A DNA stretch of 64,000 nucleotides from contig JBDOQK010000045.1 in the NCBI GenBank assembly GCA_040437565.1, positions 1 to 64,000 of the forward strand, written 5' to 3'. This document shows positions 1 through 64,000 of the stretch, in pieces (within the stretch, counting starts at the first letter, position 1; each line of letters opens with the position of its first letter). Under the pieces are notes generated by a model. The model was given only the letters and a program-made list of their open reading frames with translations, searched no databases and was not told where the DNA came from. The translations under genes were made by a program, and so were the position numbers. Source of the DNA: Albugo candida. Taxonomy: Eukaryota.

Positions 1-1351
1 TGTTATAATCATCTGAATCCGTTTATACCATATCCACTTTTCCTCCTCTGCTGCTGAAATAGCCTGATTGGCTTCCTAATTGGAACGTTCGTCACCATCG
101 CGATTACCAGAGATGTGAAGACGGTCATGGCTTTTCTCACTATGAAGTCTAATTCAATCGTCTTTCGTGAATTCATACTGAAACACATGGACATATCCTG
201 TTATAATCATCTGAATGCGTTTATACTATATCCACTCTTGATCCTCTGCTGCTGAAATAGCCTGATTGGCTTCTCAAGAAGAACGTTTCGTCGCCATCGA
301 GATTACCAGAAGATGTGAAAACAGTCGTGGCTTTTGTCACTATAGATGGTAATTCAATTGCCTTTCGTGTATCTATGATACGGAACTGCATTTCCAAATC
401 TTCTTATGATCATTAAGAACCGTTTATACCATATCAACCTTTGATCCTGCACTGCTGGAATAGTCAGATTGGCTTCTGAGCAAGAGCGTAAGTCATCATC
501 GAGATTACCATAGGATGCGAAAACAGGCAATGCTTTTCTCACTTTAGACACTAATCNNNNNNNNNNNNNNNNNNNNNNNNNNNNNNNNNNNNNNNNNNNN
601 NNNNNNNNNNNNNNNNNNNNNNNNNNNNNNNNNNNNNNNNNNNNNNNNNNNNNNNNAATAGTCAGATTGGCTTCTGAGCAAGAGCGTAAGTCATCATCGA
701 GATTACCATAGGATGCGAAAACAGGCAATGCTTTTCTCACTTTAGACACTAATCAATCATCTTTCGTGCATCCATGATACGGAAATGTATTTGCAAATCT
801 TGTTCAGATCATCTAAAACATTTCAGGATTCTGTATGCCTTGCTAACGTCTTTCGTGCATCGAATAAAGCGAAGTATATGTACAAATCTTGTTATATCTA
901 TCTAAGACCTGACATACTATAGCAACATGGGTTCCCGTGCTGCTGTAATAGTCTAGAATACCTCGTCGAAAAGAACGTAAAGTCGCGAAGTGGAATACAA
1001 TATTATGCGAGCACAGTCGTGGTTTGTCTTAGCTGATAGACGACGTATAGGGTCTGTCGTGCATTCAACATAGCAAAATATATTTACAAATCGTCTTGTA
1101 ATCATCTGAAACCTTTTATACAATATCAACTTTGGATCCTGTGCTTCTGTAGTGGCCTAGATTGACTCCTCAATAAAAGCGTAAAGTATCAATCAAGATT
1201 ACCATAATATGCGGAAACACTCGTAGCTTTTCTCAGTTCATAAACTAAGTAAAACATCTGTCGTGCATCCGTTATAGCAAAGTGTATAAAGAAATCTCAT
1301 CATAATTATCTAAAGCCTTTTATACTATATCAAGATGGGGTTCTGTGCTTT
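1..1351. repeat. Degenerate ~200-bp tandem repeat array (about 6 units, one partial)
   Basis: The motif tgttataatcatctgaa...ttatac(c/t)atatc(c/a)ac...gatcct(c/g)tgc...tagcctgattggcttc recurs at ~1, ~199, ~400, ~890, ~1095 and ~1300, with a partial unit at ~800. Units are diverged, and the array contains a gap at 557-656. Confidence 0.8.
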
Positions 1352-1353
1352 TA

Positions 1354-4233
1354 CAGTGCACACCACCTATAGCCTGTAACTTTTAAGGGCTTAGTAAATT
1401 CACTACTCTTCACGCATAAATCATCGCGTAACAAAAACAGAGATTTTATATGATACATACAGTCTAGTGCTTCAAAACAAAAGGATTGGATTATTAAATT
1501 GGATGATTTTTTGATAATTTAAAGGCTCTAAAAGTTGCCTTGTTTCTCTATATTTAACTAGAATTTCCTATTAAAGCGTAAACTTTGGCCGCCATCAGTG
1601 GGCAAATTAGGGTGTAGGGTTTAGGGTTTGAGTACAAGTGTAATATATTATCTTTATGTTATACTTACAGCTCCATACAGTAGCTACTAAAGCATTGCTG
1701 TCTGTGTGAACTGAGTCTGGAACTCTTCGATGTGATCCGTACTTTCTCATACCATATTCCGCGGATTTTACGGTTGGATTTTTCCGATACACATCCATAT
1801 AAAGGAAGCACTTTCTAGCATGGCGACGGATTGTTGCGAGAGAAACTGAGGCAAGTGCTTTCGGAACTGTCGCGACCAATCCTTTCCATGTGTAATCGCA
1901 ATTTTTCCTTTGTGTATCGTTTTGCTTCCCCCAAAATGTTTCTATAAAATTAAATTCGCAATGAAATTTGGGGTAAAATATGATGAGATGGCCCGCCGCG
2001 GTGATTATCTCTTCCAACAAACCTTTTTGAGCTTTAAGGACTGGCTGATTCTGAATAACACTGCGGCCGCAGCAGCTACCTGTGTCACCACATTTACACC
2101 GGCAATCCAGACGAAGGTTTTTCTTCCAAAGGTTGCGTTCCTGCAGGACGATCTTTATTCCCTTTGGTTGTCCAGCCAGAGGGTGATCTGCGGGTAATTC
2201 CATGGATTGCGATGTCCCATCTCCAAACATTCCATTCCGCATCACCGGTTGCTTTCCTCCCGGTCCAAGTTATATCCGTTGAGATACGAGAGCATCTTCA
2301 CCAAATGCTGCGTGGCTAGTCGCATTGTCGAAAGCGAAGAGAACTTTTGCATTGGGAAACTGCGCATCGAAAATGGGAATTGCAGCATCCCGTACTTGCT
2401 TATGAAAGTCTTCCGCAGACAACCAACCATCATAGTTCTTGCCGGGATATGTGATTCTGCAGGTCTCTTCTGGAAGATTGCTGTGTTGAAGCTTCTTTTC
2501 TTTGATCAAAGCTAGTCGACCCCCTTAAAAAAGACAGAATTGTTAACTCTTGATCAAAGTAATGAGCGAAAAACTCTAAGATAATATACTTACCAACATC
2601 AGTCAGGAATTCGCTGACATGTATCGATCTTCCAGCCCCCTTCTTCCGCAGTGGCTGTTCGCCATCAGGAAGCCATAGCTTCTTCTGGCCAGCATGGGCG
2701 GCAAATGTGCTTTCATCATGCGTCACTAGGATGATGGCATCTCTGGCAGGCCAAATCTCCGATTCCATTTCCGGCCCAACCAAGTCCGCCATAAAGGGCT
2801 CATACATTCTCATTCGTTCCAAAAACTGAGTACGATATGCCACGAAATCTGCTCGTTCATGGCCATCAACGTACATGCCTTTCTTCACCTCTTAATAACG
2901 TAGGCCAAGTAACCCATCCAGCGGGTCACAGTGCTGAGGTAGATAGATGCGGTGGGATCAATTTTTGGAAGTATTTGCTCGCTTACATGCTTGGGAAAAT
3001 CCGTCGGTATTATACAGAATTTATTGTTTCGAAGGTAAAGCTCCACATCTGCAATGACATCTTCATCCTCTAGTAAACTGATTGTGTTAATATGCTTTTC
3101 CTGCTTGTTCTCGGAAATAAAACCAGTTTCAAGATATGTACGTCCCCAGCCACGATTCATCTCGGCAAACCAACGCCCTTTTCCATTTGCCGCCGCAATT
3201 ATTTTCGAGGCAGCAACTCTCTATTTTGCAATCACGATATACCGTTAATAATTGCGCTAGAGAATGTGCAAATGAGTTAACTATACCTCACTGCCGCAGA
3301 GTAAAATCCTTAAGTATCCTGCAACAGAGGCAAGACGCAGCCGCATGATTTTCACCTGTGATTCATTTTGTTTTCCCAGTTTCACAAGCGCTCTTTGAAG
3401 ATTGTCGTGAGAATAAAGAGGTCTTTCATCTATCGAGTCCTCGCTTTCAGAGTCTATAGGCTGACGCTGTGTGGCTTTCGCCTTGAAGTATGTCTCTAGC
3501 TTTATTGAACCAATAGCTGCTTTTTCCTGCGCTCCTCTTTTGCGCCACTTCGNNNNNNNNNNNNNNNNNNNNNNNNNNNNNNNNNNNNNNNNNNNNNNNN
3601 NNNNNNNNNNNNNNNNNNNNNNNNNNNNNNNNNNNNNNNNNNNNNNNNNNNNGTCTTTCATCTATCGAGTCCTCGCTTTCAGAGTCTATAGGCTGACGCT
3701 GTGTGGCTTTCGCCTTGAAGTATGTCTCTAGCTTTATTGAACCAATAGCTGCTTTTTCCTGCGCTCCTCTTTTGCGCCACTTCGCTCTGTCGGAATCTCC
3801 AAGGTACCGAGAAGGCCGTTTACAAGCAGACTCAATACTCACAATAATGTTTTCCGTTTGCTCTTCCTCAAAATCCTCGAATTCAACTTCTAAATCCGCC
3901 TTTTACATCGCTCTTATTTTCGATAGTTGAACTTGATATATTTCTGGCTTTTTTCGTCTCATAAGCAGCCCGCATAGCTTTCATATGACGTTGCTGTTTT
4001 GATGTTCGAGGCATGCTGCTTAGTTCAATGGGCTGGCACAAAAAAGGAATGTGTTTTGTTGTCAAATGAGCAGGATGGTTGGTATCAAGATTAAATGTGA
4101 TTAGGAAAAAGCTGTTGGAATGGTATTGGGGGGTTGAATTTACGCCAATTATATTCGTTGACGGTTTATGTTTGATATTTTTCAATTTTGGCCGCAAAAA
4201 ATAATAATCACAGGTTATAGATGACTTGCACTA
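1354..4233 (-). mobile_element. Tc1/mariner-IS630-superfamily DNA transposon with imperfect ~28-bp TIRs and TA flanks
   Basis: Left end is TA|CAGTGCACACCACCTATAGCCTGTAAC (1354). The right end read on the minus strand is TA|TAGTGCAAGTCATCTATAACCTGTGAT (4233). TA lies at 1352-1353 and 4234-4235, and the element encloses a DDE transposase. Confidence 0.8.
1607..4014 (-). pseudogene. Frameshifted DDE transposase (HDES...FDN...PKFHCExNFIE family)
   Basis: Motifs across several ORF pieces: YVDGHER, VTHDESTF, KKGAGRSIHVSEFL, PGKNYDGW, FAFDNATSH, CRCKC..CC, YPKFHCEFNFIETFWG, SHRRVP. Likely start MPRTSKQQ at 4014. A GT-AG intron at 2524-2593 restores the frame; several frameshifts remain. Confidence 0.8.
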
Positions 4234-4559
4234 TATAAGGGTCAACGTTGTGTCTTGGATGAATGCCTCTAACCGTACTAAATATTACCGCAACATTCGA
4301 AAACAATCGAGACTGTTCTCAGTTGGTAGACAAAGGAAATAATTTTTCGTGAATCCTTGTCAGCCAAATATATATAACGTGGGGTCCTGTACTGTACAGT
4401 TCTGTTAGAATAGTCGCGGTTGTCTCCTGGATGTGTGCATAAAGCCAAGAGCAATAAGGTTTCCTTAAATTCGGGACAATAGTGGCTTTTCTTCGTTGGT
4501 AGACTAATAAAAAAGCCTTTCATAAATCATTTCTGGCAAAGTATAAATTCATCATCTTC

Positions 4560-7550
4560 TGACAAAACCTTTATACTACATCAGCATGGTATGATATGCA
4601 GACATTCAACAAGCGCACTCGGGGCTAGTTGGTGTAGTGCTTCCGGCAATTCGTCCATTCTAGGTGATAAATATCCACGCATATATTTGATTTCTTTTCT
4701 ATTCCGTTTTATCAATGGAGTCTAAAAACGATTCATCAGAGCTGAATAGAATTTTTGTGGATGACTAGTATTTGAATTTGCCGACATGGGCGCAAGGGGT
4801 CCAACTGAACTGGATTGATCTCCCATGATACCATTCCAGTGATCTGTGAAGTGAAGGGTGATATCGATCGTATTCCTCGACACGTTTTCAATTGGAATCA
4901 AAACTTCTTCAGAGGGAGTCGGTGACATTCCGAGCACACTGGTGAATAAAACTGCAGAGACGATTGCCCCATTTTCTTCATCTGATAGTCGGAATAGAGT
5001 CTTGATTAAACTTGGACGAGCTCTCCAACCGTTCATGATAACAGCGATATCTGCGTCGTATATTTTACTTTTTGTTCTTAGATCTGAGTCCGCTTGAGCT
5101 CATCCGGCTCCTTTTGACGACAGATCTTCTTCTAAACTTTTTACAACAGATGCTTGACGTGCTTCTTCCGGTTCTAAAGTCTTTGCTTGAATGAGAGGTC
5201 ACACAATTTTATCCAAGATACGATACGCCTCCTCCACGATCGCTCCTTTGATTTTCGTATAGTCAAATAAAAATAGGACATTGTAATGACCAGGACTTTG
5301 GAGCTGTGATTTGTTTGCGAATTTCAAAATATGCGCCAGATGANNNNNNNNNNNNNNNNNNNNNNNNNNNNNNNNNNNNNNNNNNNNNNNNNNNNNNNNN
5401 NNNNNNNNNNNNNNNNNNNNNNNNNNNNNNNNNNNNNNNNNNNTCACACAATTTTATCCAAGATACGATACGCCTCCTCCACGATCGCTCCTTTGATTTT
5501 CGTATAGTCAAATAAAAATAGGACATTGTAATGACCAGGACTTTGGAGCTGTGATTTGTTTGCGAATTTCAAAATATGCGCCAGATGATCACCCATGTGA
5601 GGGGGTGAAACATAGCTGAAATCCTTACTTACGGGATGTTGTCCAGTCGGCTGTTCCATTCTTGAAGTCCAGTAATAACACGTTCTTGATAATGATATTG
5701 ATGACAAATGTCTAGGACACCCATGCTGAAAATCAATTTTTAACATGAGAGAGAGTCGACTTAGCTAGCATAGCTAAACACCACTAGAGCAATTCAAACT
5801 GGGACAGTAGACTGCATTATATCTCCACAAACGATACAAATCGCGTTCGTCTCGAAAAGCCTCGCATAAACTTAAGTGAGACGATTGATCGTGTCAACTT
5901 GTACCCCTTCAGTCGAAAACGCACCACTGGATCGCATACCCCTATTAAGTAATACCTGCAATGCTATCGCATGAAATCATGAAAGTCGCAGAAGGCTATC
6001 TTCATAGCTTATGAATTCAAGATGCTTTTCCACCTTCGAAACATGAACTTCTTTTTGAAGAAATATTATCCGGCTCAGTGCAATCTGTGCCGTCATTGAA
6101 TCTTTTGCCAAAACCTCCATCAGTTCCTCACGCGAGTAGGAAGATATCTCTAGATCGTCCTTCTCGATTCTCGTCTTTTTGGAAATACGCCACTTCTTTC
6201 GATGTAGAGACATCGACGATATTGGCAAATCGATGTGATATTGTTTTTCAAAATCATGATTGGTCATAACATCTTTCTACTTCAATATCGGAGCTGCGCA
6301 CAAATTTATTCTGTTTGTGGCGAGCCCATCCAATGATTTTGGACGAGCTTTACCGACCTGGCTGTTGAAGCTGTGTAACTAACGAGTCCGCTTGGTCCCC
6401 AATCTTCTTGCTAATCAGCTTTTTTGAGCTTTTTGTCAGATCCTGCGACAGGCAACGAGGCTTCTTTCTGTCAACGTTCCGATGGAGTCGATTTAGAAGG
6501 TTTCTAGAATAGAATGTTTCGTCCGTAATAGGCTGGCGTTGAGTAGTACTTGATTTTGAACTCTTTTCTTTTACGTTTTTCTTGTCGTGAGTTGCCTTTT
6601 TTAATTTTTCGGTGCGCTTTTTTGGAACCAATTTTGATTCAGATGTCGAAAGCTGGCTTCTCATCACTCGTTGAGGTGACATAGGAGTATTCACCGGCAG
6701 CATTAGGCAGGACTTCGCTGACCCATCCTCAATCTCTCGACTGGTGGGATGCCCTTCTCCACAAGCCAAATAGTATCTCCCTTATATACAAACTTGGTGA
6801 AAAATTCACAAAGAACATCGTATCCAAGACTGTGTAATTAAGAGTCAATGCTGAATGTAGATATGTCTGGTCATGCTGAAGTCACGATTAGAGTAGTGAT
6901 TACCCAAAATTGTACTCTTCTTATGGGCCAACTTCTGGTAAGCTTCCTAAGTTGTTGCGAGAAGTCGTAACTAACCTCCAATCAATTAAGCCAATTGACC
7001 AATTTTTACTTGATCTCTAATCTCGTCCAGGATCGAGCTCCCATGATCTCGAGAAAATGAATGCAGTATTTGCACGGGTGGTTTTGCACCGGTTTTTTCG
7101 GTTTTGCCAATATCATTAAAATGCTGCGGTCGTAATCACGGAATGTTACGCCGCTTTCAGATAAGAAGACAAGACTTCACGACCTTGCGCGCCCAATTCA
7201 AAGATCCTCGATTGCAAAAAGATCAGGTGCTAGAATATTAGGCATTACAACTTCAAACTATGCCATCTGCTGGACTTTATCTTATCCGATCTCAACTGCT
7301 TCTTTCGTATATCGGCTAAAATTAACCGATGGCCGGTTGCATTTGCCGTTTTGAATGCTTTCGAAGTGAAAGATGTAGCTGTGTCATCCACCTCAATTGC
7401 CCGCAGCTGTTGGGACGAATTGAATTGGGAGAGCTAGGTATTTTATTCTCCGTATCAGCTTCTGATTGGTCCATTACCACGTCAAACACGGCAGGGTCCG
7501 ACGGTATAGGTGCACGTAGGCGCATTTTCCGCAGGCAACATGTCACTGTA
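4560..7550 (-). pseudogene. Decayed coding remnant, possibly a retroelement gag/ORF1-like sequence
   Basis: A string of broken minus-strand ORFs with a basic low-complexity segment and a partial knuckle-like CGEGHP. No decisive domain is visible. Confidence 0.2.
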
Positions 7551-7639
7551 TCAAGTTAGCGGGAATGTTGAGAAGTTTTGTTTATGTCTCAGTTGAAGGT
7601 GCCTCTATTACTAAAATTAGAGTAACTGACTTCTCTAGT

Positions 7640-10600
7640 TGCCTAGGCTATCTTAAATAACAAATATACATATAGAAAACATTTAGTGAACATACCTGTT
7701 GGCGATGATAATATGCAGTCTCTCTGATAGACCCGGATTGCGGTAGTCACAAACACAACAATACGAGATTGTGTCCAGCGTGTGAATGATAGAAAAATGT
7801 AACTGTCCAAAAGTGCCGTGTTGTGCAAAATGCTGTGCGCCACATTGGAGTGAACATAACCATCGAGCTCGGACTAGATCCGAGTCGCACTTACATTTTT
7901 CTACTTGTCTATGCCGCACCCGCATCAATGATCTTCGAGTTCTGGAAAATCCACCGAATGACCCTTGCGTTCCTAGCTGATCCAGCACCTTGGCAAGCCG
8001 AACGCGTTCATCTTAATCGTACAACTGTTTCGAAAATACCAAACGTGCGCACTAGACGTGGTGTAAATCACGGAAAGCGCTGAAACTCTCGGAGTTGCTG
8101 ATCGCTGATCGTCAAACTACGATTTTAATCGGTCCAGACGATGTGCAGCCTCACCACTTGCAGTGCAAGCCATAAATCTGATATAATTTGTTGGCTCTCT
8201 TTCCATGGCGGCCGTAGTGCTGGTACAATTCCACATGCAATATGCGACCAACGTGGTCGGGATGCGAAGAATTGATCCCATGTAGGGAGTAACTCCCNNN
8301 NNNNNNNNNNNNNNNNNNNNNNNNNNNNNNNNNNNNNNNNNNNNNNNNNNNNNNNNNNNNNNNNNNNNNNNNNNNNNNNNNNNNNNNNNNNNNNNNNTCG
8401 TTTACCATGCCAAGTTTGTACAAACATTTTGCGTGCTCGGATGACGTGTAGCAGCTTTATAATTTGATTTTTAGTCGCGGTGGAACCACATCGGTTATTC
8501 CATGTAGTACTGAGGGTGTTGTCGAACATTCGAATACGATATTGTAATCATCTGATGCCGCATTTTAAATGCGTGTTTCCACCATGCAGATGGGCTCTCT
8601 CATTGCACCATTTTCCCATACCGATGTGGTTTGATAACAAAGAAAGGTTGAATAAGATGTAATAATTCCGTCGAAGCAGTTGTCCAATTCGCAGTAATAA
8701 TTTTGACGCATCGGATGCAAACTGTTGAAGAAGTTGAATATGCTCTAGCTTTAGTCGTCCCACCAAGAAATGAACTTTTAGTCCACCATCTTGTCGGCGA
8801 AGATATAAAATGCTTTGCTGAGTAGGTGGGAGTGTTTCGATTTTTTTTGTGTTTCCGACCAACAAACAAGCACAGATCGATTTAACATCATTTGCCACCA
8901 TCGAATAGTCTGCTGATGTGTCCACGTGCATCGTTTAATGCCACAGACTTGATAAAACCATCGTCTGCGCAACCAGTAGTCGACCACGAACAGTTCGTGC
9001 ACGTCGAAACCATACACTAAACCATCACTCCCACCTACTCCCTACTCAGCAAAGCATTTTTATATCTTCGCCGACAAGATGGTGGGCTAAAAGTTCATTT
9101 TTTGTCGAGAGTTGAAATAATCATTGAACGAGTCGGTGTCTGGCCGAACGGAATACCCCAATACTTGACCGAATACTCCGTTCCCNNNNNNNNNNNNNNN
9201 NNNNNNNNNNNNNNNNNNNNNNNNNNNNNNNNNNNNNNNNNNNNNNNNNNNNNNNNNNNNNNNNNNNNNNNNNNNNNNNNNNNNNCCTACTCAGCAAAGC
9301 ATTTTTATATCTTCGCCGACAAGATGGTGGGCTAAAAGTTCATTTTTTGTCGAGAGTTGAAATAATCATTGAACGAGTCGGTGTCTGGCCGAACGGAATA
9401 CCCCAATACTTGACCGAATACTCCGTTCCCGGTATGGCCAAATTGGGAATACGCACCAGATCCATCGCGATAGACCTGAACGAGTTCGAGCTGCGACAGT
9501 CGTGCCATTCATCGATGTTAATTTCCCAAAGGCTCGATCGTCATCAGAAAAACTAATTCTAAGAGAGGGTCGCCTTGTTTTTACTCCACGTTGTGGTGTA
9601 ATGGACGGTGTGATATTTACATTGATTATCAAATGCGCCTTCGTTTTATTGTACAAAAGACGAACCCAGTCGATGAAGCTTTTCCAACGCCCATTTTTTT
9701 TGAACTCGAAACATGTACGTCCCATTGACTCGATAATAAGCTTTCTCAAAGTCGAGAAAAGTCGCATATGCTTCCTCCCCACGATGAGTGACCAAGTCTT
9801 GAATGGCGGTGATATGTCGAACATGGTGAGGCATCGACCTTCCGCGCACAAATGCTTCTTGATCTTGATGGATCTATTTTGGCAAAAACCGTTGCAATCG
9901 ATGCGCCAATACTTTAAGAAGTACTTTCACATCGACGCAAGCAGTGCGATCGGTCTATAGTTGCCAGGATCACCTCGTTATCTCTTTTTGAACAATAATA
10001 TTATTGCCGAGTGACGTTGTGATCGATTTAAGATACCTCTTTTTAGCTGATATTCGAACACGATCTTCAGACAATAGCCGAACGTTTCCGGATCAAGCTG
10101 ATAAAGTGCATCTGGTAGTCCATCCATACCTGAAGAAGAACTACTTCGCATGTACTTGATCGCTTCCGCCATCTCGGTCGTACTTAAGAGAGTTGAGAGA
10201 AGGTCTTGCTCTTCGGACGCAAGGGAAACTTGAATCTAATCGAGAAACTTTTTTTGCTTTCTTTCACATGGATCATCTGAGTCGGTCTCGGATCTATAAA
10301 GAGCCACCATGACACCACCCCAATGATCTCTAAATTCGTCAATAATCTCCCTCGGGTTCTGTTGGAGGAGCGTGACTGCTGATGTAAAAGGACGCGACTA
10401 TTGAGGTGTAAAGACATGACGGAAGATGGACATACGCGAACATTGGAATGTGGCAGGAATGCGTTGTATGACCTATGAGTGATTTTGCGTAACGAGTAAA
10501 AATCAACTAGGGCATAAGATCAAAATTCAACAGGTTCGATGTCACGATGCCGCATTTTTGCTGACATTTTCGATCGGCACGCGACGACAAGAACTATCCG

Positions 10601-11560
10601 GAAAGCGAAAAGAATGCTTGGAAGAGTTCTGCATATGCTTCACGTGATGGTCGAAGCTCTCATCTTGGTTGTATTTGGCATTGTCTTCGACCGAGAGTCT
10701 GAATTGTTCGCGAATCGATTCGTAAAAATTCCATGCCTCATTGGTGTCGTGACTGCGATATCGAGCTGCTGCGACTTCCAAAACACGCTGGCTAGACTCA
10801 ACATCACGTCGGCTATCTTGTGCAATCTTTTTTCAGTGCCATGAAGCTGTTTCTTGATTTTCGTCGTCCAACTTTCCCACATTTTACCGGGATTCGAAGT
10901 TGTCCGCAACTGTTCGAGCACCAAATTCGCTTCCAATTTAATTGCTTCGACAACTTGAGGATATTCAAATAGTCGTAATGAACATTTCCAATATCCTCGA
11001 CCGGAGATGAGTTGGATTTGCAAAAGTTACTTCTTGTGCGAGATCATCTCCCGCATGTCGTGGACGGAAATGTTCTGAAGTTTTGGGCACTATACTGAAT
11101 AGCTCTTCTGACATGCAGATGTGATCTAGTAGATTCTTGCGCGGTAATGGTCCTGTAAATACTTTTACAGAAGGATGTTGGATTAGCCAGGCTTCTATCG
11201 CACCTAGCTGTAAAAGTCATTCCAAACACGCTAATCAAATTGTTTCGTGTCGAATTGTTCCACTCGAAGCATCTTTAGCTAGATCGAGTGGTGTGTTAAA
11301 ATCACCAAAAACGAACTGTATTGCGGTCGATTGTAAAGTGTTGGAGAGCAATAACTCATAAAAAACCATCTTCACACAGGTAAGGAAGCCGTTCGACCGA
11401 TGCTTCTCCGGACATTTCCGAGTTCAACCTACATGAAGCTTTATAAAAATCGTCGCATCTTCAGCGAGCGCTTGTGGGATATGGTCTAGCGACATGAAAA
11501 GTGATGACTCTGCATGCGTACAAGAACTTTTGTCAAATGAGGCTTGCAGGCTACAATCCT
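7640..11560 (-). mobile_element. Decayed L1/Tx1-like non-LTR retrotransposon ORF2 (AP endonuclease + reverse transcriptase)
   Basis: Minus-strand motifs in the expected order: VFGDFNTPLD (~11300), GRGYWK, SSGMDGLP, LFKK/DPGNYRPIALL (~9950), FLDFEKAY.RVN, RGV.QGDPL (frameshifted), KYWGIPFG, RRQDGGL. Many stops and frameshifts; boundaries approximate. Confidence 0.85.
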
Positions 11561-13589
11561 CCCTATAACGATTATAGTGACAGCTCGAACAACCAAATGC
11601 AGATGCTCATGTGTGTGAACTGGCCTTGATGCGATGTTCTTGCTACCATTGTCAGAAGACACTTCTTCATGCTCAAAGTAGGTGGACATTACATCACCAA
11701 ATACGGAAAATATCTCTTTTCCGAAACTCTTGTCGATACCCAAACCGTCTTTCTCATCACCTATTAGGTCGCGCAAACAGTCGGCAAGAGCGCGACCAAG
11801 CAAACTGCAGCGATATTTTTTCCCTTGGCGCTGAGGAATCGATATTCGAAACTGGCGCGGTTGAAAAAATATGTCCACCTATTCTTAGTACCGTGCACGT
11901 ATAATTGAAAAGGTTTATCGTGCATTTAACCTTGAAGTTTTCTCCTCACCCGTTCCTCTTCCGTACGTGTAAATGAATCGGGTGTCGCTTTTCATGTCTC
12001 ATTAGCCATACTTTACGTCAAGAACTTATTATATGCACGACGACTTGATCAGACATGTATTTGAATTATTTCTTTTTGTTGATAAAAAATGCACTGAAAC
12101 CGATCTATCCGGTGCTGGCGTGGAGAATTGATTGGAGTTGAGCGCAACTAAATATATTGAGCCCGGGCATACTACTACTCCACATGTCCTTTCCATACTC
12201 CGTGTCTCTCAAGCTAAATTATAAAGCAATTTCCACTTGAACGCATTGAAATATCTCACAACGGGAACTACCAACTCAAAAGCCCGTTCTTTAGACGCAT
12301 CAAATGAACCCGAAAATACTTATTGCAATCTGCATTGGGATAAACGCGTGCATGTGTGACGGTGGAGACTAATTCAAGAAGCAAACGATAGTACAACCCC
12401 ACTAAGCCCGTCAACTTAACTTTTCTGGACGTCCCGGCTATGGCCCTTATTAAACCCGCAAATATAGCAGCTGCACTTTTGTGGGGCATCGGGCGCGTAT
12501 CGAAGAGTCTTCTTCATTATAGCATTGTTGTCGTTGCAATTAATGGAATAAGTGAAGAAACTCATTCACAAACTACATTTGTGAGCACATTCGTTTTCTT
12601 TGTCACGCAGCTGATACCTGTGACGTCAACAAATCTTCTACTGTACCGAATGTTTTGTCTACAGTACTGTACATCCAGACGTTAAACGCTCATCCTCTAT
12701 TTGACGTCAACTACATTGCTATCGCTCAATGAGCTTGTACGCACCCCGGCCAAATATTGGCTGCCACTCATTGTCAAGCTTTGCAATCTCCAGTATCATC
12801 GTAATCGCTGAGGTACACGCTGTCTCTCCCTTTCTTATTGAATTATGTATCATCATTCAACTCCACTCAAGGACACCGATGGGTTGAGGTATCTGATCTA
12901 GAAGACAAACCCCGTGCTGTGTCACATTTGTCTTGGTTTGATTAAAGTAAAACCGGTCCATTGTGAACCCGTGCGGGTTCTGACCTGCTTGGGTTGATCT
13001 GGAAAACTGGAAAGGAATAGTTATTGAGACGCTTGGGAGCCTCCGGGTTCTGTTCGCTCCTCAGGTGACCAGAATGATCGATAAAGGATACGTACACTCT
13101 GCGCATATTTTGGTATGGCGGATAGAATGAGCTCTCATGGTAAGTTGTAGCTGCAACGTGCTTGATAGGGCTCTTTATCCTCGATGAGAACGCGCAACAG
13201 TATTGGTATCTAGCAATGTAATCAGGATTATCGCAGTTGACCACGGTATAGTATAGAAGATGAACTGGGCTGGACGTGCCATTGCCCATAATCATTACAT
13301 GGAGAGTTATAGTCTATAAGCGACTTGCCGAGTGGATCTGGTGTAAGGATGGATAGACGTGTTTTTTTTAATTCTCTAGACCATCAGCCGCAAAGACTGA
13401 CTAGGATCACAAGCTGATGGTTTATCGCATTGTGATCACGTGACCTCAATAGCTACACTTGAGAAGAATCTTCAACCGTATGAAGGCTCCCACCACGCTT
13501 GCATACTGTGCGGATGAGTTGATAGAAACTTCTTCACATTAATATACTCTATCAAAGTGTTCGATCATTCCCTCTCCCTAATACATGTA

Positions 13590-14325
13590 GCAAACAAAAG
13601 TTGCATCAAATTTAAAGTGCAAGCGAAATAAATCGAAAAAATACTGCAATTCTACCTTGAATGGGCTTATTATTGCTTGTACATAGCGGGCCTCTATTGT
13701 GGTGTTGCCCTATGCTGCTTAAGGACAGGATATTGCTGTAAACGTAACTAGCTGAAATGAGCGAAATTGCTCAATCAAGAGGGGAGTATAAATAAAGAGA
13801 GAAACTTCATGCCGGTGATTAGTGACCAAACTCATAATCGCGCACTTGTATCCGAATATCTATCGAAGAAACCGGCTCGAGATCCGCCAACTTAATTATG
13901 CTTTCCGTGTACNNNNNNNNNNNNNNNNNNNNNNNNNNNNNNNNNNNNNNNNNNNNNNNNNNNNNNNNNNNNNNNNNNNNNNNNNNNNNNNNNNNNNNNN
14001 NNNNNNNNNNNNCAAAGTAGAGCTACCAAAAGTTGCATTGAAGTTGCAAGCAAAAAAGTACTTTTATTCTGCCTTGAATGGGTTCATTGTTCCTTGTAGA
14101 AAGCGAACCTCTATTGTGTTGTTGCTCTATATTCTTAGAGGTCAGGATATTGCTGTAGGCATTTCTAAGTGCAATGAGCGAAATCTGCTGAATGAAGAGT
14201 GCAGTATCTTTGAAGATAATGACTTCATGCCCATGACTAGTAACAAACTCATATACTTCTAACCAAACATCTATCGAAGATACCTACTCCAGATCCGCCG
14301 ACTTCATCATGCTTTCCGCTGTACA
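13590..14325. repeat. Diverged ~320-bp direct repeat pair flanking a gap
   Basis: 13597-13912 resembles 14029-14323 (aaagttgca...ccttgaatggg...caggatattgctgta...gagcgaaat...tctatcgaaga...agatccgcc...atgctttccg). The many substitutions distinguish it from the exact gap-overlap duplicates. Confidence 0.7.
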
Positions 14326-15406
14326 GAATCTACCGAAAGTGATATTTTTAAGTTTATCTTCAAAGATCGCAATCAGTTGCCTTCTTTATCCTCTATCCGC
14401 ATCATATTGGTTTTGAGTACGCATAGCCGAACATGGGGCTTGATAATGACAGCGATAGTGGCCGTATGCTCTTTAGCAAGAACAAGGCCGAGTGGAATGT
14501 GACTTACTTTCTCCAAGCCGGGTATCAACTGCACAGGCGTGCTGCCATTGTATGCGCAGAAATAGGCGCTCGTAAATAGAAATCACAAGTAACATTTTCA
14601 GTACTCTTAAGTGTTGTCATAAATGCCACACAGTTTTACGTCCTAATATATGGTGCAATCGAGAGCACGTTTGCAGCAGGCATCTCACTACACAATTCCT
14701 CCTGTTGTAAACGATAATGTCAATCCGATCATCTCAATCTCGTTCTGACTGATGTGACCGAAGTGGCTAGATTCCAATGTCACGACTCCAACTTGTTCCA
14801 CTCCTAAGGTATTGATTCAGTAATCTTTCAGCAAAGCTAGGATGGTTATTGCAATGTACTTCAGAATTGAATCGTTTTTCAGAATCGCAATTTTTCGCGC
14901 AAGGCCATTGGAACCTGATATAGCGCTTTGCCAAACGCTTCACAGAAAGCTTACCTTACCATTGACATCCGCGTATCCTGCACATTAACTCTATCGGAGC
15001 AAGCTCTTTCGTTTAGCGACCAACAGAGAATACGTAGCGAGTAGGGCTGTATTGTTGATAACATCCGGAGTCTGAGACTTTTCACCATAATGTGTCGATA
15101 AAAACGCGAGAGATTTTAGGATAACGTGAAAAGCCAAACGAGTTTGCCTTGGTATCCTTCTTTAAAGTCAGCCTTTATTGTCTATTCCTTAGTGATGCTT
15201 GTCCTTGCAGACAAAGAAACAATTTAACTTGCATCATTCGTGAAATTATCCGCAGCAGAGAGCCCAACTTTCTGGAGAGCTTTGTCCATGATCGCCAAGC
15301 ACATTCATATGTTCTACATCCAGAGAAAGCCATTAGTATATGTCTGGGTAAAACGGCACTTCTATTCGACCGCTACAGCCAGATATCCCGTAGTATTTTT
15401 TTATAA

Positions 15407-17846
15407 TGGCTTCTCCCGAAAAATGAAGGCTGGCCCTGTTAGCCAACTTGCACCAAGCCAACAACAAGAAGAGGCAGCAGAGGATCTCGACTGTCAGAGC
15501 CTCATGTCAGACTGGAGTGGAGGGGAGGAAGAGGAAGAGGAAGAAGACTGCTGGATACAAACACAGATCAGCTACAAAAGAGAGTTTCTGCTGTCCAGGC
15601 TCAGCTGACGAAGGGGAGAAGAAGAGATTTCCTACTTATAAAAGTGAGCTGGCTTCTTTTGTCAAAAACGTTATTTATCCTCTAAATCTTTACATAACTT
15701 GGCAGAGAACTGAAGAACTACCAAGTGGAGGAGGTGGAAGTATGTCAAGAATAATAGCCTGCAGAGGGTGAACATCTACTTCAAACCAGCAGGTCAGTGG
15801 CCATCAGCAACTAACAGAAAAGAGCTGTTCATTGCATCAGAAGATGAGAGTATTGAGCAGCAGGAGAAGAGGGAGAAGAAGAAGACAGGATAGAAGGGGC
15901 AACTAACGGTTTAAAGGAAGGGCTGAAAGGCATACAGAACCAGAAAATCAGCTGGGAAAAGCTCCCACCTTATCTTGTTTTAAGACTTATGGCCATCCTC
16001 CATTATCTGGAAGGACGGTTTTACCTGGGCATGAGGAAGAAGGAAGCGGCAGCTACTGCAGCCACGAAAAACTGCACGACACGTCAGACTGGGCCTGCAG
16101 GAACCTTGCGCTTGGGCAGCTCGGTACTTATTCAGCAAAGCCATTCCAACACATCAGCAAGGCTGGCGTATAAAAAGTAAAGAGATCCTAGCAGACCTTG
16201 ATATCAAGAGTGAGTACCTGTCATGGATGAAGAGGAGGAAGCCTAATGAAATATCGCCCAGAGAGCTCTAGATGGTCCTTCAAAACAGCATTATCCTAAA
16301 GGTCCTGGGATAGAAGGATTGGAAGATCAGCTACTTGACAGTGGTAAAGTACCTGAAGATCTGGGGATTCAAAAAGATGGGAAAGCAGCTGTATATGGGT
16401 GGTCATGAGAGGGAGGATGTGCTGAAGTATAGAGAGGTTTGGTCAAAGAGGATGATCGAGTACAAAAACAAGATGGATGAGTGGACTGGAGAGGAGGTGG
16501 ATGTGTTGGTTGAGGACAAGGTGGAAGTGTGGGACAGCAAGCATGTGCATGTGACGCATGATGAGTAACCTTTTTACAGCAACGATGGAAGAGAGGAGTT
16601 CTGGGTAGAAGAAAGAAAGGAAGGCGATAGTTGGATAAGGGAGAGAGTACCAGGAGGTTAAATCATGATCAGTGACTTTCTGTGCCCGTGTAATGGGCCC
16701 ATGAAAGTTACTGATCAGCAAGCGAGGAAGAATGGACTCACTTCACCATCAGCCAGAGAGATCATCAAGGCAGGCAAGAACAGATATGGTTGGTGGAAAA
16801 GTGAAGACATGGTGAGGCAACTCAACGAGAAGGCCATCTCCATTCTCAACATTCTTNNNNNNNNNNNNNNNNNNNNNNNNNNNNNNNNNNNNNNNNNNNN
16901 NNNNNNNNNNNNNNNNNNNNNNNNNNNNNNNNNNNNNNNNNNNNNNNNNNNNNNNNCTCACTTCACCATCAGCCAGAGAGATCATCAAGGCAGGCAAGAA
17001 CAGATATGGTTGGTGGAAAAGTGAAGACATGGTGAGGCAACTCAACGAGAAGGCCATCTCCATTCTCAACATTCTTAATCCAGGATGAATTGGTGAGTTT
17101 TTCAAATTTCTTGTTTCACATTTCTAGTTGGAACTAAGAATTGATTTATTATCTTTACCAGGACTGCTTTCTTTCGACTAATCCTCTAATCATCAAGCGT
17201 TTTCTATCAACGCTCTGGTGGTTGGCAGGTTGACTCTCAAGCCCAAGAAGGAGAAAATATACCAGTATAAAGATGGATCGTACACATCCCAAAAAATCTG
17301 TCAATCCGTGTGGTTTCCCCACAATGGAGAGATTTACTTTAAGTTCGTCGAGATGGCAAGCTTTCTTTCCTGTGCTTTCAAGGTTTCACCACTGACGCTG
17401 GTCTTTCACAGGTGCTGATGGAGCTGGAATCTAGATTGTCATTCCAAGGCATTGCCTCCAGCAAATGACTGCTGCTGATGGCATTCCTTGATGGCCAAGC
17501 CCGATTTTGCTGAACAGGAGTCAGCCTTGGAGATGGAGGTGAAGCAGGCAGGACACATTATTCGATATTGCCCCAAATCCCACTTTGAGTGCAGCTTCAT
17601 CGAGAGGTACTGGGGATGTGCCAAGAGAGCAGCGCGGAACCAATGTAATTATAATTTCACCTCGTTTGGGAAAGGCTCCCTGGTATCCTCCATGTAGTGA
17701 GCATGAAGGAGATTCGGAACCACGCTCGAACATCCTGGCGATACGTTGGAATGTATATCAAAGGCAAGGATGGCGTTGAGGCGGCGAAGATCGAGCGGGA
17801 CAGACGGAATATGAAATCGCACCGAAGTCTATGCGTCAACGATTGA
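15407..17846 (+). pseudogene. Second decayed DDE transposase of the same family as 1607-4014
   Basis: Motifs YMGGHEREDV, HVTHDE*, MISDFLCP, GKNRYGWW, FD*SSNH, NDCC, PKSHFECSFIERYWG, KSHR, with in-frame stops. GT-AG intron at 17093-17161. No TIRs recognised. Confidence 0.8.
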
Positions 17847-18309
17847 TTTTTGCAGGCATATCGATGTGCTGACTGGTGCTTGAGCTTTTTTTGGATTTTT
17901 GATGACTCTGCCATATATACATCGCCATTCCTCGTTTTTTTATCTACACCTCCCATGCCCTGTTTCTTCTCATCCCAGGCCAAACACTGCACATAGAAAT
18001 TCCTCTTTTTTTTGAATACCTTGCCTGCCTTATTTCCTTTTATTACAGCCACGAAAAACAATTGCACAGCATACGACCTTCCAAACGGGGTGTTTCAAAT
18101 CTAGCCGATATTCGAAAAACATGCTAAAAGTTCAAATTTCAAGCGTATCAGCACCATGAAAAATGAAAGATGTGCACAATCTGCTTGCAACAAAATGTGA
18201 AGCACTTTAAAAGCTATAGTTTGGTGCAAAGAAATTGACAACTTTCCAATCCAGGTGTCTGATAGACTTTGAACTTGGTCAAAAAAATGATGGCTCTAGA
18301 GGAGTTGCA

Positions 18310-19160
18310 CCATACCGTGCACGTCTAATTTTTAAGGCGTACCGTGCTTTCAACTGGGAACTTTCTCCTTACCCGTTCTTTCCGCGCACGTTTTATGGGA
18401 TAGTTTATGGCTGTCACGTCTCAAACGGCAACTCCTTACGTTTTGCGCTTGTTACATGCACAACGACTTGATCAGAATCAGACATCTCGTATGTTGGAAA
18501 TATTTTGGTGCGAGCGTATAGAGTAATTTTAGGCGCAACCAGACTAGTAATTATAACGAAATATTTTCAAAAAAAGGCTATACTATTCTATAATTCATTA
18601 CGGAGGAGTTCCTCGCACAGTCTTTCCATACTCCCTATCTCAAAATCAATTGTCGAGCAAATTCTTTTCGGACGCATTCAGATCTCACACGCTACCACAA
18701 GAACTATCTGGAGGGCTACAATGAATGCTTGAAGTGTTCTCCATACTCTTCACGTGATGTTCGAATCTCTCATCTTGGTTGTATTTTTCATTGTTTCCGA
18801 CCGAGATTCTGAATTGTTTAAGACTCGATTCGTAAAATGACGAGACTAAGTGGCGTCTTGAGTGCATTATCAAGCTGATGCGGCTTCCAAAACACGCTTA
18901 TTAGACTCAACGTCGCGTCGGCTTTCTTTTGAGATCTTTCTCTCACTTCCTTCAAGCTGTTCCTTGATTTTTGTCTTCCAACTTTTCCACACTTTTCCAG
19001 GATTCGAAGCTGTCCGCAACTACTCGAGCACCAAACTCCCTTCCAATTTGATTGCGTCGACAACTTCAGAATTTTCGAATAGTCAAAGGATCACTTCCAA
19101 TATCCTCTCCTTAGAGATCGAGTTGGATTGTCAAAAGGTAATTTTCTGCACGTAGTTACG
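18310..19160 (-). mobile_element. LINE fragment homologous to the 7.6-12.2 kb element region
   Basis: 18700-19140 aligns with 10580-11030 (cttcacgtgatg.tcgaa.ctctcatcttggttgtattt; ccaaaacacgct..ttagactcaac). 18310-18630 resembles 11890-12200. Confidence 0.75.
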
Positions 19161-22100
19161 GAAAACCTTTACAGTTCGATCTCGTGATAAAATGCAGCTT
19201 TCAAAAGCGCGGTAAATAAACTTTTTAAAGTAAAAAATCGTGTTGTGCTCAAAAATCCCGCCCCTTATATGAATTGAAGTGTACAATGTGGCCAAGATGA
19301 CTCTCATTTCCGTTGTATTCCCCTTGTACCACAATCTATAATCACGTAGAGAAAATTGACTTCTCGGGTATTAATCTTAATTGATGATTCCGCTTTCTTT
19401 TAAAAAGTTACAGTTGTTTTGTGTTATTCTGACGCCTAATCACTGTTATCCACGCTTGCATGTTGATTTGGCCTCTGATGGTGTCGCTATTGAAGCCAAA
19501 ATACCGAAGAAGCATCATGTGCATAGGTGTGCACTCGAAGTTTATCAGTGATTTCGACCAAATGAGTTGATTTCACCTATACTCTGTGATGAAAACCACG
19601 ATTAATAGCGCCTTATGTGAGCTATTTCTACCTTAAGTCTTGGCTAGAATCAAACACACTTATCGTATACAAGCAAAAGATTTCGTATCCCATTTACAGA
19701 AGAGTTCAGCCCAAGAAAGGAAGCCAACCCAAGAGGTGTGTCGCTCTGTTGCTTTCTACTTGAATATTTTCCATCCCTACCATTTTTACGATGCCACCAC
19801 CAATACAATCGAAGATGAACTAACGGGTCATTAGAGCTTTGTCAACAAATATTGGCTGTATTTGCAACTCATTGGGCATCGATTCTGTAACATCTATTCG
19901 GGATTATTCCACCTCGTTCTCATCAATGCCGCAGTCTTCAAATGACCCCTAATGCTTCTATATACGACACAAATTGTGGCCTATACTTACCCACACGCTT
20001 TCAGTTTCTGGAAGATCAAGCGATTCTCCGGTTTTGCAAAGGCTCTCGTCTCGGCATCGTTTTACAATTCGTTAGTCTATCCTTATCGATGTTTGGATGT
20101 CCTGCCCCTCTGTTCTAGTCTGTGACAAGTTCCTCTATTCTCACCTTGACCTTTTTACATAGCCCGTCATATATAGTCCGTTCAACTTCGTGGACGATAT
20201 CACTGGGACTTATAGCGATCTTGAAGACAATTCTACCTTTACCATGTGATATGGCACCCTCAAGATCCGACCTTTTTTAATCGGTATTTATCTTCTCTGA
20301 GACCGTCTCTCCTTTCTCATTTCTGGTGTTCTGACTAGTCGTAAAGCACTAAAATTGATGGTTCTTGTTGACGTGCTTATCCTCTTCTCCATCCTTGATC
20401 TTGGTGATGGTCTGGAAGGGATTATATCCAGGCTGTGCCACAGCCCCATTTCATTCTCTAATTGCTAAAGTCTATACCATCCCCCTTTTAAAACCTCTCT
20501 CGACTTCTCGGCTAGTCTTCTCACCAGGTCCTGTGGAACAATGGTCTTCCATTTGCGGTTCTTCGTTGATTCTGTCCATCAGCCTTCATTTTCTAGTTTT
20601 CAGATCGACAATCCTTTCCTGCCTTCGAATTTTTCTCTCCCCCTTTGGCTCCTTTATACCGATCTGTTTCTCCTATACTCCTCTTTCTTCAAGAGAGTAA
20701 CGAAGCCCGATGATTAAAGCATTGATAGACGTTTTACTCTCCTAACACCGCATTTCCTATCTACCTCTTGCCCCGAAACTTTTTTTAACACGTGCAAGTT
20801 TCCAGCGCTGGTCCAACCCAATCTCTANNNNNNNNNNNNNNNNNNNNNNNNNNNNNNNNNNNNNNNNNNNNNNNNNNNNNNNNNNNNNNNNNNNNNNNNN
20901 NNNNNNNNNNNNNNNNNNNNNNNNNNNAATCTCTATATATAGCATATTCTAGCGCATTTCCTCAGCACCTTCGTCTGCCGTTTTCGCTAACGATTGTGGT
21001 CCGATATAATTACCTAGAAAAATCGGCATTCAGTCCAATCTTTATTTCACGCGCCGCTCGCCCGATGTACGCTATGACTATCACTTGGAGTGGAATCCAC
21101 TTCAAGTTCAATCCAAGCTTTCCTCTCCGATCAACGTACTTGAGGAATTCTTCTCATTTTCGATCTCTCTGCTGTTGTCGGCTGTATATGCCGCGTTTTA
21201 AAGCTTCACCGAAAAAACATCACTATCAAGCCTATACGGCAAGTCACATACTTCACTAGAAAATTCCTCCTGCGAGCAATCTGCCCTGACATTTATCACT
21301 TGTTTAAATCCACTTCTCCGAAAAAAATCTGCCTCCACCATCAAGACTGGGGCACCTTCCAGTTTTTATCAGCACTATCGTCGAATCCATCCTTTTCTGC
21401 GCCATCCCCATTCTTCATCGTACGTGTAAATTTATTACTTTCCGCTTTTTTCTCCACAGAATCATGGTACGTAATAATGAAGCGTAGACCCCAAAAGCGT
21501 GTACCATTAAAGGCAACATTCCCGGTTCAAATTATCGCCTACTGATGCGCAGCGCTACCAAAGGTACATATCAGAACATTTCATAGTAGTGCTTAAAACA
21601 CTATGGAAGTTGCTGTACAGTTTAATAATCAGGAGTTCATCTATTGTGCTAAGCAAAAAGCCAGGATTACAAAATTTTTGCTTGATTTCTACCTTTTTCT
21701 TTTCCTCTGTTCTCACAAAAAAAATATAGTGGCTTATGTACCGGATGTACTGTAGCACATATCATCGTTTTAATCTTTTCAAGCTTTTAATAGCGGTCTC
21801 CTTTTAAAGCTCTACTACAGTCAGGCTCTCAGGAGGATAACTCAAAAGCTGAAAATCTGACGACGACCCGTGGATCATGACGCAGGCTTCAGGAGCTCTC
21901 GTAACCGACTATACACAACACTTGCTCGAATGTTTTTATGCTGCATTTTACTCCTTCGAGCACTCAATATATTGACATTGCGTCCACTATCTTTTTATAA
22001 TGATCAGGCATATTTTCCATGTGCTATGCAGGAGGCTCTTTTTTTTTTAATTTATCTCCATTTTTGCTATAACAAAGAAACTGGCCACTCACAGACTTTT

Positions 22101-25100
22101 TTAAAGACAGATGAGAATAGAAGCCCATCGAAACCGATTTTCTCTACAAATTTGAGTATTGATCCGGCAAGTTGAGCTCAGAACCGCCATAACATTTCGA
22201 GTCAAAACTTTACAATTCGGATAGTCAAGCAAATGATGATGGTTCAAGGCCTTGTGGCACACTGAACGAATGACTAGGCGAAGAGTCTTCGTCCACAATT
22301 CTTTGAAGCTCTAACCGGTAAATTTGGGTATCTATGAGGCAGGTGTTTTATTATAGAATTTTTGCTTCTAAATCGATCCTTGTTTATTCTTCGCATCATT
22401 CTTGAAGCGGAGCTCACCATAGACATTGTGGGAGATCCTGCCCATCTGATATATCGGTCCTATATATCAGTTGATCTTATTATAAATCTTACTGCTTTCC
22501 TTCGTACCAAGTTTTGAGTATTTTTGATCCCTGACACGTATTCAGAGAAACATATTAGCATTTGATAGCTTGCTCGTGCCATTAAGTTAACCAGGCCGCT
22601 TTCAACCGAGCACTTATGAGTCAATAGCATAAGTTTTCGATATAGTGTCTCCATGCTAAACTGTACCCACTTACACCGCTTCTGCGTTTATTGAAAATAT
22701 TGTAGCTACTCGCACTTGATGAAGTATTCCGCATTTTTCATTAGCTGCGCATTCATATCATTCAATCCCCACATGAGCTTTGCATGACTCTGACGTTAAA
22801 ATGATAAATCACACGCCTAAATAAAATGACGGTACGATATGTGCGAGTCTAATAATGCCCGCTTGTGGCCATTCTAGATTCCTTATCGACTGGCATCTTT
22901 GGTGATCTCACGCCGTTAATAATATGTGCACTCATTGGTGCAGACGCTAGTCCGCACATGTCATCATCCTTATCTTCGAGATTTAATGCCGAAGAAACAA
23001 TCCCGGATGTTGAGAAGATTGCCTGTTCTTCAAATTATGAGCTACATTAGTTTCAAATTCCCTGTCGATCTACGCTTTCTCGAGGTACCTAGCCGCGTTT
23101 ATGTGCATCAAAAAGCANNNNNNNNNNNNNNNNNNNNNNNNNNNNNNNNNNNNNNNNNNNNNNNNNNNNNNNNNNNNNNNNNNNNNNNNNNNNNNNNNNN
23201 NNNNNNNNNNNNNNNNNTTCAAATTCCCTGTCGATCTACGCTTTCTCGAGGTACCTAGCCGCGTTTATGTGCATCAAAAAGCATTATCACTCGTCAGCTA
23301 GATCCTTTTGTGAATGCAATCAGCTAGAAGCTATTGTCGTGTCAGTTACCTTTGCTGTCTCTTCCTTCGGCACCTCGACCACAACATGATGATGGTTTCC
23401 TTCTTCCATTTAATAATCGGGTCGCAATTCCAGAAGGCCCCCCCCCATCTGTCGGCATCGTATTTTCTCCACTTTTTCTGTTGTTTCATCTAGTCAATCT
23501 CTCGCAAACATTCTTGTTTTCAGGCAACTTTAATCTCAAAAAGTGCTCCCTGGAACGAATTACTTCACCATGAGTTACATGTATTGCGTCAGTACTGCCG
23601 GCGCAGAGGCCGTACAAGATATGTTTTTGCTCGGATCCTTCGGAGTGTCGCTTTCTACATATCAATTGAAGAGATTTCTTAGCTCTCGGCGGAAATTAAA
23701 AAGCTGATCGCATAGATGATGTGTTCTTTTCTTGAAAAATTGTTCCCATTTGTTGATTTGTTTAGTTGGGTCTTCCAAGTTGCTTCAAGATGTTCTTGTT
23801 CCGCTTCCACCAGCTCATTTGTAGAGGATGAAAGTCTGCAAGGATATGGTGCATGCGCTGACAATATCGTCTGATATGTCATAAAATCTTTTTGTCCGAG
23901 CAGTGATAGACTCTTCGGTAATGTATATCCGTTTCTTTGCAAGCTGATCATCATTGCTTTAATCGCAATTTGGATGTCTCTTCAGTCAAATCAATATCAT
24001 TCATCAAGTCAGCAAGAAGTCAGTCCGATTTTCTTCTCCCTGGGTGACGAATAAACTCTACGCTCAAGTTGCACTAATCATAAGCAGACTTGTTGATATG
24101 TTAAATATCATACTTCTTGAATCGAAATGAACTTAGTCATTCCAAATCAAACCATACATATCAGTCTTTTTTGAAAAATCATTCCGGAAGAGGGATAGAG
24201 AGTGCATTTCGTTTCCAACCTTGACAAACAGTACCTATGCTTGGTAACATTAAACCAAATTATATCGCATTTCGAGAATCTCCTCCTTCACCACGTCAAT
24301 CTACTTCACGTTTATCGTTATCCAATTGTGCTTCTAAGGTCAGATAATTAACGTTCAATAAGATCAGCTCAAACATGCTGCATGTTCTTTGCCGATTCCA
24401 CATTTCTTGTCGATTCCTTGCTAGAATACAATTCCATGAGGAGATGCATACCATGTCAGCTGATTGCTGATCACAATGAAAAGAAATTTTGCCTTTTAAC
24501 TTCTGGTGATTCATAGCAGTATCAATTTCAATGACGATTCGCATACTTTCTCCTTTTTTGGACATAATTGCTGGATTGTATGCTCGATAACTTCTTGTTG
24601 ATTTCCTGACCGCTGTTACATACGCGATCAATCGGTGCTTTTTGGCTAAAAGACTGCCAACGCGTACGACTCGATAGTGTCAAAGTAATGCGATACGGTA
24701 GATTTATCTATATTCAGCCTCTTTATATCAACCTCGGAATGTTGTGGCCACAATAGATAGATTCACTCATTCTGAAGGCAAGGTCCTTCGCAATTTTAGA
24801 TCCTTGGTGTATCATGAAACCTCCGAGAGTTTTGAGAGCAATGGTTTTCATTCGGAATTGTTCAACTGCTACGGCAATAGACAAAGCGTAAGGCTCCCAA
24901 GTGAGCATATTCTTGGATCCCTTACATACTCAGTCCAGATAAACGTACGCAGCTTTGGAGGCAATCAACAATAGCCAATTTCAAGATGATAGCAGCAAGT
25001 TTAAGTAGAAATTATTGTGTTCGACGATCGATCAGTAAACATTTTTGCTCTAGAGCAGTAACTAGTATAGATGGCGCTTTTTGAGCGTCATGTCAGGAAA

Positions 25101-26748
25101 ACAGGTGGTGCACGAGCCGTGCTCTAACCGATCTTGCAAATGAAAGCTTGAACCAGAGTTCAGAGCAAATAGTTAGTTCTCCCTCAAGTTGAGTTGAACT
25201 CCAGCCGAAGTGAAACGGTCTATCGACCAGAATGAAGGTGCTGACCAAAAAGTCTGTTTAGCTGCAGTAAATGCGGTGCATAAGCCCAGAAATAATGAGT
25301 TAGATCATTGGTACTTTCATGTTTTAGAACCTCGTCTCCACGAGATCATTTTGGATACGATACCCGGTGATTGACTTCCTGTCAGACCAAAGCAATTGAC
25401 CAAAAATGTGGAGACCAATTAAGAATGTTGTTATACCACGCATCTGGGCTAAAACGGATGTATCACGAGTGGTGGAAAATTCAACAATCTTCGTAAAGCG
25501 TAGTTGATTGTCAACTCAGCAACCACTCGTATCCAGCTTGTCGCTCCCTTTAAACGAGCTATATCTCAACCATCTACTTTTTGATGCAGCCTTGACTCGG
25601 CTTTATTGCTGAATACGATCGAGGATGGTATGAACATGCTTTCGCGTCACACTAGTAAACAGAGCACAGAGAAAGTGTTCTAAGATATCGTAAATACTTT
25701 ATCGATGTCTAGCAATACAATTGCCGTAATTTCATGGTACATAATTTCGTTTTCTTCTCGTCATAACAGTTCTCACACCAAAACGATCGCTTGATCTCAG
25801 CAAATATTCTTCGAATCTAGTTTTGAATCGGAGCATGACTTGATGGTTTTATTCATGATATGGATCCCAATAAAGTTCAGCAATAAATGCACTTGCTGCC
25901 TTCCACGCTACTCGGTTTTGGGTCACGCTCAGCGTCGTCTCTCCAAACCACCGCAGCATGACACACCATGGATCGGCATGAATAGCTGTCGTGACTTGCT
26001 GTGATGCTTTTTAATGTCCGAGTCGAATTAATGCGCGACAGCTACGTCTGATGCTCCTTCATGTCGAAGCAGAGAACATGCTCTCCTTATAGTGATGGGC
26101 ATGCAAGCTTCCTCAGATCAAACCCACATTTTGTAACTCAGGATACAATCCATTAGTAGTTGAGACTTTGCCACTTGTATAGACAATCTAAATGCGATGA
26201 TCCACCATTGACATCCTCTTTGCTGAGTAGCTAACATGTGCGCATAAATGCATTCCCATGGCGATAAGATCCCTTCATAGATAACATTGAAAATCCACGT
26301 CGAGATAATGTCCTCTATCACCATATAATGTAGTGCCAAAACCGATTCTTCGGTGTCTCCTAAAAAACCTATCGACAAAAAAGCGAATCTCAAATTACGA
26401 CATTTTGATGAATTTGCAATTGCATTGGTTTCAACGATGTACCGTACTCCTCAAAACAAATAGCCACAATTTAAGCCAATCGCTACTGTCACCCAATTTG
26501 GTTGACGATTGACTGTCTCGCCACAAATCCATTGAAATCAATTCATTGCATTGGCTGGATAGACCTCAACCATTCACAACCAAATACACCCACTCGCCAA
26601 AGTGGCTGGGTTCGTTTCTCAAGTTAATTTTAAATATGTCGCACTGTAAGCATAAATAACTCCCACAATCCCCCCAATACAGTGAATGTAACAAAGTCAA
26701 TTCGACGATTTTTTGGTTACGGCGCGCATTCTACGTTTCCAATAGTCG

Positions 26749-29700
26749 ATGCTCAGGAGCCTTAAACCCGTAAATGAGGATATGAAACGAATAAACTCCG
26801 TCCGAATGACTGCAAAAGCATCATCGCGAGGTGACCCCGGAAAAACAAGCGACATGAGGCGAGCTTCATCGCCTACAGGCACATCTAGGATCAAATATAT
26901 GTTTTCTGATCTACTAATGATCATCGTCGATAGCTCGTTCACGCTGTACCTGCATGCGGCCCAGCTGACGTATTACTTTACCATCATACCCGTCCGAATT
27001 GGGCTGTATTATGATCCGGGTCACTCGTCTCGCCCGCTTGAATGGTCAAGTGAAGTCACTGTATTCACAGCATTCAACGTGATATGGGACACTTTCGGCT
27101 TCTGTCTGTTTGTCACGCATCTGGGGTGTTGGTGGAAGATGCTGCGAGTTGCACACAACGACACGCAGGACTCTAATGACGCCTACAATGACGGAGCTCA
27201 TCATCAACGTAAGTCAATTCATCGAGCATCGCACCTAAACGGAGCGCATATATTGCATCGAGCAAAATGGCCCAATTCTGAGTATGTTGCCAGCTTGTTT
27301 GATATTGAGACGATAGATACTTTGGCTGATGGTGATCAACCCTTGCCATCTCGCCCTCTATCACCAAAAGATCATTTCAAAATGCTTTTGCACGCTATAG
27401 CTATCTTTCCGGTGGAGCTACTAGTCTTCAAAAGTAATCCGAATGCGATGCATCTTGTCCGATGTACCAAATTCGTATGTCTGTACCTAATGGGCCCAAA
27501 AGTGCTTGAAGGTATCCACAAGCGGATTGAGCGCTGGAAATTAGTGTCGTACATTCAGGAGCGCGTACTTCGAGTGATTCTTTTCAGATTTTTGATTGCC
27601 GGGCTCTGTTGGATTCATTGGACCGCTTTAATGTATATATTCATCGCCCATCTCGAGTGCGGAAAGGATTTGGATAGATGCGATGATGAAGGAGCAAGTT
27701 GGGCACTACGGGATCAGCTTGTGCACGCGACGAATGTCCGAAAGTATATCCGAGTGGTTTATTGGGCAACAAGAACAATTGTCACGCTGGGCTTTGCAGA
27801 CACGACACCCACAACCGTCGGAGAAACAGTGTTTGTACTCATTATGGAATTCGCAGGCACTTTCTGGTCGGCTTTTGTGATCGTAGCGTGGGCTTATTTG
27901 TTTTCATCTTTGGGAAATGCGTCTCAGACACAGGAGATATTTATCTCTCACGTCAAAGAGTACATGGATGGCGTTCCTCAAGTTCTGCAGGATCGCGTTA
28001 TTGCTTATCTCCAGCATGAATGGAAAATGTCTGGTGGGCTGGACGAGGATAAATTCCTCTCGGTTATCACTGTGGAAAAGCTGCAGAGTCGATTCCATCA
28101 CGAACTTAAAGCGACTCGACTGAAAGTTCTTCCTTGCTTTGCCGTTGAAACTACTGGATTTCTGAATGAATTGGCGGCCGAAATGAAATTTGAGACGTTT
28201 GCACCGCTCGATTGGCTTTTCGAGTATCCTGAAACAGAGCAAGTCATGTACATCATCACGTACGGCTACGTGGCGATGCTATCGATTCCTGCTGGCTGGC
28301 GTAAGCAAGATCGGAAAAATACAACCAAAGTGTACACTTGTATACCCGGCGACACCGTCGGTGCATTATCTCTATTCGGTCCGGGGCTTTTTCGCTTTGC
28401 TGCTTTTGCAGAAACATTCGTACAGGCTCTACGGATGGACACTAAAGCCTTCCAGAAAGTGCTTACAGCATGCTACCCGGATACTACTCTTCGTGAGCAG
28501 CGAAAAGCAACAGTCAATAGAGCAGCAGAGCGTACGTATCAGGACCTTGTAGCTCGTCGTGCAAAACAAAAGCATCAATCTGGATTCGACAAGAAGAAGA
28601 ATCAACGCGAAGCTGCAATTATGATTGGATTCAAGCGTGAAGCTATCAGTGACGTCACGTGCTACTGGGAATCTCAGCGGCAACGAGAAGAATGCGTCTC
28701 ATGGGAATGGTATCAAGTAAAATCCAAATTTCGATGGTTTTGGAATTACTGGCGGTTGTTTTGCTCGTGTTATGTGGCTTTCGAAGTGATTTTTGTTCTG
28801 ATTTTCTGTAAGGGCGACGCGCGATTCAAAAACTCTGCTTTTGGCGAACTCAAGTATGCAGTCACCGTTGGCGTTGAGCTGTTCACTATGTCGGATATCG
28901 TACTTCGATTCAGATACTTTGAGGACTCTGTCGCCATCGATCAGCTTGTATCGTCCTCAACCACGTCTTCTTTCGATGCTTTCAGGACCGGATCCATGAC
29001 CAGTTCTTCTCTATTTGCTCGATTTCAGCCTTATGCGCTCGATATTGTATCATGTCTTCCCATTTCACTAATTACAGATCTCGTTTGCGGCATCACAGAC
29101 AGAAAACTATCATCAGCACAGTCGTTTATCTACTGGTTTCGTCTCCTTCGTCTACTTCGACTATGGCATCTTCCCCAGATCATACAAGATGTGCTTCAAA
29201 ATGTACACAGCTCGAGTCAGTTGTTGTTTAAAAGCTTTCTGGGGGTCATTTTCTACTGTCATTTTTTCGGCTGTTTTTGGTACAACGTGGGTCATAATTC
29301 ACTCGACGTCAATGCAATTGATCCCATCACACTTTCACGTGGCGAATGTCTCATTCGTGCACAGACGAACGGGACATGCTCGTGGACGCTTATGGATCGT
29401 CTTGAGGGGGATCACAAAAACAGTTTGGAGCATCAATACCTTCGCTCGCTGTATTTTACAATCAGCACACTCACTACTGTCGCGTATGGGGACATTGTCG
29501 CATACAGCGATAGTGAGACGATTCTGGCAACGATTATGATNNNNNNNNNNNNNNNNNNNNNNNNNNNNNNNNNNNNNNNNNNNNNNNNNNNNNNNNNNNN
29601 NNNNNNNNNNNNNNNNNNNNNNNNNNNNNNNNNNNNNNNNGTCTCATTCGTGCACAGACGAACGGGACATGCTCGTGGACGCTTATGGATCGTCTTGAGG

Positions 29701-32700
29701 GGGATCACAAAAACAGTTTGGAGCATCAATACCTTCGCTCGCTGTATTTTACAATCAGCACACTCACTACTGTCGCGTATGGGGACATTGTCGCATACAG
29801 CGATAGTGAGACGATTCTGGCAACGATTATGATTTTTCTTGGAGGATTTATTTGCTTTGGTGTCACAGGAGCACTCACAGCCGCAGCAGCTCGACTTGCT
29901 TCTCAATATCGTGATCTCCTTTTCCAAGATCACTTGCGAACACGTTTTTTTGGAAAAGCTCATATTTCCAGAACTCTGCAGCTGGAAATTCGGCAGTATT
30001 ATCATATTATTCGACAGCAGCAAACGTATCTACAAACGGAAAAAGAATTGGCTTCTCGGCTATCGCGAGGTCTTTGGGCTGAATTATCGATACGTTTGTA
30101 TCAGGAAATCTGTTCACCGGCTACACCTCATCTTTTTACCTGTTTGATACCAATTTTAGAAGACAAGTCGAAAGTGGTTCTACAAACACAATCACATGAT
30201 TTCCTATCCGCTGTTTGTAGCCGTCTCCAGCGACAAATCGTGTTCCGAGAAGATCACGTTGTGATTGCCGGTGAGCCAGCTTCTAGTTTCTACATCATTT
30301 GCTCCGGACAGGTTCAAGCTTTAGAACCAATTTCAAGGAGTTTGTGGCAGCTGTTGACCGAGAAGATGCTTATTGACCTTCGTTATGCTCATATCGAAGG
30401 AGGCGATGAAGTCGAGTACGCCCGAATTGATCCACCGGCTGTATGGAGTGTTGATTGTATTGCAGTTTCCATGACTGAGATCGTCTCTCTCAAACTGTCA
30501 GACCTCGTCGATATTCTCAGCAACTTTCCAACGATTCGAGCAATTCGGCAGCACCATAATATGATTCTAATGAGACAAGCGAGGAAGGAGCGGGCGTGTG
30601 TTGTCGACAATATCGCTCGATACAAAGTACAAAAAATCTCAGGAATGCTGAATGAGACTACTTTTCCGGTACGAACACGACTCGGAAGCGCCAAGCGACA
30701 AAGTATGCGTAATGGCCCTCGACCAAGCGGTATTTCATTACGACGACTTTCTGTGCTCCCACAAAACTCGATCTGGTCACGTCTTAATAACGTCCTCACC
30801 AACGTTTTACATGTTCGGAGAAAACTCTTCCGCCCAACAAATCAGTCCATCAACGCGACCAAAGTCTCCAATTTGGAAGCGAGTATGACCTACAATGCGC
30901 AAAGTCGGGCACTTACTATGCATGCTTCAGCTTCCTGGCAACGACAATCGAAAACAGAGCTTCGACGCTCTATATGGGATAGTCTCATTGGAGGTGTGGT
31001 GATGTACAACATGTACATTGTGGTTCTACGTCTTGTATTCCTTCCCTCACCATCCACCAAAGCGATGATTGCGTTCACATTCTTCGATTATTTGTTTGAC
31101 GCGCTTCTCCTTTACGATATATATCTCAGAATGAACGTTTTTCCACCTCGAACGTGGCTTCCTGGAAAGCCGATAACAGTCACTCAAATTCGAAAGTTTT
31201 ATCGTCAGAAATGGTTCACTCTGGACATCCTCGCCAGTATTCCTCTGTATTACATTGGAAGCAATTATGACTTGATGACATGGTTTCGTCTTCCTCGTCT
31301 CTTACGCTCCTTCCAAATTGTTGAAATTACCGAAACACTGCAAACGTTTATCCTTACGCATCTTTACACCTCACGACGCGCGTATTCGCTTTTGTCACTT
31401 TTCAAAGTTTTGGCCATTTTTATCTTCTGCTGCCATTTTGCTGGCTGCATCTTTTACGCGATTGCGAGCTTGGAAATGAACCCTCACGGATGGATTTGGA
31501 AAGATGTCGTCCTGATGGAATCAAACAAGACAGCGGATCTCAGTAAGCCCGTTACTTTCTCCAAGACAACAGCGTATATTCGAGCATTTTACTGGGCGCT
31601 CTCGAGCATTACTGTGATCAATTACGGGGATGTGGTGCCCACTTCGTTTCATGAGACCCTGTGGGCCTGTCTCGTATGTCTATTTGGCTTGTTTGTAATC
31701 AGCAGCATTGAAGGCGAAATTGTCGAGTTTTTCACCAGTATTGATCGCACCTTCTCGACGCATCGACACCATTTAGAGGCTTTTCATGACGTATCTCGTG
31801 TTCGAGGCGTTCATTCAGCCCTACGCAGCAAAGCCGAGCGGTATCTCAAGCTGCAATATGAGATCGAAGAAGGACTTGAACCACACAAACTCTTTAACGA
31901 TCTCATCCCACCGTTAAAAGAACGCATTTTTATGGAGTTGGAGGGCTCGATAATCCGTGTTCTTCCATTATGGCGTGATATTTTGAATCCGATGCAAGTG
32001 CAAGAGCTCTGTGCGGTGTTTGTTGTCCGACTATACCTTCCAAGCGACATAATTATCTATGAACAAAGCGTCGGTAAGACATTACATGTGGTTAAAACCG
32101 GGGTAGCTCGTGTGGTGCATATGGCGACTTCAATGGAGTACACCGTTCTTCGAAGTGGGCAAATGTTTGGCGAGTTATCGTTTTTTATTCCGTCCAGCGA
32201 ACGATTAGCATCTGTTCTCGCCGACACTGTCTGTGAAATCTTGGAGCTTGATCGACCCAATTGGGAAGTATTTGCTACTCGAGTTCGCAATAAAAAAGCG
32301 GTCGAAGAGATTGAAGCCGAAGTACGAAAACTCGAGAAAATCATGAAGAAGCGGAATAGTATTGACGAAATCCCGGAGGAAAGCGTGGTCGAGTCTGGAT
32401 CATTGATTACAAGCAAACTACGGTCGCAATCGTTTACGTTCGGAATGCATGAGAGCAAAATCTCAGCTAAAATTGGGGACAAGGAGAGGAGAAAAAGCGT
32501 TGGATGTAAATCAAACGCACGGGTAGAAAAGCGTGCGTCGACAAAGACGTCAGAGACTCCGAAAGGAGTCCGATCCTTTCGAGACCTTATCATCGGTCCT
32601 GTCAAGTCGTCGATCAAATCAAATCGAGCGAGTAAAGCGGCAGGAGAAATTGTCGAAAGCACTGAATTAGCATCGAAAACTTACAATTTCTACTTTTTCT

Positions 32701-34607
32701 CCATCAGTGACGACGTTTTTATCGAAACATCTCAATTTCGATACATTTGGGATTGTATCAAATTTGCAATGACGACATACTTTACAATTGCTATTCCGAT
32801 GCGAGTGGCTTTCTACGACGATATTATGAACGACAATGGAAATAAAGACTCACACTGGTCGGCTGGATCGTTATGGGTCCATTTTGAGCACGTCGTGGAC
32901 GCTTTTTTCTGGACAGATATCGTGTTACGACTTGTTTTCTTTCGACCTGTTGTACGTGGTGCAGTTGTTCAAAGTCGTCGAGAGTGTATCCGACATTACT
33001 TCAAGACTGGCTTTTATCTCGACGTTATTGGATCTACTCCATTCGAGCTCATCACGCATCTTCCGATCAAGTTTTTTCACGATTATCATACATTGAGCGT
33101 CTCACTCTTTCGAATGGAAACACTTGTCCGATGTGCCGAGCTGGAAATGCTGTGGCTTCGTGCAGAGGCGTTTTTGTTCTACAACGCGGGTGAAAAAGAA
33201 GACGGCAAGCCAAAACCGAAGGGATATCTAACATGGATACGCACATGGCGTCAAACGACAATGTCCGCGGCCAAAGTGGTGTTTATCGCGCTCATTTCAT
33301 CGCATTGGATCACTTGCTTGTGGTACGTAATCAGTCACATTCAATGGGATGCGAGACCAGACTCTTTGTCTTGGCTCACGACCTCGTACATGTTGTCACC
33401 CGACTGTGACACAGTTCCTGTCGACTCGATTTCTTTTGTGACGAAATACGTTCGATCGTATCATTACGCGATCGGATCCATTTCGGCAATCTCATACGGA
33501 GACATTTCAGCACGCAATGTGCCCGAAACAATTGCTCAAATTAGTATCATTTTTCTGGCGATTGTGTTTTTCGGATACATTACGGGAAATTGTCAAAAGA
33601 TTCTCGAGCGAATGTGTTTGGAACGGGTGGAGTATGAAGAGCACATCTTGAGAGTGAAGCAGTTTTCCAAGCTTGTGGGTATGTCGCCGTCCTTTGTCCG
33701 GAAAGTATGTGATCAATTTGCACGGTACCATCAGCCGGTAGCGACAACAGCGCTCGACGCGAGCCCAATCGACTCGGCAGGACCACAGGATGGTGAAAGC
33801 AGTGCTAATTTAGCCGCAAGTGGAAAACTACCGAATAGTTCTATTGAAGGAAGCGCTGTGAATGGCGAGAGGCAAACAGGCACAACGTTTGCGTCGTTCT
33901 TTAGCGCGACTTCCAATTCGTTCATGTCGACGCTGAACACGAGTAGCTCTACCCGGAGAGATATGAGGTGTATGTACCTCCCTCTGAATCCAAAATGGCA
34001 TCTTCGAGCCTTAGATAATCTATCCAGCCAACTCAGAGCTGACATCACAGTATTCATGCGTCGTCAATTGCTGTCAGCGGCAGAGAGACGAATCATGCGT
34101 TCTACAGCCGTGTATAGCTCCTCTCGATCGTCTCCACATCCATTTGAAGGCTTTGATCCCGTTGTCGTTCGTGCTGTTCTTATGCGACTTCATATTGAAG
34201 TGTACGAGAAGAAAGACATCCTTTTCGAACAGGAAGGGCTCGGCAAGTGCATGTATTTCATTGAACGTGGTGTTGTGCTCTTGGAACGTGATCCAACACT
34301 GCATTCGAGTTGGTACAGTCAGCTGGAGAAGGACCGACATGATGAAAGTGGTAAAAATCGGGAAAAAGAACAGAATGTGACAAAAACGATGATCCGAAAT
34401 GTAAAGTGTGAAGGCGAATTCTTTGGAGCGGCTTCTTTGTTGGATGGAATTCCTCGCGATGCAACTTGCAGTGCTATCACTCGTATTCGAGTCGCTATCC
34501 TTCGAGACGCCGAGTATCGAGAACTTATCTCACTATTCCCGGAACATGTGCAGCTATTCCGAAGTGTGTGGAATTTTGATGAGGAAATCAGCAAAGATAA
34601 GCATTAG
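26749..34607 (+). CDS. Four-repeat cyclic-nucleotide-binding voltage-gated-type cation channel (tetraKCNG/CNGK-like architecture), ~2,520 aa
   Basis: The 1027-aa and 1640-aa ORFs join in frame once the 100-N gap and the 193-bp duplicate (29641-29833 = 29348-29540) are removed. There are four TM/pore/CNBD repeats with pore motifs TLGFAD, TVAYGD, VINYGD and AISYGD, S4-like RLLRLLRL and RLPRLLR, and CNBD FGELSFF..ERLASV. Confidence 0.9.
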
Positions 34608-34717
34608 AAGCACGTTGTCTCAGTTTTTTTCTCTCGTGAATAGAACGCTGATCAGAATGTGTTGATGGTGGAATAAGTGTTTAGGAAGAGAAAAATGATT
34701 CCAAATATATGCATTTT

Positions 34718-36055
34718 TTATGTCACTGCGAGCTTACGAGCAAATCTTGTGCATGCAATCGCAAGAGCGGTAATGGGAGAAATCGAAGAGGAGTGGTCTA
34801 ATGCAAAGCAGTTCTTACTAATCTTTCCAAAACGGAGATATACTTTATCCTCCTGGCCTTGATCTCCCAATTCCTCCGTGTCCTTCTCTACCATTAATAG
34901 ATTCTTCTTTGAAGCTTTCTTGACTCTCCCATCAAACGCAAGCGTCCACACAAACGCCTGACTATTCCATGCAGGCTTCTTGGATTCCAACACTCGCAAA
35001 TCGTTGCTGCTTGTATCATCAGATCCACAACATCGATACGGCATCCTCGTGCCTGTAGGCTCAGTAGAAGGATCAACATGCTTTTGCACTGTTAACTTGC
35101 ACGAGAAACTCCAAAATGTTTCAATGACAGAAGTATGTTTAAGTGTTTCTGACTGACGTAAGAGCTCCGCTAAGGACTTTGACTTGGCAAAACTCGTTCC
35201 GTATCGAGGAAGATCGGAAGCCGCACGAAGACGCGATCGACATGCAGGAATTGCACAGCGTAGGCGATTGGGTACTTTACCGAGTAGATTCGTGTCGTAT
35301 TGCAGCAGTGCAAGTTCGTTCTGTTGATTCCCGTAAAGCGTGAATGTCGTACCGAGAAAATTGGCTTTCATTCGACCCAAGTAAGTCGCACTAATCTCAC
35401 CATGTGGTAGCTCATGAAATCGCCTCAAATGGCTGTCCTGAAGCGTATGGAATACAAATTCACCGGTCATGTCGTTGATACATGAGCTTGCGAGAACAAA
35501 CTCCCCAGCCTCCGTGTAAAAATGGAATGAAGTGACATTGACACCAACAAAACGCTCCNNNNNNNNNNNNNNNNNNNNNNNNNNNNNNNNNNNNNNNNNN
35601 NNNNNNNNNNNNNNNNNNNNNNNNNNNNNNNNNNNNNNNNNNNNNNNNNNNNNNNNNNAAAGCGTGAATGTCGTACCGAGAAAATTGGCTTTCATTCGAC
35701 CCAAGTAAGTCGCACTAATCTCACCATGTGGTAGCTCATGAAATCGCCTCAAATGGCTGTCCTGAAGCGTATGGAATACAAATTCACCGGTCATGTCGTT
35801 GATACATGAGCTTGCGAGAACAAACTCCCCAGCCTCCGTGTAAAAATGGAATGAAGTGACATTGACACCAACAAAACGCTCCACGGAGCCAAGAAGGACG
35901 GACTCCTTCCCATCGTCTCCTTGTGCTTGATAATATCGTTCTTTATGCGCTTGTATATGCCGCTTTGCATCCACAATACGCCTACAGCCATCGGAACCTG
36001 ACTGAGGCTTTTGATTCATCCGAAATTTCCGAAAATTGATAGCCGATTCTGGCAT
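34718..36055 (-). CDS. Tubby-like protein (Tub C-terminal domain), ~337 aa after removing the gap duplicate
   Basis: Motifs YLGRMKANFLGTTFTLY, YDTNLLG..P, KKPAWN..WTLAFDGRVKKASKKN, LRFGKI, FALD...SPITALAI. An in-frame 324-nt artefactual insertion sits at gap 35559-35658. Confidence 0.9.
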   Translation of the reverse strand: MPESAINFRKFRMNQKPQSGSDGCRRIVDAKRHIQAHKERYYQAQGDDGKESVLLGSVERFVGVNVTSFHFYTEAGEFVLASSCINDMTGEFVFHTLQDSHLRRFHELPHGEISATYLGRMKANFLGTTFTLXXXXXXXXXXXXXXXXXXXXXXXXXXXXXXXXXXERFVGVNVTSFHFYTEAGEFVLASSCINDMTGEFVFHTLQDSHLRRFHELPHGEISATYLGRMKANFLGTTFTLYGNQQNELALLQYDTNLLGKVPNRLRCAIPACRSRLRAASDLPRYGTSFAKSKSLAELLRQSETLKHTSVIETFWSFSCKLTVQKHVDPSTEPTGTRMPYRCCGSDDTSSNDLRVLESKKPAWNSQAFVWTLAFDGRVKKASKKNLLMVEKDTEELGDQGQEDKVYLRFGKISKNCFALDHSSSISPITALAIACTRFARKLAVT

Positions 36056-36180
36056 TATGGCGATGCGTGCGAGTCGATTCCATTGCCAATATTAGTACAC
36101 AGAAGTAATAATAGAAATGTGCTTCCTCCACAATCATATTAATAGTTTCTTAACTCAATTGGAACAAGCTTACACTACTT

Positions 36181-36792
36181 TCACGAACTTTTGTTGCAGG
36201 TGCACGGGTCACAGGTGCAGTTGGTACACGTGCAATTATCGCCACACTTTTTCGCAGCTAGTTTTTGACGAATGTGGGCCAGCTCGACAGCCGAATGAGC
36301 CCATTCGGTTCCGTGGTTGCATGCTTTGCCATTACACGTTCCAGTCTTTTTTGCACATCGTGTTGCTTCTTCTTCGCTCGGGCATGTCAAAAGACCCAAT
36401 ACAACAGGTGTGTTTGTTTTCACGTTAAGCTTCATTATACCCATAGCGACTGCTTCGCTCACAAATTCATATGCCATCGTGACACCTTTCACCATGCACC
36501 CGATGACAATTACAGCATGAAGTGAGTCTCTGCGCGTCTCAATGAGACGGCTAGCAGCAAATGGCAGTTCGTAAGCCCCAGGGACCTTGATCAGGTCAAT
36601 GTTAGCTGCGCTGACACCATTAGACTCGAGTTCCTTTCGACATGCATCGCTTAATGGATCCACAATGTGATCATACCAATCCGTGGTTATGATTGCGACC
36701 CTCAGGTCTTTGGGTGCTTTTAAAGGTGAACTCAGAATAGGAGGCGCCACAGTTGACGCAGTGGCTGTAGAGGCGGTAGAAGACGTTGCCAT
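36181..36792 (-). CDS. RIB4: Lumazine synthase-like protein 1 with Cys-rich metallothionein-like C-terminal tail (203 aa)
   Basis: LRVAIITTDW, VPGAYELP, AVIVIGCMVKG.T, PVVLGLLT, NHGTEWA..AVE match the 6,7-dimethyl-8-ribityllumazine synthase family. ATG at 36792. Tail is KKCGDNCTCTNCTCDPCTCNKSS. Confidence 0.9.
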   Translation of the reverse strand: MATSSTASTATASTVAPPILSSPLKAPKDLRVAIITTDWYDHIVDPLSDACRKELESNGVSAANIDLIKVPGAYELPFAASRLIETRRDSLHAVIVIGCMVKGVTMAYEFVSEAVAMGIMKLNVKTNTPVVLGLLTCPSEEEATRCAKKTGTCNGKACNHGTEWAHSAVELAHIRQKLAAKKCGDNCTCTNCTCDPCTCNKSS

Positions 36793-36917
36793 GATGCTAG
36801 AATTTCTCAAATGGCAGTCATGAGTCGAGAAGTTGTCCTTGGCACAGTTGTCCGGGACACGTCGACATGTCTCGTGGTACAGCAACTGCAGTGTTATTAA
36901 CGTTACATCATTCCTTC

Positions 36918-37508
36918 CTACTCCTTCGTCTTGTCTTGACAATATTGTTGATAGCTGCCCGTTGAAACAGGACACGTGAGCTCCTTCTTTTTCAAATTCG
37001 CGTTAAAGTGAGCCATCGCGATGGCCGAGTGCGCCCACTCGATACCGTGGTTGCATGCGACCACTTTGCCTCCTTCGATGCCCACGCAAGATTTCGCTTG
37101 TTCCATGTCGACACAGTCGAGAACGCCATTCAATACGGGTACTTTGTAATGTACGCTTAGCTTCATCAACGCTCGAGTTACAGCCTCCGCCACAAAGTCA
37201 AATGCTAGCGAGCGCCCGCGAATAAGGCAGCCGATGCAAATGATCGCATCCAGCTGACCTTGTCGAGCTTGAAGCAATTGCTTCAGCACGTACGGCATTT
37301 CAAACGGAACATTCACCTGTTCCTCTTGGATATCTTTGCGAGCTACACCTCGCAAGAGGAGCTCACCTCGGCAGGCACGTACCAGAGCGTCGACAACTTG
37401 ACCATTTTGACGGCTATAGATTAGTGCCACACGAAATCCATTGCCATCCGGCGTCGACTGTGTTCCCAATAACGATGGGGCTTCTACTTGTGTTGGGCTT
37501 GAGATCAT
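36918..37508 (-). CDS. Lumazine synthase-like protein 2 (196 aa)
   Basis: DGNGFRVALIYSR, VNVPFEMP, DAIICIGCLIRG, VPVLNGVL, EQA, NHGIEWAHSAIAM. ATG at 37508. Confidence 0.88.
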   Translation of the reverse strand: MISSPTQVEAPSLLGTQSTPDGNGFRVALIYSRQNGQVVDALVRACRGELLLRGVARKDIQEEQVNVPFEMPYVLKQLLQARQGQLDAIICIGCLIRGRSLAFDFVAEAVTRALMKLSVHYKVPVLNGVLDCVDMEQAKSCVGIEGGKVVACNHGIEWAHSAIAMAHFNANLKKKELTCPVSTGSYQQYCQDKTKE

Positions 37509-37644
37509 TTGATAGTGCTTATGAAAACTGAGCAAAGTCCGAGGCTTCACAGGTCAATACAGTTGGCAATGTGGGGACATGGCGACGATGAGACAGATAT
37601 GGCTATTTACATTCACAGACTTGTGTCATTACCATCTTAACATC

Positions 37645-38157
37645 CTACTCGAATTTCTGAGGGTGGCAGAACAGAATCTTATTCAATAGAGCCATTTTCA
37701 CAACTCGTGTCGCCACCTCTTCAGCAAAGAATCCTTCCTCTTTTCCAAGCCCAAATACTTCGAGGGCATCGGTCTCATCATTAGCTGGTAGTACTCCCCA
37801 AATGATCGGGACATCCATATCCAGACTCGCTTCCATCACCTCGTGCGTTACGGCGTCGTATCGAAAGGGAAGTGAGGGATCTTCAACATTCGGCCTTACC
37901 TGTCGGTGCTTTGTCGGAAAAACGCATCCAATGCAAATAACTCCGTCAAAAGTATTTGCCTGGTAGCCCTGCTGTATTGCCAGTAAGAACTGATCGGAGT
38001 CCTGCAGTAGTAACACGTGAACGTTCCTGGCTTGCACTTGGTACTTTGCCAACTGATCTTTGCATCGAAGCAGAAGTGCCTCGATCATTGGCTTTGGCTC
38101 TTCCATCGCTACAATCAATATCCTCCCGAGCGGTAGGGACAGCACGGCTTTATTCAT
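37645..38157 (-). CDS. Highly divergent lumazine synthase-like protein 3 (170 aa)
   Basis: RILIVA, FDGVICIGCV, YDAVT..VM..SL...VPIIWGVL and EEVA..VVKMA align with the two neighbours. The VPG.xE loop is lost. Confidence 0.7.
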   Translation of the reverse strand: MNKAVLSLPLGRILIVAMEEPKPMIEALLLRCKDQLAKYQVQARNVHVLLLQDSDQFLLAIQQGYQANTFDGVICIGCVFPTKHRQVRPNVEDPSLPFRYDAVTHEVMEASLDMDVPIIWGVLPANDETDALEVFGLGKEEGFFAEEVATRVVKMALLNKILFCHPQKFE

Positions 38158-38495
38158 AGCTACTTGAAATGAGTACGAGAAAGATCAGTACATTAGGCCG
38201 TTGGAAACGGCGTCTCTCATGAGAATCGCTCAACCGCCAACTGATTTTGCTCGTACAGCTTTTGATAGAGAAGGAGCGCTTCAATAAGAGATGATCCTTC
38301 CTGACAGAAGTAGTGAGCAGAAAGAGTAAAAAGGATTTTTTATTTTTTATCAATTGCGAGCACTATATCGATTCAAGGGATGTTACCCGGGAATCCTGGA
38401 ATGCTTTGAGCGTAAAGGAAGGACCAAACAGAGCCCGAGGACATTGAGAGCCTTCCTGGGGCCATAAATAAACTGCAGACTGTTGTATCATTGCC

Positions 38496-39516
38496 ATGCG
38501 AGTGGCTCATTTGACACGCATTTCCGTCGGCAGAAATGTGCTTCAGACCTCACGTTTACAAGCCTTCAAATGGCGGAGTAATAAACAGCGCCATATAGCG
38601 AGTCGCCGCTTTTCGTGTGCGAAGCCTGCAATCTTATGCTTATACAGCGAGTTTCAGGTCGCAGAACAGGGGATGGAGGCATTGGAATACCTCAGTAGGT
38701 CGTGTCTAAAGTAAATAACAACATATATTGTGATTAAAGGGTGTTGCGTGTAGCGGCTCAGCCATTTTGCTTCCACAACGTACGGACTCTGACACGTGGC
38801 AATTACTCACTTGTCAACACATTGTTTGCCCCTGGCGATTTCCGCGCTATTTCAGCGAAAAATGGGACTGGCTTCAGTTTGTTCAGCCTCCACACGTTCA
38901 GTATCGCGTCGTCTTGATGGATCCCCACGCGAAAATTCTGTATGAAGCGCAGTTGGATCCAAAGGTGTGCTTGCATCCGTTGCGTGACGTTGCAATGCTT
39001 TCCATTTCGGACGATATCGCTTGTTTATCACTAACAAAAGCGCTGGAAACCAATTCTATGGGGCCTGTGGATTTTGACCCAGAAATGCTCGAAATTGGAG
39101 CTGTACGTTTTTGTTCTTTTGCGAATCTTATTTGACCCATTGGCGCGTAGAAGGTGAAGATATACGGCCATGAAGCCGATGAATCGTCCGATTTTGTCCC
39201 TCGATGCGTATCTGGACACTTTGCCGGTCAAAATGGTCACAAACAAGCGTTCGCTTGGACACAACAAGCTGTGCGTGAGGGAATGTGTGGAGGAGCTGTG
39301 TTGGATCAAAAGTGTCGCGCTATCGGTGTGATTGAAGGAATTGTACCAAAACACACAGATGGCGATGAATCGAGCAGTATTGATCAGAATTTGGCAGAAC
39401 ACGTCGCAATGATTCCCTCCGATGTGATCCAATTTTTTATTCAAAAACATCAAACGAGTGAGCGGGAATTGGAAGCTGTCATTACAGGCACCGCGTTAGC
39501 CTCAAATTGTCAATAG
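38496..39516 (+). CDS. Trypsin/chymotrypsin-fold peptidase-like protein with Cys at the nucleophile position (3 exons, ~305 aa); first assembled copy
   Basis: Exons 38496-38698, 38754-39102 and 39151-39516 join in frame through GT-AG introns of 55 and 48 nt. Motifs: SGSAIL, LTCQHIV, HPLRDVAML, EGMCGGAVLD...AIGVIEG. The N-terminus is Arg-rich with no acidic residues. Confidence 0.8.
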
Positions 39517-40296
39517 ATTCGTGCACTTGCGATACGCTGCAAAGACTTCCCATAAGACTCACTTACGAGAGCTTTGGACCCTGCTTTCGCTTCCAGCTCA
39601 ACTCGTTCAATTTTGTGTTTAATTGGGAGACAATCGGCTCGACGACGCTTCTTGTGCTGTCATTCATATAACTATCAGCTTGTGTCAGCCGCTGAATCGC
39701 TTTTGTCAAAGTTTCGCCGCTGTTTGAAGTGAGGTAGGCATTCACTGCTTCGTGGAATTCGGCCTTTGTGTTTGCATCGTTGTGGGGGGAGTCTTCCTCA
39801 GAGTAAAACGGCACACATAAGAGATTGAAAAGTGTTTTGGATACATTGGCAATAAGGTCGGCATACTCGTCAAGTTTTTGGCTCTTTTCCAATAAAACAG
39901 CCTCACAGGCTTCCAGGCAGCCTGAAGAATCACACGAGGCATCAATCAACTGAAGTCGGGCGTTTGGGCACAACGCTGCATTCATCAGCACCCCACATGC
40001 TGCATGAACAATGCCGAGATTCGAACTGTGCAATAGCNNNNNNNNNNNNNNNNNNNNNNNNNNNNNNNNNNNNNNNNNNNNNNNNNNNNNNNNNNNNNNN
40101 NNNNNNNNNNNNNNNNNNNNNNNNNNNNNNNNNNNNNTTTTTATTTTTTATCAATTGCGAGCACTATATCGATTCAAGGGATGTTACCCGGGAATCCTGG
40201 AATGCTTTGAGCGTAAAGGAAGGACCAAACAGAGCCCGAGGACATTGAGAGCCTTCCTGGGGCCATAAATAAACTGCAGACTGTTGTATCATTGCC

Positions 40297-41317
40297 ATGC
40301 GAGTGGCTCATTTGACACGCATTTCCGTCGGCAGAAATGTGCTTCAGACCTCACGTTTACAAGCCTTCAAATGGCGGAGTAATAAACAGCGCCATATAGC
40401 GAGTCGCCGCTTTTCGTGTGCGAAGCCTGCAATCTTATGCTTATACAGCGAGTTTCAGGTCGCAGAACAGGGGATGGAGGCATTGGAATACCTCAGTAGG
40501 TCGTGTCTAAAGTAAATAACAACATATATTGTGATTAAAGGGTGTTGCGTGTAGCGGCTCAGCCATTTTGCTTCCACAACGTACGGACTCTGACACGTGG
40601 CAATTACTCACTTGTCAACACATTGTTTGCCCCTGGCGATTTCCGCGCTATTTCAGCGAAAAATGGGACTGGCTTCAGTTTGTTCAGCCTCCACACGTTC
40701 AGTATCGCGTCGTCTTGATGGATCCCCACGCGAAAATTCTGTATGAAGCGCAGTTGGATCCAAAGGTGTGCTTGCATCCGTTGCGTGACGTTGCAATGCT
40801 TTCCATTTCGGACGATATCGCTTGTTTATCACTAACAAAAGCGCTGGAAACCAATTCTATGGGGCCTGTGGATTTTGACCCAGAAATGCTCGAAATTGGA
40901 GCTGTACGTTTTTGTTCTTTTGCGAATCTTATTTGACCCATTGGCGCGTAGAAGGTGAAGATATACGGCCATGAAGCCGATGAATCGTCCGATTTTGTCC
41001 CTCGATGCGTATCTGGACACTTTGCCGGTCAAAATGGTCACAAACAAGCGTTCGCTTGGACACAACAAGCTGTGCGTGAGGGAATGTGTGGAGGAGCTGT
41101 GTTGGATCAAAAGTGTCGCGCTATCGGTGTGATTGAAGGAATTGTACCAAAACACACAGATGGCGATGAATCGAGCAGTATTGATCAGAATTTGGCAGAA
41201 CACGTCGCAATGATTCCCTCCGATGTGATCCAATTTTTTATTCAAAAACATCAAACGAGTGAGCGGGAATTGGAAGCTGTCATTACAGGCACCGCGTTAG
41301 CCTCAAATTGTCAATAG
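40297..41317 (+). CDS. Identical second assembled copy of the trypsin-fold peptidase gene (assembly duplicate)
   Basis: Exact repeat at offset +1801 across gap 40038-40137. Probably a single real locus. Confidence 0.7.
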
Positions 41318-41363
41318 ATTCGTGCACTTGCGATACGCTGCAAAGACTTCCCATAAGACTCAC

Positions 41364-43869
41364 TTACGAGAGCTTTGGACCCTGCTTTCGCTTCCAGCTC
41401 AACTCGTTCAATTTTGTGTTTAATTGGGAGACAATCGGCTCGACGACGCTTCTTGTGCTGTCATTCATATAACTATCAGCTTGTGTCAGCCGCTGAATCG
41501 CTTTTGTCAAAGTTTCGCCGCTGTTTGAAGTGAGGTAGGCATTCACTGCTTCGTGGAATTCGGCCTTTGTGTTTGCATCGTTGTGGGGGGAGTCTTCCTC
41601 AGAGTAAAACGGCACACATAAGAGATTGAAAAGTGTTTTGGATACATTGGCAATAAGGTCGGCATACTCGTCAAGTTTTTGGCTCTTTTCCAATAAAACA
41701 GCCTCACAGGCTTCCAGGCAGCCTGAAGAATCACACGAGGCATCAATCAACTGAAGTCGGGCGTTTGGGCACAACGCTGCATTCATCAGCACCCCACATG
41801 CTGCATGAACAATGCCGAGATTCGAACTGTGCAATAGCTGCGTAATGTGTCTCAATATTCCATTGGAAGCTATGGCTGCGACTACATCCTCCCATCTTGT
41901 GAGATTGCCAAACGCTCTAACCGCTTCCATGACAGCTTCCTCATTCATATTTTCAAGTGTACGACCCAACAATAACGTCACACGTAGCCGGGAAGCGTAA
42001 ATCCAGTCTTGTTCGCCTTCAGGAGCTTCCAAATAGGATTTTCGACTGCACGAATGATACGACAAGTTTGTGAGACAACTCACAATATTCAGCATCAATT
42101 CGTCGAGTTGTTGGCAAAATATTTCTTCTCCGTATCGACTTGTACCTGCAGCCAATTGTATGGCCTGAAGGCACTCAATCAGCGCCACGATCCGCTTATC
42201 AATTGTAATCTGCTCGCTAACACTCGAATTGATTGCAACATTCGCAATGAGACGAACCAATCTGATCAATAAATCCAAGTTTTCAGTCATCGTTTCGTGT
42301 ACGATCATTTCCTCGCTTGATAACTTGCTCTCAGAGGTCAAGCTGTCGATCGATTGCTGCAATAAAGTCTCAAGAAATCCAAAAAAAACGTCACGTTCGT
42401 CACAATCGAAATAGATAATCTCGCGATTACGATCATTTCCAGCACTCAAATTGCCGAGTACAACAACGATACGAACGATTGTCACGTGGATGAGTTGCAG
42501 GTCGTTACTGTCTTGATCTGGGCTGTCTTGCTGTCTGATACAATGGCGTAACATTTCCAGAAACATTGAAATGTTCTCAGCGGCTTTGCCATTGATTTGA
42601 GCTCGCGATGGCTCGTGAAGCGTGAGATTGCTCAGAATTCGGAAAATGTTGCATAGTAATTCGATCTGATCGACGCAGCATGCAGCTACATCACAAAGTC
42701 TCTGAGAGACCTGAGCCTGATCGAATTGCCTCAGATGACGTTTTTTTTGTAAAGTTCTCAACAAGCTCGTCGTCTGAATCAAACAGTGAACGACTTGCAG
42801 TTGAAGTGTCTCATTTTCCCATGCAAATGCATTCGACCACAATAGCGTCCTTGCAAATGTGCCAATAGCTCCACTGGTTGCGAGTATGTCTTGCATTTTT
42901 CCGTCAGTGTTGGCGACATTTTTAAGTGTGCCAAATGCGTACAAAAGAGCTTTCAGAGAAAATTTAGGCTTGCGATTTTGCCCGAGACGATCAGAGACGA
43001 CGTCGGTGACACTCAGAATGCTTTCAACGTACTGCACGGTAAAGAATCTGTCATTGCTAGCATCTTTGCTCAATGTGAAAAGTGCTTTGGCAACAGAAGT
43101 CACGTCACTTTCTCGTTCGTCTTTGAGGTCGCTAAAATTGCTCGAGTTATCGGAAACGAGCGCTTCGTCCTCTACTCTCGTACACAGTTCAATAATGGTT
43201 GGGAAAGCGGCCATCAACGCCTCGATTGAGTCGGTATACTTTGGCAGTACGAGGCTCAGCATTGAATCACATGCCTTAAAACGCAACCGCTGGACGTTTG
43301 CTTTATCGTACTCACTTTTTTGCGCTTTCAATTCCAGCAGTGAAGCTTGAGCAAACTCTGACGCGACTTTTCTCAATTCAGATAGGTGGGCTAACTGCGA
43401 TTCTGCGTCGATTGCTAAATCATCCAGTAGTGTTAATTGATCAAAGAGTGCAGACAGATGCATCTACACTCATTGGAAAATGAGCCGATTCTGTCCAAAC
43501 TTAAAGAACGCGGATTCTTACATGCAGAGGAGATGGAGAAGAAGCCTCGTTATTCACACGTTTGTCTGCCTCGACGCTTGGCCGAATGTCACGTTTAGCT
43601 TCAGATACCTTTGTATCTTGATGTTCCCATCCACCTCGTACTTTTGAGTCGTCTTCGAAAGTGTGAGAAGCTGAGGCTGTTTCGATCGAGGTCGTGCAGG
43701 AAATTACATTTTCGCGAGGAAATGAAGTGTGTTCAATACTGATTCTATGACTGTGTCGGGGCAATCGAGGAACGCATGCTCCTAATCGAGAATCATCCCG
43801 ATGAAGAAGAGTACGCCTATGTGAAAGCGGTGTAAAAGGCCTCGAAGGTTTGCTGAGAGACGCTCTTGC
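41364..43869 (-). CDS. ARMC2: Armadillo repeat-containing protein 2 homologue
   Basis: The 699-aa ARM-repeat exon (GTLKNV, LGNLSAGNDRNR, RLIANVAI, LTNLSY, EAVRAFGNLTR, ACGVLMN) joins in phase 0 through GT-AG intron 43464-43521 to exon 43522-43869. That exon carries ARASL..PSRPFTP, typical of the ARMC2 N-terminus. The first exon is unresolved. 39563-40037 is an assembly duplicate of the 3' end. Confidence 0.8.
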
Positions 43870-44203
43870 CTAAGTAGAAGAGGGATGAGCCTTCCGGTTC
43901 ATACCGATCAAAGCGAAACAGATCGACCTCGGAAATCACGTGCGATATACCATTACGTGCGACGAATGTGTCCATTTGTGGAACGAACGGATGCAATAAC
44001 CTCTGAAAAGACTCGGTCTAAATTAACGGTTCTTTATTTACATTTATCACAGTGCTTGCGGAATCAATTGGGTGCTTTTAATGTATGATTGCTCAGTGAT
44101 CATTCCGAGCTTTTCATAGACGAAGAGATACACATCAGCTTGTACAAAACACGCAGCCTTTTGTGACGAAATCTCAGGCTTTCCGCGTGTTCGGTTCAAA
44201 ATA

Positions 44204-47200
44204 CCGGTTTCTATTTCACTGGCGGACATTTATCGACATTTTCCAGCCCCAAAGAAAGATGACCGCCGTCAACGGGAAACGTCAAAACATTGCGCTTGCA
44301 CGTGGGATCAACGCTATTTCATCCAATTCACTGGCACGTACAAACGGTCGATTCCAATTCGCAAAGANNNNNNNNNNNNNNNNNNNNNNNNNNNNNNNNN
44401 NNNNNNNNNNNNNNNNNNNNNNNNNNNNNNNNNNNNNNNNNNNNNNNNNNNNNNNNNNNNNNNNNNNATTATAATCAATTCGGATATTTTTGGATGACTC
44501 AGAATCACAAGGGTGTCCTAGAATATTGCTTGGAGAATGTACTCTTCACAAATTTATGGTATTCTGCAAAGAGTAGCAACCTGGTGATCCGACGGAGTGG
44601 ATTACGACCCTTATGCAATGGTGACCTTGATTTACTTTTTCTTTAAGCAGACGGACATGGTAAAGTCATGGCTGGGAAGCAACATAATCTGGTACGAATT
44701 GACAAAAATTGACCGTACTCGCTCAAGGATACACGTATTAGACTTGTCGTCTATCTATCCAGCGGTCTTTGCTGATGATTCCAGAATTTGAAGCAGCACT
44801 GGTAGATTTGATGAAAAATTATCATTCTTGCCGAACGCTTTCTCCACACAAATGAATGCATGTGAAGGTGATCANNNNNNNNNNNNNNNNNNNNNNNNNN
44901 NNNNNNNNNNNNNNNNNNNNNNNNNNNNNNNNNNNNNNNNNNNNNNNNNNNNNNNNNNNNNNNNNNNNNNNNNNACTTGTCGTCTATCTATCCAGCGGTC
45001 TTTGCTGATGATTCCAGAATTTGAAGCAGCACTGGTAGATTTGATGAAAAATTATCATTCTTGCCGAACGCTTTCTCCACACAAATGAATGCATGTGAAG
45101 GTGATCATTTGTACTGTTGTCAGATATACGTTGATTGTTCAAAAGAGATACTAAATGATGCACCCGGGCAAGCTTTAGTTGTGGAGTTAACTCTGTCATA
45201 GAAGCCGGTATTGCACTTTGTTAAAGCGTATCCGCAGTCATTCAACATCCAATGACTTTGCTCCTTTGTCCTATAAGTCGAGTTGCTGTGTTGCACTCCC
45301 CAATTTGTTTACCAATGGGTCCAAAAATCATGATGAAACGCGAGCATGTCGGCTCTTTTGTAAGCACACCAATGGCAGCTCCTTGTTGAGGTCGGACTTC
45401 ATAGTGGCTTCAGCTTCCTGCTATAACGTGATAATGCTCATCATAGGCTGCAACGAAATCTCATGTAATTGAGTATCTGCACAATCCGGTCGCATTTTTC
45501 GTGCATTTTCAACTATGCAATAAAAGATCTCATTGCCTCCTCTGCCACCTAACTCGTTGTAAGCTAAGGTGNNNNNNNNNNNNNNNNNNNNNNNNNNNNN
45601 NNNNNNNNNNNNNNNNNNNNNNNNNNNNNNNNNNNNNNNNNNNNNNNNNNNNNNNNNNNNNNNNNNNNNNNTTCAACTATGCAATAAAAGATTTCATTGC
45701 CTCCTCTGCCACCTAACTCATTGTAAGCTAAGGTGTAGTAGACCAAACTACGCGAAATTCATGTGATTCAATAATTGGACAAGCATACTAGAGCTGTGCC
45801 GCAAAACTCGTGTCGCTATATGGAGCGTCGTGATAGTTGAATGCAGTAGAAGATCATTAGAAAATAGACTGCCAGGTTCAATCATAATTGAGCTGCAAGC
45901 GGCATTGTTATATTCTAGTGATGCGTATAGAATTTGGATATCTGCGATACAAATGTTCACTGCATAGTCATAGTCATGCAAAGCAAGACTGAATGTGTCG
46001 TGAGATCAATGGATTATCGATCGGATAAATACATAGTCAAAAAGAAGATCTACCCATTCGATTCTATTGTGTTAGCTGCTCATATTACCAATATATTGTG
46101 CAATAGGATCTCTTGAGGACCCGAAACGTACGCATACAAAGACGCATATGTTACGCAATCGATCCAAATAACGACACAAGCCTGAACCATTGGAATGAAA
46201 TGCTGGATACAAAGAGGAGCTTGAGATGTCAATATACGTCTGCTAGGTCATGCTTGACGTAGATTGTATTCAGTATTGTCGTAGCTGAGATGGTATGTGT
46301 CGACTGAATTTGTGAGAGATCTACAATTCGAAGTTGCTCCGAGCCGCAGAGAGACCTCCTTGTTGCTCTTCATTAAGCCTCCGTGGGCAACGTTCTCAAT
46401 ACCAAGGGCTAATGTCGGGGAGGGGAGCTAATGGCGCAATAAAGTACTAGACCATTCGAAAAGGAATAGATCCCAAGTGCATACGTTTGCACAAGAGGAC
46501 ACAAGACGAATACAAACTACATTCAGAAATTTTGTATATAGTGATAGCAGACAATCCGTCTTTGTCTTTGTTTTTTCCAACAAAGTGTCCTATGACCTTT
46601 TCGTTCGCACATAAGTCATCTTGAAGTAACGATATCTAAAAATGCGAGATGCTCGCGTTTCATTATGGATTTTGGACCCGTAGGTGAAAAAATACGGAGT
46701 GCAGCATAATCTCGGCTCAAAGGAAAAGAAAGCGAAGGCGGTAAATGTCGGATGGCTGTGGATACGCTTTCGTTAACGGCTTTCAAGGAAGGACTCATCC
46801 CGCAAAAACTTACATGATCGCATCAATTAGTACCTCTCTTTTGAACAATCAACGTATATCTGACACCAGTACAAATGATCACCTTCACATGCATTCATTT
46901 GTGTGGAGAAAGCGTTCGGCAAGAATGATAATTTTTCATCAAATCTACCAGTGCTGCTTCAAATTCTGGAATCATCAGCAAAGACCGCTGGATAGATAGA
47001 CGACAAGTNNNNNNNNNNNNNNNNNNNNNNNNNNNNNNNNNNNNNNNNNNNNNNNNNNNNNNNNNNNNNNNNNNNNNNNNNNNNNNNNNNNNNNNNNNNN
47101 NNNNNNNNTCTTTGCGAATTGGAATCGACCGTTTGTACGTGCCAGTGAATTGGATGAAATAGCGTTGATCCCACGTGCAAGCGCAATGTTTTGACGTTTC

Positions 47201-47272
47201 CCGTTGACGGCGGTCATCTTTCTTTGGGGCTGGAAAATGTCGATAAATGTCCGCCAGTGAAATAGAAACCGG
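44204..47272. mobile_element. Long-inverted-repeat (foldback/large MITE-like) element with TA flanks
   Basis: 44204-44367 is the reverse complement of 47109-47272, and 44975-45160 is the reverse complement of 46820-47008 with a few mismatches. Ends are TA|CCGGTTTC...GAAACCGG|TA. No recognisable transposase inside. Confidence 0.7.
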
Positions 47273-49291
47273 TATTTACGGAATAAACCGCTACGATATC
47301 GATCGCGATTTTGCTTCTAAAAAGCCTCTGTACTCTACCTGAATTATATCGAACCTTCTACTTCGAAGCTTCTAAATAGTCTGGTACCAGATGTAACTGA
47401 ATGCATGGAGCTTGTCCCTGTATAATGTCGATAGGAAGAACAGCATCAAACGTGCTGACAATGATAGTGATGCTCTTTATATTCTGTTAACGCCTGAGAG
47501 TTATTCACCAAGAGCATTTTCAGCCTAGTCAGTTGCTTATTTATCAATTTTTGAGTTGCTTTCCTGCACTGTGGCTTGCGATAGACGTGAGCTGTATTCC
47601 CAAGTAATAGAACAGAAGCATAATTTCATCATAACGGATGATGCTGTGTGAAGAATGCGACTACAGAAGCAAACTTTGGTATTGAGCGAAATCAGAATGC
47701 AGTCTGCAGTTTTTGTTGCATGAGCTTTCTATACTGCATCCGTTTTGTAGGGCCGATAGACGGGACTTTCGTATGAGCAAATTCCCTAATGATAAAGGTA
47801 CGTTCGCAGCGCTTTATTGAATGTATACACTCTGTATGCGCCCATACAACGCAATCTCAATAAGAATCAGTCATCGAAATCTTACGACTAGCAAATTACA
47901 AAACTACCAGCAAACTTCCACTTGGTACCAGTAAGGCTCTGAGAAGTGCTTATGACTTGTAGGCAAAATGACTCACAGGTGCTCAATCTCCAGTTTTACA
48001 ATTTTCAATTGGCAGTGAGAGACAATTCTTTTCCGTTCGAACTGGTGGGTTACGGATGGTAGAAAGACTTCCAGTTGAATCCGCCTGATTGCTTGATTGT
48101 TATATTACCTCTGTGAGAAACTCGTTCAGCTACGAAAAAAAAATTCCGCAGTTGCTATTCCACAAGAAGCTAAATCAGTGCTACTTCTTCAGTAAGTCGC
48201 CGAGGACTCGATGGAATGCGTCGCGATACTAAAGATGTGGTGGAATATGGAATGACGACGACCGTTCTGTGTCATACTCAAAATATAATCTAACATAAGT
48301 AGACGGGACAGTGATATGCTTTTCGTAACTGGCCTTTCGGGAAACGAAAGAATTGGGACTTTCGAACTTACATCGGCACTAAACGGTTGAATACTATACG
48401 TATTTCTGAATTGACTGTAGCGATGCTGTGTGAAACAACGTCTAAGTCAATTATGTACAACGGTTTAAAATGTTACTCAGCGTCGGATGTTTCGCTCATT
48501 AGGCGATTTGTATCATTGGGATGATACATATCCGACAACTCATCACTGTAACGTGATTAGAACTCAAGACCTGTTGCCGACTGGACGTAGTACAAGTAGG
48601 CTACCAGACCCGATATTCCATTTCATTTTATAGTAATATATTCAAGATATATAAGAGCATTCATACTCAATACAAAAGGAGCAAATATAATACAGACGAA
48701 AACGCATTTCTTGCTTATTTAGTTGTTACTTTAATTTTGCGTACATTATATAATGGTAATAGCGCATGTGCTTAGGAAACTTTACATTTTTTAAACTTCA
48801 TATTTTGCAAACTTTACTCGATGGTTCTTTTTTTCGATTATGAATAGGCAGCTACTGTAGCCCACACATCACAGAGTGTCAACCAGCCCATTCTTCGAAA
48901 CTATTCGACCAAAGTATTTGTCATGATGTGACAATAAAAGCGATTGGCTATCACATTGACTGGTCACTGCAATCGAAAACGATGTTTCAATAAGTCATGT
49001 GGTACAGCTAAGCGTCCACTACAGTCTTTCAGTGCACTTAATTCCGACCAAACATTCTATGCACGATTCAGTGTTCACTGCAACAGCTATCTTTCATCAA
49101 AAACCAGCACACTTTGAGGATTCAATTGCATTCGTACTTTCCTTTCGAGCAGAGTGTGTTGATTCCGACAAATGCATAAAAAAAAGTACTGACAGGAAGC
49201 GTCCATCTAAAAGCTCATCGCCTAAACTTAACAAATACATTCCAAACCTACCTTAAATCCGTTCGAACCCAACAAATCGCGTCAAAGTGTT

Positions 49292-50626
49292 ATGGAAGAA
49301 GTCGGTTTGGATCGTAAATTGGTGATCGTCGGGGCCACTGATGTTGGTAAAACGTCGATTACCATGCGGTATTGCCACGGTAGTCTCACCACACCAACTT
49401 CCGCCACAATTGGTGCTTCCTTTCTTCAAAAAAGAGTAATTGTACCAAGTCGTTACGGGAAGCCACGTAAAATCACACTTCAGATATGGGACACTGCAGG
49501 ACAAGAGCGCTTCCGTTCCATGGCGCCAATGTACTACCGTAATGCGAAAGCTGCTATCTTAGTGTTTGATCTTCAGCATGAAAGTACATTNNNNNNNNNN
49601 NNNNNNNNNNNNNNNNNNNNNNNNNNNNNNNNNNNNNNNNNNNNNNNNNNNNNNNNNNNNNNNNNNNNNNNNNNNNNNNNNNNNNNNNNNACGGGAAGCC
49701 ACGTAAAATCACACTTCAGATATGGGACACTGCAGGACAAGAGCGCTTCCGTTCCATGGCGCCAATGTACTACCGTAATGCGAAAGCTGCTATCTTAGTG
49801 TTTGATCTTCAGCATGAAAGTACATTTGAGAAAATTATCGAATGGCTTCAAGGTACGAATTACTCTCTTTGGCTCGCTCTGTTCACGTAATGAATGTCCT
49901 TGTAGATCTCCGACATCACGTTTCGAACGATATTGGTACGCTTTCAACTTTCAATCCGCTCGCATTATAATTTTGATCCAAACTGGTCGATTCGTAGTTC
50001 TCGCAGTGGTTGGCAATAAATCAGATTGTGCTTCTCAATTTGACTTTTCCAAAGCACAAGCATTCGCTCAGGAAATCGGAGCACTTGTTTTTCGTACCAG
50101 TGCCAAGACAGGAGAAGGTATTCAATATCTATTTGAGAGTGTCGCTGCAGAATTGCTGNNNNNNNNNNNNNNNNNNNNNNNNNNNNNNNNNNNNNNNNNN
50201 NNNNNNNNNNNNNNNNNNNNNNNNNNNNNNNNNNNNNNNNNNNNNNNNNNNNNNNNNNTCAACTTTCAATCCGCTCGCATTATAATTTTGATCCAAACTG
50301 GTCGATTCGTAGTTCTCGCAGTGGTTGGCAATAAATCAGATTGTGCTTCTCAATTTGACTTTTCCAAAGCACAAGCATTCGCTCAGGAAATCGGAGCACT
50401 TGTTTTTCGTACCAGTGCCAAGACAGGAGAAGGTATTCAATATCTATTTGAGAGTGTCGCTGCAGAATTGCTGAAGCAGCACGAAGACAAGATGCGTCTA
50501 CGGGAAGCCGACGGAGCCAACACGACCGTCGATGACAGTCAGCTTTCCTACACCAGACGAGAAGATATTTTATCGGTGGATAGTTCGCATTGGAATGCTC
50601 AGAACAAACAGCGAAAATGCTGCTAA
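49292..50626 (+). CDS. Rab GTPase, Rab5/Rab22-like
   Basis: [49 protein letters not shown], and a C-terminal CC prenylation motif. Introns at 49853-49905 and 49936-49997. Two gap-overlap duplications inflate the span. Confidence 0.93.
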
Positions 50627-50784
50627 GAGTCGTATTTATCAATGTGTCCAGTGCCCACTTTCCGCAGCTTTGTTTTTGTATCGATCCCTCGGTGACATGA
50701 AAGGCTGTCGGGTCAGAGTAAAAACAAGGAAGGAAAAAAAAGTCGGATTCTGGTGCATTCAATTACAAAGTGTGCTCCAAATGA

Positions 50785-51462
50785 CTATGTGCTCGTATTG
50801 GCAAGCACTGAATTGATCTTGTCAATCTTGGTCGCAAGGGACAAATCGATAAAGTAGTTGCCTATGTGAACTTTTAATCCGCCCATTATGTTTGGGTCCA
50901 CAGCTGTCTCGAGCACAAGCGTTTGTCCTTTTTCCACACGTGTTCCCAGCGCCTTCTTGACTTGATCCAGCTCTGGTTTAGACAAAGGATCCGCAGAAAT
51001 GACTTTAGCTTGTACTTCCCCTCGGTACGCACTCATCAGTTTCTTGTAAGACGTAATGACGCCCAACGCTTCGGCAAGTCGTCCATTTTCAGCCAAAATC
51101 TCAAATAGACCAGCCACTGGCTGTGAGTATTTGGCTTGTTCCATGACACGAGAAATATCTTGTTGTTTTGAGTAGCGTGGGATGGTCGGGTCTTTAAGAA
51201 AAGAAAGAAATGACTCGTCCTTCTTGATAGCTTGTTCGATGCTGTGGAGCTCTTTTTCCACTGTTTCCAGCGCTTTTTGCTTTGCGGCGACACTGTACAA
51301 CGCGTTGGCGTATTGCGCCTCCACTCCAAATAGCTGGATTTTTGGTTGGATCATTTCGTTGAATCCCCCCATTTCAGCGGTTGCGGTGGCCGATTTGGTT
51401 GCGTACGTTTTCGAGTGAGTTGAGAGCGCTCGACGCATATTTTTAGATGCTGCGCTTCTCAT
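50785..51462 (-). CDS. ATP5O: Mitochondrial ATP synthase OSCP (subunit O / delta family)
   Basis: LFGVEAQYANALYS, LAENGRL, VDPNIMGGL.V.IG...IDLS..TKI, preceded by a basic presequence. Confidence 0.95.
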   Translation of the reverse strand: MRSAASKNMRRALSTHSKTYATKSATATAEMGGFNEMIQPKIQLFGVEAQYANALYSVAAKQKALETVEKELHSIEQAIKKDESFLSFLKDPTIPRYSKQQDISRVMEQAKYSQPVAGLFEILAENGRLAEALGVITSYKKLMSAYRGEVQAKVISADPLSKPELDQVKKALGTRVEKGQTLVLETAVDPNIMGGLKVHIGNYFIDLSLATKIDKINSVLANTST

Positions 51463-51903
51463 GAGTGAAATGCGCGTTTTCTATACGGTAGAGAAGGTTT
51501 AGAAGCGTTAGATTGTGCAGTGAAGCGATAACGAAAGGAGGAAGCAAAGGATACAATTGCGCGTTGGTTTCGATCCGAAATGTAAGTGGTACCCTAATTA
51601 GTGATAAGGATGATGTGGTACATCGTTATAGTTCATAATTGACTTGAATAGAGAAAGCTTCTTATGTCAAGTAATAATTCAGTGTGGATGGTGTGAAGAA
51701 GACGATATGGTTTTGATGGATCTCAGTACAATAGAGGCGTAAATGAATAATTCCATCAAGCGGTAGCTAATATCATATTGCTGAAGATTCTATGGAACTC
51801 CCGTCGAGCCAAAGGCAACTTGTAGGGATCTAACAATTTTACTACTGACGGTCATAAGGATATTCAATTATATACATATAACAATCATCGTCTGATAGAA
51901 TCA

Positions 51904-51985
51904 GTCAGTTTGCCCGAGTGGTCTAAGGGGTTACGTTCAGGTCGTAATGTTTTCGAACGCGTGGGTTCAAATCCCACAGCTGACA
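51904..51985 (+). tRNA. tRNA-Leu(CAG)
   Basis: Acceptor stem GTCAGTT/AGCTGAC plus discriminator A. D-arm GCCCGAGTGGTCTAAGGG. Anticodon arm TTACG-TTCAGGT-CGTAA. Long variable arm. T-arm GTGGG-TTCAAAT-CCCAC. Confidence 0.95.
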
Positions 51986-52097
51986 TAATCGTATAAGTTT
52001 GAAACCTTTTATACAAACTTCTCTGATTGGTTCCACTAAAATTTTGTCATCCATTCAAGTACCTTCACTCAGTCCCGTGAAAACATTACCAAGAACT

Positions 52098-54423
52098 ATG
52101 AGCGACAATCATTCCGAACGCACCAAGACTCGTCTAACAAAATCTAGTGGCCCACACATTCCAACGTCGGAGCCAATTGATAAAAATGCATCAGCTCTCA
52201 TCGGTGGTGACTTTATCGCGCAGCCAAATGCTCCCTTCCTCTCATCGCGAGATGATCTTTTTTCGAAATTATTCGCAACACAGACTGAAACGATTGCGAA
52301 ATTACAAAATGAGAATCGTCCCATACAAATCATTTTACCCAATGAAAACCTCAAAGAATCGGGTCAAGCCTATCTCATCACGCCATTGGACATAATCAAG
52401 CGCATCGATAGCATATCATCCAATGACATTGTCGTAGCGAAAGTCCGATATCATAACGCCAAAGATCAATCCGAAGATCCTTTATCGATCGATTCGTCGG
52501 CCAATATCGACGGAAATGAGTCAAGCCCAGAATGCTGTTCAGCGCATGCCAACGGACACAACTCTGTTAGCAGTTGGGAGCTGTGGGATCTCAAACGCGC
52601 GCTAATTGGCGATTGTGACCTAAAATTCATCAAATTTGACGAAGAAGACGGTCGAATGGTTTTCTGGCACTCGTCTGCACACATATTAGGCGAAGCAATG
52701 GAACAACTCAAAGGCTGCTTCCTTACAATCGGTCCTCCAGTGGAAGGAGGCTTCTATTATGACGCATTTATGGGGAACATGTACGTCGAAAAGCCGAATT
52801 TGAATGCGAGTTTGACTGAATGGGTGTGTTTGTAGCTCGTGGCAAGAGACGGAGTGGAGCGTATTGGAGAAAACGTGTCAGAAAATTGTCAAAGAGAACC
52901 AAAACTTTGAAAGACTCGTTTTAACGAAAGAGGAAGCATTGGAATTATTCGCTGACAATGTGTTCAAAACACAACTCATCGCAACCAAGATACCGGAAGG
53001 AGGAAAAACGACAGCGTATCGATGTGGCTCCTTGATCGATCTCTGTCGTGGACCCCACGTATTGAGCACGGGCAGAGTGAAAGCATTAGCGATCACCAAG
53101 ACCTCAAGCACGTATTGGCTCGGAAAGACAACCAATGACTCATTACAGCGGGTGTATGGAGTCTCGTTCCCGACAAAAGCACAATTGAAAGAATGGAAGC
53201 ACTTTCAAGCAGAGGCAATCAAACGAGATCATCGTCGACTCGGTCTAAGCCACGACCTTTATTTCTTCCATTCGTTGAGTCCCGGAAGTGCGTTCTGGCT
53301 ACCGAATGGCGCTCATATCTTTTCGAAACTCCTCGAATTTCTACGTGCTCAATATCGCGAACGTGGCTACAACGAAGTGATCACACCCAACATGTTCAAT
53401 ATGGAACTCTGGAACACATCGGGACATGCTGCCCACTACAAAGAAAACATGTTTGTGTTCGAAGTGGAATCGCAGGAATTTGCACTCAAACCGATGAATT
53501 GTCCGTCTCATTGCCTGATGTTTGATCATCGCTTACGTTCTTATCGCGAGCTTCCAATACGATACGCGGATTTCGGAGTATTACATCGGAATGAGCTCAG
53601 TGGCGCACTCACAGGATTGACGCGCGTTCGTCGCTTCCAGCAGGATGACGCCCACATATTCTGTCGTGAAGATCAAATCAAACGAGAAATTATCGATTTC
53701 CTTCAATTTATGAAGTTTGTGTACGACACGTTTGATATTCGCTTCCAATTGGAGCTGTCCACACGACCGGCAAAAGCGATGGGAGAATTGACACAATGGG
53801 AACAAGCTGAGAGTCAATTAGCAAGTGCATTGGATGAGTTTATTGGGAAAGATCAATGGCGAGAGAATCCTGGAGACGGTGCTTTCTACGGTCCAAAAAT
53901 CGATATTATGATCACAGATGCGTTAAAGCGTCAACATCAATGCGCCACAGTGCAATTAGACTTTCAATTACCAATCCGATTCAATCTCAAATACCGATCC
54001 GACGACGAAGAAGGATACAAGCGTCCGATTATAATCCATCGTGCCATTTACGGATCTCTCGAGCGATTTGTGGCAGTACTGGTCGAGCATTATGCCGCGA
54101 AATTCCCATTTTGGCTGTCACCTCGTCAGGTTCTCATTGTGACTGTAGGCCACGCCTTTGTGGACTACGGATACCACGTCAAAGAAATGATCTTCCGTGC
54201 GGGCTTCCAAGTGGAAATTGAAGATTCCGGCAAGACACTCAATAAGAAGATCCGCGAAGGCCAATTGGCACATTACAACTTCATTCTCGTAGTCGGTGCC
54301 AAAGAAAAAGAGACACAATCAGTGAATATTCGCACTCGCGATAACAAAGTGCACGGAACGAAAACGATCGACGAAGCCATTGCCATGTTTCAAAGTCTCC
54401 AAAACAGTAGAGCCAACGAATGA
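52098..54423 (+). CDS. TARS: Threonyl-tRNA synthetase (eukaryotic cytosolic type), 2 exons
   Basis: FWHSSAHILG, GPPVEGGFYYD, DLCRGPH, RDHR, KPMNCPSH, TRVRRFQQDDAHIFC, GAFYGPKID, HRAIYGSLERF. GT-AG intron 52781-52835 joins the two ORFs in frame. Confidence 0.97.
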
Positions 54424-54551
54424 GAGTAATACACCGAATTCATCGATTGTGTTTGTGTTTGTCTCTGAGAGACAAATGGCTTTTCTCTCTCAACTGTCCC
54501 GAAAAGGAGACACAGACAACGCCTTTACTATCGCTCAGCCTTTACAGTCTC

Positions 54552-56798
54552 ATGTTTCGAAATCGATTGGAATGCGTGGTCTCTATGTGGAGACAGCGAC
54601 AAAGACAATGGTATTCGTCGTACGCTCCGATCAACCGCTTGTACCTCACATCGACAGATTACGTCCCATACACTGCTCCGCTTCTTTTGGGTCTCGCGAG
54701 CGTTTTGGAGCAAAAGTATGGTCGCATTGGATACTTTCGTCCAATTCTTCCGACACGAAAACAACGCCCAATCGATCATCACGTGGAACTCATGCAAAAG
54801 CTATTGGGACTCGAACCACACGCTACGACACAGCCTCTGTATGCGCTCAGTAGCGAAGAAGCTTTGGAATTCTGTCTTCGAAACGAACAAGATCAATTGA
54901 TCGATCAAATTCTCTTCACACTCGATAAAGCTCAACGAAACCACGATTTCATGATCATTGAAGGCTCAGCATTCCCGTCACATGAAACCAATTCTGTCAG
55001 TTGGCAACTTCACAAACAAATTGCAAATGCAATGGGCGCGTCTGTGATTTTATGTATGGACGCAGGAACTCGTGAATTCCCATCAAATACGTCGGAATTA
55101 GTGAATGAGATTGTCATTCGTACGCTTCTCGGAAGAGAATCCGCCGAAGCGGAACATGTCAATTACTTTGGAACACTTATCAATCGCGTCCGCGTCAACG
55201 ATCCGTCTGCGTTTGCTTTGGAATTGGAGAAAGCTTTTGAGAAGAATACAATTCCGTATTTGGGCTTTCTTCCGTACGATCGCGTCTTAGCGTCGCGAAG
55301 ACTCAATGAGGTTGCCTATCGACTCGGAGCCAAAGCTGTTGTCAATGTCAATGACTCTGCGAAAACGGTCTCTGTATCGGACATTGTGGTCGCAAGCAGT
55401 CAATTGAAAGAATTTCTGCATCACGTCAAAGACCGAAAGGATGGACTTTTAGTGCTCACATCCGCCGATCGATCGGATATGCTTTTGGGGCTTTTAGCTT
55501 CCCGTCTTCCGGGAATTCTCCCGCGAATTGCCGGCATTCTTCTCACCAACGGCGAGTACCCCGACAGTCAGACACAAGCGATACTCAATGGCGTCGCGGA
55601 ATCCCATAAATCAGGTCTTTCGATTCCCATTTATCTCATTGGAATGGACACATACACTGCCGCAACGGAATTGCATACAATTCGAACGGGAATTCTTCCA
55701 ACAAGCGTACAGAAAATCGCCACAAGTCAGACGCTCACGGAGCAATTCATCAACAAGAAACTGCTTATCGGCGAATTGGCGCACGGATTCATCTCAAATT
55801 GCTCCCCGAAACAATTTGAGCACATTTTATACACCAAAGCACGCAACGCAAAACGACATATTGTGCTTCCCGAAGGCAATGACGAGCGAATTCTGCGTGC
55901 AGCCGATGAGATTCTCCGATCGAATATCGCGACATTGACAATTCTTGGCGATGTGAATGAGATCCAATTGCAAGCGAAAACGTTGGGTCTCGATCTATCA
56001 ATCGCGACAATAATCGATCCCGCGAAATCGGAGCATTTGGAGCGATATATCGATCGATATCTCTTCCTTCGAAAGCACAAAGGCGTTGTCAAAGATATGG
56101 CTCGCGATGTCGTAATGGACGCAACGTATTTCGGCACGATGATGGTGGAAATGGACGATGCGGATGGGATGGTCTCTGGCGCGTATCACACAACAGCCGA
56201 TACGATACGACCCGCTTTACAGCTTATAAAGACACTTCCAAATCGACCTTTAGTATCGAGTATTTTCTTCATGGGATTACAAGATGGTGTGCGTATCTTT
56301 GGCGATTGTGCAGTGAATACGAATCCATCCGCTGAAGAATTGGCTCAGATTGCAGTGACCAGTGCTGAAAGTGCCCAAGCCTTTGGAATCCATCCTCGTG
56401 TCGCGATGCTTTCCTACGCAACTGGTGAATCCAACTCGGGACCCAATGTCGACAAAGTGCGTGCGGCCACGCGAATCGCGCAACAATTACGACCCGATCT
56501 CGATATATTTGGACCGATTCAGTATGACGCTGCTGTGGATCAAGCAATAGCAAAACAAAAACTCAAATCGCCTACCGCGCAGAGTATGCGCGTCGGAGGT
56601 CATGCGAATGTGCTCATCTTTCCCGATTTGAATGCCGGTAATAACACGTACAAAGCCGTCCAACAAGCAACGCGATGTATTGCGATCGGTCCAATGCTTC
56701 AAGGCTTACGGAAACCCGTGAATGATCTCAGTCGAGGCGCTACCGTCAAAGATATCGTCACTACTGTCGCGATCACTGCGATTCAAGCGGATGCATAG
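54552..56798 (+). CDS. pta: Phosphate acetyltransferase, long (type II) form
   Basis: N-terminal region GYFRPI...IIEGS, then DRSD, then the catalytic domain IVLPEG.DERILRAA, DGMVSGA.HTT.DT.RPA, GDCAVN.NP, GPIQYDAA, FPDLNAGNNTYKAVQ, PVNDLSRG. The ATG at 54552 or 54585 gives an Arg-rich presequence-like start. Confidence 0.95.
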   Translation: MFRNRLECVVSMWRQRQRQWYSSYAPINRLYLTSTDYVPYTAPLLLGLASVLEQKYGRIGYFRPILPTRKQRPIDHHVELMQKLLGLEPHATTQPLYALSSEEALEFCLRNEQDQLIDQILFTLDKAQRNHDFMIIEGSAFPSHETNSVSWQLHKQIANAMGASVILCMDAGTREFPSNTSELVNEIVIRTLLGRESAEAEHVNYFGTLINRVRVNDPSAFALELEKAFEKNTIPYLGFLPYDRVLASRRLNEVAYRLGAKAVVNVNDSAKTVSVSDIVVASSQLKEFLHHVKDRKDGLLVLTSADRSDMLLGLLASRLPGILPRIAGILLTNGEYPDSQTQAILNGVAESHKSGLSIPIYLIGMDTYTAATELHTIRTGILPTSVQKIATSQTLTEQFINKKLLIGELAHGFISNCSPKQFEHILYTKARNAKRHIVLPEGNDERILRAADEILRSNIATLTILGDVNEIQLQAKTLGLDLSIATIIDPAKSEHLERYIDRYLFLRKHKGVVKDMARDVVMDATYFGTMMVEMDDADGMVSGAYHTTADTIRPALQLIKTLPNRPLVSSIFFMGLQDGVRIFGDCAVNTNPSAEELAQIAVTSAESAQAFGIHPRVAMLSYATGESNSGPNVDKVRAATRIAQQLRPDLDIFGPIQYDAAVDQAIAKQKLKSPTAQSMRVGGHANVLIFPDLNAGNNTYKAVQQATRCIAIGPMLQGLRKPVNDLSRGATVKDIVTTVAITAIQADA

Positions 56799-56850
56799 GA
56801 TGTGTCGGTTTCCAAGCAACAGCTTTATATTTAGAAGCTGGAAGCATCGA

Positions 56851-59800
56851 ATGATTCCACGGACGATCACATCGCCGACCGCAGGTCTTGTGCCTCGACA
56901 GCATGAGAAAGCGATATGTCAGGTGTCGGAATGCAAAGCGAAATCGTATCCGTACGATCGATGGATTGTATTCCTCGTCGTCTTTCGATTGCTCGATTTC
57001 ATATATCTCTTCCTTTCGATTCCGCTTCGTATCGGATTTTTCTTCGATCCGTTCGTAGCGCACGCGTTTGCGTGTGGCACATGGCGTACATCGACGACTG
57101 TGTTTACTGTTTTGGATGTTGTGGCGGAAGGGATCGCATTCAGTCATATCGCTGGACTTCGAAAGCGTCAACGTCGAGCGATTGCATCACTTGCCGATGC
57201 TGCAGCGTGTCCAAATGTCCAAAAGAGAAAAGCTCGACCGATTCCAATGCGAGATCCTTCATCGAGGGAAGACACGTACGATTCCAAGACATCCAATACG
57301 ACTCAAACAGTCGAAGCGCTTTCTCTATGGTATCTAATGTCAATGCTGCCTTTGGAATGGATCGCTGCATTCACAGGTGTCAATACGCTTCACGTACTGA
57401 GACTTCATCGAATGCTGAGGCTGCAGGGCGTTTCCGCGTGGTGGACGACTGTGAATGAGACATTTCCATCATTGAGATTCTTGAAACAAATGCATTTCGG
57501 TGAAAAGCTCTTGTACCAAACGATTTTGATCGGATGTGTTTCGTGTCATATCGCCGCCTGTGGGTACATGTGGATCGCTCATTTCGAATGCGGAATGGAG
57601 ATGGAATATTGCCCTCTTACAACTGCTGCAAGGGCGCATCGTCGACTCGACACGATAGCCACTCGTACATGCTGGGCCGTCGAAGATCGACTCACACATG
57701 CGTCGACGTTCCGAAAGTATAGTCGAGCAGTGTATTGGGCATCGAGGACGCTGATCACGCTCGGGTACTATGACGTCGCACCACGAACGAATTTGGAGAC
57801 GATTTTCAGTATGGGGATACAACTACTTGGCGCTGTGTTCAGCACGTGCATTATCGCGACGTTGTTGTTCATTTTCCGGTACCGAAATCTTCGTCGAGCG
57901 GAATTCAACAAGCACGTGGACAATGCCAAGCATCTGATGAAGCTGTACAAGCTTCCAAAGAAGATTCAAAAGCGTGTGTTTGCGTACTATGACCATGTTT
58001 GGAACGTGTATTCCGGGCTGCCGGGGGAACAATGCGTGCTGGAACGACTTCCAGAGCATTTACAGACGCAAATTCGGTATCAAGTACGCATCAAGAGGCT
58101 TTATAGCGTGTCGTTCCTCGGGAAAGAACCATTGGAATTTGTCAATCTTCTGGCCGTCAAGCTGTCACATCGCGTCTATGCGCCGAGAGATTGGATCATA
58201 CGTCGTGTGCCGACATCGATGTACTTTGTATCGATTGGGGAAGTGATTCTACACAATCAATCGGCGTGGAAAGACAAAACGCGACTCATTGGCGTCGGCG
58301 ATCATTTCGCATCGAATGCGCTACTTCACGCGGAATGGAATGTCGATATTGTCGCTCGAGCACATACGTTTTGTGAGCTGCATCAGCTTCCACATCACGC
58401 TTTCCACGATACATTACATGCGTTTTTCGGTGATCAAGCAGGCGTCCAACTGGAAAGGATGCGTGTGCAGCTTTCTCGGAAGGATCAACAGCAGCAAAAG
58501 ACGGAGAAAATGTTGGGGAAACGAGTCACACAACGATTCACCGTGCTGTCCATTGGCGATACATTGCATGAGGAGAACATGGACACTCCAATTGGAGTCT
58601 ACCGACTGATGTATTGGATCCAAAGCATACGACCTCGAAATTGGTTTCGGGAATGGACGCTGCCGGAGAGTCCATTTCGATACTATTGGGAACACTTTCG
58701 ATGTATCTGTTTGACATTTATCGCGTTCGAAGTTCCTTTCTATCTCGCGTTTGATGGAGGATGGCCATTTTTCAAAGACGATAGCAACGAGATCGATCGG
58801 ATGTGGGCAATTGTTGTAGAGGTTTTCTTCGGGTTGGATTTCATGTTTCAATGTCGTTATTTCGCGGTATTGGATCCCGTCTTACAGACACTCGTTCATG
58901 ATCCCGCGTACTTGATGGAGCATTACAAATTGAATGGAATGACACTCGATGCGGTCGCGTTACTTCCCGTGCCATTGCTACTGGAAATTCTCTCGTTTCG
59001 ATCGAGTACCTCACGATGGATGTATTTGTTCCGATTACTTCGACTTTGTCGCTTGGCGAAATTCCATTTCCATTTGTCAGAGATTGTGAGGCTTCGAAAT
59101 CTCAGCTCTCGCGTGGAACGAGCATTACGACTCTTTATGTACGCGACGTGGACCATGCACGTGACTGGATGTCTATGGTTTGAGATGGCACGACTCAGTA
59201 TGCCGCCAGTGTTTCCAATGAGAGGGAACGTGACACGCTCGAGCTGCCTCGAAGATGCAAATGTACATCAGAATTGTTCCTGGCTCGTGTTTGATTGCTA
59301 CGGGCAGATGGCGACCCGTCTTCCAATGGAAAATAAAGACTCGAGCTACACAAAGTCGTTTGCGTACATCCGATCGTTTTACTGGGCTGTCGTCGCATTA
59401 ACGACANNNNNNNNNNNNNNNNNNNNNNNNNNNNNNNNNNNNNNNNNNNNNNNNNNNNNNNNNNNNNNNNNNNNNNNNNNNNNNNNNNNNNNNNNNNNNN
59501 NNNNNNAATCAATCGGCGTGGAAAGACAAAACGCGACTCATTGGCGTCGGCGATCATTTCGCATCGAATGCGCTACTTCACGCGGAATGGAATGTCGATA
59601 TTGTCGCTCGAGCACATACGTTTTGTGAGCTGCATCAGCTTCCACATCACGCTTTCCACGATACATTACATGCGTTTTTCGGTGATCAAGCAGGCGTCCA
59701 ACTGGAAAGGATGCGTGTGCAGCTTTCTCGGAAGGATCAACAGCAGCAAAAGACGGAGAAAATGTTGGGGAAACGAGTCACACAACGATTCACCGTGCTG

Positions 59801-62800
59801 TCCATTGGCGATACATTGCATGAGGAGAACATGGACACTCCAATTGGAGTCTACCGACTGATGTATTGGATCCAAAGCATACGACCTCGAAATTGGTTTC
59901 GGGAATGGACGCTGCCGGAGAGTCCATTTCGATACTATTGGGAACACTTTCGATGTATCTGTTTGACATTTATCGCGTTCGAAGTTCCTTTCTATCTCGC
60001 GTTTGATGGAGGATGGCCATTTTTCAAAGACGATAGCAACGAGATCGATCGGATGTGGGCAATTGTTGTAGAGGTTTTCTTCGGGTTGGATTTCATGTTT
60101 CAATGTCGTTATTTCGCGGTATTGGATCCCGTCTTACAGACACTCGTTCATGATCCCGCGTACTTGATGGAGCATTACAAATTGAATGGAATGACACTCG
60201 ATGCGGTCGCGTTACTTCCCGTGCCATTGCTACTGGAAATTCTCTCGTTTCGATCGAGTACCTCACGATGGATGTATTTGTTCCGATTACTTCGACTTTG
60301 TCGCTTGGCGAAATTCCATTTCCATTTGTCAGAGATTGTGAGGCTTCGAAATCTCAGCTCTCGCGTGGAACGAGCATTACGACTCTTTATGTACGCGACG
60401 TGGACCATGCACGTGACTGGATGTCTATGGTTTGAGATGGCACGACTCAGTATGCCGCCAGTGTTTCCAATGAGAGGGAACGTGACACGCTCGAGCTGCC
60501 TCGAAGATGCAAATGTACATCAGAATTGTTCCTGGCTCGTGTTTGATTGCTACGGGCAGATGGCGACCCGTCTTCCAATGGAAAATAAAGACTCGAGCTA
60601 CACAAAGTCGTTTGCGTACATCCGATCGTTTTACTGGGCTGTCGTCGCATTAACGACAATTGGGTACGGCGATGTTGTCGCGTTCTCTACAGCGGAGAGT
60701 TTGTTTGCGGCACTTTGGGTCTTTATCGGTGGCATTATCAATTACGTCGTAGTTGCAGCCATGTCCAATATCATCTCTTCGTCTTTAGCGTCGAAACGCG
60801 ACGCTCTTGAGAAAATCAATCACACGAATCTCCTTCTTACGCACTTTGGCGTCGCGGAACCGATTGCGACGCGTATTCGAAAGTATTACCAGCAGCGAGC
60901 GTCGATGGGCCAAAAGCTCGAGACAGAAACACTTGTTCTTCAGTACATTCCCGATCATCTTGGTACAAAGATCTCAAGGATGCTTCATGCGGACGCGATA
61001 AAGAGCATTTCGCTGTTCCAAGGACGTGGTCGACTTTTGGTTGGGCTCATGGGTTTATTCCGACGAAGAATGTTTTATTACGGGGATCTGTTGTCGCCAG
61101 TGAATGCTCAAGTTTGTGACGAGATGATGGTGATTGTGTCGGGAAGAGTCGATGGGTACAGCGTACACCATCCTCACAAAGTTCCTCTGCACGGACTCAG
61201 TGATGGACACCATTTTGGTGTCGCAGAAATGCTTCTTCGACAGCCACTTGCACTTAAACTCGTCGCACGATCCGCGATCGTGGAAGCTTCGATGCTCACA
61301 TACGCTGCGTTTGAGACGATGGAGCGACAATTTGCAGTCCAAGTCCAAGAGCTCAAGAAGAACGCGATGCAGCAGCTCGGAGACGATCGGAAAAAGCTTG
61401 AAGCGATCGAGTCTAATCTCATGCATGCGACCACACTGCTCAAGTACTCTCAGTCTTGCACAACGCTATTTGCCGACGACAGCGTCCCCATCGGATCGTC
61501 CGAGTCGTCAAAGGAGGCGCTAAGGCTTGTGTGGGAACCGCTAATGATCCTTCTGTACAGCTTCAACGCATACAGCATCATGTTCCGTATCGCATTCCTC
61601 AGCGACTTACGGCCTTCTAGACGCGTTCTCATGCTCCTAAGTGATATTGTGCAGGATTTCGTGCTGTGGATCGATCTGTACCTTTGTCTGTACTACTTGG
61701 AATGCAAGTTGGCCACCGTCGAGAATCTATGGACGAGAAATATCAGAGACCAACGTGTGAGCTTTTCAAGCTGGAAATTCCGACTTCGAATAATGAGTCT
61801 CATGCCGTTGTATTACCTTTCGACATCGAAAGAATGCGCTCGTGGGATTCTGTGGATGACAGTGCTGCGTGTGCCTCGTCTTTGGGGTTTGGCGCAAATT
61901 GGACATCGAACGAATGCGTTCATTATGCAGCTTCAACAGCGATTCCCCACAGCCTCGGGGCATCAAGTGACAACGATTGCCAGCCTCATCAAACTCTTAT
62001 CGGTGCTGTTATTCGTAGCGCATGTGGGAGCATGTGTCTTTTACACGATCTCCGCTGCCAATACGCACGCACTGGAGAACCCGAATTCATGGATCTCGCA
62101 TGATCATGTTGTTGTCCAGCAGCTTGGTCATCGCGTACAGAGTCAATGTGCAAGTTTACGTGTCAGTGGCGCTCTGTATATCCGAGCACTTTACTGGGCT
62201 CTTACCACATTGACTCTTGTCGGGTCCAAGGAAGTGACGCCTTTGGATCGGACTTCGACGGTGTGGGCGGTGCTTGCGTGCTTGTGCTGCACCTTTGTGG
62301 TGGGTCATATCGTCGGTGAGCTTTCAGAGCTGATGCTGGAAGATGATAAAGGGAAGAAAGAACTGCATGAACGTATCCACGATTTGGAGCAATACGCCAA
62401 AGAGAACTCTCTTCCGTCATCGTTACGAGCTCGAAGTCTTCATTATTTGAAGTATCATTTCGCGCATACGAAAGGGATGGAATTGGCGGTACAGGACGCA
62501 TTTCGTGATTTATCGCAGCCGTTAAAGGCGCAATTGATGGAGAGTTATCATCGACGGACACTGGAAGCGATCCCAATTGCTCGATTTCTCAATAAGGTGC
62601 AACTCCACACTTTGGCGATGCGTCTCCGACCTCAGTTATACATTCCAGGCGACATTGTTGTACGTCAGGGCGATCCAGGCTACGATCTGTTTATTATTCG
62701 ACACGGAATCTCGATGGTTGTGTGGGAGAATACGGGAAGTATTGTGGCAACGCTGTCGTCTGGAGCGATGTTTGGTGAAGTTGCATTCTTTCTATCGCAA

Positions 62801-64000
62801 GCTCGACGCACCGCTACCGTGCAGACAATGACATGCAGTGAGATTTACGCGGTCGATCGAGAGACGTGGCAACGAGTACTTCCTTCTTTCTTCCATGATA
62901 TCGAGCCAGGTCAGGATCCTAACGGTTTACACTCCAATATACGTCCACTACGTCAGCCGAGAAGGATTGGAAGCACAGAGGTCGCCATATGTACGTGGGT
63001 CCAGCATTGTCTTGAAGCGTACGGTCGTGTCGCGATGGAGATCATCAAGGAGACTCGACCTGAAAAGGGACAAGTTGCACCGCCGGAAGGTGGGATCCAT
63101 CGACCTGCGTACCCTCATCGACTGGAAAAACGAGCGTCTTCGTACCAGTCTCCAGCTCGAAGGACGAATGGAAGAGAGCGACGCAATCTCACGGAAGGAG
63201 ATCGACATGAATCCTCTGAACGTCGCAGTCCGACTGTAATCGTGGACAAGGCTGAGAGCGGTAGGGAGGCTGAAACGCTGAAAAGTACGCAAATGCATTC
63301 GCTTTCACAATGGTCCGACATCTCGAGCTCGCATAAAGTGGACGTCGATGTGCAGGATCGCGTCATGTTGATGTCGTTTCTTGTTCGAATTGCCCGTGAA
63401 GAGAGCCTTAAAGCACAGAGACACGGAACTGTGCTTGAGGACACATTGAAAGTGGGGCGTTTTGGCAAGGCAATTTCTCGTCTTACGCGTATTTTGCGTC
63501 TGCATCGTACGAACGAAAGAGTGATGCCGAGGAAAATGCTGACCGTACTGGCGTCACACGCTCCATTGTCCAATTTTCAGCACTCTGTGGTGCAGCTGAA
63601 NNNNNNNNNNNNNNNNNNNNNNNNNNNNNNNNNNNNNNNNNNNNNNNNNNNNNNNNNNNNNNNNNNNNNNNNNNNNNNNNNNNNNNNNNNNNNNNNNNNN
63701 TCCACTACGTCAGCCGAGAAGGATTGGAAGCACAGAGGTCGCCATATGTACGTGGGTCCAGCATTGTCTTGAAGCGTACGGTCGTGTCGCGATGGAGATC
63801 ATCAAGGAGACTCGACCTGAAAAGGGACAAGTTGCACCGCCGGAAGGTGGGATCCATCGACCTGCGTACCCTCATCGACTGGAAAAACGAGCGTCTTCGT
63901 ACCAGTCTCCAGCTCGAAGGACGAATGGAAGAGAGCGACGCAATCTCACGGAAGGAGATCGACATGAATCCTCTGAACGTCGCAGTCCGACTGTAATCGT
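56851..64000 (+). CDS. Second multi-repeat CNBD-containing cation channel (three repeats visible; runs off the window)
   Basis: The 968-aa and 1353-aa ORFs join after removing the 1252-nt gap-plus-duplicate. Pore motifs TLGYYD, TIGYGD and LVGSKE; S4 RLLRLCRL; CNBD FGEVAFF..RRTATV. Start is uncertain (56800 or 56851). 63701-64000 duplicates sequence from 62944 onward. Confidence 0.88.

Follow-up and report, generated by a model that had tools for sequence, protein, structure and literature searches.

An oomycete-specific branch of lumazine synthase-fold proteins with alanine and cysteine at the catalytic histidine and arginine positions, represented by a tandem gene triplet in Albugo candida

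Three tandem genes in a 64,000-nucleotide stretch of Albugo candida DNA (the window; GenBank assembly GCA_040437565.1, contig JBDOQK010000045.1) encode proteins of the pentameric, fungal-type lumazine synthase family which belong to a branch specific to oomycetes. As judged from alignments and trees, the half of the active site which receives 3,4-dihydroxy-2-butanone 4-phosphate was shown to have been rebuilt in this branch before the split between Albugo and the Pythium group and before the duplication of copies 1 and 2. In this rebuild the catalytic histidine was replaced by alanine, the phosphate-clamping arginine was replaced by cysteine and a second cysteine was placed before the NHG motif, with a third cysteine on an inserted hairpin in the line of copy 1. 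Our favoured reading, at a probability of roughly 45%, is that copy 1 still works as a lumazine synthase, its phosphate site being built from thiols or a metal, and that copies 2 and 3 serve as partner subunits without catalytic activity.

Among enzymes, lumazine synthase is a textbook case; being absent from animals, it is a target for drugs and herbicides, and it is favoured as a nanocage scaffold. To our knowledge, its histidine and arginine are treated as universal. In Albugo, Pythium and Globisporangium, a whole lineage of pathogens of crops and animals, both residues are changed, to alanine and cysteine, and a metallothionein-like tail is added.

Results

The three genes lie on the minus strand as intact ATG-to-stop open reading frames, namely copy 1 (36181-36792, 203 aa), copy 2 (36918-37508, 196 aa) and copy 3 (37645-38157, 170 aa), with unstranded spacers of 125 bp between copies 2 and 1 (36793-36917) and of 136 bp between copies 3 and 2 (37509-37644). 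All of them belong to the DMRL_synthase fold family PF00885 (cut-off 26.7 bits), which was matched with 142 bits by copy 1 (E = 1.5e-41, residues 30-174), with 123.1 bits by copy 2 (E = 9.9e-36) and with 54.5 bits by copy 3 (E = 1.5e-14); the copies cover positions 2-138 of the 139 positions of the profile. The close same-strand arrangement and the graded divergence described in the initial annotation were thereby corroborated. For the curated equivalog TIGR00114 (cut-off 84.6 bits) copies 1 and 2 scored above the cut-off with 117.2 and 103.8 bits, and copy 3 below it with 35.5 bits. The best sequence and structure matches of all three copies in the PDB, obtained with HMMER and Foldseek, were fungal-type lumazine synthases, and in the Atlas, copy 1 as a query retrieved nothing but clusters of generic bacterial lumazine synthases, all with scores below 0.9. 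Contigs from two sequencing runs, putatively of RNA, were short and of low depth; they fell inside all three reading frames and none spanned the spacers.

Residue correspondences were derived from HMMER alignments to solved fungal enzymes, and the chain numbering was checked with the help of mutant entries (W27, W63 and L119). The catalytic His94 of S. pombe (His88 in B. subtilis) aligned with alanine in copy 1 (codon 107, 36472-36474, minus strand; alignment to 1kz4_A) and in copy 2 (codon 102), and S. pombe Arg133 (Arg127 in B. subtilis) aligned with cysteine in copy 1 (alignment to 1kz4_A) and in copy 2 (codon 141; alignments to 4kq6_A and 2jfb_A). In both copies a further cysteine directly precedes NHG (Cys152 in copy 2). 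Copy 3 carries serine (HMMER) or proline (MAFFT) at the histidine position and valine at the arginine position, and LQDSDQ stands at the expected site of its VPGxxE loop. Consequently, the substitutions in copies 1 and 2, the cysteine ahead of NHG and the missing loop of copy 3, all of which had been read by eye in the initial annotation, withstood the proposed alignment to PF00885 and solved structures, and the canonical His/Arg pair is absent from all three genes.

An 83-row alignment, comprising 66 non-oomycete lumazine synthases and 17 rows of the oomycete clade, was used for the column counts. Histidine occupied the catalytic column in 66/66 of the former and in 0/17 of the latter; the arginine column held arginine in all 66 non-oomycete sequences and cysteine in all 17 oomycete rows, and cysteine preceded NHG in 17/17 oomycete rows versus 0/66 of the others. 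In PMC12871164, His88 and Arg127 (B. subtilis numbering) are cited as conserved and important for catalysis. The clade-wide loss of both hallmark residues, which are kept by all others, and the invariant new cysteines exactly at the phosphate site speak for the main rival of our reading, according to which the whole oomycete clade is no longer a lumazine synthase and would instead have a storing, sensing or chaperone role, while a canonical gene elsewhere makes lumazine. The retained pocket would then bind ribityl-pyrimidine, lumazine or flavin, and the cysteines and the tail would bind metal or sense the redox state. We consider this full repurposing rather unlikely. Against our preferred reading it counts that a lumazine synthase lacking both residues would be unprecedented, since both are invariant in the 66 aligned others. 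Fischer et al. (2003) reportedly found residual activity in lumazine synthases mutated at His88 or Arg127, and a slow non-enzymatic reaction reportedly occurs as well.

A shifted arginine, in which a neighbouring lysine or arginine stands in for Arg127, was considered and rejected. Lysine at position -2 is also found in 22 of the 66 canonical relatives, so that it gives no clean compensation, and such a rescue cannot be general because copy 1 of A. laibachii has no basic residue near the second cysteine.

In the tree, the clades of copy 1 (n = 14) and copy 2 (n = 3) were recovered with SH-aLRT values of 96 and 99, respectively, and were joined in one clade with a value of 99. Both copies have orthologues in Pythium and Globisporangium; P0018 and P0019 are orthologues of copy 2. 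Because copies 1 and 2 are paralogues of long standing and have such orthologues, the signature is not a product of local decay. The odd active site which had been ascribed to the triplet is thus real but not specific to it: on the evidence of the tree, it is a trait of the whole clade and older than the duplication of copies 1 and 2. Copy 3 was left unplaced in the free quick tree, on a terminal branch of 7.48 changes per column, and in constrained tree searches it stood beside copy 2 with a log-likelihood 17.2 above that of the free search (p-AU 0.93). In the best tree copy 3 therefore appears to group with the lineage of its neighbour copy 2, a placement which long-branch attraction may have produced, the Albugo branch of copy 2 being long as well.

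In the literature on lumazine synthase and riboflavin biosynthesis in oomycetes, including Albugo, we found no description of the Ala/Cys clade. Metagenome contig scans with P0019 and with the alignment of the copy 1 clade as queries yielded no confirmed locus in another oomycete for a comparison of synteny. For both P0010 and P0019 the longest contig measured 11,060 bp, a hint of adjacency rather than a proof.

Copy 1 retains the pyrimidine/ribityl pocket in the alignment, with Trp39 as the aromatic lid (Phe22/Trp27), an intact VPGAYE loop including the ribityl-binding glutamate (36568-36585, minus strand) and KGVT. Among the 14 rows of the copy 1 clade the tryptophan was found in 12, the glycine and the glutamate of VPGxxE in 14 each, and the lysine, glycine and threonine of K-G-x-T in 14, 13 and 14, respectively. 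This conservation argues that the pocket probably still binds a ligand. A ligand-holding role has a precedent in the PDB entry 'Lumazine Synthase from S.pombe bound to riboflavin', which favours full repurposing; on the other side, the phosphate-loop threonine and K-G-x-T, kept in the copy 1 clade with the glycine in 13/14 rows, are explained more easily by a bound phosphorylated substrate. The suggestion that the triplet genes are not ordinary riboflavin enzymes thus holds for the missing His/Arg pair but meets a pyrimidine/ribityl pocket in copy 1 that is whole, so that an enzyme which is not ordinary in this sense need not be anything other than a lumazine synthase.

Residues 146-160 of copy 1 (CAKKTGTCNGKACNH; 36313-36357, minus strand) start with Cys146 at the Arg127 position and further contain Cys153, Cys158 and His160. 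The mid-loop cysteine occurs in 13 of the 14 rows of the copy 1 clade. According to the AF2 model (pLDDT 86.5), an insert at residues 148-159 forms a beta-hairpin between helices alpha4 and alpha5, with predicted strands at 151-153 and 156-158, and the three cysteines and His160 are placed on this hairpin.

The C-terminal tail of copy 1 comprises 22 aa with 7 Cys (KCGDNCTCTNCTCDPCTCNKSS; 36184-36249, minus strand; model pLDDT about 60). Tails of the copy 1 orthologues are likewise rich in cysteine, with 7-29 Cys, 3-13 CxC motifs and 0-3 aromatics in 19-160 residues; those of the Pythium group, with 13-29 Cys in 79-160 residues, add to the case for full repurposing, and the Albugo tail represents a short form. 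In composition the tails agree with metallothioneins (about 20-30% Cys, CxC/CxxC motifs, few aromatics). Pfam searches at E-values up to 10 with seven long-tailed orthologues gave PF00885 alone and no metallothionein family, a phmmer search of the PDB with the P0007 tail matched no solved metallothionein, and the Atlas returned no usable match for the tail. A scorpion peptide and the ribosomal protein eS26, which appeared in the PDB search with E-values of 0.05-0.08, were taken as compositional noise. As far as composition can tell, the tails of copy 1 and its orthologues are metallothionein-like, but no metallothionein family described so far was matched. A link to metal or redox sensing, as put forward in the initial annotation, is plausible in view of the conserved cysteines (17/17 rows) and of these tails.

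In copy 2 the pocket is degraded: in the alignments to 4kq6_A and 2jfb_A, the tryptophan is replaced by Gln34, VPG by VNV (VNVPFE) and K-G-x-T by RGRS. In copy 3 all active-site residues are replaced, with Glu20, LQDSDQ at 51-56, Val134 and a substituted K-G-x-T loop. The AF2 model nevertheless points to a confident lumazine synthase fold for copy 3 (pLDDT 81.9, pTM 0.81; Foldseek TM 0.70-0.83 against S. pombe lumazine synthase), with a poorly modelled insert at about residues 81-96, of which residues 84-96 fall below a pLDDT of 50. A protein search with copy 3 found no relatives beyond its own 50% cluster, except for one canonical enzyme at 1.6e-4; copy 3 was seen in Albugo alone.

In another reading, copies 2 and 3 are decaying remnants of tandem duplication without a function, and copy 1 alone would matter. 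The graded PF00885 scores of 142, 123 and 54.5 bits, the long end branch of copy 3 and its want of a recognisable orthologue outside the cluster fit such decay. Both reading frames are intact, however, and that of copy 3 is kept with 170 codons in 4/4 full-length cluster variants and is predicted to fold confidently; copy 2 orthologues in other oomycetes bear the same signature. Furthermore, when the genes were compared with a single DNA contig from another strain, copy 2 showed 6 synonymous and 3 non-synonymous differences, and in copy 3 the differences were synonymous in 3/3 cases, so that 9 of the 12 coding differences of both genes were synonymous, versus about 0.23 expected by chance (P ~4e-4). 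This one-strain comparison speaks against neutral evolution of copies 2 and 3, which the initial annotation had named as a ground for discarding its proposal. Judged by the substitution pattern, both copies are maintained, and we regard the reading as leftovers as hardly credible.

The pathway context bears on whether a canonical enzyme exists elsewhere. In the published P. infestans metabolic model (PMC6747730), genes are assigned to DHBP synthase, the deaminase, riboflavin synthase (PITG_16024) and the FMN/FAD steps, and the lumazine synthase step is assigned to two genes, PITG_15629 and PITG_17133. PMC6660063 reports that biotrophic oomycetes are without proteins annotated for riboflavin transport. 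Taken together, these sources suggest that oomycetes make riboflavin and need the lumazine synthase step. Our protein searches found no oomycete lumazine synthase with both His and Arg, which tells against full repurposing; the same searches were incomplete, since they missed Phytophthora and in one case P0018/P0019 with their own query, so that a canonical gene could have been overlooked. Also against full repurposing, just two lumazine synthase genes are listed in the P. infestans model, a number equal to that of the old paralogues.

Discussion

Among known systems, the triplet is closest to the pentameric fungal-type enzymes of S. pombe (1KYV), C. albicans (2JFB), C. glabrata (4KQ6) and S. 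cerevisiae (1EJB). Copy 1 shares with them the fold, the Trp27-type aromatic lid, the VPGxxE loop, the K-G-x-T loop and the NHG motif. Unlike them, copies 1 and 2 show the changes His94 to Ala and Arg133 to Cys (S. pombe numbering) and the extra cysteine before NHG, and copy 1 in addition has the hairpin-insert cysteine and the Cys-rich C-terminal tail. Albugo moreover has three tandem paralogues, compared with one gene for the fungal pentameric enzymes.

Among canonical enzymes, dinoflagellate fusions of DHBP synthase and lumazine synthase (PF00926+PF00885; P0020, P0037 and further proteins of about 376 aa) came closest in the protein searches, P0020 being 36% identical to copy 2. The motifs C-I-G-C and E-E-Q-A-K are common to these fusions and the oomycete copies. 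In contrast to the latter, the dinoflagellate proteins retain the histidine (TMHFEY/SMHFEY) and the arginine (AKSRSG), have neither the extra cysteines nor a Cys tail and form one protein with the enzyme of the preceding step.

The tails resemble fungal and plant metallothioneins in their many cysteines, their CxC/CxxC motifs, the near absence of aromatics and a low-confidence structure without metal. In the oomycete proteins the tail extends an enzyme fold, whereas a metallothionein is a small protein standing alone. The tail module CxGCGx5CxCxxCxCxxC resembles fungal copper metallothioneins.

The lumazine synthase fold has been re-used before, as archaeal riboflavin synthase evolved from it. 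This pentameric enzyme (TIGR01506) employs the fold at another step of the same pathway, which lends some weight to the idea that the cysteine in place of arginine serves another reaction, as its catalytic thiol or as a metal ligand, with a lumazine-type or pyrimidine compound as substrate. The invariance of this cysteine at a former catalytic site and the retained ligand pocket of copy 1 fit such new chemistry as well. Copy 1, however, scored only 19.9 bits with TIGR01506 against a cut-off of 100.55, copies 2 and 3 gave no match, riboflavin synthase of P. infestans is already assigned (PITG_16024, PMC6747730) and nothing points to any particular new reaction; we hold new chemistry to be very unlikely. 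The missing TIGR01506 match and the separate assignment of PITG_16024 in P. infestans likewise led us to reject copy 2 as a riboflavin synthase of the archaeal style.

Under our preferred reading, copy 1, with its retained 5-amino-6-ribitylaminouracil pocket and its Cys-rich tail, would be the lumazine-forming subunit and would catalyse the reaction by holding both substrates together. The Cys/Cys(/Cys/His) cluster, either as a disulfide staple or with a bound metal ion, may stand in for the arginine as phosphate site. Copy 2, with its degraded pocket, and the Albugo-only copy 3, in which the pocket is lost and the fold kept, would be non-catalytic subunits which join copy 1 in its pentamers or regulate it there. 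In lumazine synthases the active sites lie between neighbouring subunits.

A bolder form of the preferred reading, which we judge doubtful, is an oomycete lumazine synthase gated by metal or redox state, in which the hairpin Cys/Cys/Cys/His would replace the Arg/His pair, the tail on each pentamer subunit would load or buffer metal and the degenerate paralogues would tune the number of live sites. If it were true, vitamin B2 synthesis would be coupled to zinc/copper or thiol status by a mechanism not seen in the lumazine synthases of bacteria, fungi or plants, with copy 2 everywhere and copy 3 in Albugo as degenerate pentamer fillers.

If the proteins of the clade still form lumazine, the chemistry of the enzyme is compatible with thiols or metal or can be reorganised around them; if they form none, they constitute a new pentameric protein family which binds ligands and metals. 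Mimics of the phosphate substrate which lean on the arginine, such as the phosphonate described in PMC12871164, would probably not bind here, and oomycete-specific inhibitors might be possible. The triplet further offers a natural series of a live, a half-dead and a fully dead subunit for the evolution of homo-oligomer paralogues with shared active sites.

As to the assembly, the Brucella paralogues RibH1 and RibH2 (2F59, 1T13 and 1DI0, among the PDB matches) provide a precedent for lumazine synthase paralogues with unequal roles in one genome. They retain the catalytic residues, and RibH2 is a decamer of low activity; the oomycete copies differ from them in lacking His and Arg and in their tandem arrangement. 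The 60-mer shell which the initial annotation had entertained is unlikely, given that the best structural relatives are pentameric fungal enzymes and that the alpha4-alpha5 loop is predicted to carry the hairpin insert. An insertion in this loop blocks capsid formation.

Organization of the triplet and state of the catalytic residues

The head-to-tail arrangement of lumazine-synthase-fold genes described in the initial annotation was recovered as three ORFs, all intact and on the minus strand, which in transcribed order are copy 3 (38157–37645, 170 aa), copy 2 (37508–36918, 196 aa) and copy 1 (36792–36181, 203 aa), separated by 136 bp (copy 3/copy 2) and 125 bp (copy 2/copy 1). The lumazine synthase fold is common to all three proteins, each of which matches PF00885 over nearly the full profile (copy 1, E-value 1.5e-41; copy 2, 9.9e-36; copy 3, 1.5e-14). 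With 117.2 and 103.8 bits, copies 1 and 2 lie above the 84.6-bit cut-off of the NCBI equivalog TIGR00114, and copy 3 lies below it (35.5 bits). The structural model of copy 3 (pLDDT 81.9, pTM 0.81; values below 50 only at residues 84–96 and the last three) gave a TM score of 0.70–0.83 against the S. pombe lumazine synthase structure. The named protein nearest to copy 1, at 84% identity, is annotated as 'lumazine synthase' in Albugo laibachii Nc14, which places the window in an Albugo species.

PMC12871164 lists Phe22, His88 and Arg127 (B. subtilis numbering) as the conserved residues that matter for catalysis, with Arg127 binding the phosph(on)ate. [quoted passage not shown] HMMER alignment of copy 1 with solved fungal enzymes, whose S. 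pombe chain numbering was cross-checked with the W27, W63 and L119 mutant structure entries, placed Ala at His94 (KGVTMAYE) and Cys at Arg133 (EEATRC), the S. pombe equivalents of His88 and Arg127. The same exchanges were found for copy 2 by alignment with the C. glabrata and C. albicans enzymes (RGRSLAFD, EQAKSC), and both copies carry a Cys immediately N-terminal to the NHG motif, so that the His to Ala and Arg to Cys replacements and the second cysteine, previously read by eye, are all borne out. Copy 3 has Ser (by HMMER) or Pro (by MAFFT) in place of the His, Val in place of the Arg and Glu in place of the aromatic lid. The loop expected to hold the catalytic His contains 9 to about 15 inserted residues, and the VPGxxE loop, already noted as missing, reads LQDSDQ.

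A clade-wide signature

Orthologues of copy 1 were found in Pythium insidiosum, P. oligandrum, '[Pythium] brassicae', Globisporangium ultimum and several further assemblies, and copy 2 has two (P0018 and P0019, labels of proteins returned by the searches). In a tree of 46 rows picked from 139 proteins, the copy 1 clade (14 rows, SH-aLRT 96) and the copy 2 clade (3 rows, SH-aLRT 99) are united as one clade (SH-aLRT 99), so that the duplication is old and predates the divergence of Albugo from the Pythium group.

Residues were counted in an alignment of 83 rows, comprising these 14 and 3 rows and 66 other lumazine synthases, mostly stand-alone proteins, which were hand-picked from the search matches and do not represent a random sample. 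The His88 column contains Ala in 16 and Ser in one of the 17 oomycete rows, compared with His in all 66 others; Arg127 is Cys in 17/17 versus Arg in 66/66, and the residue preceding NHG is Cys in 17/17 versus 0/66. A third loop cysteine is present in 13 of the 14 copy 1 rows. Loss of His and Arg with gain of Cys is thus a trait of the clade and does not reflect local decay. Such cysteines might also serve a new thiol-based reaction, which we regard as improbable beside the two main readings given below.

Among known proteins, the pentameric lumazine synthases of fungi are the closest. The triplet belongs to the same fold family, but its genes lack two catalytic features that define the enzyme. 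Clade proteins bear database names from automatic annotation only, and the literature searches turned up no account of such a clade in oomycetes, nor of any lumazine synthase whose tail is metallothionein-like. Many dinoflagellate and marine transcriptome proteins of ~376 aa (P0020, P0037, P0038, P0044–P0053 and others; named matches: Effrenium, a dinophyte) were also returned, in which PF00926 is fused to a canonical lumazine synthase. [quoted passage not shown]

Retained pocket, cysteine-rich tails and possible function

Among the three copies the ligand pocket appears to be retained only in copy 1, judged by its residues. In the copy 1 clade the lid is Trp in 12/14 rows, VPGxxE has both its Gly and its Glu in 14/14, and the K-G-x-T loop keeps Lys in 14/14, Gly in 13/14 and Thr in 14/14. 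In copy 2 and its orthologues neither the lid (Gln/His) nor the Pro-Gly is left, an acidic residue is kept and Ser takes the place of Thr; in copy 3 the residues of all three elements are gone. AlphaFold2 modelled copy 1 with a pLDDT of 86.5 (core 96–98). In this model Cys146 terminates helix 140–147, Cys153 and Cys158 lie on separate strands of a short hairpin (151–153, 156–158), and His160 begins helix 160–179. In canonical lumazine synthases the Arg and the NHG/NKG residue both contact the phosphate. Together with the model topology, these contacts suggest that Cys146, Cys153, Cys158 and His160 may be near one another. We consider, with a probability of roughly 45%, that copy 1 would still form lumazine, that the cysteines would provide a disulfide or metal site substituting for Arg, and that copies 2 and 3 would act as non-catalytic pentamer partners.

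Copy 1 and its orthologues bear, by their sequences, cysteine-rich tails. The C-terminal 22 residues of Albugo copy 1 contain 7 Cys, as do the 19 residues of the A. laibachii tail, and 11 Pythium-group orthologues have tails of 79–160 residues with 13–29 Cys, 3–13 CxC and 0–3 aromatic residues; P0004, a short copy 1 orthologue, is without a tail. Copy 2 orthologues have tails in which both Cys and His are abundant (5 Cys, 8–11 His). The cysteine-rich make-up of the tails is that of metallothioneins. Since no metallothionein match to the tails was obtained in Pfam (7 proteins, E up to 10), PDB or Atlas, we term them metallothionein-like without placing them in that family. The main competing explanation is full repurposing: the clade proteins would now form a pentamer that binds ligand and metal, and a canonical enzyme would be encoded elsewhere. 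We rate it as possible, though less probable than a lumazine-forming copy 1, which does without an unseen gene and accounts for the invariant phosphate-loop Thr and the pocket.

Outside the Cys clusters, P0018 and P0019 share the tail end ...YLTGHHVK. Within the set P0006, P0008, P0009 and P0010, three Pythium copy 1 orthologues have a ...TGVTTTR... motif in the tail, and three copy 1 orthologues an ending of the EP..(V)WP / EPNSETLP type. Such short conserved motifs could be docking or targeting signals.

Origin and upkeep of copy 3

A phmmer search with copy 3 against 1.84 billion cluster representatives returned only its own cluster and one canonical lumazine synthase (E 1.6e-4), and thus no recognisable orthologue outside Albugo. 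Constraining copy 3 into the oomycete clade, or beside the copy 2 clade, improved the log-likelihood by 17.2 over the free quick search (p-AU 0.93), which makes a tandem duplication of copy 2 within the Albugo line the likeliest origin, subject to a long-branch caveat. The 170-codon ORF is intact in 4/4 full-length cluster members, which differ by 0–3 residues, and a fifth member is the identical sequence as a shorter gene model.

A single DNA contig of another strain spans the whole locus; over 2,601 bases, 14 base differences and a 1-base deletion were counted. Copy 1 shows no synonymous and one non-synonymous difference (T198I, in the tail), copy 2 six and three, copy 3 three and none, and one difference is intergenic. 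Neutral evolution of copies 2 and 3, raised initially as an objection, is opposed by these counts: given an expected synonymous share of about 0.23, at least 9 of 12 synonymous changes would occur with P of about 4e-4, which argues for constraint, in a small sample from one strain contig. That the extra copies are functionless is, for us, the least probable of the explanations.

Riboflavin pathway in oomycetes

In the published P. infestans-tomato metabolic model (PMC6747730), GTP cyclohydrolase II and DHBP synthase are assigned to PITG_14920 and PITG_14918, with two further genes for GTP cyclohydrolase II, the deaminase to PITG_10574 and PITG_19147, riboflavin synthase to PITG_16024, and riboflavin kinase and FAD synthetase to one gene each. 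The lumazine synthase reaction is mitochondrial there and assigned to PITG_15629 and PITG_17133; the expression value listed for it (about 7,095, dropping to about 2,054 across the series) exceeds those for the reactions of DHBP synthase (about 2,443) and of riboflavin synthase (about 1,597). Protein searches with the triplet returned no Phytophthora match and were, in view of these two listed genes, lossy. The two genes assigned by the model equal in number the old paralogues found here. According to Dussert et al. (PMC6660063), biotrophic oomycetes are without proteins annotated for riboflavin transport, and riboflavin synthesis would consequently be needed in Albugo.

Surroundings of the triplet

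The genes around the triplet have ordinary housekeeping roles (cyclic-nucleotide-binding ion channels, Ras GTPase, ATP synthase OSCP, class II tRNA synthetase, phosphate acetyltransferase), and no other riboflavin gene was found among the 13 larger ORFs scanned in the window. A 445-aa ORF (34718–36055, minus) contains a run of unknown bases with one and the same ~60-residue stretch (ERFVGVNVTSFHFYTEAGEF...TFTL) on either side, which suggests an assembly gap whose flanks are duplicated and not a true repeat. A second such run (about 40030–40140) lies within the short ORF 39997–40248, just past the upstream region of the triplet. Four very large plus-strand ORFs with ion-transport and cyclic-nucleotide-binding domains form two adjacent pairs (26749–34607 and 56722–63772), of which the first overlaps (26749–29832 and 29685–34607) and may be a single gene split by an intron or frame change. 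At 53392–56798 (plus) the ORFs for a class II tRNA synthetase core (343 aa) and a bacterial-style phosphate acetyltransferase (792 aa; AAA_26, DRTGG and PTA_PTB domains) adjoin each other with a 4-base overlap.

Follow-up and report, generated by a model that had tools for sequence, protein, structure and literature searches.

The structures nearest to the protein described here are the pentameric lumazine synthases (LS) of fungi (Candida 2jfb/4kq6, S. pombe 1kyv and S. cerevisiae 1ejb; PF00885). The catalytic set of LS comprises Phe22, His88 and Arg127, and the R127T and H88K/K131N mutants have very low activity, according to the accessible part of PMC12871164. The type II LS of Brucella (RibH2) is a paralogue of low activity that is still a working LS (PMC2828483, accessible text). 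The archaeal pentameric riboflavin synthase 2b98 has a changed activity on the LS fold (Z 13.9, rmsd 4.2 over 134 residues). We know of no Cys tail in either RibH2 or 2b98.

Plant metallothioneins consist of two Cys-rich domains and a spacer, the C-terminal domain containing three CxC motifs, and the 7-Cys Cu-thioneins of fungi offer a further comparison. Oomycete pathogens are widely controlled with copper, and oomycete metal handling is thinly described. In the accessible part of a 2020 review, metallothioneins are defined by composition (15–35% Cys, <10% aromatics), and predicted metallothioneins in oomycetes are given for Phytophthora (3) and Peronospora (2) alone (PMC7216689).

A Cys-rich tail in frame with an LS domain

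We analysed a 64-kb stretch of Albugo candida DNA, referred to here as the window, which contains the following gene:

36181..36792, (−) strand: gene A (P0001), a single-exon gene for a 203-residue putative LS-fold pseudoenzyme with a Cys tail (ORF, Pfam, RNA contig)
36271..36705, (−) strand: LS domain, residues 30–174 (Pfam DMRL_synthase, E 1.5e-41)
36184..36252, (−) strand: Cys tail, metallothionein-like, residues 181–203, spacing C-x3-CxC-x2-CxC-x2-CxC (sequence and Cys spacing)

The product of gene A is 99% identical to the annotated A. candida protein CCI10429.1, which falls in the same cluster, and scores 142 bits against PF00885 (cut-off 26.7), placing it in the LS fold family. Its tail, KKCGDNCTCTNCTCDPCTCNKSS, forms the 23-residue C-terminal end of the ORF, in frame behind an LS part of about 180 residues, and the whole protein has 13 Cys among 203 residues. 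As the initial annotation had reported, seven Cys fall within 17 residues at the C-terminus, as one lone Cys and three CxC motifs. Across all six frames of the 64-kb window, 14 stretches of 17 residues, at three places, hold at least six Cys, and seven are reached by the gene A tail alone. A longer, 264-residue start (P0002) was rejected; the extension opens at a Val codon and has no in-frame ATG.

We compared four of ten listed sequencing runs, none of them recorded as RNA, with region 35660–39560. One of them, X2, skips a GT..AG intron at 38694–38750 in a nearby gene and thus behaves as RNA. The X2 contig runs from 36169 to 36416, that is, from residue 126 to beyond the stop, without a joint, gap or mismatch, and X1 covers 36100–36308 in the same manner; the tail therefore lies in the same exon as the LS domain, a point on which the initial annotation had made its reading depend. 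X3 contains the entire stretch as a single piece, its tail differing by one non-Cys change, and the Albugo laibachii tail retains all seven Cys with different spacer residues. A splicing or annotation artefact is ruled out by the unspliced RNA contig and by the presence of the tail in annotated orthologues. No MRE-like word was found in the 130 nt upstream of the three tandem genes described below, using an animal motif, which makes for a weak test.

Gene A belongs to an oomycete paralogue cluster

PF00885 is found at five places in the genome. Three are tandem genes in the window, gene A being the first, and the other four genes are:

36918..37508, (−) strand: gene B (P0280), a 196-residue LS paralogue without the His/Arg pair, with two tail Cys in Albugo (Pfam, tree)
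37645..38157, (−) strand: third LS-fold gene (P0281), very divergent, 170 residues, no His/Arg and no tail (Pfam E 1.5e-14)
L001:1426–2079 (G000:C56), another contig: canonical LS P0018, motifs TMHFEY and ERAG (PF00885)
L005:1240–2154 (G000:C32): degenerate LS-fold gene P0019, 304 residues, no His/Arg (Pfam E 1e-11)

Because four of these five LS-family genes lack the catalytic pair, pathway reconstructions overcount LS. P0019, which has long low-complexity ends, is annotated as LS in A. candida. The genome also encodes riboflavin synthase, GTP cyclohydrolase II and DHBP synthase, away from gene A. The canonical oomycete LS (P0018 and the Phytophthora/Peronospora P0032 cluster) is 41% identical to gene A over 156 residues and differs from it in keeping His and Arg, in carrying a Cys-Pro-motif/hydrophobic extension and in lying at a separate locus. 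This conserved C-terminal extension has two Cys-Pro motifs, which we take to resemble haem-regulatory motifs, followed near the C-terminal end by a hydrophobic helix that is a possible tail anchor.

Gene A defines clade A, which we found in Albugo, Pythium, Globisporangium, Phytophthora (including PITG_15629), Nothophytophthora and Peronospora; none of the matches from our non-exhaustive protein searches and name look-ups was a named member of the Saprolegniales. Clade B, whose gene B cluster includes A. candida CCI10428.1 and A. laibachii CCA26750.1, has no His (0/16) and has Cys at the Arg127 position in 15 of 16 rows. Clade C has lost His and Arg and has no Cys tail, and both B and C have lost the Trp and the G55-A56 segment. 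A quick tree was built from 75 selected rows over 134 columns, leaving out the His, Arg and loop columns; in it, A, B and C formed one clade (SH-aLRT 96, no bootstrap) among the eukaryote-type LS, separate from the canonical oomycete clade and unlike RibH2 and 2b98. The long branches of P0019 (within A) and P0281 (outside) make their placement unreliable. P0281 matches clade C by position, the tree giving no placement; its profile scores are 44 bits for B, 41 for C, 34 for A and 34 for K. The A–B tandem order of Albugo is also found in Pythium: locus tags are adjacent in P. insidiosum (009913/009912 and 000957/000956), A. candida (CCI10429/CCI10428) and P. oligandrum (011804 for A, 011805 for B), where C (011807) lies three tags from A. 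Further A, B and C proteins come from contigs of matching length (8041, 22209 and 6763).

In P. infestans, the accessible part of PMC5322657 gives PITG_15629 a low and fairly flat level across four stages (4.9–15.9 CPM in untreated mycelium, sporangia, cleavage and zoospores). The neighbouring PITG_15628 and PITG_15627 show strong induction in sporangia and zoospores in the same source. We found no paper on PITG_15627–15630 in our literature search. Lumazine, riboflavin and metallothionein are missing from the accessible main text of a Saprolegnia copper transcriptome study (PMC4760756), and literature searches, which mostly covered papers outside subscription, returned no description of a tailed LS family. 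The fusion of LS with a Cys tail is real and conserved, and appears to be undescribed.

Half of the active site is replaced

B. subtilis numbering was set through 1rvv, to which the orthologue P0008 aligns with Z 21.9 and rmsd 1.4 over 146 residues, and columns were counted in hand-picked clade groups. The positions that bear on activity are:

36676..36678, (−) strand: Trp39, equivalent to B. subtilis Phe22 (pyrimidine stacking), kept; Trp in 23/25 of clade A
36568..36579, (−) strand: GAYE 72–75, equivalent to Gly55–Glu58, kept; Gly 25/25 and Glu 25/25 in clade A
36472..36474, (−) strand: Ala107 in place of catalytic His88; His in 0/25 of clade A and 9/9 canonical oomycete LS
36355..36357, (−) strand: Cys146 in place of phosphate-binding Arg127; Cys in 25/25 of clade A and 15/16 of clade B, Arg in 9/9 canonical LS
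36313..36336, (−) strand: loop residues Cys153, Cys158 and His160 by the old phosphate site (column counts)

Of the residues expected of EC 2.5.1.78, gene A thus has the Phe22-type aromatic and lacks His88 and Arg127. Thr86 is kept in 25/25 of clade A, and the Gly84 position is altered in Phytophthora and Peronospora (Asp in 6/25 of clade A). Albugo gene A has an Arg (Arg145) one position before the Arg127 site, a residue that is not conserved across clade A. New conserved Cys occur at 51, 146 and 158, the last in 24/25 of clade A, 14/16 of clade B and 0/9 canonical oomycete LS. Judged from these residues, clade A retains the ribityl half of the site but no longer has its phosphate/catalytic half; we take Gly55–Glu58 to be the ribityl-binding segment, and presume the roles of the kept pocket residues besides Phe22, His88 and Arg127. 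Cys146 and Cys158, together with His160, may now form a metal or redox site where phosphate used to bind. With substitutions at both His88 and Arg127 and a canonical LS encoded elsewhere, gene A does not look like the working enzyme, and the riboflavin-making role given to it by the initial annotation finds no support. Since LS is tolerant of many single substitutions, gene A may have some activity left; in S. pombe LS the His stacks riboflavin, so ligand binding may be weak in its absence.

The structural models are consistent with an intact LS fold. The AlphaFold2 model of gene A, an apo model, has a core mostly above pLDDT 90 and a tail at 44–56, and its top Foldseek matches were fungal LS (E about 1e-14, 36–40% identity). 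The fungal enzymes share with gene A the Trp, GAYE, Thr86, the NHG..W motif and a lengthened loop; gene A differs from them in lacking His88 and Arg127, in its extra core and loop Cys and in its Cys-rich tail. For P0008 the tail pLDDT was 38–74, and the LS domain took up the matches of a wide fold search, so that the tail was barely probed. Low model confidence is what would be expected of a peptide folded by metal, and is no proof of one. The loop after the Arg127 position has 19 residues in gene A, against 13 in Bacillus-type LS and 15 in canonical oomycete LS, and ranges from 14 to 31 among family motifs; insertions of this kind block capsid formation. With fungal pentamers as the nearest structures and a loop of 19 rather than 13 residues, we infer that gene A is more likely to form a pentamer than a 60-mer, so the 60-subunit particle at the upper end of the range first proposed finds no support.

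The tail is conserved in oomycetes and metallothionein-like in composition

We surveyed tails in 304 proteins, of which 297 were aligned and 289 were complete; seven longer than 560 residues or in tandem were excluded. Tails with at least five Cys were found in 0/212 proteins that have His and Arg, in 48/76 that lack both and in the one mixed row not at all (0/1). Because the rows are kin and tailed proteins served as the search seeds, these counts describe one evolutionary event and are not a statistic. They agree with two expectations of the initial annotation, that ordinary LS lack such a tail and that other oomycetes share it: 23/25 clade A members have tails of 7–50 Cys, mostly longer than in Albugo. 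The exceptions, P0005 with no tail Cys and P0023 with one, indicate together with Albugo gene B that the tail is dispensable in certain members. The Albugo spacing recurs in 14/26 clade A rows, where it matches the first module of longer, Pythium-type oomycete tails. A second module, CxxC-x4-7-CxC-x2-CxC-x2-C, occurs in 19/26 rows in up to four copies, CxCxxCxCxxC in 23/26 rows up to four times, and CxCxCH in 13/26 rows of clade A and 14/16 of clade B. From the recurrence of the spacing and the second-module counts, we infer that the Albugo tail is a shortened ancestral oomycete tail. An origin from the host plant was considered and is unnecessary, judged from the oomycete spacing alone. Searches for tail relatives gave little: residues 196–324 of P0008 against proteins of 30–177 residues (one candidate) yielded no match, the tail found only itself in its own genome, which does not show absence, and in the ESM Atlas P0001 led only to ordinary LS clusters, under 0.9, the long tail yielding nothing usable.

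With 30% Cys, no aromatics and CxC/CxxC motifs, the gene A tail falls within the compositional definition of a metallothionein, and like metallothioneins it has no confident apo fold. Metallothioneins differ in being free-standing small Cys-rich proteins, whereas this tail is fused to an LS domain and has no significant profile match, and oomycete tails have the repeat module of their own given above. The Pfam metallothionein families matched neither the gene A tail nor 14 orthologues and paralogues. PF01439 gave a single, non-Cys chance match and none at the tail, in a search in which HMMER struggles with a 23-residue Cys-rich stretch and no positive control matched; PF00131 found nothing, controls included, so that absence is not shown. 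The best PDB match, the metallothionein MT_nc (1m0j), was non-significant (E 0.12) and shares C-x3-CxC-x2-CxC-x2-C with the tail. The general likeness to metallothioneins suggested by the initial annotation therefore stands in composition, and its specifically plant-type identity finds no support in the PF01439 search, in the E value of 1m0j or in a spacing that is the first module of oomycete tails; the tail is also a single 7-Cys block rather than a two-domain plant protein.

Interpretation of the fusion

Having lost two catalytic residues and gained a Cys tail, gene A probably now serves as a metal-holding ring. The fullest form of this explanation, which we hold with about even confidence from the residues, is an LS pseudoenzyme ring that would bind Zn or Cu through its tails and may still accommodate a ribityl ligand in its pocket. 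Its product would make little or no lumazine and would assemble into a pentamer of the fungal type, either by itself or together with paralogue B. Each tail would wrap a thiolate cluster of Zn(II) or Cu(I), the tails contributing 35 thiols per ring in Albugo and 100–250 in most other orthologues. The pocket would keep a ribityl ligand (aminopyrimidine precursor, lumazine or riboflavin) without turnover, and the protein would serve as a cytosolic metal buffer or store near the flavin pool rather than as a metal-regulated enzyme. The pseudoenzyme reading is favoured by the replaced His88 and Arg127 beside kept ribityl/pyrimidine residues, by an expressed tail that follows the final helix and by the presence of a working LS elsewhere. 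Counting against a metal-holding ring are an alternative metal-handling route, phytochelatin synthase, encoded in the genome (L012, G000:C23:158858–159481, E 4e-84); the absent Pfam metallothionein match and the tail-poor members P0005, P0023 and Albugo B; and the low, flat level of PITG_15629, which is unlike that of a bulk store (PMC5322657, accessible part). A more elaborate version, in which the A-B-C cluster would form a hetero-oligomeric pseudo-LS ring with a Cys/His metal site in place of the former phosphate site and with Zn/Cu tails and act as metal–flavin sensor and store, the metal load governing flavin-precursor binding or the activity of the true enzyme, seems to us rather unlikely.

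It is unlikely that A, B (and C) act as regulatory subunits, co-assembling with one another or with canonical LS to throttle riboflavin production, the Cys tail and loop serving as a switch that responds to metal or redox state. Two neighbouring subunits contribute to every LS site, so a dead subunit would have this effect; the tandem order conserved in the P. oligandrum, P. insidiosum and A. candida tags is in keeping with it, and B and C, without the Trp and G55-A56, may therefore need a partner. Tandem duplicates, however, remain adjacent without binding each other, and the canonical LS, encoded on another contig and with a hydrophobic helix at its end, may be located elsewhere in the cell. 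We consider it very unlikely that gene A is a new enzyme on the LS scaffold, with Cys146, Cys158 and His160 remaking the former phosphate site as a thiol or metal catalytic site for a ribityl substrate and the tail providing metal or reducing power. The near-invariance of both Cys in clade A, adjoining the kept pocket, fits such a site, and 2b98 is a precedent for the fold, but the loop varies from 14 to 31 residues and the two Cys occur together in 13/16 of clade B.

The tail might instead buffer redox state, form disulfide cross-links or be acylated, or the dead pocket might be a decoy that takes up LS inhibitors or reactive precursors; we see only a slim chance of this. A low-complexity tail rich in Cys is not diagnostic of metal binding, but the repeated CxC/CxxC motifs with His, as in the CxCxCH counts above, fit metal ligation, and visual inspection reveals no signal peptide, which makes disulfides less likely. 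E. coli is still protected from the LS inhibitor flavophos by B. subtilis LS mutants that are nearly inactive (PMC12871164, accessible part), a precedent for a decoy, although that role leaves the tail unexplained. We give little credence to an active LS with a metal-sensing tail, the enzyme link drawn by the initial annotation. The protein retains the fold and one half of the site, databases annotate it as LS and low-activity LS isoenzymes can matter in vivo (PMC2828483, accessible text); yet no clade A member retains His88 or Arg127, and Albugo, Phytophthora and Peronospora each have a canonical copy.

The fusion is more unusual than it first seemed: its LS half appears to be catalytically dead and is one member of a conserved paralogue cluster. 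If the metal-holding ring is real, a metallothionein-like domain on a protein annotated as LS would be an overlooked part of the oomycete metal system, and a natural LS ring displaying metal–thiolate tails would be of interest to protein-cage engineers.

Surroundings of the locus

Gene A and its paralogues are flanked by a Tubby-family gene (34718–36091, (−) strand; Pfam E 6e-30) and an armadillo-repeat gene (41364–43463, (−) strand; weak, E 0.001). Two very long ORFs on the (+) strand, 26746–34607 and 56722–63772, resemble cyclic-nucleotide-gated channels by eye, with pore and nucleotide-binding modules in repeat. Sequence is doubled across 100-N gaps, about 35335–35559 matching 35659–35883 and about 38337–40018 matching 40139 onward, with similar duplication beside gaps near 29540, 49590 and 59405. 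These duplicates are scaffolding artefacts and account for doubled partial tubby, peptidase-like, ARM and channel genes.
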